Source: a virus
Taxonomy: Duplodnaviria > Caudoviricetes
Virus record (IMG/VR): IMGVR_UViG_3300031949_000040
Coordinates: 1 to 59,977 of that record
Length of the DNA: 59,977 nucleotides
Direction: 5' to 3' (one strand)
A program made the translations under genes and the position numbers. The notes beneath the pieces were generated by a model. The model had not been told where the DNA came from and did no database searches. It saw only the letters and a program-made list of their open reading frames with translations. Shown piece after piece: positions 1 to 59,977 of the stretch; within the stretch, counting starts at the first letter, position 1; each line of letters begins with the position of its first letter.

Positions 1-147
1 TCACCGAAATAGAAAAAACGTTGGCTTATTTCTGGACTTATGTAATGAACGATGGGGCGTGTGAATAGTGCCAGCATCTACCGTAACCGTCGCCCAAATA
101 TGCACCGCCATAGACGCCACGCTCGGCGCGGCTCTTGTCGCCTCCGG
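1..147. repeat. Terminal direct repeat, left copy (147 bp; circular assembly overlap)
   Basis: 1-147 equals 59831-59977 except C127 vs A59957. Confidence 0.95.
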
Positions 148-544
148 TGACCTGGTCGAGAGCCAAAACTATAACGAGCTAACCGAAGGAATGAACGATG
201 AAAAGGTGTTGCAGATTTACCCAGAGGAGCAAACGCCGGTCTCTGTTGGCTCCGGCGCCCAAAAACTAACCTTTGGCTCTACGCCGTTTATTGACGAAGA
301 GATTGTCATTCACGCCGATTACTACGGCCGCCAGCGGTCACACATTGGCGAGGATATGGCCCAACTTGTTAGCGGCATTGACGCGATCAGGGTCAATCTC
401 AAAACGCAGAATTGCCCTAATCCATTTGGGCTAACGGGCATTGCTAATTTTCAATGGTCATGGCGGCGCACGGTGTTTGAGTATGGCGGGCCGGAGCTTA
501 AGTATATTGGGGCAAGGTTTAGGTTGGTATTGAGGACGTTCTAA
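68..544 (+). CDS. Putative tail terminator/tail completion protein
   Basis: 158 aa, GTG start; follows the HK97-gp10-like gene across the origin and precedes the major tail gene; positional inference. Confidence 0.6.
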   Translation: MPASTVTVAQICTAIDATLGAALVASGDLVESQNYNELTEGMNDEKVLQIYPEEQTPVSVGSGAQKLTFGSTPFIDEEIVIHADYYGRQRSHIGEDMAQLVSGIDAIRVNLKTQNCPNPFGLTGIANFQWSWRRTVFEYGGPELKYIGARFRLVLRTF

Positions 545-1014
545 TGAATGAAGAAATAAAAACACTGGTAACTATTATCAATCATCGTGCTCAAGTTGCG
601 GCCCGGCTTCGAGAATTGGCGCAACAACTAGAGAAGCGGGCAAACCTACACGACTTATCAAAGTTCAAACTCGATGAGCTTGATGGGTACGTCAAGCTAA
701 ATGTTTCCCGTAGGTTTCCGGGTGAGTCTCCCATTCCGTATGATTCGCCAGAGTACAAAGCAATACTCGAAAGCAATAAAAGCCCTCTTGAGCTTCATTT
801 TGCCAGAAATAGGCATCATCCCGAATTTCACACCAATGGCGTTAGCGACATGGCGCTCATTGATTTTATTGAAATGGTAGTTGACTGGCTTGCTGCTACT
901 GAGGCTTACGGCACTCCATTTAGGCAAGGTCTGGAAAAGCAAACGGGTTTGTATAACCTGCAACCAGACCACCTATACCTAATTGACTTAATAGCACGGC
1001 ACTTTGGAGAGTAG
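544..1014 (+). CDS. DUF5662-like HD-type phage protein
   Basis: HDLSKF, HFARNRHHPE and EMVVDW motifs typical of this family. Confidence 0.6.
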   Translation: MNEEIKTLVTIINHRAQVAARLRELAQQLEKRANLHDLSKFKLDELDGYVKLNVSRRFPGESPIPYDSPEYKAILESNKSPLELHFARNRHHPEFHTNGVSDMALIDFIEMVVDWLAATEAYGTPFRQGLEKQTGLYNLQPDHLYLIDLIARHFGE

Positions 1015-1016
1015 CT

Positions 1017-1355
1017 ATGTATCGAATGGTCAGACACACCCCGCTCTCCAGCGGTCACAAATACGGCGACATTATCAGGGATGGCGAGCTATCACCCGCC
1101 ACAATTCAAAAGTTTCTGGCGAGTGGGACGTTGGTTCGCGTCTCTACGCCGCCGCTATCCGAACTGCCCCAATGGGAGAAACGGCCCGAGCTGGCTGCGC
1201 TGGCTCGGGCGAATGTCATTACTATAGAGGACTTAATTCGCGCCAACGAAACCGAACTGGCAAAGGCGATCAGAAAATCAGTACGCACCATCCGGCAATG
1301 GAAAGACGAGGTAATGGTATGGCTAAATCCTGAACCACCTAAAGAAAACGGCTGA
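1017..1355 (+). CDS. Hypothetical protein with C-terminal helix-hairpin-helix-like segment
   Basis: ANVITIEDLIRANETELAKAIRKS pattern; in the late operon. Confidence 0.45.
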   Translation: MYRMVRHTPLSSGHKYGDIIRDGELSPATIQKFLASGTLVRVSTPPLSELPQWEKRPELAALARANVITIEDLIRANETELAKAIRKSVRTIRQWKDEVMVWLNPEPPKENG

Positions 1356-1403
1356 GATTAAATTAACTAAGTTTCTTGTATAGAAATATGGAGGTTTTAA
1401 GAA

Positions 1404-1865
1404 ATGGCACAAACAACAGGAGCAGTTGCTCAAGCCTGCGGCAAGGTCTGGATCAGTACCGATGGGACGAGCTTTACCGATGTCAGCGGCGCAACCCAGA
1501 GCATTACACCGGGCGAGCAAACTAAAATCACCGGCGAAGCATATACCTTCGACGGTGAGACGCCTATTGTCAAGGGCGGCAAGCGCGAACCGATGGAGTC
1601 GGAAGTCGTCATTATTTATACCGAAACAGACGCCGAAGTGTATCAGGTTACACGAGCCATCTTTGAGGCAACGGGTTGCGGCGCGGCGTTTTACATTCGC
1701 TATAGCCCACGCGGGGGCAATGCCGATGATGAGCAGTTGACCAGCGGCGCGGGGACGCTGACATCGTTCACCTATCCACCAGCAGACGCCAGCGCCGGTG
1801 GGCCAATCCTGGGCGGCTTCACTGTGCGGCATCCTGGATTTACTACCACAATCATTGCGTCATAA
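1404..1865 (+). CDS. Major tail (tube) protein
   Basis: 153 aa, Thr/Gly-rich, GGAGG RBS; directly upstream of the frameshifted chaperone pair. Confidence 0.75.
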   Translation: MAQTTGAVAQACGKVWISTDGTSFTDVSGATQSITPGEQTKITGEAYTFDGETPIVKGGKREPMESEVVIIYTETDAEVYQVTRAIFEATGCGAAFYIRYSPRGGNADDEQLTSGAGTLTSFTYPPADASAGGPILGGFTVRHPGFTTTIIAS

Positions 1866-1873
1866 GGTGAGCT

Positions 1874-2167
1874 ATGAGCAAGAATGAATTACCTGGAAAG
1901 GGCAATGGGGCCACAGCCCCGACTGTAACCATTGAACTGGATATGGACAACTTCACCTGGGGCGATTTGGAGGATATTGAGAGCCAGTCACCGACGAAGG
2001 TCCGGCAAGCAATGCAAAAATTCGCAAGCATTGAAGGTGTAGCCAAAGAGGAAATGAGCGAATATCTGCGTCGGCTGTCCCTGCGCCAGATGAAGGAAAT
2101 CAGCGCCGAATTTATGAAGGCAATCCAAAGCCTGAGTAATCCAACGGGCGCGAACCAAAAAAACTAG
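1874..2167 (+). CDS. Tail assembly chaperone (G-like)
   Basis: Follows the major tail gene; ends CAA AAA AAC TAG with slippery A AAA AAC. Confidence 0.8.
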   Translation: MSKNELPGKGNGATAPTVTIELDMDNFTWGDLEDIESQSPTKVRQAMQKFASIEGVAKEEMSEYLRRLSLRQMKEISAEFMKAIQSLSNPTGANQKN

Positions 2168-2370
2168 AGATGCGCTTGGCCGAGTATTTAGGCGCAAAAA
2201 CAGGCCAAGCGCCTGGTGAGTACCTGAAATTTTATTTGCGAAGGTTGTACGGTTGCACTCCAAGCGAACTTGCAGAACAAAAAGGCGAGTTTTTCTTTGA
2301 GATGCTTTGCGATCTGAAGTGTGAATCCTGGGAGCGCCGCACCGCCCATTTCCGCCAATCGCTTCATTAA
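2158..2370 (+). CDS. Tail assembly chaperone T segment (-1 frameshift extension, GT-like)
   Basis: The -1 frame is open from the slippery site through the ATG at 2170 to the stop at 2370; contains YGCTPSEL. Confidence 0.75.
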   Translation, partial: KKLEMRLAEYLGAKTGQAPGEYLKFYLRRLYGCTPSELAEQKGEFFFEMLCDLKCESWERRTAHFRQSLH

Positions 2371-2373
2371 TTA

Positions 2374-2391
2374 CCGCCATTGCCCTGGCGT
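2374..2391. repeat. Left arm of an 18-bp perfect inverted repeat bounding the RAMP/array cassette
   Basis: CCGCCATTGCCCTGGCGT is the reverse complement of 4546-4563. Confidence 0.85.
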
Positions 2392-2392
2392 A

Positions 2393-2430
2393 GTTAAAAA
2401 GAGGGGCACTTGATAGTGCCCCTCTTTAAC
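2393..2430 (-). terminator. Intrinsic terminator ending array 1 (possibly bidirectional)
   Basis: Stem AAAGAGGGGCACT/AGTGCCCCTCTTT with a 4-nt loop; T-run on the minus strand. Confidence 0.8.
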
Positions 2431-2560
2431 CTTGCCTTGCCCTGCCAGACCTTACCTAACCCGACCAAACCTAACCTCACCGGACCGGACCGGACCTCAC
2501 CCCACCACACCCGACCGTACCCCACCAGACCTAACCTCACCGCACCCTTACCACAAGGTT
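2429..2560 (-). ncRNA. GGY-NN pentamer array 1 (putative VIPR-type guide RNA)
   Basis: On the minus strand: leader TAACCTTGTGGTAAGGGT, then 23 exact NN-GGY units (25 GGY in total), then the terminator; starts at the HNH stop codon. Confidence 0.85.
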
Positions 2561-2825
2561 ATTTCATAAATGCGTGTCTGTTTTTATGGCAATCGTGACA
2601 CAAGGTCTTTAAGTTGCTTGGGTGGTTCGTTCCACCTTCGCTTAGTTCAAGCACATGATGACAATGGGTTTTTTCATAGGCGAATTGAGTAAAGCAATAC
2701 TGACAAATGCCCAAGTCTCTTTGGTAGACCCACTGCTTAAGCGGTTTCCAAATGTCATCAGGGAGCCGGGAATACCATAAAGCCCTTAATCCTGGGAGTT
2801 CTGCAACAGAAAAATACTTGCTCAA
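2559..2825 (-). CDS. Small HNH endonuclease
   Basis: RD..CQYC, CHHVLELSEGGTNHPSNLKTLCHDCH. Confidence 0.9.
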   Translation of the reverse strand: MSKYFSVAELPGLRALWYSRLPDDIWKPLKQWVYQRDLGICQYCFTQFAYEKTHCHHVLELSEGGTNHPSNLKTLCHDCHKNRHAFMK

Positions 2826-3403
2826 ATCTTGCAGACCTCAAACTTAGTGACCATAAACCGGCCAAACTTGGGGCGAAAGTCTCCAATGCCAGAGGTACGA
2901 CCAGCCAGAATCAAGACCTCATTAACCACGTTGGCGGGTATCTGGTCATCCAAAACGGTAATCTCAAAGTCCAGTTTCCACCCTGGCTTAAAGCAAGGCC
3001 GAATCCGCACCACTCGCGCACGCTGAACAACGGCGGGCCTGACATCCAAGTAAAGCGGCTTATCAGCGTCAGCGTCAAGATCATCAGGGGCTTTGATACC
3101 GTGCAAGATTTCATCAGGGCTACAAAAGACATTACCCTTAAACAATTGGGCGTAGGTCTTACCTCTAGCGCCCTGGATTTTGTAGCCAGCCGATGCCTTG
3201 ACCATTGCCCCATCAAAATGGATGGCGGGTTGATAAACTTCGCCGTCGGGATTGATGTAAAGATGCTCTCTCCATTCCTGGCTGTAGTCCTTTTCACCTG
3301 TCCTTTTCTTGCCGCCTTTGCTCAAGTCGGCAAAATCAGGTAGTGGGTACTTGTGTTGCAACAGTGGGGCAACACCTGCGACCGAACAATTAACAGTGTA
3401 CAT
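2822..3403 (-). CDS. Stand-alone RAMP/Cas7-like RNA-binding protein (putative Vipr)
   Basis: N-terminal GVAPLLQH, VYQPAIHFDGAM, RIRPCF..W.LDF.I and a C-terminal Gly-rich loop AGRTSGIGDFRPKFGRF; adjacent to the GGY-NN arrays. Confidence 0.75.
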   Translation of the reverse strand: MYTVNCSVAGVAPLLQHKYPLPDFADLSKGGKKRTGEKDYSQEWREHLYINPDGEVYQPAIHFDGAMVKASAGYKIQGARGKTYAQLFKGNVFCSPDEILHGIKAPDDLDADADKPLYLDVRPAVVQRARVVRIRPCFKPGWKLDFEITVLDDQIPANVVNEVLILAGRTSGIGDFRPKFGRFMVTKFEVCKI

Positions 3404-3435
3404 AATTCTTTTCCTTTCTAATTTGAAATTGGGTT

Positions 3436-3465
3436 AAAGGGGAGCAAGGCGCTCCCCTTTTTTTA
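3436..3465. terminator. Hairpin between the accessory ORFs and the RAMP gene
   Basis: AAAGGGGAGC/GCTCCCCTTT stem; T-run on the plus strand. Confidence 0.6.
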
Positions 3466-3717
3466 TTCGCCGCTTTCTGACCGATCCCAAGCCTCACTAG
3501 CCGTGGCTTCAAAGTCGGACAGGTCGGCTTCGGGTTGGATCAGTTCTTGAAGTATCTCTTTAGTCGCCAACAGATGCGTCTTGGCCGCCACACGGTCAAC
3601 CCGACAAGCGCCAATGTAAAAGACTGAAAGCATTTGCCGGTTGTCGGCAATGTGGGTCAAAAAAGCCTCATACTCCAATTCGTCAAAGGCAAGACTAACA
3701 GTGTAGGTGGCGGCCAT
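3463..3717 (-). CDS. Hypothetical acidic protein (cassette accessory)
   Basis: 84 aa; start overlaps the upstream stop. Confidence 0.65.
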   Translation of the reverse strand: MAATYTVSLAFDELEYEAFLTHIADNRQMLSVFYIGACRVDRVAAKTHLLATKEILQELIQPEADLSDFEATASEAWDRSESGE

Positions 3718-4010
3718 TAAAGCACCTCCAGGACACCGACAAATTCACCACTGGCGTTAATGAGGATGCTTTGAGAGGCGTAGTTAAAGCCCTTGCGCGG
3801 CAAGCTAGCGGAGCGGCTTTTGCTAACTTTGATTTCTTGCCGCTTGGCAATCGGTTGGGCCATCGAGCGGAGCTTTGATTCTTGCTTGGGGGTTAGGCGC
3901 TCATAAGGGAATGAGCGCTCTTTGCCGCTGCGGGTGGTCACGAGGACGCGGCCAATCATCAATCGGACGTTGCTAATAAAACGGGTCTGTGGTAATCTAC
4001 ACTTAGCCAT
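3717..4010 (-). CDS. Hypothetical basic protein (cassette accessory)
   Basis: 97 aa; AAAGGTGAG RBS; first gene after the leftward promoter. Confidence 0.65.
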   Translation of the reverse strand: MAKCRLPQTRFISNVRLMIGRVLVTTRSGKERSFPYERLTPKQESKLRSMAQPIAKRQEIKVSKSRSASLPRKGFNYASQSILINASGEFVGVLEVL

Positions 4011-4090
4011 TGGAGAAACTCACCTTTCTTTGATGGTTAGAGCCGTTCGATTGTTTCCGCAATCGGGCGGCTCGTTTGATTTATGACTAC

Positions 4091-4119
4091 AGTATACCAT
4101 ACTTATATTTACCAGTCAA
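4091..4119 (-). promoter_or_regulatory. Sigma70-type promoter for the RAMP/HNH/array 1 operon
   Basis: TTGACT-17 bp-TATACT with an extended TG. Confidence 0.8.
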
Positions 4120-4162
4120 TACTACTAACCTTAAAATATTATAAATATGTCTTGGTATGTAC

Positions 4163-4192
4163 TTGACAAGACCGACGCACTTGGTTTATAAT
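4163..4192 (+). promoter_or_regulatory. Sigma70-type promoter for the RHH gene and array 2 (leaderless)
   Basis: TTGACA-18 bp-TATAAT; ATG 6 bp downstream at 4199. Confidence 0.8.
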
Positions 4193-4198
4193 GGGTAT

Positions 4199-4366
4199 AT
4201 GAAAACCGAAGTTAAAGACGTCCAAGAAAAATACACGTCCTATACTTTCAAAGCGCCTAGCGATTTGCTTGCCAGGGTTAAAGATAAAGCGGGCTTGATT
4301 CCAGTGAGTGCCATTATCCGGCGCTTGTTGGAAAAATGGCTTGCTGGCGAAGTAAACCTCGATTGA
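4199..4366 (+). CDS. Ribbon-helix-helix (Arc/CopG-like) regulator
   Basis: YTFKAPSDLLARVK...VSAIIRRLLEKWL. Confidence 0.75.
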   Translation: MKTEVKDVQEKYTSYTFKAPSDLLARVKDKAGLIPVSAIIRRLLEKWLAGEVNLD

Positions 4367-4467
4367 TAACCTTTGTGGTAAGGGTATGGTAAGGGTTTGG
4401 AGGGGCGTGGTTTGGCTAGGTCAGGTGTGGTTTGGAGGGGCGTGGTATGGTTCGGTATGGCAAGGAC
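4367..4467 (+). ncRNA. GGY-NN pentamer array 2 (putative VIPR-type guide RNA)
   Basis: Leader TAACCTTTGTGGTAAGGGT shared with array 1; 18 GG(T/C/A) units at 5-nt (twice 6-nt) spacing; starts at the RHH stop. Confidence 0.8.
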
Positions 4468-4504
4468 GTAAAGAGCTATCTTTCGGGGTAGCTCTTTACT
4501 TTTT
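4468..4504 (+). terminator. Intrinsic terminator ending array 2
   Basis: GTAAAGAGCTATC/GGTAGCTCTTTAC stem followed by TTTTT. Confidence 0.85.
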
Positions 4505-4545
4505 GAGCGTTCCTGATACAATTAACATAACTCAATAAGCACGAA

Positions 4546-4606
4546 ACGCCAGGGCAATGGCGGGTGAAAGTTATTTTATGACTTTCACCCCCCATTGCCC
4601 TTTTTT
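4546..4606 (+). promoter_or_regulatory. Right arm of the 18-bp inverted repeat, overlapping a terminator/attenuator-like hairpin upstream of the tape-measure gene
   Basis: AGGGCAATGGCGGGTGAAAGT pairs with ACTTTCACCCCCCATTGCCCT, followed by a T-run. Confidence 0.65.
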
Positions 4607-4655
4607 GTTCCGGGCGGGTGATGGTCACATCACCCGTTTTTTATTTGGGGCAGGT

Positions 4656-7600
4656 ATGAGCAACGTAATTGAAATTGTCATAAAGCAATCTTCCAGCGGC
4701 AACGCCATTCACGACGCCTCTAAAGCTCTTGGCGGCCTTTCCGGTGCAGCCGGCGGTGCTATCGGCAGCCTCGGTAAATTCGGCGGCGCTCTGGGCAATA
4801 TGGCGACGATTGCTGGCGGCATTGTGGCCGCCAACCTCTTCGGCAAAATCGCCGAGGGTATTTCGAGCTTTGTCACCACGGGCCTGAACGCCGTTGGCAG
4901 CAGCCAGCAGCTTGAAACATCGCTCAAGTCACTGCTCACTGCCAATAATATGTATGAGCAGTCTACCGAGACGGTGACGCAGGCTGTGACCAATCAAATA
5001 ATGTCACAGGATGAATATGGGCAAAAGCTCGACGAGCTTAACGCCAAGCTCGTGACCCAGCGAGCGACCTATCAGGAACAGCAGGAGCGCATCCGGCAGC
5101 TTACCGAGCAATACGGTGAAAATGGCCTGGTGGTCATCAAAAACAAGGCGCAACACGAACAACTGGCGATTGCCATTCGAGGGACAGAGCAGGACATAGC
5201 CAGCCTTGCTACAACCGAAACCAAGCTCAGTACCAGTACTGAAACGGCCTGGCATCAGGTAATGAGCCAAACCGAGGCAATGAAGATTGCCAAAAAGGAA
5301 ACGGCGAATTTGCTTGAGTTTGTTTCAAGACTTGCGGTTGTTTCCCCCTTCGAAACTGAAGATGTCGAGATGACCACCAAGTACGCAGTGGCTGCTGGCC
5401 TGGGTCTGGACCAGACTAAGCAGTTTGTACCAGCCTTTCTCGATTTGGCGGCTTCGGTGGGCATCACGTCCGACTCGCTGGGCTTCGCTGCCGACCAACT
5501 CTTTCAGGTTCGCAAAATCGGTAAGTTGACTGAAATAGACTTACGCCAGTTACGACGGCTGGGTATTGACCTGGGCAAGATCATCGGCGTTGAAATGGGA
5601 ATGAGCGTCTCGGAATTTAACGAAAAGGCCGGGGAAAGCCCTGAGATCTTTGATGAGCTTTTTGATGCCGTTACCCGCTTTTCGGCCAACACATTCGCCG
5701 GCACATCGAAGGAAATGGCACTGTCGGTCAAGGGGCTACAGTCTACCATCTCGGATGTGTTCGTTATCGGCTCACGCACGTTTTTGCGTCCACTCGTCGA
5801 TGCCTTTACGCCGGCCATTGCGGGCATAGTCGGCAAGCTGAGTGATTTCGTTTTGGGCGGTGAGATGAAGAGCCTGGGCGATGATATGGCTAAAACCCTG
5901 ATGGGTGGAATTGCCAAATTCCAAAAGAGCGGCGCGGGCGGCCTGTTTGCCTCGTTGGGTTTCGAGGGCGGGGCGCTGTTTTTCAAGAAACTGTCCAAGC
6001 TAATGACTATGATAACCGGCGACGCTGGCACATTGGCAGGCACTATCAAGGGGGTTTTGGGCGGGGCATTTGGATGGTTGCAATCAAATATGTTCCCTAT
6101 CCTGTCTAAGGGTATCCAATTTGTCATTGATGGCTTTCAGACTTTTCGAGGCGTATTGCTTGATGTGGGTACTGTTGTGGGGGATGTCGTTAAAAAAGTA
6201 ACGGGTGCTTTTGAGCGGTTTGGCTTTAGAGGTGCGGCGATTAGCATACTGGGCCAATTGGGATTAGAGCCAAGCCAAATTGCCACCGTACTACAGACTA
6301 TGGATCAGATGGTATCTAATGTTACTGGCGCCATTGACAAAATAACGGGTGCTTTTGATAGATTTGGGGTCAGAGGGGCAGCGGTTAGCATACTGGGGAT
6401 ACTAGGTTTAGAGCCAGAAACTATTGCCACGGTCCTGTCTATTACTGACCAAATAGTATCCTTTGTATCATCCTTTGTTTCTCAGGTTGGCGGCTTTCTT
6501 GGCTCTTTATCATTCGATGAAATTATTGGAGCATTTACGGGAATAGGAATTGCTGTGGGGGCAATTGTAGCTAGTGGCATACTCACTGCTTTAGTTGCTG
6601 GCTTAATGTCTCTACTCACACCAATTAACCTTATCATTGTCGGAGCAGCTTTACTAGGTGCAGCATGGGCCGGGAATTGGGGCGGCATTCAGGATAAATT
6701 CTTTGCGGCCTGGGCCGTTATTCAACCGGCCTTGCAAGAACTTTGGAACTGGCTAGGAATTAACATCCCTATAGCCATTCAGACCGCCAGCGACTTTTGG
6801 ACGAACACGCTCTGGCCCGCCTTGCAACAGGTAGGCGCTTTTATTGTTGGGACGGTCATCCCGGCGATGGTGGGTTTATGGCAATGGTTGTCAGTTAATG
6901 TCCCAATGGCTGTCCAGACCTTGAGTGATATTTGGACGAATACCCTACTCCCCGGCTTTCAACGGGTCTGGGAAGCCATACAAACCAACCTCTTGCCACT
7001 TTTTCAACAACTGTTTACCTGGCTTGCCAGCGAGGGGCCGGGAATAGCCCAAGTTCTAGGGGATGCCTGGACTAATATCATCTTACCCGCTCTTGCCGCC
7101 GTTGGTGATTTTCTGCTCAATACTCTTTTCCCGGCGTGGGTTGAGCTTCAAGTCTGGCTGGCTGAGAATATCCCGGTAGCCATTCAAATACTTTCGGACA
7201 TCTGGACGAACACCCTATTACCGGCGATTACAAATGCCGGAACCTTTATCACCGGCACACTCATACCAACCTTGACCAATCTATGGACGTGGCTGAGTAC
7301 AAACATCGTTTCGGCCATTCAAACCGTCTCGGATATATGGACTACGATTTTTATGCCAGCCATTACAGGTGTGTGGACTTTTATCAGCACACTCGTAATT
7401 CCGCTGTTTCAATCCTTAACGAACCTGATGGGCGCAGTGCTGGTTGTGGCCCTAACTGCCCTGGCAGGCCTGTGGCAAAATGTTTTATTACCGGCCATTG
7501 AGGTTGTCTCAAATTTTATCGGCGCAACTCTTACCGTTGCGCTTAACGCACTGATTGCCTTGGTTGCCCAAAGACTCGGACCGACGATCAGGGTTTTTGC

Positions 7601-8984
7601 CGCAATCTGGCAGAGTGTACTTTTGCCTGGGCTTACTGCTGTAGGCAACATTGTTAAATCCGTGGTTGCTCCAGGTCTTGAGGATGTAGGAAAAAAGGCT
7701 GGTGTAATAGGTCCGATTTTGCAGGTTCTTGCCGATGTTGCTCTAAAGGCCGTTGCGAGTGGGTTTGATGCCATAGCCGGTGCTATTAAATCAGCAACGA
7801 ATTTATTTAATACTTTGGCTGATGCGGTCAAGAATTTTAAGTTACCCGCCGTACTTCAACCCGGCTCACCTCCGCCATTTGCCGTGGCCCTACAGGACAT
7901 AGCTAATGCGGCTGGCATGGCTGCTAATGCTATGGGCGGTTTTAGCCAGGCTACGATAGATAAACTGCTAGGTGTCAACCGTGCCATAGCCTCTAATCGC
8001 AATACTATCGGCGCGGCTCGTGATGACCTTGAGAAATTCTTTGACAAGTCAAATATCGGCGGCGTCAAAGGTAATTTTGCCTTAGTTCATCTGTCAAAGA
8101 TATTCAAAGAGCACAGCGCCGAAATCCTGACGGCAACGGATAGGGCAGCCAAGTTTAGGGAGATTGTCAGTCGAGTTGGGCCAAATTGGGAAAAGGCCAT
8201 GATTAGCGGCGAACAGTGGAAGACAGTTAATGCGGGCATCGGCCTGTTCATCAATTTCTTTGATAAGCGCAAAAAAGAGTTGATCCTGGCGCAGCAGCAG
8301 ATGTTTGTTCAGGCTGGTAAAACGGCGCTGAGTATCGGGATGAGGCTGAACGACATCGTGCAAGCCAGCGTAGACGTGCTTGATATGCGGGTAGAAACCT
8401 TGCAAGGGCTGGTTTCGTCCGGGATGGCCGAGGTCAACTTTCAGGGGATGATACTATCCCAGGCGCAGGCGCAGGAGCTGCTTAACGCGGCTTTAGCTGA
8501 GCAACTTGACATTCAAGACGATATTTTCCAACTTAAACAGAACGAGCAAAAGTTGGGCTTCCTGGAAAAGCAGCTTGATTTGATTGATACGCTGAACGCA
8601 GCCGGGTTGAATGTGCAAGATATTTTGGGCGGCATAACGCTAGGGCTTGACGCTTCCATTCCTGATATGATAGAGGCTACAAATCGGCTGGTTATGGCGA
8701 TGATCGAGCAGGTGAATAAAGATTTGCAGCTTGGTTCGCCATCGAAGCTGATGTTCAAAAAGTTTCAATTGGCCGGTATGGGGGCGGTCCAGGGCTTGCT
8801 ATCAATGAAGCCGATGCTGGAGAAGGCTATCGGGCCGGTGATTGACCCGTTGATGTCGGCGGGGAATGGGGCGGTGTCCAACCGCACAACTAACAACTAC
8901 TTTTCGCAGACAGTCAACACGCGAGCCGAAAGCTCGACAGTGATTGGCGATTTCAGAACGATGCAGATGCTGCTAGGGGCGTAG
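4656..8984 (+). CDS. Tail tape measure protein
   Basis: ~1440 aa; SPFE tape-measure motif and Trp-periodic helical repeats; start moved to MSNVIEIVI (the ORF track gives 4557). Confidence 0.92.
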   Translation: MSNVIEIVIKQSSSGNAIHDASKALGGLSGAAGGAIGSLGKFGGALGNMATIAGGIVAANLFGKIAEGISSFVTTGLNAVGSSQQLETSLKSLLTANNMYEQSTETVTQAVTNQIMSQDEYGQKLDELNAKLVTQRATYQEQQERIRQLTEQYGENGLVVIKNKAQHEQLAIAIRGTEQDIASLATTETKLSTSTETAWHQVMSQTEAMKIAKKETANLLEFVSRLAVVSPFETEDVEMTTKYAVAAGLGLDQTKQFVPAFLDLAASVGITSDSLGFAADQLFQVRKIGKLTEIDLRQLRRLGIDLGKIIGVEMGMSVSEFNEKAGESPEIFDELFDAVTRFSANTFAGTSKEMALSVKGLQSTISDVFVIGSRTFLRPLVDAFTPAIAGIVGKLSDFVLGGEMKSLGDDMAKTLMGGIAKFQKSGAGGLFASLGFEGGALFFKKLSKLMTMITGDAGTLAGTIKGVLGGAFGWLQSNMFPILSKGIQFVIDGFQTFRGVLLDVGTVVGDVVKKVTGAFERFGFRGAAISILGQLGLEPSQIATVLQTMDQMVSNVTGAIDKITGAFDRFGVRGAAVSILGILGLEPETIATVLSITDQIVSFVSSFVSQVGGFLGSLSFDEIIGAFTGIGIAVGAIVASGILTALVAGLMSLLTPINLIIVGAALLGAAWAGNWGGIQDKFFAAWAVIQPALQELWNWLGINIPIAIQTASDFWTNTLWPALQQVGAFIVGTVIPAMVGLWQWLSVNVPMAVQTLSDIWTNTLLPGFQRVWEAIQTNLLPLFQQLFTWLASEGPGIAQVLGDAWTNIILPALAAVGDFLLNTLFPAWVELQVWLAENIPVAIQILSDIWTNTLLPAITNAGTFITGTLIPTLTNLWTWLSTNIVSAIQTVSDIWTTIFMPAITGVWTFISTLVIPLFQSLTNLMGAVLVVALTALAGLWQNVLLPAIEVVSNFIGATLTVALNALIALVAQRLGPTIRVFAAIWQSVLLPGLTAVGNIVKSVVAPGLEDVGKKAGVIGPILQVLADVALKAVASGFDAIAGAIKSATNLFNTLADAVKNFKLPAVLQPGSPPPFAVALQDIANAAGMAANAMGGFSQATIDKLLGVNRAIASNRNTIGAARDDLEKFFDKSNIGGVKGNFALVHLSKIFKEHSAEILTATDRAAKFREIVSRVGPNWEKAMISGEQWKTVNAGIGLFINFFDKRKKELILAQQQMFVQAGKTALSIGMRLNDIVQASVDVLDMRVETLQGLVSSGMAEVNFQGMILSQAQAQELLNAALAEQLDIQDDIFQLKQNEQKLGFLEKQLDLIDTLNAAGLNVQDILGGITLGLDASIPDMIEATNRLVMAMIEQVNKDLQLGSPSKLMFKKFQLAGMGAVQGLLSMKPMLEKAIGPVIDPLMSAGNGAVSNRTTNNYFSQTVNTRAESSTVIGDFRTMQMLLGA

Positions 8985-11534
8985 ATGTGGAAAAGAATAC
9001 CTGTCATCCTGTTACTTTGGCTACTCTACCTTCCAGGCACTTTGTCCGCAATCCCCGTCACGGCCCAAGAGCCAAGCTTCAAAGTTTACCTTCCGTTAAT
9101 CTATTCAATCGACGATCCTTGTAGTGAGCCGATAATGTCAGACTGGAAAATTGTTGTACCCGAAAGCACCCTAAATCGCTGTCTCAACCCTTCCGCCGAA
9201 ACAACGGGGAATTTTGCGGCATTGGCTGGGACTACGGTTACACGGGTCACGAGTTTTCAGAATTATGGATTGAATAGCTATCGAGTGGAAACCAATGCCG
9301 ATAACGAGGGGGAAACATTCGACCTTTCGGCTTTAGCTAACGCCATTCACTATGTCACCGTGCGGGTGACGGGCACATTGCCCGCCTCGTGGGATTGGTC
9401 ACTCGATAATGCCACGTACACAAGCCCCACCTTACTAGAGGCCATTGATGGCACCTGGTCACTCTACGGTCTACAAGTTCCGGCGGCCCAAGCTAACGGC
9501 TCGGTATTGCTATACATTCGCCAGAACGGCTCCGGCTCCGGCGATTTCTACCTTGACGGTATCCAGGTAGAGGAAAAGAGCTATTACACAACCTACTGCG
9601 ACGGCACGCAGCCGGGCTGTGAGTGGAACGGGCCGGAACACGCCTCGACCAGCCAGCGCAGCGCCAGCAGCCGGGCGGGCGGTAGAGTGCAGGATTTACA
9701 GGATGATTATTACCTCAACATCGGCGGCATGATTGGCACGGGCGCATCACCGCAAACTCTGGGGCTGGATAGCTACGCCCTTTTACCGGGGGGCGAACTC
9801 AATAATATCAAAGTGGGTAGTCGGGTGTTCACCTTGACCGGCGTCATCACCGGTACCAGCCAAAGCGATTTTCACAGCAAAAAGCAGACGCTGCTTAGTG
9901 CTTTGATTGGTGGCTTGCAGCCGGTGCGGTTGCGCTACAACGGCGCTACCGTTCACAAGGAGATAGCCGCACATTATGAGGGTGGATTAGAGGGTGAGCT
10001 ATCCGCTTCGGATCCGTGCGCGTGGGAGCGAGTGGCCGTGCGCTTCCTTGCACCAAATCCCTACTGGTCAGAGATAGGCGAGAGCGCGGCGGCTTTGGAT
10101 ACGAATGATAGCGCCACGTTCACAGTAGTGGCGGCCAGGCTCAGAAGCACGGGGCAGTGGTCGGCGCTGGGGCCACCTAGTGCAAGTGGGACGTATACGG
10201 CGGTTAATGCCCTGGCCGAGGATGCAACTTATATCTACATCGGCGGTAATTTCCTTAACTTCGATAATATTGCGGCGGCTGATAGGATTGTTAGATACAA
10301 CAAGCAAACCGGCGTTTACTCAGCTATGGGAACGGGCACGAACGGGATTGTTCATGCGCTTGCCGTTGGGCCAGATGGCTCAGTGTACGCCGGTGGGTTT
10401 TTTACAGCAGCCGGGGGGGTAGCCAATACCGCTTATATTGCCAGGTGGGACGGTAGCGCCTGGAACGCACTAGGTACGGGGATGGATTTCACAGTTAACA
10501 ATCTTATCTTTGGCTTAGATGGCACACTCTATGCCGGAGGCGACTTCACTTTGGCCGGGGGGGTAGCCAATACCGTAAGGATTGCGGCCTGGAGCGGCAC
10601 AGCCTGGTCCGCGTTAAGCACTGGGGCGAATGGGATTGTTCGGGCTTTTGCCGTCGGGTTAGACGGCACGCTTTACGCAGCCGGGGCATTTACGACAATC
10701 GGCGGTGTGTCTGCCAACCGCATAGCCTCATGGAATGGGACGGCTTTCACCGCCCTGTCTAGTGGCTCAAGCGTTTCTATATTCGCTCTTGCTATCGACC
10801 CAGCCGGGCTACTGTACGTGGGTGGTTCATTTACGACAATTGGCAGCGTAGCGGCCAATCGTGTCGCATCCTGGAATGGTAGCACGTTTAACGCTTTGGG
10901 AGACGGGGCAAATACTGGCGTTGTTTCCGATATAGTTATTGGAGCGGATGGTACGCTCTACGCTGGGGGTACCTTTACAACAGCCGGGGGTATCACTTTA
11001 GCCGATAGGGTAGCACGTTGGAACGGTTATGCCTGGGCACATTTAGACATTGATTTACCAGGAAGTCCCGACATAACTGCTATCCTTGCCAGCAAATACG
11101 TTGACCCAGTAGTCGAGCAACAGTATTCACTATATCTCGGCTTTGACACCACCGGCGCCGGCACATTCGCCGGAAAGACCACCGTCGTCAATGACGGTAC
11201 TGCTCCCGCTTTCCCCAAAGTCATCTATGAGCGCAGCGGCGGCACGACCGCCATAATTGAGACGCTTAAAAATGAGACAGCGGGGTTGGAACTGCTATTC
11301 AATTATTCGCTTCTGAGCGGCGAACGATTGACGATTGACCTGACGCCAACCCAAAAGAGCATTGTCAGCAGCTTCTTTGGACAAAGACAGGATGCGATTT
11401 TGCCTAACAGTGATTTTGGCGAATGGTCATTGGCGCGGGGCAGTAGTGATGTGACTTCGTTTGTGGGGACAAGCGGTAGTCCGACGGTGACGGCCTATTT
11501 GTTGTGGAAAGATAACTACACCAGCCACGATTAA
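8985..11534 (+). CDS. Distal tail/baseplate protein with carbohydrate-binding-like N-terminus and beta-propeller insertion
   Basis: Follows the tape measure; FLAPNPYW Dit-like motif; repeated LYAGGxFTxAGG..IAxWxG blades; alternative start at 9135. Confidence 0.7.
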   Translation: MWKRIPVILLLWLLYLPGTLSAIPVTAQEPSFKVYLPLIYSIDDPCSEPIMSDWKIVVPESTLNRCLNPSAETTGNFAALAGTTVTRVTSFQNYGLNSYRVETNADNEGETFDLSALANAIHYVTVRVTGTLPASWDWSLDNATYTSPTLLEAIDGTWSLYGLQVPAAQANGSVLLYIRQNGSGSGDFYLDGIQVEEKSYYTTYCDGTQPGCEWNGPEHASTSQRSASSRAGGRVQDLQDDYYLNIGGMIGTGASPQTLGLDSYALLPGGELNNIKVGSRVFTLTGVITGTSQSDFHSKKQTLLSALIGGLQPVRLRYNGATVHKEIAAHYEGGLEGELSASDPCAWERVAVRFLAPNPYWSEIGESAAALDTNDSATFTVVAARLRSTGQWSALGPPSASGTYTAVNALAEDATYIYIGGNFLNFDNIAAADRIVRYNKQTGVYSAMGTGTNGIVHALAVGPDGSVYAGGFFTAAGGVANTAYIARWDGSAWNALGTGMDFTVNNLIFGLDGTLYAGGDFTLAGGVANTVRIAAWSGTAWSALSTGANGIVRAFAVGLDGTLYAAGAFTTIGGVSANRIASWNGTAFTALSSGSSVSIFALAIDPAGLLYVGGSFTTIGSVAANRVASWNGSTFNALGDGANTGVVSDIVIGADGTLYAGGTFTTAGGITLADRVARWNGYAWAHLDIDLPGSPDITAILASKYVDPVVEQQYSLYLGFDTTGAGTFAGKTTVVNDGTAPAFPKVIYERSGGTTAIIETLKNETAGLELLFNYSLLSGERLTIDLTPTQKSIVSSFFGQRQDAILPNSDFGEWSLARGSSDVTSFVGTSGSPTVTAYLLWKDNYTSHD

Positions 11535-11537
11535 GCT

Positions 11538-12731
11538 ATGTCCAAGAAGATTGCCCTATTCACCACATTTTTTGAGGCCGACAGCGGCTATTCCCTGATC
11601 ACCGTAGCTGAAACCCAAATCAGGATGCTGCTAGATCACGGCTATGAGCCAATTGTCCTGGTAGATGAGCGTTTCAAAAGCGACAAGGCGCTGTGGCAGC
11701 CGACTACCATAGATGTACGGCCGGTCATTCCTCCTCTTGGCGCGCCAGCCAATTCAATCCTGATAGCCCTGCACGAACACCTCGCCAACGTAGACGTGTG
11801 CATCACTCACGACATCGTTTTGTTGAATGATTACAAGGCACACGACCTGGCTATGAGGGAATACGCCAAATCGAGGGACAATCTGCTATGGTTGCACTGG
11901 CTTCATTCCTGCCCCAGCGGGCAGCGCGAAACACCACCCGGCTATCTCATCTATCCGAACGCCAGCGATAAGCCGCGAGTATGCCAGGTGTACGGCCTGT
12001 CCGGGCAGGAGCACCGGGTTGTACCTTGCCGGGCGGCGCACTCGATAGACCCGCTCAGCGTGTGGAACTATGACGCACTGACCCGCAGCCTGATAGGTAA
12101 ATTCAATTTGCTCGATGCGGAGGTGAGTGCGGTTTACCCAGTACGATTGGACCGCGGGAAACAGGTAGAGAAGGTCATTCGTCTATTGGCTGGGGGCAAG
12201 CGGGCGGGCTATGCGGTCAAGCTGCTGGTTATTGATTGGCAATCTACCGGGGCGCATTTCCAGAAGTACATTGACGAATTGATTGAACTGGCCTGGACGT
12301 TGGGAGTGGGTAACGATGTGGCCTTTACCAGCCGGTTGGATGATAGATGTAGTCAGGGTGTGCCACGGCACGTGGTTACTGAGCTGATGGACCTTAGTTC
12401 AATTTATATACATCCAAGCCGGGTTGAGACATACAGCTTGGTTGTGCACGAGGCGCTCTTGAGGGGTAAGTTGGTCTGTCTCAATCACGATTTCCCGGCT
12501 TTTCGGGAATTGTTTGGAGAGGCAGGCATCTACTTCGATTTCGGCTCAGATAGATTTGAGCGCACCTATGAGCCTGATATTCAATCATTTTTCGATGACG
12601 AAGCCCATAGATTGATTGCTGAATTGCGGCAAAACCGGGCGCTGATGGCTCAGACGAAGGCGCGGCGGGAGTGGGGGCCGGAGGTAATGTGGCGAGAATT
12701 TGAGCAACTATTTCACTTGAAACCTTGCTAA
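11538..12731 (+). CDS. Glycosyltransferase, GT-B (GT4-like)
   Basis: RLDRGK and YIHPSRVETYSLVVHEA motifs. Confidence 0.85.
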   Translation: MSKKIALFTTFFEADSGYSLITVAETQIRMLLDHGYEPIVLVDERFKSDKALWQPTTIDVRPVIPPLGAPANSILIALHEHLANVDVCITHDIVLLNDYKAHDLAMREYAKSRDNLLWLHWLHSCPSGQRETPPGYLIYPNASDKPRVCQVYGLSGQEHRVVPCRAAHSIDPLSVWNYDALTRSLIGKFNLLDAEVSAVYPVRLDRGKQVEKVIRLLAGGKRAGYAVKLLVIDWQSTGAHFQKYIDELIELAWTLGVGNDVAFTSRLDDRCSQGVPRHVVTELMDLSSIYIHPSRVETYSLVVHEALLRGKLVCLNHDFPAFRELFGEAGIYFDFGSDRFERTYEPDIQSFFDDEAHRLIAELRQNRALMAQTKARREWGPEVMWREFEQLFHLKPC

Positions 12732-12756
12732 TAAAAAAGCCCCGGTTAGGGGGCTT
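12732..12756 (-). terminator. Terminator between convergent genes
   Basis: AAAAAAGCCCC-GGTTAG-GGGGCTT. Confidence 0.65.
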
Positions 12757-12760
12757 GAAA

Positions 12761-13048
12761 CTACTCTGATTTAGGTCTGCCAGGATGCGGGCCAGGGCGC
12801 GGCCCGCCTCGTTTTACCATCTCGCCATGCCGCGCCCGGCGCAAAGCCTTGGCAATATTGCGCTTGGCGGTTTCGCGGTGGCAGCCGGCTTGCTCGACTA
12901 CGGCGGTATACATTTTTTGTAATTGCTGCCATCTCTCATCTGGCGTGGTCATCAGGCTATCAAACCAGACGCACCCGCCTGCGGCCTCCAAAACGGAGGC
13001 CGCAGTATTGAATATTTGTTCAGAGCGCTCTTTGGTGTTATTTGACAT
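12761..13048 (-). CDS. Hypothetical protein (moron)
   Basis: C-terminal RGGPRPGPHPGRPK; start chosen at MSNNTK. Confidence 0.6.
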   Translation of the reverse strand: MSNNTKERSEQIFNTAASVLEAAGGCVWFDSLMTTPDERWQQLQKMYTAVVEQAGCHRETAKRNIAKALRRARHGEMVKRGGPRPGPHPGRPKSE

Positions 13049-13052
13049 AGGA

Positions 13053-13283
13053 TTATTTCCAGGGTTCATCACCCCAAGGATTGCGGTTCAGGTACTTTTC
13101 GGCTTCAGTCTGAGTATTGAAGGGTAGGCCAATTGATTTAATACCGGCCCAGGTGAATCTGGCAAACTCCAGGCCCTGATGAATTTGACCATTTTTGTCA
13201 TTCATATAGGCGTAAAATTTACCGGCAATTTCTGCGACCTCACGGCCCATTGCGCCTTCGTAAACTATCTTTTCGTTAGACAT
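13053..13283 (-). CDS. Hypothetical protein (moron)
   Basis: 76 aa; tightly spaced in a leftward operon. Confidence 0.65.
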   Translation of the reverse strand: MSNEKIVYEGAMGREVAEIAGKFYAYMNDKNGQIHQGLEFARFTWAGIKSIGLPFNTQTEAEKYLNRNPWGDEPWK

Positions 13284-13284
13284 G

Positions 13285-13536
13285 TTAACCCTTTAGCAAA
13301 CCCTTTCTCATTCCAACTCTGCGGCTTGTGTCAAGGTCGTTGGCGAATTGATTAAAAATAAATTCCGGGCGGGCCATTTTTCGGGTGTTCATTTCGTTGG
13401 TATGTTCGGCCAGTTTTTCAGCTATGATTTCTCGGTAGGTTTTACCGTCACTGCGGGCTGAATCAATCGGGAATTGCTCTGATAAATCGGTCGCCATTTG
13501 GGTCATTTTTTCAATCAGTTCAGTTTTATTAGACAT
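13285..13536 (-). CDS. Hypothetical protein (moron)
   Basis: 83 aa; AAAGGG RBS after a consensus promoter. Confidence 0.65.
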   Translation of the reverse strand: MSNKTELIEKMTQMATDLSEQFPIDSARSDGKTYREIIAEKLAEHTNEMNTRKMARPEFIFNQFANDLDTSRRVGMRKGLLKG

Positions 13537-13580
13537 TTTTTAACCCTTTCGTTAATTGAGTAACTTGAATTTGTATCTAT

Positions 13581-13609
13581 ATTATATATCAAACAGTTTG
13601 AATTGTCAA
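13581..13609 (-). promoter_or_regulatory. Consensus sigma70 promoter for the three-gene moron
   Basis: TTGACA-17 bp-TATAAT. Confidence 0.85.
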
Positions 13610-13662
13610 TACCGTTCTTTACATAATTCAGACAAGTCACCAAAGTTTTAAGGTTCAATAGC

Positions 13663-14757
13663 GTGTTAATTAAGGCAATCATCTCCACTTTCGACAACCT
13701 GCCCATGCTCAAGCAGCAGCTAACCACCCTCAGAAATGACCCTCTCATCTCTGAAATCATTGTAGTCGAAAATGACTGCGAGGACGGCACGGACGAATGG
13801 CTTAGAACCCAAACCGGCCTAACCGTTGTCAACGTCCCCCAAAACCGAGGCGCAAGCATAGCCCGTAACGCTGGCCTGGATGCGGCTGGTAAATTCGACT
13901 ATGCGTTGATGCTCGACGGCGGCATAGGCGTTTTGCAGGGTGGCACTCAGAAAATGCTTGACTATATGGAACGCCGGCGCGACGAAGTGCCTGGCGAAGT
14001 GGCCCAACGAGGCCAAAGGTATTGTGACGTGCTGGGGCTAGAGATTGCCGATATGGTCACTGACCCGGAGAAAGCGTGGCGGCGCTGGCCCGGTGAAATC
14101 AAAGACAGTGACACATATCGAAACACCCGACTGTCTCACACGGCCTATTGCCTCGCCCGGTGGCGAGCCTTCGACGGTATCAGGTTTTGCACAGAGGGGC
14201 CATTTGGTGAGGCAGGGTATGCTGTCGAGGACGATCAGCTTGCATATATCTGGCACGACCTGAGCATTGTCGTTCACGTTGTCACCAACATTCACCCCTA
14301 CCGGCGCATTAACGGTTCGTTTGGCCGCCTGTTTCGAGAGACAGGTATCTGGCCTAACGGCTACGGCTCCGTCTACGAAAAGCGACTTTGCTTTCTACAG
14401 CAAAACTACGCCAAGCATCAGCCCGGCGTTCAGTGGGGCGAAGCGCCGCCGGAACGAACGGTCATCATTGACGTGGCAGACCTGGAAACCACGATCGAGC
14501 TCATTAAATTCTGGCACGACGAATTTAGGAAAGATAGATTTGAAGCGCCTTACTCATACGCCTGGAAACCATACCGCATCGAAGTGCGCTGCCCTGCTGA
14601 GCGGATTGATTTTTTGGAATGGGCAGAGCCACGGCGACTGAGGCAGCATCATGGGGATACGATTATTGAGAGCGGGGAAATTGTCCGACGCAACTCGAGT
14701 AACGAGGCGCTATGGACGGGGGACTTTATTTTGGAGATAACGATTGGCCTGGAGTGA
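13663..14757 (+). CDS. Glycosyltransferase, GT-A (GT2-like)
   Basis: IIVVENDCEDGT, NRGASIARNAG, LMLDGG. Confidence 0.85.
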   Translation: MLIKAIISTFDNLPMLKQQLTTLRNDPLISEIIVVENDCEDGTDEWLRTQTGLTVVNVPQNRGASIARNAGLDAAGKFDYALMLDGGIGVLQGGTQKMLDYMERRRDEVPGEVAQRGQRYCDVLGLEIADMVTDPEKAWRRWPGEIKDSDTYRNTRLSHTAYCLARWRAFDGIRFCTEGPFGEAGYAVEDDQLAYIWHDLSIVVHVVTNIHPYRRINGSFGRLFRETGIWPNGYGSVYEKRLCFLQQNYAKHQPGVQWGEAPPERTVIIDVADLETTIELIKFWHDEFRKDRFEAPYSYAWKPYRIEVRCPAERIDFLEWAEPRRLRQHHGDTIIESGEIVRRNSSNEALWTGDFILEITIGLE

Positions 14758-17560
14758 GTTAGTTCATCGGCGGACCCAAACCGCCAAACATTGGCGCGAT
14801 GACGCAACCGGTCAGGGCCGTTTTCATCAGGTATTAAAAATACCGCTTCATTACTCATCCACCATTGACAGCGGAATTTTTGATACAGAGGTGGATTTAT
14901 CGCCGGTTCGGGTCGAGAATGCCGCGTTCGACGGCTGGCGAATTACTCAGAATGGCTGGCATTACGCGCTGGGTATCCCCGGCAGTGGTCAACTGTCCGG
15001 CCTGGATGGCGTGGTTGGGTTTGGCGGGCGGCAGGGGCAGCATTGGCTACAATCCCGCCTGCAGCGAGTAGGTTACTTGCATTGGCCGACCCGCGCCTGG
15101 GATGACTTGGGTGGATTACCTACTTATAATCGTGCCAATCTCAGTCGGGATACCCAAACTCTGACAATTGGCCCGAATAGCCAGCAAATCAAAGTCACCA
15201 GTATCACCCAATGGAACAGCATTTTTACCGGCGTTAATTTACGCTGGCGAGCCGATGGCCTGCAACTCAAAGAAGAAATTATCTTATCGCAGGCCGCCCG
15301 TAATGGCTTGCCCAATCCCTCGACACCCGCCTCAGAAACCTATTTTTGTTTTGCCTTCCGCATCACTGGTGATATTCCCAAATGGCTTAAAAATGGCATC
15401 TTGCAGGACGTTAATGGCGACTTTAATGATGATGACGGTTTGATTGAATTAAAAGACGCCGGTGACAGACTGCTGGCGTTTATGCCAATAGATTACGCCT
15501 ATGTCAACGACGTCCGGGTTCTGCTACGCAAAAGGATTTACAAGGATGGTGATGATTACTGGTTGATTATCGGCGCGCCAGTTTTGGAATTAAACGCACT
15601 GCCCACCGGAGCAATCGTTTTTGATCCAACATTTTCAGCCCAACCCGCCGAGGCGGCAGCTAAGGACACCTTTTTAGCTTCAAGCAACGCTACTACCAAC
15701 TTCGGCACAGATGCCACGTTAGGGACATCGGGCAGCGGCGGCGCGCAGCGGACGTCGCTCCTGGATTGGGACCTGTCCACAATTCCAGCCGGTTCCACCT
15801 GTGACTCGGCTACGCTGTCTCTGTGGAGTAATGCCAGCGTAGCCGGGGCAGTGTCATGGGGCATCTACGTGATGATTCAGACCTGGACGGAAGCTGGTGC
15901 AACCTGGAACACCTACGACGGCACTAATGCCTGGCCGGGCAGTGCCGGGGCAAAAACTTCCGGCACAGACTACGAGGCCGACGCATCGCCGCCGTCAATC
16001 GCCTATCCGGTTTCCAGCATTGATACCGAGGCAACCGCCGACTTAACGGTCGGCGCCAACCTGAATGCTGCTAAGGTTGCCTCGGTATTCGGCAGCACCT
16101 TGCCATTGTCGATTGGGCAAACCGGAGATGTCAACCGCTTCTGGCACTCGTCCAATGCTGCCACCGCCGGTCTTAGACCGCAATTAGTTATTGAATATAC
16201 CGAGGGGGGTTCGTCCTCTTCAAGTTCGTCGTCATCTTCGAGCAGCAGCAGTTCATCCTCTTCGTCAAGTTCAAGTTCTAGCACGTCAAGCAGCAGCTCG
16301 TCAACTTCGGTTTCGTCCAGTAGTTCGTCCAGTAGTAATTCGTCAAGTAGTTCCAGTAGTTCATCTTCGGCCAGTGTACCACCGTCGCCCCAACCGGCCA
16401 TATATGAACCACTTGGAGTCGCCTACGAGCTATGGCTAACCGACGATTATGGCAGGCGCATTACCGATGCAAGCGGAAGATCGTATCTAAATAATTTTGT
16501 GGCCTTGACCGCTTCTCGCGCTGTGAACGAAATCGGCAAATTCACCTTGCAAGTTCCGGCCTCATTTGACGAAAGCCTGCTCAGGTCGGATAGAATGGTT
16601 CAGGTATGGCGTAGGCCAATCGGAGGTAGGCTCGGTCTGTGGCGCGTCTATTTCATTCGCCGCTGGATATTTGAGACGCTGGGCAGCCAGGAAGTCATTA
16701 CTATCGAAGGACCGGATACGAATGACCTGCTCAGGCGGCGCATCGTGGCGGCCTATGCGGGCAGCGCTCAGGCCAGCAAGACCGACCTTGCCGATGATAT
16801 GATGAAGGAGGTCGTCACGCAGTCTATTGCCGATGGGGTAGCGCCAACGCCTACGGCGGGCACGCGGGTCTGGGCGAATTTGAGTATCCAGGCCGATTTG
16901 GGCGCCGGTCCGTCAATTACCAAATCATTTCCATTCGATAAGCTTCTGACCATTTCCGGCAATGGCGTGTTGCCTGTATTGGCAAAAGCGGCGCGCGAGG
17001 CCGGTACGGAAATATTTTTCGATATCGTGCCCAATGTAGTGACAGGCAGCAGTATTAGTTTTCAATTCCAGACGTTCACGGGCCAGCCAGGCCGGGATGT
17101 GACTGACCGGGTAATTTTCGATCAGCAGCGCGGCAATATGCGCGATCCAAAGTTGGAATACGATTACTCTGATGAGGAAAACTATATCTATGCCGCTGGC
17201 CAGGGTGAACAGGCAGACCGTAACGTACAACAGGTTTATGACACAGCTCGTTATGGCGCTTCGCAGTGGGGCCGTTGTGAGGGGTTTGCCGATGCTCGCA
17301 ACCAGAGCAGCAACGACGGTGTGAGAGAGGCGGGCCGGGCGCATTTGGAAGAGGGACGGCCTAAAATCCGCGCTTCAGCCACGCCAGTCGATACGGCGGG
17401 TACAAGGTTTGGCCGGGATTGGGATTTTGGTTATAAGGTGAAATGGCGCTATCGCAATGTGGAATTTGACACCATCATTCGAGCGGTGACTATTTCGGTG
17501 GATGCGAATGGGGAAGAAACAATTCAGGCGCGGCTGGATGCGGAGGTGGCGGTCGAGTGA
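14744..17560 (+). CDS. Minor tail protein: N-terminal domain, DNRLRE-like domain, poly-Ser linker, siphovirus Gp37-like C-terminal domain
   Basis: DTFL..NFG..WDLSTIP..WTEAGATWN; Ser tract; YIYAAGQGEQADR and FGRDWDFG. Confidence 0.7.
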   Translation: MAWSELVHRRTQTAKHWRDDATGQGRFHQVLKIPLHYSSTIDSGIFDTEVDLSPVRVENAAFDGWRITQNGWHYALGIPGSGQLSGLDGVVGFGGRQGQHWLQSRLQRVGYLHWPTRAWDDLGGLPTYNRANLSRDTQTLTIGPNSQQIKVTSITQWNSIFTGVNLRWRADGLQLKEEIILSQAARNGLPNPSTPASETYFCFAFRITGDIPKWLKNGILQDVNGDFNDDDGLIELKDAGDRLLAFMPIDYAYVNDVRVLLRKRIYKDGDDYWLIIGAPVLELNALPTGAIVFDPTFSAQPAEAAAKDTFLASSNATTNFGTDATLGTSGSGGAQRTSLLDWDLSTIPAGSTCDSATLSLWSNASVAGAVSWGIYVMIQTWTEAGATWNTYDGTNAWPGSAGAKTSGTDYEADASPPSIAYPVSSIDTEATADLTVGANLNAAKVASVFGSTLPLSIGQTGDVNRFWHSSNAATAGLRPQLVIEYTEGGSSSSSSSSSSSSSSSSSSSSSSSSTSSSSSSTSVSSSSSSSSNSSSSSSSSSSASVPPSPQPAIYEPLGVAYELWLTDDYGRRITDASGRSYLNNFVALTASRAVNEIGKFTLQVPASFDESLLRSDRMVQVWRRPIGGRLGLWRVYFIRRWIFETLGSQEVITIEGPDTNDLLRRRIVAAYAGSAQASKTDLADDMMKEVVTQSIADGVAPTPTAGTRVWANLSIQADLGAGPSITKSFPFDKLLTISGNGVLPVLAKAAREAGTEIFFDIVPNVVTGSSISFQFQTFTGQPGRDVTDRVIFDQQRGNMRDPKLEYDYSDEENYIYAAGQGEQADRNVQQVYDTARYGASQWGRCEGFADARNQSSNDGVREAGRAHLEEGRPKIRASATPVDTAGTRFGRDWDFGYKVKWRYRNVEFDTIIRAVTISVDANGEETIQARLDAEVAVE
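16210..16372 (+). repeat. Poly-serine coding tract (~55 codons)
   Basis: Mixed TCN/AGY codons, in frame. Confidence 0.9.
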
Positions 17561-18015
17561 TCTTGGAAGACCTCATTCGCAGATTGACACGTCTTGAGCG
17601 GTTCATAGACGGCCTGATTAAGCCGGAAGTGAGCCGGTGGATAGACTGGACGCCAACGGTGACGCAATCAGGCGCGGTGACGGTGACCGTGACGTTTGCC
17701 CGGTACGTGGTCCAAGGTAACACGGTTCAATTGCGGGCAAGCCTGGCCGTAACGGGCACGGGAACGATAGCTAATCCTGTTGTCATCGGCGGTTTGCCGA
17801 CGCCATTATCTCCTGTGAATGTGGCGGGGGTTGTCGGCGAGATAAGGATTTTTGATAGTGGGACAGCGTTTTACGTAGGATCATTGGAGATTTTTACCGC
17901 CACGAGCTTTAAAGGATTTGCCCACCTGGAGACGGACGCTATTGGAGTTGACCCAAGCTTTGCCCTGGCGAATGGAGATAATATTAGTTTTCAGGCGGCT
18001 TATGAGCGGGCGTGA
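17557..18015 (+). CDS. Putative tail fibre/tip-associated protein
   Basis: WTPTVT..ARYVVQGNTV..GLP motif common in small fibre-tip proteins; last late gene. Confidence 0.55.
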   Translation: MILEDLIRRLTRLERFIDGLIKPEVSRWIDWTPTVTQSGAVTVTVTFARYVVQGNTVQLRASLAVTGTGTIANPVVIGGLPTPLSPVNVAGVVGEIRIFDSGTAFYVGSLEIFTATSFKGFAHLETDAIGVDPSFALANGDNISFQAAYERA

Positions 18016-18016
18016 G

Positions 18017-18292
18017 CTACCCAGCCCCCACGGCCCACGCTGGGCAGCCGGTCCACATTTCGTTTACCGCAGAGGCCATCAGCCGCAGGTCATCACGCCA
18101 GCCGCTGATGTACATTCGTATGCCAGCCGGTAATTGTGACACCTGCCACGCGAGGTGCGACAGCAGCATGTACAGCCAGCAGGGGAGCCAGAAAGCGATG
18201 GATAGGGGGAAGGCGGTAATGCTGATGACCTCTGCGCTATCGTCAAGGGTAGTTATGACTAATGCGTTTGAGAAGGTTACGATGTGCTTCAT
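18017..18292 (-). CDS. Hypothetical protein
   Basis: 91 aa; end of the leftward operon. Confidence 0.45.
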   Translation of the reverse strand: MKHIVTFSNALVITTLDDSAEVISITAFPLSIAFWLPCWLYMLLSHLAWQVSQLPAGIRMYISGWRDDLRLMASAVNEMWTGCPAWAVGAG

Positions 18293-18307
18293 TAGCGGAG
18301 CCTTCCA

Positions 18308-18775
18308 TTATATATGCGCCTTCTTGCGCTCCTGCTTGGCCCGCTGGCGATGATATTGCCTTCCTTCGGTTGTTTGCCAGCTATGTTTCTCGCAGTATTT
18401 TTGAGTGGATGACCAGCGGGGGCAAGAAGCGTGGCATACTTCACACTCCATGGAGTGACGTTTCCATTCTTCAGGTGGGATGATAATAAAAACCACGGGT
18501 TGATCGGTGCTGAGCAAGCCCTGGCCGCTACCGACAATGATAGACCCAGGCCCGGCGACAATAACACTTGGTGGCATAACACCAAGCGCCTGATAAACGG
18601 CTAATGACGTTGAGGCAACCTTACCAGAGGCAATGTCGGCAAGCAGCGCATGCGACCATTCCCAACCAGTCAACTCATCCCGTAAGGCCCGCCAAGTTTG
18701 CCCATTTCTCAAATTTGAAATATGGCCTCTGAGGGCATCAGTTACGGGTACTCGGTATCGTTCAGGGTTTTCCAC
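18308..18775 (-). CDS. Hypothetical protein with C-terminal Zn-ribbon
   Basis: CEVC...QKYCEKH. Confidence 0.55.
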   Translation of the reverse strand: MENPERYRVPVTDALRGHISNLRNGQTWRALRDELTGWEWSHALLADIASGKVASTSLAVYQALGVMPPSVIVAGPGSIIVGSGQGLLSTDQPVVFIIIPPEEWKRHSMECEVCHASCPRWSSTQKYCEKHSWQTTEGRQYHRQRAKQERKKAHI

Positions 18776-18894
18776 TACTAACCCCCTGTAGATTGCATAT
18801 ACACGCCAATAGAAGATAAAATCCTGATAACTTCTGGGTGGGTTTCATTGCTGCTTTTTCCATTCAACCCAAACATCACGTAAAAAGCATTTAA

Positions 18895-19578
18895 TCATCT
18901 TGCGCCAGGCCCGGTTGTGGATATGACCATCGGTGAATATTTTGACGTGCGTCTTTTTACTCTGGCAATCTTCCCGCTTGATGCCACCTCTAGCCACTCC
19001 CTGAGAAGCCGCCGCTTCTTCGGCCCAATTCGCGGCGCCATCAATTCACCGCTGGCAATCCTTCTCAGGCCGTCAAGGTCATCCTTGTACAGATGGCAGA
19101 CGGCCTCGTGTGCCCGCCGTAAATCCTGGTAAAGATTAAATTCCTTATGCTTTCCATCAAAGGCCGCTTTAATTCTCTGGCCTAATTCCCTTTCGGACCA
19201 GGCGTCCATATTTTCCTGAGCCATCCTGATTTGTCCTCTGATGAAGCCCCATATCTCTGAATTTTCCGGTTCGGCGAATACGCAGGGCGATTTTTCTTTG
19301 CTGCCATTTAGGGCGCACCAGGTACGGTCATCATCGTCACGACGCAATATTTCGCATTTCTGAGAGCCTTTGACGTTGCCGCTTCTGGCATAGTGGCAGC
19401 AGATGCGTTCATCGGCCCAGCGGACGGGGGTATAGAGGGGGATTACGGGGGTTTTAAGGGCCATGTGCGGATCACTCTCCAAAAGCTCATAAAAGATTGG
19501 CAAGGGGATGGTGATAGTTTTGCCGGTATCAATTAGACCTTGGGGAACATTTGAGTTATATTTTGCTTTAGCTGACAT
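18895..19578 (-). CDS. Hypothetical protein with Cys cluster and C-terminal HhH-like motif
   Basis: AGGAGG RBS before the ATG at 19578; PRIGPKK. Confidence 0.6.
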   Translation of the reverse strand: MSAKAKYNSNVPQGLIDTGKTITIPLPIFYELLESDPHMALKTPVIPLYTPVRWADERICCHYARSGNVKGSQKCEILRRDDDDRTWCALNGSKEKSPCVFAEPENSEIWGFIRGQIRMAQENMDAWSERELGQRIKAAFDGKHKEFNLYQDLRRAHEAVCHLYKDDLDGLRRIASGELMAPRIGPKKRRLLREWLEVASSGKIARVKRRTSKYSPMVISTTGPGAR

Positions 19579-19609
19579 AAGTACCTCCTGTGTACTCGTG
19601 TGGGTTAGA

Positions 19610-19641
19610 GGCAATGGTGAGGAAAGTGGCCTCACCATTGC
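19610..19641. promoter_or_regulatory. Strong hairpin upstream of the 19578 gene
   Basis: GGCAATGGTGAGG/CCTCACCATTGCC perfect stem. Confidence 0.55.
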
Positions 19642-19646
19642 CCCGT

Positions 19647-19967
19647 CTATTTGATTACTTCTTGTTCGTAGTGCCGAATTACCCTACCGACCGAATAGCG
19701 CCCATCTTCGCAAATTAAGCACACGTCTCGTATTGTCTGCTCGCCGGCTTTGGAGAGGTAGAGCGCATTATGCTTGGTAGAAATATATGCTATGTAACCC
19801 TGATCAATTAGGCTAGAGAAGCAAGTCTTTTGCCCGCAAACATAATCCACAATTGTCAAAACCGGCTTGTTCAAAAAGATAGCTATTTGCTTCAGTCCGC
19901 ACGGCTGCAGGTGACGAATGGCAGCCAGGATCAGCAGCTTGGTGGCGGTTAGTTGGTAGCTTGTCAT
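19647..19967 (-). CDS. Putative winged-helix protein
   Basis: LKQIAIFL...LIDQGYI...LYLSKAGE. Confidence 0.5.
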   Translation of the reverse strand: MTSYQLTATKLLILAAIRHLQPCGLKQIAIFLNKPVLTIVDYVCGQKTCFSSLIDQGYIAYISTKHNALYLSKAGEQTIRDVCLICEDGRYSVGRVIRHYEQEVIK

Positions 19968-19970
19968 TGG

Positions 19971-20390
19971 CTAAAACGGTATATCAGCCGCGTCTGGCCT
20001 ATCGTCATCTGGATAGGTTTCCGCCTCGTAATCCTCATCATTCATATCGCCCATCTGCTCAATCGTCTCCCCCGGCGCTGCCAATTGCCTTAGCTGATAG
20101 CGCACGTCAAACGGAATAGCATCAGGGATGACGCTAGAGGCTGCCACCTTTCGAGCGGTCAATTCATCTACCGGCGTGATACGAAAGATGGCCGCATTGC
20201 CAAACCATTCGGTGCGGTAAAGTTGCGGGTCGGACGGATCGGGAATGTCTACCCTGTGGAGGCCGTTTTCCACGTAGTAGCGACCGGCCACCTTAATGTG
20301 GCCCATTGCCTCGAGGATGACCCAGCGGCCGGCTGGGGCGGTGCCGTGTCCTGAGCTTGCCGAATGGCCGTTGTTGGTTGTGTCGCTCAT
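19971..20390 (-). CDS. Conserved phage hypothetical protein
   Basis: WVILEAMGHIKVAG...RVDIP...AIFRITP; acidic tail ending DIPF. Confidence 0.6.
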   Translation of the reverse strand: MSDTTNNGHSASSGHGTAPAGRWVILEAMGHIKVAGRYYVENGLHRVDIPDPSDPQLYRTEWFGNAAIFRITPVDELTARKVAASSVIPDAIPFDVRYQLRQLAAPGETIEQMGDMNDEDYEAETYPDDDRPDAADIPF

Positions 20391-20399
20391 GATTGTCTC

Positions 20400-21632
20400 C
20401 TATGCTGCTTTTTCTAATATCAGCTCTTTGGCCGTGTGACCATTGCCGTTGGGGTCCTGCTCCTGTAGCGCCAGCCAGTCAAAGAGCGTCGGCTGACTAT
20501 TCGTCTTTAGGCAGTGAGGCGAGAAAAATATACACTCTCTATTGCTATTTTCGTTTACTTGCCCTTTGGATTGGCTTCCATAACCACCATGCGCTTTCCA
20601 TCTAACACATGTCCAATCCGAAGGGATGAAATCTATTTCGTTATCATAAGAGCAATAAGCAATTCTTAAAAGTGGATTGTCACCATTCTCTATTGCCCAT
20701 TCTCGGACCTTGTGGGCAACCTGCAAATCATCAACCGCGTAAAGCATCTCGTCTCGCCCGGCTTCGGCTGAATATGGCGGGTCCAAAAAAATCGCCGTCA
20801 CGCCTTGCTTAAATGTCGGCGTCGGACCCAGAACGCGCATAAAATCGCCGCAACAAACGCGCACCCGGCGCAAGCGGGCGGCTAGTAAATTCATATAATC
20901 GTAAAGTTCACCCCGCCCGGCGACCCCTGGGAGTACCCGTAGGGGTGCATTGCCCAGGTGGGGGAGTTTCTGGCTGGGCCGGTTGATGCCCTGCCCGGCA
21001 TCGCCCAGATGGGGTCGTTGCTGGCTGGGCCGGTTGATGCCCCGCCCGGCATTGCCCAGGTGGGGGAGTTGCTGGCTGGGCCGGTTGATGCCCCGCCCGG
21101 CATTGCCCAGATGGGGGAGTTTGCGCTGTGTTCCGCCGTCAACAGTGCGTCCATTTTGCAAATCACACCAGCCGTTGCCTATCCACTGGCAGATGCCCCA
21201 CACCCACCAGCCGGCAATTTTTACGTCGTAGTAATCCGGGTCGGTTTTCATTCGCTCAATAAAGTCAAGCTGGTTGATTAGCCACAAATGGCGGCTATGG
21301 GCATCGGCTTCGTTTACCGGCCAATCGGCCCACCGCGCCACGCCATCGGGGTCGTTCTGCAAGGCTCGCCAGAAATTACTTAAAAAACAATCTTTGTCGT
21401 TCACCGTTTCAATCCGGTTTTGTCCATTTTGCCAGCCGCCCGTATCCCAACCGGGCCGATTGAGCAGCACGGCCCCGCTGCCAAAGAAGGGTTCGACGAA
21501 ATTGGGGACATCCCCAAACCTTTCCCAGACAATATGTGCCACGCGGCTTTTTCCGCCAAACCAGGGGAAGGGAGCACGTAGTTGGGCGCGGACGTGTTGT
21601 TTATCGGCTGGTGGTTGCATTGGGTTGCTCAT
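20400..21632 (-). CDS. DNA adenine methyltransferase (Dam/D12-like) with internal repeats
   Basis: PFPWFGGKS, EPFFGSGAV, VNDKD, FLDPPY. Confidence 0.9.
   Translation of the reverse strand: MSNPMQPPADKQHVRAQLRAPFPWFGGKSRVAHIVWERFGDVPNFVEPFFGSGAVLLNRPGWDTGGWQNGQNRIETVNDKDCFLSNFWRALQNDPDGVARWADWPVNEADAHSRHLWLINQLDFIERMKTDPDYYDVKIAGWWVWGICQWIGNGWCDLQNGRTVDGGTQRKLPHLGNAGRGINRPSQQLPHLGNAGRGINRPSQQRPHLGDAGQGINRPSQKLPHLGNAPLRVLPGVAGRGELYDYMNLLAARLRRVRVCCGDFMRVLGPTPTFKQGVTAIFLDPPYSAEAGRDEMLYAVDDLQVAHKVREWAIENGDNPLLRIAYCSYDNEIDFIPSDWTCVRWKAHGGYGSQSKGQVNENSNRECIFFSPHCLKTNSQPTLFDWLALQEQDPNGNGHTAKELILEKAA
20948..21122. repeat. 51-bp in-frame tandem repeat (3 full copies plus a partial)
   Basis: Units start at 20948, 20999, 21050 and 21101; encode PHLGNAGRGINRPSQQL variants. 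Confidence 0.9.
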
Positions 21633-21668
21633 TATTTCCGCATATTGGGCCGGGCGCTGCCGGCGTGG

Positions 21669-23069
21669 TTAGAAGTTCAGTGTTTGACGCCTGACTTCCA
21701 GGTCAATAAAGGTCGTCAAGTGCTTCTTGAAGTAAGCCGACAATACCCCCGTTTTGCCCCCCCTATGTTTGGCTACTATAAACTCGACAATATTTGGGAA
21801 CTCAGTATCGGGGTTATAGACCTCATCAAGATAAGCGAAGATGACCACATCAGCGTCATATTCCAAATTGCCGCTCTCGCGCAAATCGGACAATATAGGC
21901 CGCTTGTCATGGCGCTCTTCGCACCTGCGAGACAGAGAGGCAACGGCTATAACCGGGATTTGCAACTCATTCGCCAACCGCTTAAGGGCCGCCGAAACGA
22001 CGCCTAATTCGGCATCTCGGTTCTGGTAATTCTTGCCGGTCGTGATCCGCTGAACGTAGTCAATTATTACCAGGTCAAGGCCATACTTGAACCTGTACGA
22101 CATTACCCGCGCGCGAATTGCCTCAATGTTCTGCGTTCGGTCGTCAATCTCCAGAGGCCAGCTTGATATGTTCTGTATGGCGTTTTCAATGGCGACAAAG
22201 TTTTGACTATCCAACTTCTTGCCGCGCATAAAGTCGCTGTCTATGCCAGTTTCCGAAGAGACAAGCCGCTCGACTAATTCTTCCCCCATCATCTCCAGAC
22301 TGAAATACAGGACGTTAGCCCGGCGTTTTTGAATAGCCGTTTTTGCCACTTGCAAGACAAGTGAACTCTTCCCCATTCCGGGCCGACCTGCTACTAAGAT
22401 AAACTTACCCCGCTGTAAGCCACCTAGGATTTTGTCCAGGTCTTTAATGCCCGTAGGCAAGCCGATCATCTCGTTTTGGTTGGCGTAGTACGCATCGAGC
22501 ATGGTTATAAATTTATCGCAGTAAAAAGATACCGGCCTGGCCTGACCTACCTGATTACCAGTTGAAACCTTGAGTAAAATGTCACTGGCCGCCTGAATGA
22601 TATTGGCCGGGTCGTCATCCTGGCTATCGAAACTCAACCGGGAAATGTCGCCAGCGGCGTTAATCAGGCTGCGCCGAATCGATTCGCGCTTGACGATTCG
22701 GGCATAGTAGGCTGCGTTGGTATGGGTGAAGGTCTGCGAGGTGAGGCCAGTTAGAAAGGCACGACCGCCAATTTCACCAAGTTGTCCCCTGCGCTCCAAT
22801 TCGTCGCACAGCGTTACCATGTCGCACGTGGCCTGAAGCGACTTCATTGCGTCAAATATCCAGCCATGCCGATGGATGAAAAAATCACCTTTGTTTAGGC
22901 CAACCTCATCACAGTCTATCAGCGCATCGGAGCTAACCAGAATTGAGCCAAGCAGCGCCTCCTCACTCTCAAAATTGTGAGGCTGTAAACGGTCTGGGAC
23001 CGTGCCGGGGTAGATATTTGGTTGCTTGCCGTTGCCGTTGGTTTGGTAGATTGCTTTGTGTACGCTCAC
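21669..23069 (-). CDS. dnaB: Replicative DNA helicase
   Basis: AGRPGMGKS, FSLEM, IIDYVQ, LSDLRESGNLEYDAD, KHRGG. Confidence 0.95.
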   Translation of the reverse strand: MSVHKAIYQTNGNGKQPNIYPGTVPDRLQPHNFESEEALLGSILVSSDALIDCDEVGLNKGDFFIHRHGWIFDAMKSLQATCDMVTLCDELERRGQLGEIGGRAFLTGLTSQTFTHTNAAYYARIVKRESIRRSLINAAGDISRLSFDSQDDDPANIIQAASDILLKVSTGNQVGQARPVSFYCDKFITMLDAYYANQNEMIGLPTGIKDLDKILGGLQRGKFILVAGRPGMGKSSLVLQVAKTAIQKRRANVLYFSLEMMGEELVERLVSSETGIDSDFMRGKKLDSQNFVAIENAIQNISSWPLEIDDRTQNIEAIRARVMSYRFKYGLDLVIIDYVQRITTGKNYQNRDAELGVVSAALKRLANELQIPVIAVASLSRRCEERHDKRPILSDLRESGNLEYDADVVIFAYLDEVYNPDTEFPNIVEFIVAKHRGGKTGVLSAYFKKHLTTFIDLEVRRQTLNF

Positions 23070-23073
23070 CTTC

Positions 23074-23973
23074 TTAGCTCCTGTCTATCTGTATGGGATT
23101 GTGAATTTCTTTTGCATCTTGTTCGCGTAACTGCCTGGCTGCCTCTCGCTTTTCAGCGGATAGGGCGGGTGATGACTTATTACGTGGGGGATATGCGCCG
23201 TTTTTCTCTGCTCTGCCGTTTTTGCGGCCACTTCTTGGCTTATCGTTTTGGGGGCCGCCGATGGCTAGCCAGTTGCGAAGGATGGCCTCAACATAATTCA
23301 GGTTTCTTGCGTTGGCTTTCGCGGCTCGTTTCATCGCCTCAAGGACCCATTCTGTGCCGTAGGTTTTTATGTCGTCATTAAGGGCATCGCTCACTGTTTG
23401 GGATAGGCCACCGATTTCGTATTGGTACGCTGTGCAAACTTTGCCAAAATCTGGATGACGTTTTACGCGCGCGCGCGTTTCTTCTTCTTCTTGATTATTT
23501 TCTGACTCTGTATCTGACTCTGGGGGCGTTACAGTAACGTTACCATTCCGTTTCACATCACCGTTTAATTGCTTGGGGTTGTTACCTTGCTGTTGTCTTT
23601 TTTTTTCTCTAAACTGCCTAACCCGTTCGTTGCTGGTATCGCTGGCAAATTGTCTAGCTTCCCACTGGGTAACGACATAGATACCATCTGCCTTGCACAG
23701 CATATTTGTGGCTATAAAGGCGTCCATTAGAGATGTACAGGTTTTAGAATCAAGGCCGGTTTCAAAAACAATCTCGTCAAAAGTTATGGCTAGACCTTCC
23801 GAGATCAATAGCTTTCCCCGTTCCGGCGAGTCGCTTGCCATAGCTAGAATCGTGGCCCATGTGCCGATAACCAGCGCCTTTGGCTGCTGAGTAGAATTAC
23901 AAATACGTTGAATTTTGCGGTCCGATAGGACCTCGCTATAGAGACGAAACCAGGGCGGAGGCTTAGTTAGCAC
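23074..23973 (-). CDS. Phage replication initiator (replisome-organizer N-terminus plus DnaD-like domain)
   Basis: WFRLYSE.LSD.K, ERVRQFRE, NLNYVEAILRNW. Confidence 0.85.
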   Translation of the reverse strand: MLTKPPPWFRLYSEVLSDRKIQRICNSTQQPKALVIGTWATILAMASDSPERGKLLISEGLAITFDEIVFETGLDSKTCTSLMDAFIATNMLCKADGIYVVTQWEARQFASDTSNERVRQFREKKRQQQGNNPKQLNGDVKRNGNVTVTPPESDTESENNQEEEETRARVKRHPDFGKVCTAYQYEIGGLSQTVSDALNDDIKTYGTEWVLEAMKRAAKANARNLNYVEAILRNWLAIGGPQNDKPRSGRKNGRAEKNGAYPPRNKSSPALSAEKREAARQLREQDAKEIHNPIQIDRS

Positions 23974-24043
23974 TCTAATTTTTCCTTAATGCAATCACCT
24001 TTTGTTACACGTAACAAAGTGTAACGTTACAGTAACGTTACAC
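23527..24043. repeat. GTAAC/GTTAC iteron-like repeats (candidate origin)
   Basis: CGTTACAGTAACGTTAC at 23527 and 24025, plus further GTAAC/GTTAC at 24004-24043. Confidence 0.55.
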
Positions 24044-24045
24044 TT

Positions 24046-24606
24046 TTATGAGCATAAAATGGCTTTGATATGGTCTGCCTTGACAGAATCAAAGTACGGT
24101 TGCTTCAAGTACCACTTCATAAAATCACGATTGTTCTTTGACTTGTTGCAATGCTCACACGCCGAGGCCAGATTGCTTGGTGCGTGTGAGCCGCCTTTTG
24201 TTACTGGTATAATGTGGTCAACGTGGGTAGCAGCATTGCCACAATAGAGGCATAGGCCATCATCCCTTAAAAGAACCTCTTGTCGCAAATCTTCCCAGTT
24301 ATCAGGGTAGGAAGAAATAAACATTGGCCCTTGCGAAATTACAAAATCAGGAATGAACCACTTTTCCGAGTCGCTATTCCACTCAACCAGCCAAGTTTTG
24401 TCTAGTTCCTTTATCTTGTCACCAAGGCCAATAAAATCACGGTGCAGGTAGAAAGCTATATCTTGCTCTGAGGGCAAGAATCCTTGATCGTCGGCAAGTA
24501 ACCTTAATTCAATATTCAGCCGCCATAAGTCGGCGGGTAACATCCCTATTTTTGCTTTGTCGAGAATATCAGTGTGAAGTTTTATCCAGCTATTCTTTGC
24601 CATCAT
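24046..24606 (-). CDS. HNH endonuclease with replisome-organizer-like N-terminus
   Basis: WIKLHTDILD; CLYCG..HVDHIIP..GGSH..NL..ACEHCN. Confidence 0.85.
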   Translation of the reverse strand: MMAKNSWIKLHTDILDKAKIGMLPADLWRLNIELRLLADDQGFLPSEQDIAFYLHRDFIGLGDKIKELDKTWLVEWNSDSEKWFIPDFVISQGPMFISSYPDNWEDLRQEVLLRDDGLCLYCGNAATHVDHIIPVTKGGSHAPSNLASACEHCNKSKNNRDFMKWYLKQPYFDSVKADHIKAILCS

Positions 24607-24813
24607 TCCTCTTTCCGGCGCAGAAACGACAAAGTGCGCCGCTCTATGTTTCAACTCTGAGTTGCTGAGGCTCAAAAGTCTGTGGCGTGGTTTCCCAACG
24701 TCACTGAAACATAAAGACGGCGCACGTTAGCGCTCAAAGATATTAGATTGTGGCAACGGCGGGAAATAAAAAATCCACGCGTCACACAGACTTCTTGAAC
24801 CTCAGCACTAATC

Positions 24814-24842
24814 ATTATAAGCCCTTTCGGTCATAAAGTCAA
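24814..24842 (-). promoter_or_regulatory. Sigma70 promoter with a structured leader upstream of the replication genes
   Basis: TTGACT-17 bp-TATAAT. Confidence 0.8.
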
Positions 24843-25109
24843 TACTCAATTTACGGTTCGTACAGTTCTTGTTATCAACGTTACTATCACGAAATGACAT
24901 AATCACGCCCCATCCTTCGCATAGCTCCCCATCCCAACCGTCAACACCCGCTCAACTCTCCCCACTTCACCCAGACATCGAGGTTTTTGCTGGCGTTCCC
25001 GGCCCGCACCAGGCACCGGCCGCCATCGACTTGCATCACCGTGACCGGCCGGCCCAAATAAAAGTAAGTCTCACCTTTTACCGGCATCATCTCGCTATCC
25101 GAAATCACG

Positions 25110-25331
25110 TCACACATCTAGCCCCGGCAACATCGGCGCACCGACCAGCCGCATCATTTCATCCTCGCCAATCTCTTCGCGTCCATACTCCCACCTGCCC
25201 CACGCTTGCCAATCGGCTTCGGTGAACAGTCCAGCCGTGTGTTTATCAGGGCAGAACTCATTCGGCCCGTCTATGGTCGGTGGCATTAAAAACCACTTGC
25301 TATCAATGTCAAAAAACCGGTATCGTTTCAT
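25110..25331 (-). CDS. Hypothetical protein
   Basis: 73 aa; co-oriented in the operon. Confidence 0.5.
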   Translation of the reverse strand: MKRYRFFDIDSKWFLMPPTIDGPNEFCPDKHTAGLFTEADWQAWGRWEYGREEIGEDEMMRLVGAPMLPGLDV

Positions 25332-25519
25332 TGCGTCTCACTCCCTTATGCTCCAACGTATCAATCGCTCAGTGCCAGCGGCTAGAGAGAAAAAACTGCC
25401 AACTATTAAAATATATCCACCCGTCCAGCCCATCGAGTGCAGGACCAGCGTCACCACCAATAGCCAAAATGAGAACGTGACAAATACAACGCCTTCCATT
25501 AACATTAAGGTTAAGGTTT

Positions 25520-26011
25520 TCACCGCATCTCCGCCTGCTCTACCATCTGTGCGAGGTGGTACTTGTCCCGCGTGCATATCGCGGCAGCTAAAGCGTCACT
25601 TTCATCATCTGGCCCATTCAGGCTAATTTCCAAAATTGTCTCTACTCCCAACCTGACAGCCTCTTTATCAGCCCGGCCACCCGAGACCGCCGCTTTGACC
25701 TGTGAGTTTGACAGTTCAAGGTAGGTGCAGCCACAGCGATAGACAGCCAGCAAGATGACGCCCCACGCGCCGCTGACCTCTATTATTCTTTTGCCCACTT
25801 TCTCGCCGGCATAAGGTTTCTCGACACCTACCACTTCGACATTGTGATACCTGATTTCGTGAACGAGCGCGTTAAATACGGCGTCAATTCGTTCCGAGTA
25901 GGTCCAGTCACTGCTGGTTTGAATAACGCCGCTGGCAACCAGCTTTACTTGTTCATTGATAATTCCATAACCACATTTATCAAACCCTGGATCCACGCCC
26001 ATATATTTCAT
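25520..26011 (-). CDS. ruvC: RuvC-like Holliday junction resolvase
   Basis: MGVDPG, VGVEKP, QVKAAVSGGRADKEAV, DESDALAAA. Confidence 0.9.
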   Translation of the reverse strand: MKYMGVDPGFDKCGYGIINEQVKLVASGVIQTSSDWTYSERIDAVFNALVHEIRYHNVEVVGVEKPYAGEKVGKRIIEVSGAWGVILLAVYRCGCTYLELSNSQVKAAVSGGRADKEAVRLGVETILEISLNGPDDESDALAAAICTRDKYHLAQMVEQAEMR

Positions 26012-26202
26012 TCCACCACCGCCTTGTATTTGCTCCAATGTCCCACGTGCCACCGGCCACACGCCTCACACTTCCAGGAATGAATATCTCCTATTTCCTC
26101 CCCCGGCTGTTTGGCCCACATCCGGGTGGCAGCTTGGCGGCCCTTTAGTTCGTTGGGATATTGCCGCTTGCCCGTTTTCTTGCATCTACGGGGGAGTCTC
26201 AT
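26008..26202 (-). CDS. Small Zn-binding phage protein
   Basis: CKKTGKRQY...WKCEACGRWHV. Confidence 0.55.
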   Translation of the reverse strand: MRLPRRCKKTGKRQYPNELKGRQAATRMWAKQPGEEIGDIHSWKCEACGRWHVGHWSKYKAVVE

Positions 26203-26387
26203 TCCACAATCACCCACGTCACAACCGCTGCCACGAACAAAATCAGCACAAACAACGCCAACATATCCACCCTTTCGATATTGCGCAGAGCGGGCTTCGT
26301 CCATTCTACCCACGACGCCAACAGCGCCGCCAGTGCCAAAGTCAAGATAGCTATTATTGCGGTAACGATAGCAACGCCTGTGTCCAT
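26199..26387 (-). CDS. Small two-helix membrane protein
   Basis: Two hydrophobic segments. Confidence 0.55.
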   Translation of the reverse strand: MDTGVAIVTAIIAILTLALAALLASWVEWTKPALRNIERVDMLALFVLILFVAAVVTWVIVE

Positions 26388-26657
26388 TTAGGCCGCTTCC
26401 GGCACGAGCAAATCATCAGAGAGTATTGCCCGTATCACCTCATCCAGCGTGCCCAAAAGCGCGCCGCCCTTAGTGCGGTAATGACGAACGCCACGGGTTA
26501 AATCATCGTCGATACGCTCGACAAGCTCTAAAGCGGCTTGATAGCGGGCTTCGCGGTCGTCGTCGTCCAGGGTGATAAGCTCCGAAAGCGACTCAGTCGA
26601 TAACTCCAAATAGGTCGGGGTATTCAGGCGGGGCCGGTGGGCTAAAGTTGTGGCCAT
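26388..26657 (-). CDS. Hypothetical protein
   Basis: 89 aa; AAGGAG RBS. Confidence 0.6.
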   Translation of the reverse strand: MATTLAHRPRLNTPTYLELSTESLSELITLDDDDREARYQAALELVERIDDDLTRGVRHYRTKGGALLGTLDEVIRAILSDDLLVPEAA

Positions 26658-26666
26658 GGTGCTCCT

Positions 26667-27464
26667 TTACAAAAAACAATATCCGCTATCACACTCAGCA
26701 TCTTTAATATCAACAAAGCCGAGTTGCGTTGCTCCAAAATCTTCGGCTATCTTTAGCTCAATCAGCGGCAAGCGGTCTGGGTGAACATAGGCCACATAAC
26801 CGGGGCGCTTATTCCTGATCGCCTCATCGACCTCTACGGCGGTTTTCCAGTCCGTGCCGTTAGCGCGTTTCATTTCCTGCCAGGTTGCCCGCCGATGATA
26901 AGGGCAGAAAACATAACTTGATTTAGGGGGAACGGGTAGGCCGTTCTTTTCAAGCCAGATGATGCAATCTTGGCGGGTCATTCGCTTTTCTAGTAGCGGG
27001 AATCGGTGGGTGATCCATTGCACATCTGAATCCTTTGCCCGTTCAACCTCATCAATGGTAATGCCCATCCATTGCTCTGCCTGGGTCACGCCTTGTGCCC
27101 GTAGCCACCGGCGCATAGGGGTTATTTTCCAGCGTTGGGTACATTGGCGGCGCAGCATACCAGATGGACTACCATCATCGTAAGTTGTAAAGGCGGGAAC
27201 GAAGACGCCACCCCATTCATCGGCTACGGCTTCGCTTACCGAGTCGTCTCTTACTGTCACAACTCGTAAGCCCCTTTGGACTAGCCAGGGCGTCCATTTT
27301 TCTACAAATTCATAGGTTGCTTGGCGCTCAGAGGATGTATCAGCGTGCAAGGCCACGTCAACCGGCTCCAACTCGCCTAATGCCGACATAGCACACATGG
27401 TGAAAGATTGAACGCCCCATCCTAAACTGATTACCTTCACGTGGAAAGCCTTTCTTGCCGCCAA
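26667..27464 (-). CDS. PAPS-reductase/adenine-nucleotide alpha-hydrolase-like phage protein
   Basis: ISLGWGVQS PP-loop variant, ADT..E, RQCT..WKI.P, KSSYVFCPY; start uncertain. Confidence 0.75.
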   Translation of the reverse strand: MAARKAFHVKVISLGWGVQSFTMCAMSALGELEPVDVALHADTSSERQATYEFVEKWTPWLVQRGLRVVTVRDDSVSEAVADEWGGVFVPAFTTYDDGSPSGMLRRQCTQRWKITPMRRWLRAQGVTQAEQWMGITIDEVERAKDSDVQWITHRFPLLEKRMTRQDCIIWLEKNGLPVPPKSSYVFCPYHRRATWQEMKRANGTDWKTAVEVDEAIRNKRPGYVAYVHPDRLPLIELKIAEDFGATQLGFVDIKDAECDSGYCFL

Positions 27465-27473
27465 AAAACAAAA

Positions 27474-27505
27474 AGCACGCTAGACGGATATTTCGTCTGC
27501 GTGCT
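27474..27505 (-). terminator. Hairpin/terminator immediately after the integrase (att-site candidate)
   Basis: AGCACGC-TAGACG...CGTCT-GCGTGCT; T-rich run on the minus strand. Confidence 0.5.
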
Positions 27506-29159
27506 ATACTCCCAACTCTGATAAATTAAGGGTGTGAGAAATCTCTATGGCATAGTGCGGTATACTCCACCCAGTACCGTTGGCAATTGGCAACACGGCA
27601 TCTCTCAAAATACACCTGATATGGGCCAATTTTTGACTATCTCTCACTTCTACCCTTGCCGTTAAATCAAGCGCATCAATCCAGGCAGAGCGGATCTCAA
27701 ATGGCTCATCATCTTCAAATTCAAGACCTTGCTGAAAGGTAAAGAATTGCTCCGAAAAGGCCAGGGTCCGATCAAAGGGTAGGGCCTGCGACAATGCGGA
27801 AATTAGGACTTGTTCGCGTTCCCTTAGTCCTAAAAGCTCTGCCTTTATCTCGGTCCGTACCGCTTCGATGTCCGATGTATCCTCATCACTGGATTGTGCA
27901 AAGGCCAGCAGCAGCCTTTTTAATTCCCGCTCTTTATTCGCTGCGTGCCTCTTGACTTCTTCAAGCTCTGCGCTCATTGTTTCAAACTGACCCATGTTGG
28001 TTTCCATAGATGCTTCTATAATTTGGCTTAAGTACTCCGGGTCACTCAGTAGCTTTTTAGTCCAGTGCCAAATGCCATTGTCAAATCTATCAACTCTAAA
28101 GAATGGGAGAGTACACCATTCAAAGCCGGGGAACTGCTTACTCTGGCGTGACGAGCAGTAATAATATTTGTGCTGCGCTCCGTCGCTTTCGGCTTGACAG
28201 TAGAGCTTGTGATTGCAACCAGCGCACGTTAGCCGCTTGCTCAGTAGGTATTGATGACGCATATTCCGGGAAGCCCGCTCTCTGTTAATTTCAAAGCGTT
28301 GCTGTGCTCTCTCCCAAATATGACGGTCAACGATGGCTGGCACTTCGACAGGTATCCACTCCGGGCGCGGCGCATCAATCCATTTAATGCGCTTTTGACC
28401 ATCAATAATAACAGTTTGGCGCCGCCTCTTGCCCCAATACCAGACGCCGCAATAGGTCTCATTGGATAGAATTTGCTGGATTGTTCTAGGCAGCCACACG
28501 CCATAACCGTTCTTTTTGGCTCCACCGTATAGGTCCGCATAGGTTGGTACTTTCATCTGGCTCAAGTGAGCCGCAATCCTGGCCGTGCTATAACCATCTA
28601 TCAAGTAGAGCTTAAATATTTGGCGGATCACTTGCGCTTCTTCTTCGTGAATTACCAGTTTACCATCTATCAGAATGTAGCCATAAGGCGGTCGCTGGGC
28701 TACGATAATATTACCCTCTTCTACCTTGGTGCGCTTGCCCTTGCGTGTTCTCTCTAGCAGGGTGCGCCACCATTCTTTCGCAAATCGGCCATAAATATCT
28801 TCGGAGACCTGGCCGCCAAAATCAAAATTGATTTTGCCTCGCAGTGAGTAATGTAGCTCAACTCCTTTTCGCTCCCACTCATCACGCAAAATCGTGTAAT
28901 GAACGGGGTCTCTGGTAACACGGTCGTTGTTGTGCGCAATAAGAACACCGATACCGTTTTCTACCAGATATTGCCGCGCCGCCGTGAAGCCGGGGCGGTC
29001 AAGGATCATCCCACTTTCGTCGTCAAAGAAATCGGCCACGATAACAAAACCATTGCGCCCGGCGTAGGTTTGATTATCGCGATCCTGCGTCTCCGGTGAA
29101 AACCCCCGGTCGTCCTGTTCCTTCGTTGACACTCGCCGGTACTGTATTGCTGGTATCAT
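27504..29159 (-). CDS. Large serine recombinase (integrase)
   Basis: YRRVSTKEQ, DRVTR, PPYGY, Zn-ribbon CAGC..YYYCS, coiled coil. Confidence 0.93.
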   Translation of the reverse strand: MIPAIQYRRVSTKEQDDRGFSPETQDRDNQTYAGRNGFVIVADFFDDESGMILDRPGFTAARQYLVENGIGVLIAHNNDRVTRDPVHYTILRDEWERKGVELHYSLRGKINFDFGGQVSEDIYGRFAKEWWRTLLERTRKGKRTKVEEGNIIVAQRPPYGYILIDGKLVIHEEEAQVIRQIFKLYLIDGYSTARIAAHLSQMKVPTYADLYGGAKKNGYGVWLPRTIQQILSNETYCGVWYWGKRRRQTVIIDGQKRIKWIDAPRPEWIPVEVPAIVDRHIWERAQQRFEINRERASRNMRHQYLLSKRLTCAGCNHKLYCQAESDGAQHKYYYCSSRQSKQFPGFEWCTLPFFRVDRFDNGIWHWTKKLLSDPEYLSQIIEASMETNMGQFETMSAELEEVKRHAANKERELKRLLLAFAQSSDEDTSDIEAVRTEIKAELLGLREREQVLISALSQALPFDRTLAFSEQFFTFQQGLEFEDDEPFEIRSAWIDALDLTARVEVRDSQKLAHIRCILRDAVLPIANGTGWSIPHYAIEISHTLNLSELGV

Positions 29160-29309
29160 TAGCTATCCTCCCCTGTTGCTTTTGCATCAGCCACGCCAAA
29201 TGAAGCCGGTAAGCAGCTACCAGTTTTGGCATGATGTGCGTTGGTATTTTTTTACTCATTATACCATTGTTTTGAGTAGAGAGAGGGTTTGCTTCTTGGG
29301 TAGTTTGGC

Positions 29310-29654
29310 TCATTGACTTCGCGTCCGTATTTCCCTGATGTCCTTTAGGGTGGTGATTTCACTTTCCCCTAGCTTGTAAATCTCACAAAGGCCGCCCCTG
29401 ATTTTATGCGTTACCTCTTTGGGTAATTCTCCGGGGTGGGCGAAACAATTTGATAGCATGTCGTGAATGTGCGCCTCTGCTTGCAACGGGGAACGGGTAG
29501 CAATCACGTGAATAATATCATTTACGCTAAGCCCTAGCCCACCGGCTCTTTGCTTGGGAGACATAGACCATCCGATCTTGTAGTAGTCACCAAAAATACG
29601 GGCAATGTAGATATAGGCCGGTGCATCGGGGTAAAGGGTTTGTCCTATTTTCAT
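29310..29654 (-). CDS. GIY-YIG/T5orf172-like protein
   Basis: YIYIA...YKIGWS..P.QR...AEAHIH. Confidence 0.65.
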   Translation of the reverse strand: MKIGQTLYPDAPAYIYIARIFGDYYKIGWSMSPKQRAGGLGLSVNDIIHVIATRSPLQAEAHIHDMLSNCFAHPGELPKEVTHKIRGGLCEIYKLGESEITTLKDIREIRTRSQ

Positions 29655-30259
29655 CGCGTTAATCCCTTGCTGCTCTTCTGGTCATAGTCACCTCGGCGCG
29701 CATTTGTAATAGTGCCTTTGAGCCGGTGCAAAATGCCCAACGTTTTGTTGATTTTGACCGCTTCGGCCTTGCCCAGCTCCGTGCCGGTTTCAAGCAGCCT
29801 GGTCAACTGGTCAATGGCATCCTGAGTTAAGGCTATTGCGTCCAGTATGCCCCAAATGAGCTTGTAGCTTTTGGGGTTTAGCTCCGCTTCCTTTTTCTCA
29901 TTCGCCAGCGACCGGACGATGATCCCAATGCTGCTGGTCGAAATCACGAGGGCGACGGTGAACCAGTCACCTTGACCGCCACCCCAGGGATAGGCTATGA
30001 GTAGGTCTATCCCGACGCCTATCACCACGGTTATCCAGGTGCGCTCTTCGGCCAGAAACTTGCCGTGCCGGTTGAACTGGATGAAAACTGCCCACAAAGC
30101 GCCCCACAAAATCCCTAACGAAACTCGAAAAATTAGCGGCAAATCTACGGAAATCTGTAACAAGGTATCGTTTATGTGATATACTCCTATTACAAATACG
30201 CTCCCGCAGGCCTTGCAAGCGTAAGGTACAAGGAACGTCATATTTCCGATTTGAGCCAC
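29651..30259 (-). CDS. Membrane protein, hypothetical
   Basis: Three hydrophobic segments; true start probably downstream of 30259. Confidence 0.55.
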   Translation of the reverse strand: MAQIGNMTFLVPYACKACGSVFVIGVYHINDTLLQISVDLPLIFRVSLGILWGALWAVFIQFNRHGKFLAEERTWITVVIGVGIDLLIAYPWGGGQGDWFTVALVISTSSIGIIVRSLANEKKEAELNPKSYKLIWGILDAIALTQDAIDQLTRLLETGTELGKAEAVKINKTLGILHRLKGTITNARRGDYDQKSSKGLTR

Positions 30260-30754
30260 TCTAACGGGTGGCTCTCTTTGTGTGGGCGAAAACGAGCCGG
30301 GCCGCCGTCAAGTCATTTCACGCCCGATTCCCACCAGTAGGGGGGCGACGACCTTGTAGTTATCACCGGCAAACGCCGGTTGTCACGGGCGGTCCAGCTG
30401 CAAATGTGGTCGGCGCCGACGGAGCCACTTTTTAGGACACTGCCTCTCCGCTCTGTGTTTTCGGACAAGCTCCCTGAAGGTTGTCAACTTGCCATCTCCG
30501 CCCTTGCGGGCCACGTCCGAGGCGGCCTGGGAGTACGTACTGGCGCTTGTTACTTAGTGGCTAAACCACACGCTATCTAGTCTGGACCCTTCCCCTCTGG
30601 CCCGGTAGGAAAAGGAGTAAAACCTACCGGGCCATTGAAGGAGGAAACCATAGAGCGGCTGCTGTCGTTTCAACCGCCCCGGCCTGTCTCGCTGCGTTCG
30701 TAGCGGACAAAAGCCGCCGCCGCAGAGGGACGGGCCGGGAGGGTGGAAGTTAAT

Positions 30755-31324
30755 TCATACCAATTTCCAAAACATACTCAGGGGCGTCCATAGAGATACT
30801 GACCAGTAATAAATATCAACTTCTTTCTTTTGCCCGTTCACCCAACTAGGACCACGCCTGCAGGTATGCCATTTATTATTAAGGCGGAGAATATTGGCCG
30901 TTTCCCAATGTGTTATATCGTTTTCTTTTACTTCACGCCCTCCGGCTTTATCGTGATTGTGAATTGTGTACATCACGTTTTGGCCGGTTTCTCTGGCAAA
31001 CCAGAGCAAGGCATCAAAGCGGTAAACTTCCAGGCCGTAGGATGGGCCATTAGTCCGGTTGCCAAGAGGGTTCTTATGCTTAATTTCATGATGCTCCCCC
31101 GGCGCGGTCCAGATAACCACATCAGGAAGGGTATACCGGTTCCACCTTCCACCATTTTTGGCGAATGCTGTTATGGATGTTTCCCGGCCTAGTTGCATCG
31201 GGGTAAAGCTCTTGCCGTACTCGCTAGCCATAACACAAAGCTGGCGTTCCCAATATTGGCCTATCTCTCTATCGCCATTTAGGTCTTTGCAATGATTACT
31301 GTACACAAAGGGAGCTATGCTCAT
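30755..31324 (-). CDS. Hypothetical protein, possible PD-(D/E)xK nuclease
   Basis: LPDVV...HHEIKHK. Confidence 0.5.
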   Translation of the reverse strand: MSIAPFVYSNHCKDLNGDREIGQYWERQLCVMASEYGKSFTPMQLGRETSITAFAKNGGRWNRYTLPDVVIWTAPGEHHEIKHKNPLGNRTNGPSYGLEVYRFDALLWFARETGQNVMYTIHNHDKAGGREVKENDITHWETANILRLNNKWHTCRRGPSWVNGQKKEVDIYYWSVSLWTPLSMFWKLV

Positions 31325-31327
31325 TAT

Positions 31328-32485
31328 CTAGTCCTTTTTAGGAATGTAATGACCATCTGGGGTTGTAATTCGCCCAAGCTGAGAAAAAGCATCAATAAAC
31401 TTGGGGAGGCTGTTGCCTATATAGAATAGGGCCGTACCTTGTTTAGATTCGCCCTCATCGTCACCATTGCTCTTGATAAAGCTAAGACGGCGGCGGACAA
31501 AACATACCGGCCAATTGTCCCATAGTTCTTCAAACCACTTATAGCCCAGAGCCGACTTGACCAATAGAATCGCCTCGGTTACATGAGCCTTTTGGTATTC
31601 GGCTGTTAGCTTTTCTGCCCATATTTCTTGATTGCTTCGCCCATTTGTTTTTGAATAAGGCGGATTGAGAAACACATTGCCAAACCAGGGCAACGATAAA
31701 CCGTCGTCTTTTTCCGTTAAGTGGTGACGTGCCTTTATATTAGCTTGAGCTTCATCACTGGACGCCGGATCAAGGTCTATCTCTCCCATAACTTGACGTG
31801 CCAGCTCTATGATCTCAATGGGGGTATACCATTCGATGCTTTCATGGCTAAACATTGTCACCTGGGTTTGTTGAGATGCGCCATTACTGCCCGTTTCGGT
31901 CATCTGCTTGGCCTTGTCTCTGGCCTTGTCCTCTTCTTTGCTTGAATTGGCATAAATAGAAACGCTGGGAGCTGCGGGCGGTCTGGGTTGTTCGTTCTTC
32001 TTGCGTTTCTTTTTGGGGGGGTAGAGCTTGCCATCTTTACCCTTGACTTTGGTTGGCTGCGTGATACTGGAATCCGTGTGAGTTATTGAATTTTCAATAA
32101 CTGAGTGCCATACGGTTGCGGCGTCTACCCCCGTCGCATCGGCTATCTGCTGATACGTCGCACCGTCCTTCCGCATATCTGCCCAAAGTTCTTCGCGTTG
32201 ATCTTTGGTCAAATGGCGGCGCATGATATTCAAGGCTCGGACGTGGTTTCGTTTCTGTTCTTCTGAGAGGCCGCCACGTGTAACACTGGGGTAATGGTCT
32301 GGTAAAAATACGCCATCTTCTCTTTTTAATTCATTCCATGCCCTTAGCCGGTGATGACCATCCAAAACATTGCCATCCTCATCAAACTCGATAGGGACGA
32401 TAATGCCGCGTATTGCTATATCGCTTTTAAGTGATTGATATTCTTGTTCGGTTAAGGAAGGTAAAAGTTGATACTTCATAATCAA
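31328..32485 (-). CDS. ParB-N/HTH fused to a phage N6-adenine methyltransferase
   Basis: VLDGHHR; EWYTP, DLDPAS, DDGL, FLNPPY. Confidence 0.85.
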   Translation of the reverse strand: MIMKYQLLPSLTEQEYQSLKSDIAIRGIIVPIEFDEDGNVLDGHHRLRAWNELKREDGVFLPDHYPSVTRGGLSEEQKRNHVRALNIMRRHLTKDQREELWADMRKDGATYQQIADATGVDAATVWHSVIENSITHTDSSITQPTKVKGKDGKLYPPKKKRKKNEQPRPPAAPSVSIYANSSKEEDKARDKAKQMTETGSNGASQQTQVTMFSHESIEWYTPIEIIELARQVMGEIDLDPASSDEAQANIKARHHLTEKDDGLSLPWFGNVFLNPPYSKTNGRSNQEIWAEKLTAEYQKAHVTEAILLVKSALGYKWFEELWDNWPVCFVRRRLSFIKSNGDDEGESKQGTALFYIGNSLPKFIDAFSQLGRITTPDGHYIPKKD

Positions 32486-32544
32486 AAGGTCGTCAAACTT
32501 AGAGCATCCATAGCTCTCCTTACAAACGCAACCCGAGCCGCTTA

Positions 32545-32799
32545 CTAGGCGGCCAGGGCCAGGGTGGTGTTAGGGTTTTTTTTGGTGGGCATAGGGAACT
32601 CAACGGTCAAGCTTGGCGTGATGCCCTTTTCCTGAAAGAACTGGCCGATGGCGTCGATGTGCTCATCATTTAGCGAAATTAAACCGCCCTCAAATCTACT
32701 GACATCTTCCCTGGTGACGCCAATATAATCGGCCAGTTCTTGCTGGGTGATTTTATTATGTACGCGAATCAATTTTAGGCTTGGGCCTAGATGGACCAT
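32545..32799 (-). CDS. Cro-like XRE HTH regulator
   Basis: ITQQELADYIGVTREDVSRFEGG; AGGAGG RBS. Confidence 0.85.
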   Translation of the reverse strand: MVHLGPSLKLIRVHNKITQQELADYIGVTREDVSRFEGGLISLNDEHIDAIGQFFQEKGITPSLTVEFPMPTKKNPNTTLALAA

Positions 32800-32811
32800 T
32801 ATAGCCTCCTG

Positions 32812-32901
32812 TATCCAATTGGAATATGAAAAATACCTGAAGGAATTGTAACATACTTGTATACAGTTGTCAAGAGGCAGATTGTTTATTCCCACAGGAA
32901 A
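32812..32901. promoter_or_regulatory. Lysis/lysogeny switch: leftward promoter and three operators
   Basis: TTGACA(32873-32868)-17-TACAAT; ATTCC-N4-GGAAT-like sites at 32812, 32833 and 32888. Confidence 0.75.
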
Positions 32902-32909
32902 TATGAAAG

Positions 32910-33656
32910 ATGGTAGAATCCTACCTGATGGAAGAATTTATAACGTGGCTGGAAGAAGAATTAAATAGGCGGGACTGGCAACCGGCTGACCTTGCTAGAA
33001 AGGCCAATCTTGGGAATAGCACGATTACTAGAATATTAGGAGAGACCAGAAAGGCAGGCCCTGAAGTTTGCGTGGCTATTGCTCAGGCACTAGGCGAGCC
33101 ACCTGAAAAGGTCTTCAGATTGGCTGGCCTTTTGCCACCATCTCCAGAGCCGGCCAATGGAGAGGATCAACTACTAATTGCTTTCCGGCAACTACCTTCT
33201 CAGCAACAGCGTTTCCTGCTGGACATGTTACGAGGGTCACATGGGCAACTAATAGAATTACCAGTATCTACTAATTTGGACACGGCATGGCCAGACGAAC
33301 CATCGCCGGATATGGAGGATATAGCTAATATCGTTCAACACCTTGACGAATTAGAACGGCGGCTAGTTTTTGATTATGCACGGTGGCGACTGGCCGAGCA
33401 GGGAGCGCGGCGCAATTCAACCGGTAAGCGGCAAGGGGGGAAAAAGAGGAAAGAACGCGAGGAAATAATCGGCTTGATAGACTTATATTTGGCCGTTGAT
33501 GAGGCTCCACAAGAGAAGATAGATAGCTTTATCGCCGCCCTGACTGAATGGTATTTCTTGCAACAGGAAAATGAACAAGAGAGTGATAGCCAGATTGTAG
33601 CCAGTCAATCGCCTCAACATAACTCAGGCCAGTCGCCTCAACAAGATCAAGAATAG
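32910..33656 (+). CDS. CI-like XRE repressor
   Basis: WQPADLARKANLGNSTITRIL...IAQALG; divergent from Cro. Confidence 0.85.
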   Translation: MVESYLMEEFITWLEEELNRRDWQPADLARKANLGNSTITRILGETRKAGPEVCVAIAQALGEPPEKVFRLAGLLPPSPEPANGEDQLLIAFRQLPSQQQRFLLDMLRGSHGQLIELPVSTNLDTAWPDEPSPDMEDIANIVQHLDELERRLVFDYARWRLAEQGARRNSTGKRQGGKKRKEREEIIGLIDLYLAVDEAPQEKIDSFIAALTEWYFLQQENEQESDSQIVASQSPQHNSGQSPQQDQE

Positions 33657-33965
33657 CGAGAAAGGCAACATCCTTATCTTTGCCGGTTTCCTTTATACCT
33701 TTGAGGGATAATATGATTTTACAGGCCACGGAGGTATCTCCTCTCTGAGACAAGGGGGGGCAGGGGCTGCCTGTCCCGAGATGAAAATAGATAGATTTTG
33801 CGCAGCAACGGGTACTGCTTATTATACGCCATGTCTATCTAATTTGTCTACGAAAAAGAGTTAGAGTTTCATATGAATTTGCTGAGAAGCTGCTGAGAAA
33901 GATAGAACGGGCGTTCTAGCCTTCTGAACTTTCCTAATAAAATATCCGGTAAAGGAGCCGACCTG

Positions 33966-34730
33966 ATGAAAAACAAGAAACTACTTTTGATTCTATCGCC
34001 TATCGCCCTTATTGTTCTTTGTTGTGGCGGCCTTTTTATTTTTGCCGTCGTAGATACGTCATTGCGAGAGATTGGCTTTTTGCCAACCCGCACCCCTACA
34101 CCAACGATAGCCCCCACGCTCTCGCCTACCCCCACTTATACACCGTCTTCTACCTATACCCCTTTGCCAACAAGTATACCTCCACTGACTGAGACGCCAT
34201 TGCCCACTGATACACCAAAGCCAACCCCAACCGAAACGCCTATCCCGACACCTACATCCTCCGCGCCTTCTATTGTAGTAGAAAAGACCGTGAACTTACG
34301 CAGTGGGCCAGGAACGGATTACAAGGTAGTGGGCACATTGCCAATTAAGCAGAATTTCGAGATCATTGGCCGCAATGCTGATTCTTCGTGGTGGCAGATA
34401 AGTGTTAAAAACGAGCCGGTCTGGGTAGCTGCCAGTGTAGTCAAAGCTGTTAATATAGATCAAGAGATTGAAGTTATCGAGGCTGCCCCTCCGCCCCCAA
34501 CCCCAACTTCGATAATAGCCCACACACCAACCGTGGCTCCAACCTCTACACCGTTACCGGTATCCATACCAACGCAACCGCCTCAGCCTGTGGCAGTATG
34601 TAGCTGCTCCGGTGATTCTTATAACTGCTCAGATGGTGGAGCCGTTGCCTGTTTTCACTACTGTCAATCCATCGGGGCGGGTGATCCCCATCGCCTCGAT
34701 AGGGATAATGATGGCGCGGCTTGTGAGTGA
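33966..34730 (+). CDS. Membrane-anchored P/T-rich SH3b protein with Excalibur-like C-terminus
   Basis: N-terminal TM, PT linkers, VNLRSGPGTDY..GRN..WWQI, DSYNC...LDRDNDGAACE. Confidence 0.8.
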   Translation: MKNKKLLLILSPIALIVLCCGGLFIFAVVDTSLREIGFLPTRTPTPTIAPTLSPTPTYTPSSTYTPLPTSIPPLTETPLPTDTPKPTPTETPIPTPTSSAPSIVVEKTVNLRSGPGTDYKVVGTLPIKQNFEIIGRNADSSWWQISVKNEPVWVAASVVKAVNIDQEIEVIEAAPPPPTPTSIIAHTPTVAPTSTPLPVSIPTQPPQPVAVCSCSGDSYNCSDGGAVACFHYCQSIGAGDPHRLDRDNDGAACE

Positions 34731-34760
34731 GATTTAACCTAGTATCAACTTTGCCCTAAG

Positions 34761-34788
34761 CACCCCCTAACTGTGGGGTGTTTTTTTA
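34761..34788 (+). terminator. Intrinsic terminator
   Basis: CACCCC/GGGGTG stem followed by a T7 run. Confidence 0.75.
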
Positions 34789-34798
34789 TCTCTAAATA

Positions 34799-34875
34799 AT
34801 TCCCATAGGAATAAAAAAACTCCCTATTGACAACTGTATACAGTTGTGCTATACTGTATATATTCCAAAAGGAAT
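34799..34875 (+). promoter_or_regulatory. Rightward early promoter flanked by two operators
   Basis: TTGACA(34827)-17-TATACT; ATTCC-N4-GGAAT at 34799 and 34862. Confidence 0.8.
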
Positions 34876-34906
34876 ACATTTTCTTCCAGATTTACAGGAG
34901 CACCCA

Positions 34907-35077
34907 ATGACCCAAAAATTAACTACCATCCTAACCCCCAAGGACCACCAATATATGATTGACCTTTTCAGCCGCAAGCTACAAAGCGCCGGCCCGGTCG
35001 AAACAAAAAGCCTGCTCAAGAAAATTCAGTGGCACGCGCAAGAGTACGTCAACAAAACCGGCCAATTGCCAAAGTAA
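34907..35077 (+). CDS. Hypothetical protein
   Basis: AGGAG RBS; first gene after the promoter. Confidence 0.55.
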   Translation: MTQKLTTILTPKDHQYMIDLFSRKLQSAGPVETKSLLKKIQWHAQEYVNKTGQLPK

Positions 35078-35089
35078 GGAACTCGCCCA

Positions 35090-35299
35090 ATGACCACAGA
35101 AACCGTAACCCTGACATTTAGAAACAGAAACAGCGAAGCCGAAGTAAGGGAAGAAATTCTTGCCACCGAACCTGAAGGGACCGAGATAGTTAAGGTCTAC
35201 CGAGACGGGTTAACCGAGGCAAGGATAAATTTTACTTACAAAATTTTCAAGGCTGAAATTATCAGACCTGCAATAATCACGGCAGCCTGCGCCCGTTGA
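35090..35299 (+). CDS. Hypothetical protein
   Basis: 69 aa; AAGGA RBS. Confidence 0.6.
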   Translation: MTTETVTLTFRNRNSEAEVREEILATEPEGTEIVKVYRDGLTEARINFTYKIFKAEIIRPAIITAACAR

Positions 35300-35444
35300 A
35301 GCCGGGGCGAAAGAGGAATGAGATGGGTACGTGGAAGGCAAAGAAGAATGGTTGCCCCAATTGCGGCAACAAAGGCCGAGCCTGGTCGGCGGCGATCAGG
35401 TTTTGCAAGAAATGCAATTGGGTATTTTCCAAGAAGGCAAAAAA

Positions 35445-35708
35445 ATGATAAGCGAAAGATGCCATAGATGCGGCGCTCCCCTCCAAGCCGGCCAGGATTG
35501 CCCCCATTGCGCCGCCGCCGCAGAGGTCGCCCGGCAAGATAAGGTAAAGGGCATTTGTCCCCATTGCCGGGGCGAGGGTTACTCGCAAGGGCAGAAGTGC
35601 CTGATGTGTAATGGATCAGGTAGAGGCATTCGCTGGCTCAAGAGCGTCATCGACGATGCTCGCCAACTATCCGCCAACGAGCGAGCCAGAAAGTACGGCC
35701 ACCGATGA
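35445..35708 (+). CDS. Zn-finger protein (DnaJ-like CxxCxGxG)
   Basis: CPHCRGEG, CLMCNGSG. Confidence 0.6.
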   Translation: MISERCHRCGAPLQAGQDCPHCAAAAEVARQDKVKGICPHCRGEGYSQGQKCLMCNGSGRGIRWLKSVIDDARQLSANERARKYGHR

Positions 35709-36199
35709 AGCAAATAATCGCCATCGACTGGAACTCAACCTTAGCCGACAACATTGGCACCATCTGCCAATGTACCGGCCTTCGCCGCTCACAGTTCAGC
35801 GAGTGGGACCCGGACCTTTGGACGCCTGAGCTGGGCCAAAGGATGCGAATGGGCAAGGAGCAATTCAATACCTGGATGTGGACTGAGCCAGCACTACAGG
35901 CGATGGCCGCCCCGTACCCGGGTGCAGCGCGGGCCATCGCTCATCTGGCTAAGTATGCCAGGATATGGATCGTGACATCCACGGCTTGCCCGGCGCTGGT
36001 TGCGCCGTGGATGCGCCGAAACAATATTCCTTATGACAAAATCATTCTCAGCAGTGATAAGGGGTCGGTCGAGTGGAATTGGTTGGTTGATGATAGCCCC
36101 GTGACATTGGCAAAATTGGCTGGACATAGAAATGTACTCAGGCACGAGGTTGAATGGAACAAGCATCTCGTAGGCATCCGAGGCGTGAAATGGCAATGA
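35705..36199 (+). CDS. HAD-family 5'(3')-deoxyribonucleotidase-like protein
   Basis: IAIDWNSTLA, PYPGA, IVTS, LVDDSP. Confidence 0.75.
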   Translation: MKQIIAIDWNSTLADNIGTICQCTGLRRSQFSEWDPDLWTPELGQRMRMGKEQFNTWMWTEPALQAMAAPYPGAARAIAHLAKYARIWIVTSTACPALVAPWMRRNNIPYDKIILSSDKGSVEWNWLVDDSPVTLAKLAGHRNVLRHEVEWNKHLVGIRGVKWQ

Positions 36200-36329
36200 T
36201 GAGCACCTGGGAAGCAAAGCTAATAGCAGACATTGAGCGCTACGAAAAAGAATTTGGCCGCTCATTACCCGATACCAGTTTTTACAAGCTGGCGGTTAAG
36301 GCGATTAAGGCGAAGTACGAGGCTAAAAA

Positions 36330-36881
36330 GTGAAACGCGCTCTACTGCTTCACGGCGCCAAGCAAACGCCCGTCACGGTCGAAGAGACCAGCGACGGCGG
36401 CTTGATTGTTCATTTGAATGGCAAGGATTTGTTCAGGTTGGAGCCGGTGGCAGTGCCAATGGGCCGCGACATTACCGCGCAGAGCCTGGATGATCAGCCG
36501 CCATACAAGCGACTTGAACTATTGATCGAGCGGTTCTCCAATAGCAAAGAGGATATGTCAGATCTGGTAATGGACTTGATGGATGATTACAAGCGGCTGA
36601 CGGGGCGACGTTACGAGGCCGTGGCGCAATCGGAGAGCCAGCTTCAGCAAGACCTGATCATACTCAAGCCACACATGGCCAAGCTCATTGCTGGCGGCGA
36701 ACTGGCTAGAGGCTGGCAGAGCCGTGTTGCTGAGTATCTCGATTTACCTAACACCGGCGGCGCTTTTCGGAAGCGAATTCTTGCCGCTGGCCATACCTTA
36801 CGTGAATTCTACTTTTCTACAGCCGAAAAAGTCTCTACTACCGAGGTAGAAACCAAAAATAGGCGAGTTTCGACGGGGTAG
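36330..36881 (+). CDS. Hypothetical protein
   Basis: 183 aa ORF in the operon. Confidence 0.55.
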   Translation: MKRALLLHGAKQTPVTVEETSDGGLIVHLNGKDLFRLEPVAVPMGRDITAQSLDDQPPYKRLELLIERFSNSKEDMSDLVMDLMDDYKRLTGRRYEAVAQSESQLQQDLIILKPHMAKLIAGGELARGWQSRVAEYLDLPNTGGAFRKRILAAGHTLREFYFSTAEKVSTTEVETKNRRVSTG

Positions 36882-37177
36882 AAAAGTAGAAAACTCAAAT
36901 TAGCCCAAAAATGAAAGCCCGATTGATGCAACCAACATCAATCGGGCCACAAACCAAACCACGAAAGGAAAAGTAAACCGATGAACATTTTAATCAAGTT
37001 CGTTCAAAAAAACAAATGGAACGTTCAAGGCGAACAGAGGCCAATGCTACAAAAGCGGCAAGTACCCAAGGTAAATCGCGCTCAGGCAATATTATTCAAA
37101 GCCCTGGATCGCTCACTCTTGCACGGCTACCATTCCGTAAAATGGGACAGGGTGGGGCTATCCCACAGGGGGACTTC

Positions 37178-37402
37178 GTGAAAACAACAATCTTTGGTTA
37201 CACTTTGGAAATTTACATTACCCGCGCCTATTTAGCAGAAACGCTGCTGAGGTTATCCAGGGGCCAACCCGGCGAGTCTCATAAGATCAAGCTCATTAAA
37301 GCCTTGAGGGAATTTAGCAATTATGAGATTGGCCTAAGTGAAGCCAAGAGCAAGGTAGAGGCAATGTTTGACTTCTCTACCGGAAAGCCGGTGATAAAAT
37401 AA
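37178..37402 (+). CDS. Ribosomal protein L7/L12 C-terminal-domain-like protein
   Basis: KIKLIKALRE...IGLSEAKSKVE; GGGGA RBS before the GTG. Confidence 0.6.
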   Translation: MKTTIFGYTLEIYITRAYLAETLLRLSRGQPGESHKIKLIKALREFSNYEIGLSEAKSKVEAMFDFSTGKPVIK

Positions 37403-37743
37403 TGGCCGATCCGAGATTTAAGCACGGAATGATCCGCTCAAACTGGCACAAGCCTGAAACTAAACTCGACAGTCCCATCCTCTACGGCTGGCAGCCCGTT
37501 GACGTAAACGACGAAGGTTTCACCGTTTTCGCGCTGGGTGATGCTCTGATGAGAGCCACAATGCCACGCGATAACCTCAAGGATCAATGGATTGTTTTCC
37601 TTAACGGGAAAGTGCTCGCTGGCTACACCGGCGATTTATCCCTCATTACTGAGGATGTACGCAAGGCGATTGATGAAATTCCATTCGATGGCCGTCCGTG
37701 CCTACAGCGCGACGGGAGCCTGATTGGAGAGGCGGGCCTGTGA
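37402..37743 (+). CDS. Hypothetical protein
   Basis: 113 aa; start overlaps the upstream stop. Confidence 0.55.
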   Translation: MADPRFKHGMIRSNWHKPETKLDSPILYGWQPVDVNDEGFTVFALGDALMRATMPRDNLKDQWIVFLNGKVLAGYTGDLSLITEDVRKAIDEIPFDGRPCLQRDGSLIGEAGL

Positions 37744-37805
37744 GCATCGGGGCGTATTTTTTACCAAACCATACTATTCCAAAAGAAGCGTTCGGAGGTG
37801 ACAAA

Positions 37806-38114
37806 ATGAGTGACCAAACTAACGGCAAGCGGCGCATTAACGTTGAGGAATTGGTAAATTTTATGGCAGATACAAGCCGGCGTTTGATTTCATTATGTGA
37901 GCAATACGAACTTAAACCTTGCTGGATACATCAACAACTCGAAGCGCCAAGCCTATTGGCGTTTATCCAGTCTCTGGACCCGACACTTTTGAAAAATCTT
38001 TATATCTCAACGAAAGAACCCAGTGGTCAACCCTGGTTTATCCTGTTCGCCAGATTTGGCTTACCCGGTAGTGACGAAGAACTTATCACCCTATCTGCTA
38101 AAGTAAAGGAGTAA
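37806..38114 (+). CDS. Hypothetical protein
   Basis: GGAGGTG RBS before MSDQTN. Confidence 0.55.
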   Translation: MSDQTNGKRRINVEELVNFMADTSRRLISLCEQYELKPCWIHQQLEAPSLLAFIQSLDPTLLKNLYISTKEPSGQPWFILFARFGLPGSDEELITLSAKVKE

Positions 38115-38156
38115 TCTAATGCCAGGACAACATCCATATGAAAGGATAATTTCACT

Positions 38157-38381
38157 ATGACAAACCGCATCAATTACACAGATAGATTTATTGAGCCAAA
38201 AACCAAGGCCGACGAGGTAATGCTGATTGCTTTCAACCTGGCAGGGAAAGACATCCCTTTGACCCTGGCAAATGCTATAGAGGCATTAAAGCAGGGCCTG
38301 GTCAATGCGCCGGATATGTGGCTACTAACGGTGGATGATTTACCGTTGCTCTGGGTGGCACTTGTCGAGCAAAAAATTTAG
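38157..38381 (+). CDS. Hypothetical protein
   Basis: 74 aa. Confidence 0.55.
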   Translation: MTNRINYTDRFIEPKTKADEVMLIAFNLAGKDIPLTLANAIEALKQGLVNAPDMWLLTVDDLPLLWVALVEQKI

Positions 38382-38387
38382 GTAGAT

Positions 38388-38753
38388 ATGTCCGATCTTA
38401 CCGCCTTACTCGCAGACAGAGAAAAACTTTCGGCTAGGATGGAGACAATTGAGGCTGCATGGGCCGATATTGTTAAGTCCGTTTCTACTGCCGATGCCGA
38501 GATAGCCGAGGCCAAAAAAGCGCGAGCGAAGTTGGTCGAAAGTGGGCAGCGGATACGGGCTTTGCTGGTGGAGGTTCGGCAAGAACTTTGCAGACACGAC
38601 GCCCTAATAAAAAGCGCCTGCGACGTTATTGCCGACAGCAAAATAGGCAACCGTGAGGGGGCCTGCCTCTTGAACCACGGGATGATAATCGCCCGCACTC
38701 GCGTAAATGGGTCCCTTTATACGGCAATGGTAAATATTTACGACAGCAGCTAG
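38388..38753 (+). CDS. Hypothetical coiled-coil protein
   Basis: Heptad-rich, 121 aa. Confidence 0.55.
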   Translation: MSDLTALLADREKLSARMETIEAAWADIVKSVSTADAEIAEAKKARAKLVESGQRIRALLVEVRQELCRHDALIKSACDVIADSKIGNREGACLLNHGMIIARTRVNGSLYTAMVNIYDSS

Positions 38754-38760
38754 GAGGCTT

Positions 38761-39042
38761 ATGGCCCACAAGAGCAAATTTCGCACCTTCAATTCCAGCG
38801 TTACAATGCGCATCGGCGGCGAGGTTGTGAACAAGATCGTCGCTCGCTATGCCTATCGTTGCAGCGAGTGTCTTGGCGAACTCAGGTATCACAACAACGG
38901 CCTTGCTTGCGCCGTTAACGTAGCTCATCAGGGCTTTATCCACAAAAATGAAGCGGTTCGAATAGTTGAGTTGCAAAAAGAAAACATTAAAGAATTAGAG
39001 CAATTTTATGAAATCGTAGATGGGAAGGTAGTGATAAAGTGA
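38761..39042 (+). CDS. Hypothetical protein
   Basis: AGGAGG RBS; CSEC motif. Confidence 0.6.
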   Translation: MAHKSKFRTFNSSVTMRIGGEVVNKIVARYAYRCSECLGELRYHNNGLACAVNVAHQGFIHKNEAVRIVELQKENIKELEQFYEIVDGKVVIK

Positions 39043-40196
39043 GTATAAAAGGACTGACCGACAGACCAGCAGCATTCCCAAGCGTAGGTATTCTACGCAA
39101 GGGAGAAAAGAAGGTTAAGGAAAACGCCCCTGGCAAAGATTTAACGTTCTTCCGGTTCGTGACTGATGACGATCTGGCCGCAAAGATGTTCGCAGAGGCT
39201 TACCCCGATGAAGAGGCACTAAGAAATATTAACATCTTTTTGCCCTTCAAGACTACCGATGAAAATATGGATAGCTGGATCGAAAAATGGGTAGCCAGCA
39301 GTCTCGTTTATCGGAGCGACGGCGAAACGGTGGTTTTGTGGCGAAAAGAGAGAGGCGGCTTTTCTACCGAACTTAAACCAGACCCCAAGCCAGCAGTAGG
39401 AGAGGATGGCAAGCGGGCTGATGGAAGTTCTCAGGTAGGCCGACTTTCCGTTATCATCCCCGACCTGGGGCGCTTCGCAACTGTAACCATTATGACAACC
39501 AGCAAAAATGACATCCTGAATTTAACCAGACAGTTACGTGGTTACGAGGCGCTTTTGGGAGATTTGCGAGGAACGCCGTTCGTGATCCGTCGCCGGCCTC
39601 ATATGATTAGTACGCCGGCCCAAAATGGTAAGCGGGCGCGACGTGAGAGCTACTTACTCTCAATCGAGACGCAGGCGCAATGGTCAATCCAGAGACTTGG
39701 AATGATGGAGCGGGCAGCGTTGGCAGCGGGCAATATGGTTATTGACGCTGGCGGAGAATATGACCTCGAGCAATTACCGGCAAGTATCACATCTCCGTTC
39801 GAGGATGAAGTATCTCAGTCTGGTCCGTCGCCCGCCCCGGAAACACCAAAATCACCCACACCTGAGCCAGCGCCAGCAGTCACCCCAACCAACGGCGACA
39901 TACCCCGCACCCCACAAGCCCTACTGGACACGGTCAACCGCCGTGTCGAAGCCACCTATGACAGCCTGTTTCTTATTGAAAAAGCCATAGTAAAAGAACT
40001 GGGTAAGGGTTGGACGTGGCCCAAGTCGAATGATGCGGCTGGCTGGAAAGCGGCTTATGAAGCGGCTTATGGTCACGCTGTAGCCAAGACAGTATCAGCG
40101 CCGATCGAGGCTACTGGCGAGCAGCAAGAGCTATTTGACGGCGAGGAGTTGGATGACGCTTTTCCACGGGGTAGCGGGGCGGCTTATGAGGATTAG
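39039..40196 (+). CDS. Gp3-like/recombination directionality factor-like protein
   Basis: G.LRKGEK...PGKDLTFFRF, GRLSVIIP, TTSKN..L...L. Confidence 0.6.
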   Translation: MSIKGLTDRPAAFPSVGILRKGEKKVKENAPGKDLTFFRFVTDDDLAAKMFAEAYPDEEALRNINIFLPFKTTDENMDSWIEKWVASSLVYRSDGETVVLWRKERGGFSTELKPDPKPAVGEDGKRADGSSQVGRLSVIIPDLGRFATVTIMTTSKNDILNLTRQLRGYEALLGDLRGTPFVIRRRPHMISTPAQNGKRARRESYLLSIETQAQWSIQRLGMMERAALAAGNMVIDAGGEYDLEQLPASITSPFEDEVSQSGPSPAPETPKSPTPEPAPAVTPTNGDIPRTPQALLDTVNRRVEATYDSLFLIEKAIVKELGKGWTWPKSNDAAGWKAAYEAAYGHAVAKTVSAPIEATGEQQELFDGEELDDAFPRGSGAAYED

Positions 40197-41345
40197 ATGG
40201 CAACAATAGCGACTTTGCTATCAGGTGGCGAGTGCGTTGGAGTTGGCGCAAGAGAGGCCGGTCTAACTCACCTTTGGGGATTTGAAATCGAGAATGATAT
40301 AGCACAGGTAGCACGCGATAACGGTTTCAATGTCACCACGGCTGATGTGATGCAGCTTGATCCGGCCGCCCTAGAAGTTCCCGATGTGTTACACGCTTCG
40401 CCGGTTTGCAAGCGGGCCAGCGGTGCAAATCAGAGCGCAGAGCTAAACGAGGATGGCACGAAGGAAGCGCCGGAAGATACTGAGATGGGCGCAAAGATAG
40501 CGAGTTTTATTGACGTGATGACACCCAGGATTGTGACCATCGAAAATGTCTACGCCTATCGCAAGTTTAAGGCGTTCAAAATCATCTGCAATGCCCTGGA
40601 GAGGGGCGGCTATATGTGGGACTTCGACAATCTTAACAGCGCCGATTATGGCGTGTCTCAAACACGGCGACGGCTGATACTCAGGGCTAAACGCGGGGCG
40701 CTGTTGCCAAACTTGCCGCAGCCTGAAAGGTGGGTCGGTTGGTATTCTGCGATTTTAGACCTTATCCCAACATTGCCGGATAGTCAGTTTGCAAAGTGGC
40801 AGTTGGAGCGATTGCCGGATGAAATCAAGCAAGCCCTGCTGGTAGATTCAGCGGGTTATCCTGATGAAACGGGCGCAAGAGTAGCGGTTACACGTGGCAT
40901 AATCGAACCGGCCAATACCATAGTAGCCAACCATGAGCGTAGGCCGATGCGCGCCTTTATTGTTGGCACAAACGCCAACGATACCAGCAAGGCAAAGATT
41001 TATCAAACAGCAGATGATCCGGTCCAGGTAATTAGAACGCCCGGCGACGGTCGCGAGTTACGGGCTTTTCTGGTTGGCGGTGGAAACACCCAATTAGCAC
41101 AGGTTGACAGCAAGGCGAGAAACGAATCAGAGCCATCATTCACCGTTTTTGCTGGCGACAATCACCGATCCCGCGCCTGGCTATCTCAGGGCCGCGTCGT
41201 GTCAATGACGCCAATAGCATTAGCTAGATTCCAATCCATTCCCGATTCGTACATTCTGCCGGAAAGCAAAAAACTCGCTTGTGCCATAATTGGCAATGCT
41301 GTCCCACCGCTTATGTATCAAAAAATCATCAAGCAACTAATCTAA
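40197..41345 (+). CDS. DNA cytosine-5 methyltransferase
   Basis: HASPVC, IENV, YGVSQTRRR, ARFQSIPD, IGNAVPP. Confidence 0.9.
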   Translation: MATIATLLSGGECVGVGAREAGLTHLWGFEIENDIAQVARDNGFNVTTADVMQLDPAALEVPDVLHASPVCKRASGANQSAELNEDGTKEAPEDTEMGAKIASFIDVMTPRIVTIENVYAYRKFKAFKIICNALERGGYMWDFDNLNSADYGVSQTRRRLILRAKRGALLPNLPQPERWVGWYSAILDLIPTLPDSQFAKWQLERLPDEIKQALLVDSAGYPDETGARVAVTRGIIEPANTIVANHERRPMRAFIVGTNANDTSKAKIYQTADDPVQVIRTPGDGRELRAFLVGGGNTQLAQVDSKARNESEPSFTVFAGDNHRSRAWLSQGRVVSMTPIALARFQSIPDSYILPESKKLACAIIGNAVPPLMYQKIIKQLI

Positions 41346-41360
41346 GAAAGGACACCCGCC

Positions 41361-41696
41361 ATGCTAATAATCATCCTCGCAGCCGCAATAGTAATCAATT
41401 TCCTCCTATGGCGTCTCTACCGCCGTGACCTCGCCAGTGAACTCGAAGCGACAAAGCAGCGGTTGAGGCTGATCGAAACGGTTAATCTTAATTTGCACGA
41501 CTATTGCGATGCTCTTGAGGCAGAGAACAGCAGCCTAATCCGCTATGAGGATGAATTACACGCCCGTTGCGAGCGATATCGGCAAGCGATGCTGACCGAG
41601 GCTTTAGCAGCTAAAATGCGGGCAGAGCCGGCGGCGCGGGTACATATAATCCAGCGCAAGAATGGCGCGTGGTTGATAGATAGCAATTCAAATTAG
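41361..41696 (+). CDS. Membrane-anchored coiled-coil protein
   Basis: N-terminal TM plus heptads. Confidence 0.6.
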   Translation: MLIIILAAAIVINFLLWRLYRRDLASELEATKQRLRLIETVNLNLHDYCDALEAENSSLIRYEDELHARCERYRQAMLTEALAAKMRAEPAARVHIIQRKNGAWLIDSNSN

Positions 41697-41872
41697 CGTC
41701 ACGATGTAGACCGCTAAGGAGGCGGTGAAAGATGTTCACTTGACCTGATAGAATATCCGTGCTACTATAGACATAACAACTGCTCGCGGCGCGTTGGCTG
41801 TGAGCGTTTCTATATACTCCGCCGATCGCGAGCCGGCGGAGTTTCTTTTTTGCAATTGGATAGGATTGTTAC

Positions 41873-42382
41873 TTGGCTGACGACACGCTTCCTCAGTTTG
41901 ATGATGCGGCAATTGAGGCGCTTTCTCGCATTGCCAAGGCAAAAGAGGATGATAATAAATTACGCCAGTCGGAAAACAATATTCTCCGCCGCCGTGAACA
42001 AATCGCGCTTGATGATATTGACCAGACGACCAAGTTGCGTTTTGAAGTCCAGCGCCTTATCCTCGAACTCGACAAGCTGGCAGAGCAAATAGGTGCATCT
42101 ATTTCAGCGCAGCAGCTGCAGGCGGCACAAATCAAGGCACTACGCGAGGACGTAGGCAAAATAGATGATAACATGGTGCTACTTTTGACCGAACACAACC
42201 CGCAAGCCGTTACCGTGGCAATCAATGAAACCAGCAAGCGGAAACTCATCAGGCAGCACCGCAAGAACCTTGACAAGCTGCTGGAACAGGCGGCAGAGTA
42301 TGGTAGCTCCGATGTGCCGTTGCACATTCAAAACAAGATTGAACGTGAGCAGCAGGCATTAGACGATCTCGAGGGGCAATGA
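41873..42382 (+). CDS. Coiled-coil hypothetical protein
   Basis: 169 aa; C-terminal RKNL..L.EQAA.YG..VPL. Confidence 0.6.
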   Translation: MADDTLPQFDDAAIEALSRIAKAKEDDNKLRQSENNILRRREQIALDDIDQTTKLRFEVQRLILELDKLAEQIGASISAQQLQAAQIKALREDVGKIDDNMVLLLTEHNPQAVTVAINETSKRKLIRQHRKNLDKLLEQAAEYGSSDVPLHIQNKIEREQQALDDLEGQ

Positions 42383-43008
42383 TTAAATTGTTTGACTTCC
42401 TCTTTTCCATCCCGAAATGGATCGGCTTCGTGGGCGCGATCCTGTTCGCGCTTGCTTACCACGCCGGCAGCCTCTATTTTGGCTATTCCATCACCGTATC
42501 CTGGCTATGGCTGCTCCTCATAATCGCTGGCCTGGTCGCCGGGCTACGTCTCAGCCTTGCCCTCGCGGCCTTGATTTTCGCCTATACATTTTTTGCCATT
42601 CCCGGCGAGCCAAGCCGGGTCGTTCAAGTCGGTATTGCCAGCGCACTCGTGGCGGCGCTGGTTGGCGGGTACTCGCGTTACTCACATCATTTGTTGGAGC
42701 AGGCCAGGGAGTTGTGGATTGAGGCCGAATTGCAGCGGAATATTGTCATAGAGATCGAGAAGGCGGCCCAATTACTAGAGGACGCGAACGGTAATATCGC
42801 CAAGGTCAAAAAGGCCCGCATTGACGTGCAGGCCGTTCTCTATAATTTCTCTTTTCCTGATAATGTCAGAACCCAATTAAACGGCATCGTTCACGATTTG
42901 GGCAATCTTGAATTAGCTACTGCCGGTTGGAGGGGGCTGCACAAAATCATTGAGGATGTCAAGGATGCCAAACTTGAAATCGGGGAACGGATGAGGCGCG
43001 GGCTATGA
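42379..43008 (+). CDS. Multi-pass membrane protein
   Basis: About four TM segments plus a coiled coil. Confidence 0.6.
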   Translation: MIKLFDFLFSIPKWIGFVGAILFALAYHAGSLYFGYSITVSWLWLLLIIAGLVAGLRLSLALAALIFAYTFFAIPGEPSRVVQVGIASALVAALVGGYSRYSHHLLEQARELWIEAELQRNIVIEIEKAAQLLEDANGNIAKVKKARIDVQAVLYNFSFPDNVRTQLNGIVHDLGNLELATAGWRGLHKIIEDVKDAKLEIGERMRRGL

Positions 43009-43295
43009 CCGCCGTTCAACTCGTAAACCTATGGCAGCGCCAGCGCCGCATCACACCGCCGCTCTATGAGCTGCTCATTAAGCGCCTAACCGTCCGGCCC
43101 TATTCGCAATATTCAACTGCTATCACTGGCATATCAGCCGACCGGTTTAAGGAAATGATTACCAGCGGCGAAATAATGAAAGTGCGCGGCATAGGTGACA
43201 GCCGTCTTGAGGTACTCAGGCAGCTTGTGAAGTCGCATCACCCAGCGCTTTATATGGATAGGGAGCAACTAATGAGGCTGGGCGAGGTGGCATGA
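43005..43295 (+). CDS. Hypothetical protein with HhH motif
   Basis: KVRGIGDSRL. Confidence 0.55.
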   Translation: MTAVQLVNLWQRQRRITPPLYELLIKRLTVRPYSQYSTAITGISADRFKEMITSGEIMKVRGIGDSRLEVLRQLVKSHHPALYMDREQLMRLGEVA

Positions 43296-43567
43296 TGATT
43301 GGCAACTATTACCCGCACTTTCCGCCACGGCCACCCACGCCGCCGTTTGCTGGCCAGCAACGCGGCACTGCGCCCGATGTGCCACTAGCTCAATTCAATG
43401 CGGCGCAAGAGGTCCTTGATGCATCGCATTTAAGTGCTGATGGTCTGAGAGTGTACATCGAATATGAGTTTAGCGTGCGGGTGTGCTATTGGGATGAGGA
43501 GACGAAACGGTATGGTAGCAGCTTTCCTTGTTCAGAAGGCTTGCCGGCGGATGCGGTGAGGCTGTGA
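43292..43567 (+). CDS. Hypothetical protein
   Basis: 91 aa; overlapping start/stop. Confidence 0.5.
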   Translation: MMIGNYYPHFPPRPPTPPFAGQQRGTAPDVPLAQFNAAQEVLDASHLSADGLRVYIEYEFSVRVCYWDEETKRYGSSFPCSEGLPADAVRL

Positions 43568-43758
43568 CCAAGAAAAAGCCTGAACCAACCACCATTCTTG
43601 GTCTATCGGGTCAAACCTATACCATCACCATCACTGAGCGCGGTTTGCGAATTGATATTGATGACCAGCATCGGATTGTCTACACCTCGGTTGTGACGGA
43701 TGGGGTGCGGAATTTGCGATTTGAGGTTGAGCCGGTGAGAGGGAAGCGAGAGAAATAG

Positions 43759-44289
43759 ATGACACCGAGTAAGCGTCCACGTCGGCGCTATGATGACAAA
43801 TTCAGAGCCTCCGCCGTGGTGATGCTGGAAGCGGCTGGATACCCCAATAGGGAAGGTGCGCTAATGGAGGTATCTCGCCATCTAGGTATGCCTCATAACA
43901 CCCTCCGTAACTGGTATCATTCAGTGCACAATCCCCCACCGTCAGAACTTAGACAGCATGTAAAAAAGAGCCTTGTCGAGATGTTGGATGATATGGCTTA
44001 TAAACTCGTGGGAGCAATGCCGGACAAGATAATTGACGCATCTTTGCAACAAACGGCTACATCGCTGGCTATTGTGATTGATAAGCATCAGCTTCTCACT
44101 GGTCAACCAACATGGCGCATTGAATTGATAAATCTACTCAAAGATGGCACTATTACCCCACAGGACATAATGAATGAGTTTGCAGGTGAAGTCCCTCAAG
44201 GATTACTTGAGTCCTTCGGCTTATCAGCAGTTGAAATTAGAGAAGCTGAAATGGAAAGCGCAGCAGCGCCTAACTCTGAAGGCTCCTGA
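43759..44289 (+). CDS. Terminase small subunit (HTH type), putative
   Basis: RRRYDDKFRA..V...VSRHLGMPHNTLRNW; upstream of the large subunit. Confidence 0.7.
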   Translation: MTPSKRPRRRYDDKFRASAVVMLEAAGYPNREGALMEVSRHLGMPHNTLRNWYHSVHNPPPSELRQHVKKSLVEMLDDMAYKLVGAMPDKIIDASLQQTATSLAIVIDKHQLLTGQPTWRIELINLLKDGTITPQDIMNEFAGEVPQGLLESFGLSAVEIREAEMESAAAPNSEGS

Positions 44290-45658
44290 TGGTTGGCAGT
44301 CCTGGCTCACCACCCTATTTCCCAACCTCTTCTACGCCCCCTTTGTCCAGCGCCACGTTGAATTTTGGGAGCATGTCGAAGCGATTGCGCCCGGCCTTAA
44401 GCCGCCCGCCTTTTTCGCTATCTGGGGACGCGGCGGCGGCAAGTCCACCAACGCAGAAGCGGCGGCTGTTCGTCTTGGCGCGAAGGACGTCCGTAAGTTT
44501 TGCCTTTACACCCGCTCCACTCAGGACAAGGCCAATGAAAGCGTGATGAATATAGCGGCGATGCTTGAAAGTAAACAGATAGCCGAGTATTACCCTGGGT
44601 TGGCCGAGCGCAAATTGGGCAAGTATGGCAACTCCAAAGGCTGGAAGGTCAACACCCTGCGCTGTGCCAATGGCTTTAATGTGGTGGCTCTGGGCTACGA
44701 TGCCGCGGTGCGTGGCATCAAGCTCGAGGAATATCGACCTGACGTTATTTTTATGGATGATATAGACGATAAAAATGATACCCTGGAAGCCACGCTTAAA
44801 AAGGTCAACACCCTGACCCGTGACATCCTTCCCTCCGGCTCAACCGACGTGGCGATTATTGGTATCCAAAATCTCGTCAACTACAGCGGCATATTCACCC
44901 AAATAGCCAGGGACAAGGCCGACTTTCTACGCAATCGAATTGTGAGCGGGCCTTACCCGGTAGTTGATGACCTGGAATATGAATTTAGCGAGGATGACCG
45001 GCGCTATCATATCACGGCAGGACAACCAACCTGGGAAGGGCAGAACCTGGCAACCTGTGAAGCCCAAATGAATGAGTGGGGCTTATCGGCTTTTCTCAAC
45101 GAGGCGCAGCTACTCATTACCAAAAAAGAAGGTCGTGTCTATCACGCCTTTAGCGAACCGGGGTCAGACGCCAGCAAGCTTGATTATAGTCAGGCTGTGG
45201 GCTACTGGCACGCGCACGACTTCGGTGCCGTTAATGCCGTATTTGGCCTATATGCGAAAATCGGTAATACTTACTACAAAATCCACGAGCAGAAATTGCC
45301 AGGGGGCACTACAGCAGCCAGGGCAGCGATTATCAAGTCACATTTCGCCAATCGTAACATTGTGGCCGGCTACGGTGGCGCAAAAGGCGAGGATCAGCAG
45401 CGCCTGGACTACGGCAAGGAAGGCGTCATCATTCGTTTGCCGGTCATTAACGATGTTGAGGCGCAAATAGATGCGGCTAATCGGATGCTGGAAAAGAACG
45501 AGCTGGTTATTTGCTCCAATTGTGTCCATACGATAGACCAAATGGAAAATTGTACCCGCGATGAAAAAGAGGGGATAGCCGATAAAGCGACGTGGCATTA
45601 CCTGGATGAGACACGTTATTTTTGCGCCGGTGTTAAGAGGGGGGTGTTTGTGGGATGA
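44174..45658 (+). CDS. Terminase large subunit
   Basis: GRGGGKST Walker A, RPDVIFMDD, HDFG nuclease motif, HYLDETRY. Confidence 0.9.
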   Translation: MSLQVKSLKDYLSPSAYQQLKLEKLKWKAQQRLTLKAPDGWQSWLTTLFPNLFYAPFVQRHVEFWEHVEAIAPGLKPPAFFAIWGRGGGKSTNAEAAAVRLGAKDVRKFCLYTRSTQDKANESVMNIAAMLESKQIAEYYPGLAERKLGKYGNSKGWKVNTLRCANGFNVVALGYDAAVRGIKLEEYRPDVIFMDDIDDKNDTLEATLKKVNTLTRDILPSGSTDVAIIGIQNLVNYSGIFTQIARDKADFLRNRIVSGPYPVVDDLEYEFSEDDRRYHITAGQPTWEGQNLATCEAQMNEWGLSAFLNEAQLLITKKEGRVYHAFSEPGSDASKLDYSQAVGYWHAHDFGAVNAVFGLYAKIGNTYYKIHEQKLPGGTTAARAAIIKSHFANRNIVAGYGGAKGEDQQRLDYGKEGVIIRLPVINDVEAQIDAANRMLEKNELVICSNCVHTIDQMENCTRDEKEGIADKATWHYLDETRYFCAGVKRGVFVG

Positions 45659-45800
45659 TAACCAGACTGACAAATAGTTTCACTGTCATTGGTGACTTTT
45701 TAATCTCCTTCTGGAAAGTCACAGAGGTTTGGGTTTTGGCTTTTATTTTGGCTTTTGCTTTTGCGTCGTGCCTTGTACTCATTCTTTTGGTGGTATCTAA

Positions 45801-47291
45801 ATGATAGCTAAACCTTCCCCCCTAACCCGGCTCAAAGCCGCCATTCAATTCTACCGCACCGGCTCGCGCCACTTCCAGGTGCAACCACGCCAGCAGCCGC
45901 AAACCAAGAAAATTCCCTTCATCTGGCCGCAGTGGTACAACGGCCAACCCCAATGGCAGCTTATCAACTACGAAGCCTATGCCAATGAGGGCTTCAACGC
46001 AAACGCCGTGATTTACAGCGCAATTATGTATAAAACCAGGGCCTCTACTCTCGCGCCACTGCGGGCCTATACCGGTACACCCGAAGAGCCGGAATTATTA
46101 TCCCGCTCACACTGGCTGCAATCGCTCTGTATGCGACCTAATCGCTTCCAATCCTGGTCTGAGTTCAAATCTCAGGCGTGGGTTTACTGGCTTCTATCCG
46201 GCAATAACTTCACCGTCTTTAGCCGAAACAGGGACCAAATTGACGGGATGTATAATTTACGACCAGATAGGACATTTATCATTCCAAAAGCTGATCGCAA
46301 GGAATTGATTGGCTTTTGGTACGTGCCAGAGGGAAAATCCTGGGTGGACGGCGTACCCTATCTGCCCCAAGACGTGATGCACAATAAACTGCCTAATCCA
46401 ATGGATCCGCTGGACGGGCTGGGCTATGGCATCAGCCCATTATCACCAGCAGCCCACCATGGTGATGTGGATAACGACCTGACCAAATTCTTTCGTCTAT
46501 TTTTCAAGGCTGGCGCAATGCCGCAGGGTCTGCTGTCCTTTGACGTGTCGATGCAAGATGACGAAGTAGCTGCAGCCCGCAGGCGTTGGAATGAGATTTA
46601 TGGCGGGTCAGAGAACTGGGCAGAGGAAAGTACAGCTGTACTTGACCAAGGCGGAACGTACCAACGTATTGGCTTTACCTTTCAGGAGATGGACGTTAGC
46701 AGCATTGACGCTCGCAACGAGAGCCGAATGGTAGGGCCTTATGGTGTTCCTTTGACCCTTATCGAGAGCCGGCCCGAGTTAGTTTCTTCCACCTACAACA
46801 ATAAAGAGAGTGACAAAATCCAATTCTGGGAAGATACAATGGAGCCTGAATTGGCGTGGTGGGAGGATGACTGGCAATATTATTTGCAAGGGCCAGGCGG
46901 TGAATTTGTGATGTATGATTTATCAAAGACGCCAGCCTATCAGAAGCGAAAGAATGAAAGGCTCGACCGCATCCAAAAGGCATTTGAGGCAGGAACGAAG
47001 TCCGGACAGGTTGTGGTGACGGCTACAGAGTACCGAACTGAATTAGGTTATGATCCGTTGCCGGAGGATGAACAACTACAATCGGCTACGCCAGCGCCAG
47101 CGCCTGCTACTGAACCAATGCCGGAGGTGCAAGACGAAGCGGACGAAGCCGATGTAGCTACTTCCACCAATGGCCGTGTAAAAAAAAAGCCCTTGACCGC
47201 GCCGGCTTCTGGACAAAAGCCGACAAGCTTGCCACCGGCTATGAAGCCGAATTTGGCGAGGCAGCGACTGCCAGTTTCACGGACGACCTGA
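45801..47291 (+). CDS. Portal protein (HK97-like)
   Basis: LLSGNNF, LRPDR, GYGISPL, FFKAGAMPQGLL. Confidence 0.9.
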   Translation: MIAKPSPLTRLKAAIQFYRTGSRHFQVQPRQQPQTKKIPFIWPQWYNGQPQWQLINYEAYANEGFNANAVIYSAIMYKTRASTLAPLRAYTGTPEEPELLSRSHWLQSLCMRPNRFQSWSEFKSQAWVYWLLSGNNFTVFSRNRDQIDGMYNLRPDRTFIIPKADRKELIGFWYVPEGKSWVDGVPYLPQDVMHNKLPNPMDPLDGLGYGISPLSPAAHHGDVDNDLTKFFRLFFKAGAMPQGLLSFDVSMQDDEVAAARRRWNEIYGGSENWAEESTAVLDQGGTYQRIGFTFQEMDVSSIDARNESRMVGPYGVPLTLIESRPELVSSTYNNKESDKIQFWEDTMEPELAWWEDDWQYYLQGPGGEFVMYDLSKTPAYQKRKNERLDRIQKAFEAGTKSGQVVVTATEYRTELGYDPLPEDEQLQSATPAPAPATEPMPEVQDEADEADVATSTNGRVKKKPLTAPASGQKPTSLPPAMKPNLARQRLPVSRTT

Positions 47292-48007
47292 AGTATATTG
47301 AGGCGATTATCAATGATGTCAACAAGGAAGCGAGACGGCAACGGGCTTCATTGAATTGGGACATAGTTATTGAGGCCATCGGCCTCTACCTGGCCAGCGG
47401 TGTCACCTGGCAGCGGCATTTCATTTTGCCGATGGACAGACTGATGACGGAACGAGTGAATGATTTGAACAGCGCCTTCAAGAAGTCAATGAAGCAAGTG
47501 GCCGCCGACTTACTGCGACAGGATTGGTTCAATGAGTACACCATCAGCTTTGCACAGCCGATAAACGCCACGACCGAGGAGACTATTCGGCGGCTGATTG
47601 AGCAGGGCGTAGTGGAAGGATGGAGCGTGCCGACGATGCAAAAGCATTTGGAGACGCTGTTTAGTCAGTGGATGACGGGGAAGTTGACGGCGGAGGAATT
47701 TGAGTGGTTTGAGGAGAGGATGCCGGAATGGAGATGGGAGATAATCAGCCGAACTGAGACCATGAGAGCGCTTAACACAATTTCATATCGTTTATACTCT
47801 GCTTGGGGGGTTGAAAGTCACGAATGGGCTAGTGCGCATGATAATCGCGTCAGATTGGATCACCTGGAAGCCGATGGGCAAGTGGTAAGGATTGGCACAC
47901 CGTTTAATGTGGGAGGTGAAGGATTATTATTTCCTGGTGATCCTAGAGGAAGCCCGGCAAATGTGATACAATGTAGATGCACTACCTTGCCGGTTATAAG
48001 GAGTTGA
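47180..48007 (+). CDS. Head morphogenesis (MuF/SPP1 gp7-like) domain, probably a -1 frameshift extension of the portal
   Basis: ISRTET, W.SAHD.RVR..H...DGQ, PGDP...NVIQCRC; frame open from the A9 run at 47180 (ORF track start 47351). Confidence 0.75.
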   Translation, partial: KKKALDRAGFWTKADKLATGYEAEFGEAATASFTDDLKYIEAIINDVNKEARRQRASLNWDIVIEAIGLYLASGVTWQRHFILPMDRLMTERVNDLNSAFKKSMKQVAADLLRQDWFNEYTISFAQPINATTEETIRRLIEQGVVEGWSVPTMQKHLETLFSQWMTGKLTAEEFEWFEERMPEWRWEIISRTETMRALNTISYRLYSAWGVESHEWASAHDNRVRLDHLEADGQVVRIGTPFNVGGEGLLFPGDPRGSPANVIQCRCTTLPVIRS

Positions 48008-48008
48008 A

Positions 48009-48233
48009 ATGGCCTACAAATATGCAGTCTTAATATTGCGCAAAGCCGCATTTGAATTAGGCGGCGAAATCTTGACCAATCGAGCCATTGAGCACGAGGT
48101 CGAAACAGCCGGGGATGTACATGGCCTTGCTCATCAGATTTTGTTTGGTTCCTTCTCCCCACACGATGGCGAGAAGGAGGTGCGTTTTCTTGAGTTAATC
48201 AGGGCCATTAAGTTGTTGGATGACATCAGGTAA
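48009..48233 (+). CDS. Hypothetical protein
   Basis: 74 aa; GGAG RBS. Confidence 0.5.
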   Translation: MAYKYAVLILRKAAFELGGEILTNRAIEHEVETAGDVHGLAHQILFGSFSPHDGEKEVRFLELIRAIKLLDDIR

Positions 48234-48274
48234 CTATGGAAAATGAAAGTTATAAATTTTTGGAGTACGCCTAG

Positions 48275-48520
48275 ATGACCGACCTAACCACGAAAGACCT
48301 AAATGAACGCTACCCAGATGATGAGCTTAAAAGCCGCATCCTTTGGGAGATAGTTAGGCGTTTCCCATTCTCGATTGAGGATGTCAGAATTGTTTACGAG
48401 ACGGTAGGCTCTTTTGATGGTACTATTAAAGCGTGTGAGGTTGCTGTCAAGATGGGCTTTAATAGTGCCATGAGTGCGCTATCGTTCCCAAAGCAGCCCG
48501 GCCCAAGCGAGACAAAATGA
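48275..48520 (+). CDS. Hypothetical protein
   Basis: 81 aa. Confidence 0.5.
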   Translation: MTDLTTKDLNERYPDDELKSRILWEIVRRFPFSIEDVRIVYETVGSFDGTIKACEVAVKMGFNSAMSALSFPKQPGPSETK

Positions 48521-48671
48521 GCAACAACGGTCACTCATTGCAAATAGCTAGCGACTGTGCTAAAATAGACATACAGCGCAAGCTTGAAATCTTCTCGCAG
48601 ATGGTGCGCCATTTGACGGCGTTGATTTATTTGGTGGCTGAATTGGTGATTGGAGTAAAGCCGGAGAAGCT

Positions 48672-49022
48672 ATGAATTATCTCAATATTGCCAAAAACTA
48701 CTTTCCTGTAACGGATAAGACGAAAGTCATTGTGGCGCATCGTCCGACAATACAGATACCGGTACTCAGAGCGCCAAAAGAGGCAACCGAGCCAAGAAAG
48801 ATTGAGTTTGATAAGTTTGGATTTTGGTGGGGACTGGCTAGATTTGTTGGCAAGTTAGTGGGTAAACCTCAATGGGGTAAAGGTCGGCAATACTATATCC
48901 CGACCCTTATGAGCATCATCATTGAGACGAACCAACCAACCAACTCAGACCAACCGCCTATGGGTTACAATGAGGAGTACGACATCTTGGCGGTTTATGA
49001 GCCAAGAAACCTTGACTGTTAA
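48672..49022 (+). CDS. Hypothetical protein
   Basis: 116 aa. Confidence 0.5.
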   Translation: MNYLNIAKNYFPVTDKTKVIVAHRPTIQIPVLRAPKEATEPRKIEFDKFGFWWGLARFVGKLVGKPQWGKGRQYYIPTLMSIIIETNQPTNSDQPPMGYNEEYDILAVYEPRNLDC

Positions 49023-49062
49023 AGATAACTAAATAACCCGGCCCACTAAGGCTAGACCTTAC

Positions 49063-49111
49063 ACGGCCCGATTGACTACTACTAACCACGTAGTCAATCG
49101 GGCCGTTTTTT
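49063..49111 (+). terminator. Terminator/attenuator hairpin upstream of the prohead protease
   Basis: 17-bp perfect stem ACGGCCCGATTGACTAC/GTAGTCAATCGGGCCGT followed by a T-run. Confidence 0.75.
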
Positions 49112-49131
49112 ATTTCCCCAACGGAGGGAAT

Positions 49132-50175
49132 ATGGAACATAAAACTTGCAAAGCGGTGGTACTGAACGCGGATGAAGCCCAAGGCGTTGTGGAATGTATC
49201 TTTTCGGTTTTCGGAGTGCTGGATTTCGGAAATGATATAGTGCACAACGGAAGTTTCACCAAGACGTGGAACGAGCGCGGTCACAAGATACGTTTACTTG
49301 ATTCTCACAATACCCACAGCGTTTTATCATCTTTAGGAAAACCTTTAGAGTTTCGAGAACTAAGACGCGGCGAATTGCCCCAAGCTCTGATGGATGAATA
49401 CCCAGAAGCAACGGGCGGGGCTTGGGCTAAAGTTCAATTCAATATGAAAACCGACGCCGGCCGTGATGCTTTTTGGCACGTGGCTAGCGGTGATGTGGAT
49501 GAATGGTCATGGGGCTATGACCCTGTAGACAAAGACCATACAAAAATAACCTGGCGAGGGCAAGAGGTTGTGGCCCGAAATCTACGGACGGTAAAACAGT
49601 ACGAGTTGTCGCCTGTAATTTTTGGGATGCTAGAAGCAACCACCACCACCGACGCCAAAAGCGCAGATGATGCCAAGCCCACCGAAGGCAAACCCTACGG
49701 CGTAGTCGAAGAGGATGGCAAATACTGTGTCTACAAACTTGATGCCGATGGCAAGCCGACTGGCGAGCGCCTGGGTTCACACGCTACCAGGGCAGAGGCA
49801 CGGGCACAGATGCGGGCTATGTACGCCTCAGAGGGTGGCAAGGCTGGCTACTATGGCGAAGATGAGGAAGAGGATAAGCCAGAGAAAGCCGACGATGGGC
49901 CAGAGGAAGCTAAAGCCGGCCGCGTCCTCTCCGCTCGCAACGCCAAACGCATCAAGGCCGCAATGGACGAACTTCATACCTGCCTGATGGAAGCTGGCTT
50001 GATGGAAATGCCGGAAGATGAAAACGACAACACCGGGCCGCAAAAGTCCGATACACCATCCACCTCCGACGCTACAGGATCGCAACCTGAGCCGGACGGG
50101 GCCGGAACGGATAACGACAGTAGCACCCGTTTACTCAAACTTATTGAATTAGAGTTAGAAGAAACGGAGGTTTAA
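49132..50175 (+). CDS. HK97-type prohead protease with acidic scaffold-like tail
   Basis: D..NDIV..GSF, LLDSH, EWSWGY, YELSPV; GGAGG RBS. Confidence 0.85.
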   Translation: MEHKTCKAVVLNADEAQGVVECIFSVFGVLDFGNDIVHNGSFTKTWNERGHKIRLLDSHNTHSVLSSLGKPLEFRELRRGELPQALMDEYPEATGGAWAKVQFNMKTDAGRDAFWHVASGDVDEWSWGYDPVDKDHTKITWRGQEVVARNLRTVKQYELSPVIFGMLEATTTTDAKSADDAKPTEGKPYGVVEEDGKYCVYKLDADGKPTGERLGSHATRAEARAQMRAMYASEGGKAGYYGEDEEEDKPEKADDGPEEAKAGRVLSARNAKRIKAAMDELHTCLMEAGLMEMPEDENDNTGPQKSDTPSTSDATGSQPEPDGAGTDNDSSTRLLKLIELELEETEV

Positions 50176-51498
50176 TTGTCTACTTATAAAGACAAGCTGG
50201 GTGAGGCCAAAGCATTATTTGAGAAGGCCAAAGCCCTGATCGTTGATCCAAAGGCCACGACCGAGGAAAAGAATCAGGTTGAGGCTATCCTGACCGAGGC
50301 CCGGCAGCTTAAGGCCGAAGCGGGGCAACTCAAGGAACTCGAAGAAGCTGTCACCGAACTGGGCGGAGAAATCAAGAAACTGCCCGGCGAGGGCGAGGAT
50401 AAGGCCAAGCCCGAACGGAAAGACAGCAAGCCCTTTGTGGATTGGGGCGAGTTCCTGGAAGCGGCTTATATGGCCGGCAGTCCTCAGTATAAGGGCGCAC
50501 CTGACCCGCGTTTGCAGTGGTTCAAAGACGAAGGCAAGGGCGGCCACGAAAGCAAGGAAGAAAAGCAGATGGTTGAAAGCGTCGGCGCTTCCGGCGGCTT
50601 CCTTGTGCCGACTGAGTTTCAAGCGACGCTTCAGGCTGTGATAGGTGAAACTTCCATCGTTCGCAGTCGGGCGACTATTATCCGTATGCGACGCCGGGCC
50701 ATTCAATTGCCGGTACTCGACCAGACCGGCACGCCCAGCGGGCGGCCTCATTGGTTTGGCGGGATGCAGTTCTACTGGGAAGAAGAAGCGGCCGAGAAAA
50801 CAATCACAACTGCTACTTTTCGCCAGGTGGAATTAGTCGGTCACAAGCTGATCGGCTACACCCGCGCCAGCGATGAACTGTTAGATGACAGCGCGATTTC
50901 GCTGGCTGACTTTCTTTCCGGGCCGATGGGTATGGCCGGCGGCATTGCCTGGATGGAGGATTATGCCTTCTTCCGTGGCACGGGCGCGGGTCAGCCGCTG
51001 GGCGTTATCAATGCTGCGGCGACTATTCAGGAGCCACGCGCTGCTGCTGGCACAATTGGCTTCGACGATTTGGCCGATATGATGGAGGACTTTTTACCGA
51101 CTGGCAACGGCCTCTGGACAATCACTCAATCAGCAATGAGCGAGCTTATCCAGTTGAATGGCCCAACGGGTAATCCATCCTACATCTGGCAGCCAAACGC
51201 CAGAGATGGCATTCCCGGCTCAATCCTGGGCTTTCCGGTCATCTGGACGGAGAAACAACCCCGGATCGGCACAGCAGGCGACGTGGTACTGGCCGACTGG
51301 CGCTACTACCTGTTGGGAGACCGGCAAGCCACGACCATCGAAAGTACGCAGTATGATTTCTGGCGATATGACCAGACATCATGGCGAGCGGTTCATCGGG
51401 TAGATGGCCAGCCGTGGTTGTCCAGCCCCATCACGTATGAAGATGGGACCACGACAATTTCACCATTCGTCATCCTGGCTGGCGTAGGGGGCAGCTAA
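50176..51498 (+). CDS. Major capsid protein (HK97 fold)
   Basis: GGFLVPTEF, SDELLDDS, GTGAGQPLGVI, ILGFPV, RVDG. Confidence 0.93.
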   Translation: MSTYKDKLGEAKALFEKAKALIVDPKATTEEKNQVEAILTEARQLKAEAGQLKELEEAVTELGGEIKKLPGEGEDKAKPERKDSKPFVDWGEFLEAAYMAGSPQYKGAPDPRLQWFKDEGKGGHESKEEKQMVESVGASGGFLVPTEFQATLQAVIGETSIVRSRATIIRMRRRAIQLPVLDQTGTPSGRPHWFGGMQFYWEEEAAEKTITTATFRQVELVGHKLIGYTRASDELLDDSAISLADFLSGPMGMAGGIAWMEDYAFFRGTGAGQPLGVINAAATIQEPRAAAGTIGFDDLADMMEDFLPTGNGLWTITQSAMSELIQLNGPTGNPSYIWQPNARDGIPGSILGFPVIWTEKQPRIGTAGDVVLADWRYYLLGDRQATTIESTQYDFWRYDQTSWRAVHRVDGQPWLSSPITYEDGTTTISPFVILAGVGGS

Positions 51499-51501
51499 CT
51501 A

Positions 51502-51945
51502 ATGGCATACACTAATCGAGTTTCAGAAGAACTTGTACCACTGGTGACGCACTACCCGCTCACGCGGCAAGTCGCGTCGCACGTCTCAGACTGGGTACTG
51601 CTGGAGAACTATCACCGGGCCTGGCTTTTCCTGACAATGGGCGCGATGGGCGTAAACGCAACACTGACCGCCAAATTACAGCAGGCGTCCGATGCAACCG
51701 GAACCGGCGTGAAGGACATTACCGGCAAGGCGTTGACTTCACTCACTCAGGCCGGGGCTGATGACAACAGTCTGGCCTGTATCGAGTTGCAGACTGAGGA
51801 GCTTGACGTGGATGGTGGTTTTGAATACGTGCGCTTTATGGTGACAATCGCGGTGGCTGATGTCTCCTACGGTGCGACGTTGTTCGGGACCAACTCACGG
51901 TATAAGCCGGTTCCAACGACGGCTTACGACGAGGTAGTTGGCTAG
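51502..51945 (+). CDS. Putative capsid decoration/accessory protein
   Basis: Directly after the capsid gene; KLQQASDATGTG...YVRF. Confidence 0.55.
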   Translation: MAYTNRVSEELVPLVTHYPLTRQVASHVSDWVLLENYHRAWLFLTMGAMGVNATLTAKLQQASDATGTGVKDITGKALTSLTQAGADDNSLACIELQTEELDVDGGFEYVRFMVTIAVADVSYGATLFGTNSRYKPVPTTAYDEVVG

Positions 51946-52571
51946 TGGGTAGTGTTTGGGTAAGAGCTAAAGCGATTATCCGAACCGAGGAGAATGGCAA
52001 GCTGAGGACATTCTACCCCGGCGATTGGTGTCAGACCCACCGCCATCAGGCGAGGGAATGGCTAGCCAATGGTCAGGCGGAAATTCTAAAGCCTGCCATT
52101 CTCCAAACCGTTCAGGACTTGACCGACTGTATCGTATTGCTACGGGGCTACATCCCAGAGCAGCAGCGTAGCCTCTTGTCGGCCAAGTTTCCCGGCGTGC
52201 CGATGGAAACGTATCAGGGACACCCTGTAAGCGGGCGCTTCCTGCTGTGGGACACATCGGCCAATCTGAGGCAGGACTTGATATTGACCGGCTTTCACCT
52301 ACTGAACAAATGGCAGCTAGCAATCCCGCTGCTGAACTACGAAGTGCTGGCCGAGAGTGTCGGCACGGCTGATGAACGGGCCGCTACAAAGGCCATCATC
52401 CACGATTTGCGTGTGCCGGTTTACGATTGCCGGGTGATTTTTGCAAGGGATTGTCAGGAGACACGGCGATTGTTTGAACTGTGGGATGGCGAAAGCGAGT
52501 TGGGCTTTTTACGAGCATTGTATCAGGCAAGGCCGATAGTTAACGCCTTGCCGCCGAGTTGGGTGATGTAA
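51945..52571 (+). CDS. Hypothetical protein, possibly a degenerate GT-A-like domain
   Basis: C-terminus (VIF..TRRLFELW...FLRALY..P) resembles the 53333 and 54184 proteins. Confidence 0.55.
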   Translation: MGSVWVRAKAIIRTEENGKLRTFYPGDWCQTHRHQAREWLANGQAEILKPAILQTVQDLTDCIVLLRGYIPEQQRSLLSAKFPGVPMETYQGHPVSGRFLLWDTSANLRQDLILTGFHLLNKWQLAIPLLNYEVLAESVGTADERAATKAIIHDLRVPVYDCRVIFARDCQETRRLFELWDGESELGFLRALYQARPIVNALPPSWVM

Positions 52572-53008
52572 TGGATGTCCAGTTGTATCTACCAAGAAAC
52601 CTGAGACATTCACGGCTGCAAAAAAAGATACTAATCTATCTATCACGGAAGCCAGAAAAAAGTATAACCGCAATAGCCAAGTCCATTGGATGCTCACGGG
52701 AGTCAACTAGCCGTTCCTTACACAAGCTCAAAAACTCAGGCCGTATTTTTAGGTCTGTGGATGGCTACAGGTTGACCATTTGGGGCAAAGAAGAAAGTTC
52801 AAAAGTTGAAATAGTGGAACGGGCTAAAGACATCAATGTTCATTGGTGGGACGCATCTGTTGGGTTTGATTGCCCGTGCGGAAATACAGACATCGTTATT
52901 AGTGACGAAAGCGATGACAAAATCTGTGATGGGTGCGGCAGGGTGTACAGGTTTACTTCCAAATTGGAGATCGTGATAGTTAGCAGCGGCGTAGACGAAG
53001 CCGCCTAG
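52571..53008 (+). CDS. Winged-helix protein with Zn-ribbon
   Basis: ITAIAKSIGCSRESTSRSLHKL; CPCG, CDGCG. Confidence 0.6.
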   Translation: MDVQLYLPRNLRHSRLQKKILIYLSRKPEKSITAIAKSIGCSRESTSRSLHKLKNSGRIFRSVDGYRLTIWGKEESSKVEIVERAKDINVHWWDASVGFDCPCGNTDIVISDESDDKICDGCGRVYRFTSKLEIVIVSSGVDEAA

Positions 53009-53028
53009 TTGGGTGATGAGGAGTTGAA

Positions 53029-53343
53029 ATGGCGAACAATTTTCCATCAATGAACTTGAAAGAATTTAAGAGCGCCGGCTTCTTACAAGAGGCTAACCGC
53101 CAATTTTTTCACCCTTTGGGATTAGCTCTTTTTGTGAGTTACGACGAACACGAACACAACGATGACAGTGAGCCTGTCGGTCTTGGAATTATGGACTACC
53201 GTGACGACCCAGAGGGAATGATATTCGCAGAACTAACTGAGGCCGATAAAGAAAGAGCCGCCAAAATTGCTGATTTGAGAGAAAGCAAGCGAGAAGCCAG
53301 GCTAAGGCTTTTGGGCGACATAATTCAACCGCTTGATGAGTAA
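53029..53343 (+). CDS. Conserved phage hypothetical protein
   Basis: GFLQEANRQFFHPLGLAL...DYRDDPEG. Confidence 0.6.
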   Translation: MANNFPSMNLKEFKSAGFLQEANRQFFHPLGLALFVSYDEHEHNDDSEPVGLGIMDYRDDPEGMIFAELTEADKERAAKIADLRESKREARLRLLGDIIQPLDE

Positions 53344-53926
53344 TGGCGTTGTCTACATAGCCTACGGCGACAGAGCCAAGCGCGAAGCCGCGCTAAGTAT
53401 CGAAAGCCTGAAGCGCTACAACGATTTGCCGATAACGGTCATCACTGAATACAAGTTTGATGAAGACCAATTCAGGACAGATGAGCAAAAGTCACGCTGG
53501 GCTAAAGTGAACTTGCCTCAATTGGTGGATTATGACCGGGTGCTCTATTTGGATGCTGATACAAAAGTAAATGGCAACATCACCCCCGGCTTTGACCTGC
53601 TCGACAATTGGGACTTAGCCATAGCACCAAGCAAAAACCAGGGCAACGCTTTGTTTGCTCACATCAAGAATGAGGCGGAGAAGGAAGCGACACTTGGGGA
53701 GATAGGGAACTGGCAGCCGTTGCAACTTCAATGCGGTGTGATTTGGTTTAGTCGGCTGAGATGCATGAAGTTATTTGAGACCTGGCAAGAGGAATGGACG
53801 CGATACAAGGGACAGGATCAAGCCGCTTTTCTGAGGGCATTGGATAGATGTCCGGTGCATGTTTGGCTTTTGGGTAGGCCGTTTAATGGTGGTAGTTTGG
53901 TGGCTCATTTATTTGGAAAGGTTTAA
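53333..53926 (+). CDS. GT-A (GT8-like) nucleotide-sugar transferase
   Basis: VLYLDADT DxD motif, DQAAF. Confidence 0.8.
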   Translation: MMSNGVVYIAYGDRAKREAALSIESLKRYNDLPITVITEYKFDEDQFRTDEQKSRWAKVNLPQLVDYDRVLYLDADTKVNGNITPGFDLLDNWDLAIAPSKNQGNALFAHIKNEAEKEATLGEIGNWQPLQLQCGVIWFSRLRCMKLFETWQEEWTRYKGQDQAAFLRALDRCPVHVWLLGRPFNGGSLVAHLFGKV

Positions 53927-53928
53927 CG

Positions 53929-54177
53929 ATGGCTCATATCATCAGAAGCGATGAAGTAACCGTAGAGGTCTGCAAGGCGCTGGGGCTTGACCCTGGCAAA
54001 GTGCGACGGGTAGTACTGGACTTGAATATTAACGAGCCATTGACTGCCTATGTGGAAATGTACGGCGATGAGCGGTTTTTGGATATTCAATGGACGCTTG
54101 ACGGGGCGATGATAGTTACGCAAGAAGAGACCGAAAAAGAGCCGGAAAAATTACTAAAGTCAGAATGGCTTGATTGA
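53929..54177 (+). CDS. Hypothetical protein
   Basis: 82 aa. Confidence 0.55.
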   Translation: MAHIIRSDEVTVEVCKALGLDPGKVRRVVLDLNINEPLTAYVEMYGDERFLDIQWTLDGAMIVTQEETEKEPEKLLKSEWLD

Positions 54178-54183
54178 GAAAGT

Positions 54184-55818
54184 ATGAAAATCCACGTCGT
54201 AACCGACCGCTTAAATAGTGACCGCATCCTGCCCCGGCTGGCAAAATACCTGTCCGTGTTAAACGGTTGGTCACTTTCAGACAGCCCAGAGCCAACCGCC
54301 GATTTCAACTACTTCAACAACTATGGCACGTGGCATCAAAAGTGCAAGGGTTGGCACGGCACACCCACCGGCGCATATTTCTCCCATTTGGATGACCAGA
54401 ATAAGGGCAAAGAGCAAATGTGGCATACGGCGGCTGAGATGATAGACGTGTGCATTGTCACGGCCAAAATGTACGGTGAATTTCTGCCCCAAGAGAAGGT
54501 TAGCCAGGCGCGGCCTCCGGTAGAGATGGATAAATTCACCATTAAGCCACTGCCAAAGAAGGGAAGGCCGGTTGTAGGAGTAATGGGCTTCACCTATGGC
54601 GACGGTCGCAAAGGAGAGAAGTTATTTGAGCAGTTGGCTAACCTGCCACTGGCTAAACGGCTGCAACTCAGAGCTAGTGGACGCGGTTGGACGGGCGTGC
54701 GCTGCGAGTACCACGAATGGAACGACATACAAGCCTTCTTTCAGGAGCTTGATGTGCTGCTTGTGCCTTCGCTTTTTGAAGGTGTGCCGATGCCACCGCT
54801 CGAAGCCCTAGCCTGCGGCGTAAAAATAGTTGTGCCTGAGCATATCGGCCTGATTGATGAATTGCCCGACGTGCCGGGGATTTACCGCTACGAATGCGGC
54901 AATATCAGGTCAATGGCTCAGGCGGTTGAGCAGGCCGCCTTTAGTGGCCCGGTTGACCGGCAAGCCCTGCGCCAGGTCATTCTCGACAACTACACTACCG
55001 AACATTGGACCACTGATCATCGGCGCATTATCAATGAGTATTTTCAATTAGAGGATGTTGGCAACCTACCTGATTGGCGTAAAAGCGCCGGCGTGTATGT
55101 CGTCGCCTTTGGCAATCCATCCCGCAAATGCGCAAAACGCTGTATCACCTCAGTCAAGGAACACACCGATTTACCCGTAGCGTTGGCGGCTGATAAGCCT
55201 ATCGACGCTGGCGAGGATGTGTTTATTCAACACGACGATGCCGACGCCGGAGCCAGAGTAGCCAAGTTAAAATGTGACGAGCTTGCCCCGGCTGAGTGGA
55301 ATTATGTTTTGTACCTTGACGCCGATACTGAAGTCGTTGGCGACATCTCGTTTCTATTCGACATTCTGCGTGACGGTTGGGAGTTGGTCATCTGCAAGGA
55401 CAACAACAAATATGGCACGGTTGGCGAGATGAAGCGGCCTGACAATTTAGACGAATGTGTTGAAACCTGGGATAAAATGGGCGGGCAACAGCTTCTACAA
55501 TACAACGGCGGAATGATGGCCTACCGGCGCAATGCCAACACGCGGCGCTTTTTTCAGAAATGGCAGGAGGAATGGCAGAAATACGGCAAACGCGATCAGG
55601 GGGCGCTGCTCCGAGCGCTTTACGACAAGCCGCTGAGAGTTTTTGTCCTGATGAACCAATTTAACGCTACGACCCGTTACGAGATGCCGAAAGGCGAAAT
55701 TGCCATCAGGCATCACAATATGGAGGCACGGCGACATAATGGAATTATTCACGGGCGGCTTGATAGCCCAGAGGCGTGGGCAGCGGTAGAGAAGTTTAAT
55801 CCAAAGGTGAGGGATTGA
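54184..55818 (+). CDS. Bifunctional glycosyltransferase (GT4-like plus GT8-like)
   Basis: PSLFEGVPMPPLEALACG; YLDADT, YNGG, RDQGAL. Confidence 0.85.
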   Translation: MKIHVVTDRLNSDRILPRLAKYLSVLNGWSLSDSPEPTADFNYFNNYGTWHQKCKGWHGTPTGAYFSHLDDQNKGKEQMWHTAAEMIDVCIVTAKMYGEFLPQEKVSQARPPVEMDKFTIKPLPKKGRPVVGVMGFTYGDGRKGEKLFEQLANLPLAKRLQLRASGRGWTGVRCEYHEWNDIQAFFQELDVLLVPSLFEGVPMPPLEALACGVKIVVPEHIGLIDELPDVPGIYRYECGNIRSMAQAVEQAAFSGPVDRQALRQVILDNYTTEHWTTDHRRIINEYFQLEDVGNLPDWRKSAGVYVVAFGNPSRKCAKRCITSVKEHTDLPVALAADKPIDAGEDVFIQHDDADAGARVAKLKCDELAPAEWNYVLYLDADTEVVGDISFLFDILRDGWELVICKDNNKYGTVGEMKRPDNLDECVETWDKMGGQQLLQYNGGMMAYRRNANTRRFFQKWQEEWQKYGKRDQGALLRALYDKPLRVFVLMNQFNATTRYEMPKGEIAIRHHNMEARRHNGIIHGRLDSPEAWAAVEKFNPKVRD

Positions 55819-56050
55819 TAAGTTTTAGGCAATCCCCTTCCCTGATTACCTGTATTGTCTCATTTCTTATTGTAACAGAGGGGAAACCAGGGATTGAGGG
55901 GTCATAAAAAATAGTCGTTGCTCTTTTTTGATAGGCCGGATAAATGGGCGAGTCGCAACGCCTAAGAAGTTCACACTCTCTCTTAGTTGGCTCAATATCA
56001 AAACGATAACTGAATATGTCATCTGGAACGATTATATATTTGACTTCCAT
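55796..56050 (-). CDS. Small antisense, leaderless hypothetical protein
   Basis: TGcTATAAT 6 bp before the ATG at 56050. Confidence 0.5.
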   Translation of the reverse strand: MEVKYIIVPDDIFSYRFDIEPTKRECELLRRCDSPIYPAYQKRATTIFYDPSIPGFPSVTIRNETIQVIREGDCLKLINPSPLD

Positions 56051-56084
56051 ATAGCCATTATAGCACAGACAGAAAGATCGAGCA

Positions 56085-56648
56085 ATGAACAAACTAGAAG
56101 AAGGCATCAAACGAGCCATCGCATCTGACGCGATGCTCTACAACCGCAAATCAAGTGTCACCGACGATAAGCGGGACGCTGAGTTACGCTGGATTTATCA
56201 CCTGGCCGAAATTGCCCCAGATGGCCGGGCGGTCGAGTGCGGTGTCCGTAACGGTGGCGCGTTGGTCTGTTGGGCGCTGGCGCGTGAGGGGCGCGGCCCT
56301 ATCTATGCCAATGATGTAAAGATGCGCCCGGCGCTGGATGAAAACCTGAAGCGGTACAAATTGAAGGTTCGCAAATTACAAGCGCCGGCAGCAGCAGCGC
56401 CAGCCAAAATCATCGGTGATGTCGCTTTTTGCTTCATTGACGCGGATCACGCTGAAGCGGGCATATCGGCTGACATAGCCGTGTGGCCTGACAGGATGAT
56501 GCCGGGTGGTATTCTGGCCTTTCACGATTATGGGGTATGGAAGCCGGACGTAGCGGTCAAGGCAGTGGTGGATAAGTGGCAAGCAAAGGCCAGGTGGGAA
56601 TTATTGGGGCAGGTTGGGAGCTTGATTGCGTTTAGGAAGCCGGCGTGA
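56085..56648 (+). CDS. Class I SAM methyltransferase (Methyltransf_24-like)
   Basis: VECGVRNG, FIDADH, GGILAFHDY. Confidence 0.85.
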   Translation: MNKLEEGIKRAIASDAMLYNRKSSVTDDKRDAELRWIYHLAEIAPDGRAVECGVRNGGALVCWALAREGRGPIYANDVKMRPALDENLKRYKLKVRKLQAPAAAAPAKIIGDVAFCFIDADHAEAGISADIAVWPDRMMPGGILAFHDYGVWKPDVAVKAVVDKWQAKARWELLGQVGSLIAFRKPA

Positions 56649-56699
56649 TAGCCCAGAGGCGTGGCAGGCGGTAAAGAAGTTTAATCCGAGGGCGAGGGA

Positions 56700-57059
56700 T
56701 TGATGCTTATTCGTAGCAAGCCATTTCATAAAGTACCTAAAATTATCTATCCAATAATTGCAGGCTATCACGGAACTGATGGCGGCATTGGTATTAGTTG
56801 GCTAGGGTGGCTACTTAAAATTATTAACCCAATCAATATAAGAAAGCCCATCTGTTGGACGCCTATTTTCTGGCTTTATTTTACACATAATCATCTATGC
56901 TTTTGGGTTTTGGGTAGTACACCTCATAAGGCGCTTTTTAGTATTGACCTTGCTCACTTAAGCTATATCTATCCTGTTCACTCGATTTTCTGGCTTTCCT
57001 TTACAAAACGGACTAGCGGTACTCGTACCGACTCGCAGCAGGGTAAATCTAGCCAATGA
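56700..57059 (+). CDS. Hypothetical AT-rich hydrophobic protein
   Basis: 119 aa, Trp-rich. Confidence 0.4.
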   Translation: MMLIRSKPFHKVPKIIYPIIAGYHGTDGGIGISWLGWLLKIINPINIRKPICWTPIFWLYFTHNHLCFWVLGSTPHKALFSIDLAHLSYIYPVHSIFWLSFTKRTSGTRTDSQQGKSSQ

Positions 57060-57973
57060 TTACCATTATCGCTTGCAATCCCACCTTTGGCGCGGCCTAC
57101 AACTTGCGCAAAGCCTTCTCCCTATGGGAAGAAACACGGCTCATCACACTAGGCGGTCACAATCTCTGGCCGGGTGAAGAGGACATTATTTTAACTCAGG
57201 ATAACGCCAGCTATTGCCGTGAACTTATCGAAACGAGCCGATTTGTGATGATTGCGGGCGCGGCTGGGTTGGTTGAGGCATTAGATATTTTACAGCCCAG
57301 CAAGGCGCATTGGGTGACTTTTTGGACTGATACCGCTTACTGGAATGATGCACCATTTTACAACGACCTGATGGTAGAGCTAAAGGTGAAAGCCGTTTTT
57401 GCAATGATGGATTTAATGAGCAGAGCGCCTAAAGGTGCTATCCCGCTATGTCATCCCGTCGAGGATGTAGAATGCGGTCTAAGGTCCAACTTGCTAACTA
57501 TTGCCCATTCACCCCGGACGGAAAACAAGCGCCACTCGAAGGGGACGGGCCAAATTGAGCGAGCTGTCAACCGGCTTTATTCTGAGTTTCCCGGCCTACG
57601 CTATATGACCATTATTGGCCTACCATGGCGTGATTGCCTGAGCCTAAAAAGCCGGGCGCATATTTTTATTGACCAGATGCCGGGGCCGGGGATGGCAGCC
57701 GGTTTAGGTCGTTCCGGTGAAGAGGCATTGGCGCTTGGCTCAATCGTTTTGACGGCTTTGCACGGTGAAGAATATCTCGATGGTTTCTTTCCGCCGCCGC
57801 CGGTAGTCAAGGCTTATGATGAGGAGCAGCTTTATACAGAACTGCGCCGGCTATGTCGAATGAGTTGTGAGGAGCTAGAACTTATGGGGACAGAGGGCCG
57901 GGCCTGGGCTGAACGGTATTTACTATTTCCAGGCTGGCTTGATTATGTTGGGTCGCATCTAGGTGCCTTGTGA
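57056..57973 (+). CDS. GT-B-like glycosyltransferase
   Basis: IAHSPR...SKGT, HIFIDQ...GRSGEEALALG. Confidence 0.7.
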   Translation: MITIIACNPTFGAAYNLRKAFSLWEETRLITLGGHNLWPGEEDIILTQDNASYCRELIETSRFVMIAGAAGLVEALDILQPSKAHWVTFWTDTAYWNDAPFYNDLMVELKVKAVFAMMDLMSRAPKGAIPLCHPVEDVECGLRSNLLTIAHSPRTENKRHSKGTGQIERAVNRLYSEFPGLRYMTIIGLPWRDCLSLKSRAHIFIDQMPGPGMAAGLGRSGEEALALGSIVLTALHGEEYLDGFFPPPPVVKAYDEEQLYTELRRLCRMSCEELELMGTEGRAWAERYLLFPGWLDYVGSHLGAL

Positions 57974-58584
57974 AACCCGATGAACTACTCGAGCAATATT
58001 TCAGGCTCTACCCTGGGCTTATCAAAATCGAGCATCAAGCCCGGCAAGTCATCCACAACACCAAAAAGGCGGTCTATCCCTATCAGGCCGCGGCCTTGTA
58101 CCATCTGGCCAGGCCCTACAACGGCGGCAAGGCGCTGGAAATCGGCACAGCCTACGGTTACAGTTGTTTCTACCTGGCCCACGCAATGCCCAACAGCCAG
58201 ATAACGACACTCAACGCCAGTGAGGGTGAGGTCGTGGAGGATAAGAAGGTACTCAGTCATTTCAAAAACGTGGAAGTACTTCACCGCATCTCGTGGGAGT
58301 ATCTGAAGGAAAGCGACGGCACGGCCATTTACAACTTCATCTTTGTGGACGGGGATCATAAGCACGTCAGAATGGATTTTCCCTTTTTTAACCGGCTCGT
58401 TGACGGTGGCCTGATGGTCTTTCACGACTATTCACCACTGGGCAGCGGGCGCCATTGCCCGCCCGTTTACGATGCGGTCAATTGGCTGAGCGATTACCTG
58501 GGGCGCGAGCCGGACGTGTTGATTGTAGATAGCGATAAGGTTGGAATAGCTGGGTTTATTCGTAGGGCAGGAGAGGTGGTCTGA
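57970..58584 (+). CDS. Class I SAM methyltransferase (Methyltransf_24-like)
   Basis: LEIGTAYGYS, FVDGDH, GGLMVFHDY. Confidence 0.85.
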   Translation: MKPDELLEQYFRLYPGLIKIEHQARQVIHNTKKAVYPYQAAALYHLARPYNGGKALEIGTAYGYSCFYLAHAMPNSQITTLNASEGEVVEDKKVLSHFKNVEVLHRISWEYLKESDGTAIYNFIFVDGDHKHVRMDFPFFNRLVDGGLMVFHDYSPLGSGRHCPPVYDAVNWLSDYLGREPDVLIVDSDKVGIAGFIRRAGEVV

Positions 58585-59255
58585 TGGCCTACGCCCTTGC
58601 CAGCGAGCTTCGCGGTCAGATGAATAAGACCTCAGTCGCTGATGACGCCATCCTGACCGCCATTATCGCAGCTGCTGAGAATACTATCAACCTGTTCTGT
58701 AACCGGCCCGATGGCTTTATTGCGCTGACTAACGCCACGGCGCGGGTCTATGCCGGCAGCGGCAAGCCGTATCTGTTCATTGATGAGAATGTGTCAATCA
58801 CGCTGGTTGAGGTAAAAGACAGCGCCACCGATACTGCTTATGTAAGTTGGGCCGCAGCCGATTGGATACCATTTAGAGGCGACCCGAAAGACCCGAACTA
58901 CAATGGCCTGCCCTACACGGCGCTCATGGTAGACCCGACCGGTGATGAGGTGATTTTCACCAATGGCGCATTTACAACCCGAGGCGGTTTCAGGCCAACG
59001 ACCGGTGTGCATCGAGGCGCGCCGACTGTGCGAATTACAGCCAAATGGGGCTATAGCGTGGCGGTCCCTGCTGACATTAAAGAGGCTTGCATTATGCAAA
59101 GTACCCGATGGTACAAGCGGCTGGAAGGGGCAATGAGTGACGCTTTAGCCAGCGCCGAATTGGGAACGCTGCTTTATAGGCAAGTACTTGACCCGGACAT
59201 TAAGATGATCCTGGTCAATGGTCGGTATGTCAAGCCAGCGGTAGGACGGCGATGA
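58584..59255 (+). CDS. Head-tail adaptor (gp6/gp15-like)
   Basis: MAYA...L..II.AAE..I..FCNR, WGY..VPADIKEAC. Confidence 0.8.
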   Translation: MAYALASELRGQMNKTSVADDAILTAIIAAAENTINLFCNRPDGFIALTNATARVYAGSGKPYLFIDENVSITLVEVKDSATDTAYVSWAAADWIPFRGDPKDPNYNGLPYTALMVDPTGDEVIFTNGAFTTRGGFRPTTGVHRGAPTVRITAKWGYSVAVPADIKEACIMQSTRWYKRLEGAMSDALASAELGTLLYRQVLDPDIKMILVNGRYVKPAVGRR

Positions 59256-59704
59256 CAGTCACGATTGAAAACAGGGGCCTTAACGAAGCCATTGACAACC
59301 TGAACCGCATCGGCCACGAGCTAACCCATATGACCGGCGCGATGCAACAGGCTACGTTAGTTGTCACCCGCAGCGCCAAACAAAATGCGCCGGTAGATAT
59401 GGGCGTACTGAGAGCCAGTATTACACCAAGTGTTGAAAGTCGGGGGAATGAGACGGTAGGTGTGGTTGGCTCTAACCTGATGTCGGCTTTAGTTATGGAA
59501 GTTGGGGCACGTCCGCATTGGCCGCCACTCGCAGCCCTGCAGGTCTGGGCACGAAGGCACGGCACAACCGCCTTTTTGGTGGCGCGGGCCATTGCCAGGC
59601 GAGGGACAAAGCCACGCCGATATTTACGGAAGGCGCTGGATGACAACACGGCCAGGATTATCGGGATATTTAAGGATAGCGTTCAGAATATTATAAGGGG
59701 TTGA
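59252..59704 (+). CDS. HK97 gp10-like neck/tail completion protein
   Basis: AKQNAPVDMGVLRASI, VGSN, GTKPRRYL. Confidence 0.8.
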   Translation: MTVTIENRGLNEAIDNLNRIGHELTHMTGAMQQATLVVTRSAKQNAPVDMGVLRASITPSVESRGNETVGVVGSNLMSALVMEVGARPHWPPLAALQVWARRHGTTAFLVARAIARRGTKPRRYLRKALDDNTARIIGIFKDSVQNIIRG

Positions 59705-59898
59705 AAATGAACTTACCCGAGCATCAAAAGCAAGAAACGTGCCACATGGCAATGATTGACCTTTTGCGAAAACTTAGAGATGCCAAGCCAGAGGAACGTA
59801 ACGAGCTGGCGCGGCGGTACGCCGTGACCATCACCGAAATAGAAAAAACGTTGGCTTATTTCTGGACTTATGTAATGAACGATGGGGCGTGTGAATAG
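59701..59898 (+). CDS. Small hypothetical protein
   Basis: KPEERNELARRYAVTITEIEK; its 3' end lies in the terminal repeat. Confidence 0.6.
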   Translation: MKMNLPEHQKQETCHMAMIDLLRKLRDAKPEERNELARRYAVTITEIEKTLAYFWTYVMNDGACE

Positions 59899-59977
59899 TG
59901 CCAGCATCTACCGTAACCGTCGCCCAAATATGCACCGCCATAGACGCCACGCTCGGAGCGGCTCTTGTCGCCTCCGG
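59831..59977. repeat. Terminal direct repeat, right copy
   Basis: Matches 1-147 with one mismatch. Confidence 0.95.

Follow-up and report, generated by a model that had tools for sequence, protein, structure and literature searches.

Genes and features of the cassette

The window, by which we mean the whole 59,977-nucleotide stretch of viral DNA that was analysed, carries between its tail assembly chaperone gene and its tape measure gene a cassette of ~2.1 kb (2.15 kb between the bracketing repeats). Five ORFs lie in the cassette: vipr, an HNH nuclease gene, and three small ORFs of unknown family. The features discussed in this study are listed with their coordinates in Table 1.

Table 1. Features of the VIPR-HNH cassette and of the guide matches in the window
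Feature	Position	Strand	Basis or remark
Tail assembly chaperone gene, T part (ORF 2170-2370): site presumed to be the target of the left guide, in the mismatched allele that the window carries	2179..2246	+	skip-1 match 26/46
Perfect 18-nt inverted repeat bracketing the 2.15-kb cassette, left arm	2374..2391		inverted-repeat scan
Likely terminator for both vrRNA and chaperone gene; hairpin carrying T-runs on both strands	2398..2427		perfect 13-nt inverted repeat
Left vrRNA guide tract, 23 in-phase YNNGG units	2430..2544	-	23/23 units end in GG
Conserved vrRNA leader ('handle'), 14 nt	2545..2558	-	starts right after the HNH TAA stop (2561-2559)
88-aa HNH nuclease in the vap (Vipr-accessory) slot	2559..2825	-	Pfam HNH, alignment A3, linkage to vipr
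vipr, 193-aa minimal RAMP (Cas7-like), RNA-binding filament subunit	2822..3403	-	PHROG, AF2 fold, Foldseek, profile match to SUSP1 vipr
Two ORFs (97 aa and 84 aa) upstream of vipr, inside the cassette	3463..4010	-	ORF list
69-aa ORF, weakly ribbon-helix-helix-like, divergent from the vipr operon	4157..4366	+	Pfam RHH_1 E 0.026, under the curated cut-off
Second vrRNA: duplicated leader (4367-4395), 14 YNNGG-type units (4396-4465), then a terminator-like hairpin	4367..4465	+	sequence reading
Right arm of the bracketing inverted repeat	4546..4563		overlaps a strong hairpin (4551-4601) before the tape measure gene
Match of the G001 terminal guide in the 849-aa minor tail gene	11238..11302	+	34/44 NN, skip 1

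The 193-aa product of vipr matched PHROG_4652, a family of unannotated function (E 4.7e-20). When its AlphaFold2 model (pLDDT 90.6) was submitted to Foldseek, the top PDB matches were Cas7-type subunits of type VII and type III complexes, the best being 8z4l_F (E 1.2e-7, TM 0.59). An earlier note on this DNA had called the gene upstream of the HNH gene a RAMP gene, and these results bear it out. Residues G168, G172, P178, G181 and F183 were invariant among 56 homologs. A profile of the window Vipr family (alignment A1) matched positions 28492-29061 on the minus strand of Escherichia phage SUSP1 (E 1.8e-26, model positions 1-188 of 192); this is the published vipr gene of that phage, annotated as hypothetical (CDS agp039).

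VIPR (Viral Interference Programmable Repeat) systems were described in 2026 as consisting of a Vipr RAMP, a vrRNA and an accessory protein, Vap (bioRxiv 10.64898/2026.04.26.720920 and 10.64898/2026.04.26.720927). Their published features include a small (~20 kDa) single-RRM RAMP with a glycine-rich loop and at least four YNNGG (GGY/NN) units. We concluded that the window cassette is a phage-borne VIPR system, a kind already known, and that its parts are a ~20-kDa single-domain RAMP Vipr, YNNGG vrRNAs, and a Vap that is a minimal HNH protein. Because vipr, the HNH gene and a YNNGG array recur together in dozens of independent loci, this three-part arrangement is far beyond chance.

A reading of the locus as CRISPR-Cas or as a known RNA family was rejected. 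Only period-5 tracts and no repeat-spacer array occurred near the cassette, Vipr had no PADLOC match, and an Rfam search of positions 1-6000 in E-value mode returned nothing at gathering level, with sub-threshold miRNA-like matches on hairpins only.

The HNH gene is tightly packed between its neighbors, as the earlier note had described. Its start codon TTG (2825-2823) and the stop codon TGA of vipr (2824-2822) overlap within the letters TTGA, and the stop codon of the HNH gene is followed directly by the array leader. A GAGG is located 9 nt 5' of the TTG, and the TTG start is credible because the N-terminus of the protein can be aligned with homologs from the first residues on. The 88-aa protein matched Pfam HNH (PF01844; E 1.9e-10, residues 41-85, 41.1 bits against a cut-off of 21.4), Pfam HNH_5 (E 1.3e-7) and 32 PHROG HNH families, and its profile matched solved DNA-cutting HNH domains from McrA (1.2e-6), a group II intron maturase (1.3e-6) and Cas9 (3.6e-5). 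An alignment of 33 HNH homologs (A3) revealed invariant residues C41, C44, H54, H56, H57, N67, N71, H80 and H84; the two CxxC zinc pairs and the H/N/H of the beta-beta-alpha-metal motif were invariant or at least 90% kept. On the strength of these matches and conserved residues we take the ORF to be a true HNH nuclease. Neither Pfam nor PHROG revealed a second domain, and the first 40 residues, in which F5, W17, R20 and W26 are invariant in the family, matched no separate DNA-binding domain; the earlier observation that the protein lacks an obvious one therefore stands.

The vrRNA leader is conserved: copies follow the HNH stop in locus L095 and the stop of the RHH-like ORF in the window, and 51 of 101 in-phase runs opened with a TTG[TC]GG motif. 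The earlier note had taken the period-5 tract for the guide array of the RAMP, in agreement with the run of in-phase YNNGG units that we found behind this leader. Across the clade, the first base of the unit was a pyrimidine in 1246 of 1381 units (90%). No target of the second vrRNA scored above shuffled controls, and no RNA run was found to contain this stretch. The 97-aa and 84-aa ORFs had no Pfam, PHROG or PADLOC match, and the other cassette genes were not found beside vipr in the loci compared. The 18-nt bracketing repeat occurred in two copies in the window, one per cassette border, and 0 of 100 shuffles gave two matches; in loci L095, L022, L033 and L047, bracketing inverted repeats were short or imperfect and near chance level.

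Linkage of the HNH gene to vipr

We counted linkage over 147 unique vipr genes from 167 loci, which had been gathered with a closer Vipr alignment (A2). Within the close clade, an HNH homolog lay just downstream of vipr on the same strand in 39 of 41 decidable loci, the two HNH-free loci being L017 and L045; 11 others were undecidable. In the more distant Vipr clades the count was 0 of 77 decidable loci, where only homologs of the window HNH, and only downstream ones, were sought. The vipr-HNH pair always shared strand and transcription unit, and did so in unrelated genomic contexts. None of the 6 genome_contigs loci belonged to the close clade, the best of them (L162) being 48% identical and without HNH. 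The window and G001 to G013 are all IMG/VR virus records, in which the cassettes sit among tail, portal or integrase genes; there was no enrichment of this clade in cellular defence islands. We concluded that the HNH protein is a dedicated partner of this Vipr clade and not a passenger.

This outcome bears on two points of the earlier note, which had proposed a functional tie between the HNH and RAMP genes but had also remarked that small HNH genes are common passengers in phages. At 39 of 41 loci the HNH gene is far from being rarely linked to RAMP homologs, and the proposed tie is therefore not refuted on that ground; the difference between 39/41 and 0/77 speaks against the passenger remark. 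It is very unlikely, in our judgment, that the gene is an independent selfish passenger, that is, a free-standing homing endonuclease whose specificity is encoded in the protein and which came to lie next to a VIPR that only silences. Phages do commonly carry small HNH genes, and a second one, encoding 209 aa, is present in the window itself (24046-24675, minus strand); moreover, the nearest annotated phage relatives of the 88-aa protein (31-42% identity) are ordinary phage HNH genes. Against this stand the linkage to the Vipr clade across unrelated contexts with strand and transcription unit kept, the small size of the homologs (84-88 aa) without a DNA-recognition domain, and the position of the gene, which is the slot held in SUSP1 by vap1 (3 nt downstream of vipr and before the array).

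A second alternative is that the protein is a terminase-associated packaging nuclease. In cos phages, an HNH protein of ~100 aa assists terminase. Proteins of the HK97 gp74 type are likewise terminase-associated phage HNH proteins of ~100 aa whose site choice comes from a partner; they resemble the window protein in being minimal HNH proteins without a DNA-binding domain and are its nearest annotated phage relatives by sequence. The best GenBank phage matches (phi1026b gp82, phiE125 gp70, SfV orf53) lie at genome ends, the typical place for such a nuclease, and one of the PHROG matches is annotated as a terminase small subunit. However, the window gene is linked to vipr rather than adjacent to terminase: it lies ~41 kb from the terminase large subunit gene (44174-45658), inside an antisense cassette, it moves with vipr into unrelated contexts, and its position in G001 differs from that in the related window phage. 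The packaging reading is already disfavored, and we consider it scarcely credible.

A third alternative concerns the vrRNAs themselves. The HNH protein could act in vrRNA biogenesis or in the creation of new guides, for instance by cutting multi-unit array transcripts at the leader. Most close-clade loci carry 2-5 tandem vrRNA units with the same leader before each, and such units need to be separated; in other VIPR types, hammerhead ribozymes are reported to perform the separation. This role is nevertheless highly improbable, given that HNH domains of such a kind are DNases (as in the McrA, maturase and Cas9 profile matches), that the vrRNAs of the window are single-unit and terminator-ended and the HNH gene is still kept, and that type II arrays are processed without a nuclease gene.

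Decoding of the guides

Guides were read by the published 1-nt-skip rule, as NN dinucleotides with a one-base skip between them. We scanned 101 unique decoded arrays against the loci gathered by then, accepting matches of at least 19/20 in a 10-unit sub-window. The scan gave 11 matches at skip 1, and 0 at both skip 0 and skip 2. All 11 came from a single guide, that of locus L033, and fell on the antisense strand of the vipr genes of other cassettes; among the 54 unique vipr genes of the close clade this guide matched 8 at 19/24 or better, but its own vipr at only 15/24. The first N lay at codon position 1 of a same-strand ORF in 9 of 9 inspected partial matches. A full-length best-match fraction of at least 0.8 (97 guides against the loci gathered by then) was reached by 5 guides at skip 1 and by 2 and 2 in the controls. 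Because full-length fractions barely separate skip 1 from the controls, only the sub-window and long-guide matches are informative. Cross-genome z-scores were noisy, with a skip-2 control reaching z 6.9, and therefore only the match of the G001 guide to the window (z 11.4) stands on its score alone. We concluded that the 1-nt-skip code works in this clade.

Correspondence of guides to flanking genes

The left guide of the window found its best skip-1 match in the whole window in the chaperone gene next to the cassette, the first N occupying the first position of a codon. This match did not exceed those of shuffled guides (mean 25.5, maximum 29), so that it is informative only through its position and codon phase. 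The homologous chaperone site of G001, a virus record that is cassette-free at this place, was matched at 30/46 (100 shuffles, maximum 29). A variant chaperone allele in metagenome run X2 was matched at 17/20 over 10 visible units, versus 10/20 for the window allele over the same units (hand count); no contig of run X2 bridged the cassette site.

G001 is related to the window phage (23 blastn segments, 64-82% identity) and repeats the guide-to-flank pattern at a different site. It has no cassette between its chaperone and tape measure genes, and its own VIPR-HNH cassette abuts its copy of the minor-tail gene; the window has no cassette after the 849-aa tail gene, which is the position occupied in G001. 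Presence/absence polymorphism of the cassette at a fixed site was thus seen at two sites between these phages. The terminal guide of G001 matched the minor tail gene of the window in codon phase and well above guides in shuffled order (mean 25.1, maximum 28), and its own allele, at 31/44, was almost as close as the window allele, a small self/non-self margin. Throughout, guide matches lay 168-257 nt from the cassette, and the alleles of other genomes were matched better than those of the carrier, by small margins.

The earlier note had held that the decoded guide corresponds to the gene adjoining the insertion site, and the matches in the window, G001 and run X2, together with their codon phase, uphold this. 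The left guide appears to be addressed to a variant allele of the adjacent tail-chaperone gene, the phage's own allele presumably being spared by mismatches; the likely targets would therefore be closely related co-infecting phages. Among guides from 14 virus records, 28 of 32 had no recognisable own-genome target (z of at least 3.5 or a homologous flank site), and the targeting of flank alleles is therefore confined to some of the guides.

Other searches for targets were negative within their scope. Exact IUPAC scans of IMG/VR viral contigs with left units 1-12, left units 11-21 and right units 1-11 gave 0 matches each, as did a scan of the window's record with the full left-guide pattern when up to 3 mismatches were allowed, and for neither window guide did we find a target with at least 80% NN over its full length. 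Relatives of the window phage were sought as a source of target alleles: the major tail protein revealed none in viral contigs, the chaperone T ORF matched only itself in the protein collection, and tblastn and blastn against GenBank phages were negative. The intergenic DNA at the empty site of G001 did not align with the window, and for this reason the cassette borders cannot be set from that comparison.

A possible mechanism for the HNH protein

In the published VIPR mechanism, Vipr polymerises on the vrRNA so that GGY is hidden, and NN pairs with dsDNA, every third base being skipped; the characterised VIPRs, of type II, silence without any nuclease. For the present clade we propose an additional step. 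The HNH protein would be made from the same transcript as vipr, translationally coupled in the window, and would dock on the Vipr-vrRNA filament once the filament is engaged on its target. Docked in this way it would nick or cut the target, thereby turning silencing into destruction. We consider it probable, with moderate confidence, that the 88-aa protein, having no DNA-binding domain of its own, is the recruited target-cutting effector of this Vipr clade.

We used complex prediction to assess recruitment by the RNP, which the earlier note had suggested. The Vipr-HNH pair scored 0.57, against 0.00 for the best of 3 controls, with runs agreeing in at least 88% of contacts and a partner pLDDT of at least 86. 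Of 80 solved complexes, 58 attained the pass mark, as did 2 of 110 mismatched pairs; however, passing scores of 0.60 or less were found for 7 of the 80 solved complexes and for both passing mismatches, and a pass at this level is wrong more often than right unless the pairing was already likely on other grounds. The suggestion thus gained a predicted contact that sets the pair apart from its controls, although the pass itself is a weak one.

A minimal HNH protein without specificity of its own could also act as a target-activated non-specific DNase, bringing about a suicide-type exclusion after the filament binds a rival genome. We regard this as quite unlikely, since the carrier phage itself would be destroyed too and the guide-to-flank pattern would be left without a role.

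If the HNH protein is instead a recruited effector that cuts at the guide's target, the guide beside its gene, aimed at rival versions of the adjacent gene, hints at a possible spread of the cassette in the manner of a homing element. One vrRNA would address rival alleles of the flanking gene, and the Vipr filament would bring the HNH protein there in a co-infecting relative. The break would be repaired from the cassette-bearing genome, and the rival allele would therefore be excluded, with the cassette and the protective allele copied in. Other guides, including those against rival vipr genes, would serve cassette-against-cassette replacement. That the VIPR-HNH cassette is an RNA-guided phage homing element in this broad sense, including rival-allele exclusion and guides for cassette replacement, is a tentative proposal that we hold possible but doubtful. 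A term search of three VIPR preprints did not find the word 'homing'.

Comparison with known systems

The window cassette is most readily compared with the type II VIPRs of SUSP1 and of a P. fulva prophage, described in the two preprints cited above. Alike are the homologous Vipr, the phage-borne location, the YNNGG vrRNAs by vipr with an accessory gene between vipr and array, the 1-nt-skip code, in which the wobble base is the one skipped, and the direction of some guides against other VIPR systems. Unlike vap1, the accessory gene of the window encodes an HNH protein, and the two are unrelated (hhalign probability 0.1%). The published conserved part is a 3' pseudoknot tail, whereas in the window, as read from the DNA sequence alone, it is a leader ahead of the repeats. 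Guides of the window clade also differ in reaching 23 units, and in that some match alleles of flanking phage genes and not a satellite. VIPR types III-V resemble the window system in having a predicted nuclease as Vap; HNH domains are named among Vap proteins in the legend of Fig. S21, and the triplex VIPR preprint states that the role of nuclease-type accessory genes 'remains unclear'. Types III and V are reported as enriched in defence islands and tied to host immunity, whereas the window clade was found in virus records, where its cassettes often run antisense to the tail-gene operons that contain them.

Homing has precedents both in phages and in transposons. The Seg and Mob proteins of T-even phages are free-standing homing endonucleases ('intronless homing') whose specificity resides in the protein. 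As in the window, theirs are small nuclease genes between conserved genes, present or absent among relatives, with the presumed target in the rival's copy of a neighboring gene, lying a few hundred nucleotides away from the insertion, and with a mismatched carrier allele; in contrast, the specificity of the window system would reside in an RNA read by a RAMP filament. TnpB and IscB (OMEGA) of IS200/IS605 elements are RNA-guided nucleases whose guide corresponds to the element-free site, the break being repaired from the element-bearing copy. Under the homing reading, the window cassette would likewise be a mobile element with an RNA-guided nuclease addressing the element-free site. However, TnpB and IscB are single proteins with contiguous guides and are tied to a transposase, whereas the cassette combines a RAMP filament built of multiple subunits with a gapped code and an HNH protein of 88 aa that stands apart, and lacks a transposase.

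Class 1 CRISPR effectors provide a further parallel, and HNH-bearing Cascade variants exist among them. Their backbones (Cas7/Csm3/Cmr4) share with Vipr the Cas7-like fold and the filament on a guide RNA, as well as a nuclease recruited or fused for DNA cutting, which for the window HNH is proposed. The cassette differs in having neither a CRISPR array nor other Cas subunits, in its period of 5 nt as against 6 nt, and in its single-domain RAMP.

Implications

VIPR was described only in 2026, and its nuclease-type accessory genes are still uncharacterised. The clade reported here is compact and well populated, with a Vipr of ~193 aa and an HNH protein of ~88 aa, and offers natural presence/absence alleles for two insertion sites; the questions of RAMP-HNH cutting and of phage homing are therefore directly testable. 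If a gapped-guide RAMP filament recruits a stand-alone HNH protein for DNA cutting, the result would be a very small programmable nuclease. Should the homing reading be true, the cassette would be a nuclease drive that could be readdressed by exchanging dinucleotides of an RNA, convergent with the homing of TnpB and IscB transposons but built on the CRISPR-related RAMP lineage. If phages do use RNA-guided cutting for homing or for marker exclusion between close relatives, the origin of CRISPR-type machinery would be linked to selfish drive and to silencing between viruses.

Cassette layout and gene identity

The window is an entire IMG/VR virus record (59,977 bases, completeness estimate 81%) from a temperate, siphovirus-like phage, whose genes include minor tail proteins in addition to those listed in the table. 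The cassette is 2.15 kb long, separates the tail assembly chaperone from the tape measure gene, and is mostly antisense to the tail genes. On the minus strand its order is two ORFs, vipr, the HNH gene, a leader, 23 pentamers and a hairpin terminator. The two overlapping ORFs (97 and 84 aa) matched no family, and nothing like them neighboured vipr in the other loci fetched by then; each could be either cargo or an additional accessory gene.

Features of the window, with one guide of locus L033
Feature	Position	Strand	Remarks
Terminase	44174-45658		
Portal	45801-47291		
Major head protein	50176-51498		
Tape measure	4656-8984		
Serine integrase	27504-29159		
Tail assembly chaperone	1874-2167 and 2170-2370		Two ORFs joined by an A-run typical of a -1 frameshift
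ORF without family	3717-4010	-	Inside cassette, ahead of vipr
ORF without family	3463-3717	-	Inside cassette, ahead of vipr
vipr	2822-3403	-	193 aa
HNH gene	2559-2825	-	88 aa
Conserved leader	directly after HNH stop	-	14 nt
Left guide tract	2544-2430	-	23 YNNGG pentamers, then hairpin terminator
69-aa ORF	4157-4366	+	Weakly RHH-like (ribbon-helix-helix), divergent transcription
Second vrRNA (right guide)	behind 69-aa ORF, region 4157-4465	+	Duplicated leader, 14 pentamers, terminator
12-unit guide of locus L033	L033 2325-2384		Also in L037 and L038; matches antisense strand of vipr in other cassettes

The HNH start codon TTG overlaps the vipr stop TGA as TTGA, with GAGG 9 nt upstream, and the leader begins immediately after the HNH stop codon. 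Pfam placed an HNH domain at residues 41–85 of the 88-aa protein (E 1.9e-10) and found no further domains in it. The 193-aa protein belongs to PHROG_4652, a family without assigned function, and has no Pfam family. For its predicted fold (pLDDT 90.6), the best PDB matches were Cas7-type subunits from CRISPR complexes of types VII and III. These results bore out the earlier note, which had described an HNH nuclease wedged between a RAMP gene and its array.

Several other features of the region were observed. A seven-A run ends the first chaperone ORF (2155–2170), and the next ORF is in frame -1, as is customary for programmed frameshifting in tail assembly chaperones; the left guide’s presumed target falls within the frameshifted (T) part. 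An 18-nt perfect inverted repeat (2374–2391 and 4546–4563) brackets the entire cassette. It has only these two copies in the window, 0 of 100 shuffles gave two matches, and it was absent from all 209 of 209 fetched loci; it may be the footprint of cassette entry or the element’s terminal repeat. The right arm belongs to a strong hairpin (4551–4601) followed by a T-run just before the tape measure gene. Unrelated to the cassette, the early region holds a larger second HNH endonuclease gene (24046–24675, minus strand, 209 aa; phrog_589, E 4.6e-19).

Relation to published VIPR systems

Preprint text describes VIPR (Viral Interference Programmable Repeat) systems as mostly phage-borne, with competing elements as targets, and as comprising seven types with accessory genes vap1-6 (10.64898/2026.04.26.720920). 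Vipr is there a minimal RAMP protein of ~20 kDa, and the guide vrRNAs carry 9–16 YNNGG repeats whose NN dinucleotides pair with dsDNA, leaving out one base that is usually the codon wobble base (10.64898/2026.04.26.720920). A profile of the window’s Vipr family matched the published vipr of the Escherichia phage SUSP1 (E 1.8e-26), and by sequence comparison VIPR membership of the window system is direct. Only 3 nt separate vipr from the vap1 that follows it in SUSP1, and a 530-nt intergenic array comes next. Because SUSP1 vap1 directly follows vipr and precedes the array, the HNH gene occupies the canonical vap slot; the HNH protein and SUSP1 vap1 showed no homology. The SUSP1 locus likewise has a vrRNA upstream of vipr, though without a small gene of its own ahead of it.

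Preprints have thus already described this kind of system, and the finding as the earlier note stated it does not add a new one. The first preprint mentions an HNH accessory protein (10.64898/2026.04.26.720920), and the companion cryo-EM preprint, which describes a Vipr filament and triplex R-loop, calls the role of accessory nucleases still unclear (10.64898/2026.04.26.720927). Of two later preprints, as far as their available text goes, 10.64898/2026.10.15.759431 contains none of HNH, homing, nuclease and cleav-, and 10.64898/2026.10.21.760802 lacks HNH. The word ‘homing’ is likewise absent from the available text of 720920, 720927 and 759431, whose supplements could hold relevant target tables. 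A literature search found no paper combining vrRNA and homing. Three results are absent from the available preprint text, supplementary target tables aside: the tight clade-specific linkage of the 88-aa HNH, the placement of HNH-VIPR within late operons of phages and not in defence islands, and the match of guides to alleles of flanking genes, with reciprocal presence and absence in two related phages.

Linkage of the HNH gene to a Vipr clade

The Vipr family comprised 319 proteins in a 90%-clustered collection, 0 of them named, and 2,252 representatives in a 50%-clustered library (both E ≤ 0.001). Of 167 loci fetched, 20 were set aside since another locus already included their vipr DNA; the other 147 were sorted into classes by phmmer score (bits per aligned residue). 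An HNH gene was called when a homolog (E < 1e-10) lay on the same strand and started -60 to +1300 nt from the vipr end. Among the 52 loci of the close clade (roughly at least 52% identity to the window’s Vipr), 39 had the homolog, 2 lacked it (L017 and L045, where at least 1 kb follows) and 11 ended too soon. The co-occurrence that the earlier note had proposed as a check was therefore found in 39 of 41 decidable close-clade loci, as against 0 of 77 in two more distant Vipr classes. Judged by this distribution, the HNH protein is a dedicated partner of the close clade.

The genes around these cassettes vary, including portal and head (L001), recombinase (L002) and tail genes (L095, L022, L033). 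The commonest order was vipr, arrays, HNH, then often another vrRNA; the window’s vipr-HNH-array order recurs in L008. In metagenome loci L049 and L048, very long vrRNA arrays flank vipr on both sides, with up to nine in-phase runs upstream of vipr in L049 versus one to five elsewhere. The aligned HNH proteins (n = 33) were 84–88 aa long and kept both CxxC pairs and the H/N/H residues; their N-terminal part is family-specific, with F5, W17, R20 and W26 invariant. The HNH profile matched solved DNA-cutting HNH domains (McrA, group II intron maturase, Cas9, IscB).

Complex prediction addressed the recruitment of the HNH protein by the RNP that the earlier note had suggested. Vipr plus HNH scored 0.57 versus 0.00 for the best of three controls, runs agreed in at least 88% of contacts, and partner pLDDT was at least 86. 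Of 80 solved complexes, 58 passed the mark, as did 2 of 110 mismatched pairs; among these passes, only 7 of the solved complexes, but both mismatches, scored 0.60 or less. A Vipr-HNH contact is weakly suggested.

Guide targets

We decoded 101 unique in-phase arrays from 52 HNH-bearing loci (the window and duplicate loci included) and scanned them against the window and every locus fetched by then, requiring at least 19/20 matching NN positions in a 10-unit sub-window. Results showed 11 matches when one target base was skipped between NN dinucleotides, and 0 at skip 0 or skip 2. All 11 came from the L033 guide and fell in vipr genes of other cassettes, on the antisense strand. Its first 10 units were perfect in 5 loci, and of 54 unique vipr genes in the close clade 8 gave it scores of at least 19/24, versus only 15/24 for its own, which looks like cassette-against-cassette targeting.

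The left guide’s best skip-1 match in the window (2179–2246) was codon-phased and lay within the chaperone T ORF, at a distance of 168 nt from the cassette; its score of 26/46 was not above shuffled guides (mean 25.5, maximum 29). The 60-kb virus record G001, which contains locus L095, is truly related (23 blastn segments, 64–82% identity) and lacks a cassette at the chaperone-tape measure junction. The guide’s top match in all of G001 was the homologous chaperone site, at 30/46 above 100 of 100 shuffles (maximum 29). A contig from X2, a freshwater-sediment metagenome run of a different study, tracks the window to base 2187 and then diverges; by hand count its allele matched 17/20 NN versus 10/20 for the window’s own, over 10 codons (30 letters), with a further 32 letters outside the comparison. 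The right guide (14 units) had no target in the window, in G001 or, as an exact pattern, in IMG/VR.

G001 has its own VIPR-HNH cassette elsewhere, antisense. Only 28 nt separate the end of its last vrRNA from the stop codon of the gene homologous to the window’s 849-aa minor tail gene, after which the window has no cassette. The terminal guide (22 units) scored 34/44 on the window allele (11238–11302) and 31/44 on G001’s own (shuffle mean 25.1, maximum 28); each site is codon-phased and lies 230–300 nt from the gene end. Downstream of the 849-aa gene, ~5 kb of window genes (11538–16500 compared with G001 35063–38100) have no nucleotide match in G001, which carries its cassette in their place; the region is a mosaic hot spot. 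From the G001 and X2 scores and G001’s reciprocal cassette, the correspondence between left guide and chaperone alleles is credible, in agreement with the earlier claim that the decoded target is the allele adjoining the insertion site. Pure interference may also account for it, the linkage of guide and protective allele being kept by selection against self-targeting recombinants; the guide-flank pattern fits this reading and homing alike.

Nine partial matches from own-locus scans (±5 kb) were checked by hand (L095, L022 twice, L047, L033, L010, L031, L026 and the window), and in 9 of 9 the first N coincided with the first codon position of an ORF on the same strand. ORFs matched in these scans include tape measure, tail fibre-like, minor tail and integrase genes. 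For guides of at least 12 units with z ≥ 4 against 40 shuffles, the HNH clade gave 5/40 at skip 1 and 0/40 at the skip 2 control, nuclease-free clade B 0/24 and 0/24, and nuclease-free clade C 1/73 and 1/73. Genome-wide, in 14 virus records of 25–60 kb, 3 of 32 guides reached z ≥ 3.5 at skip 1 (at cassette distances of 257, 612 and 2,888 nt) and none did at skip 2. Taken with the clade comparison, these scans indicate that flank-directed guides are real but a minority, the majority of guides having no recognised target.

Proposed mechanism

In type II systems, as the preprints established, Vipr polymerises on the vrRNA and binds dsDNA via the gapped code, forming a triplex R-loop (10.64898/2026.04.26.720920, 10.64898/2026.04.26.720927). 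We infer that the HNH protein would dock on the target-engaged filament and then cut, so that the rival allele would be lost in a mixed infection. With the cassette just a few hundred bases away from the break, repair that uses the carrier genome as template would copy the cassette in by co-conversion. Free-standing homing endonucleases and TnpB/IscB transposon homing follow the same logic, in which a break is repaired from the copy bearing the element.
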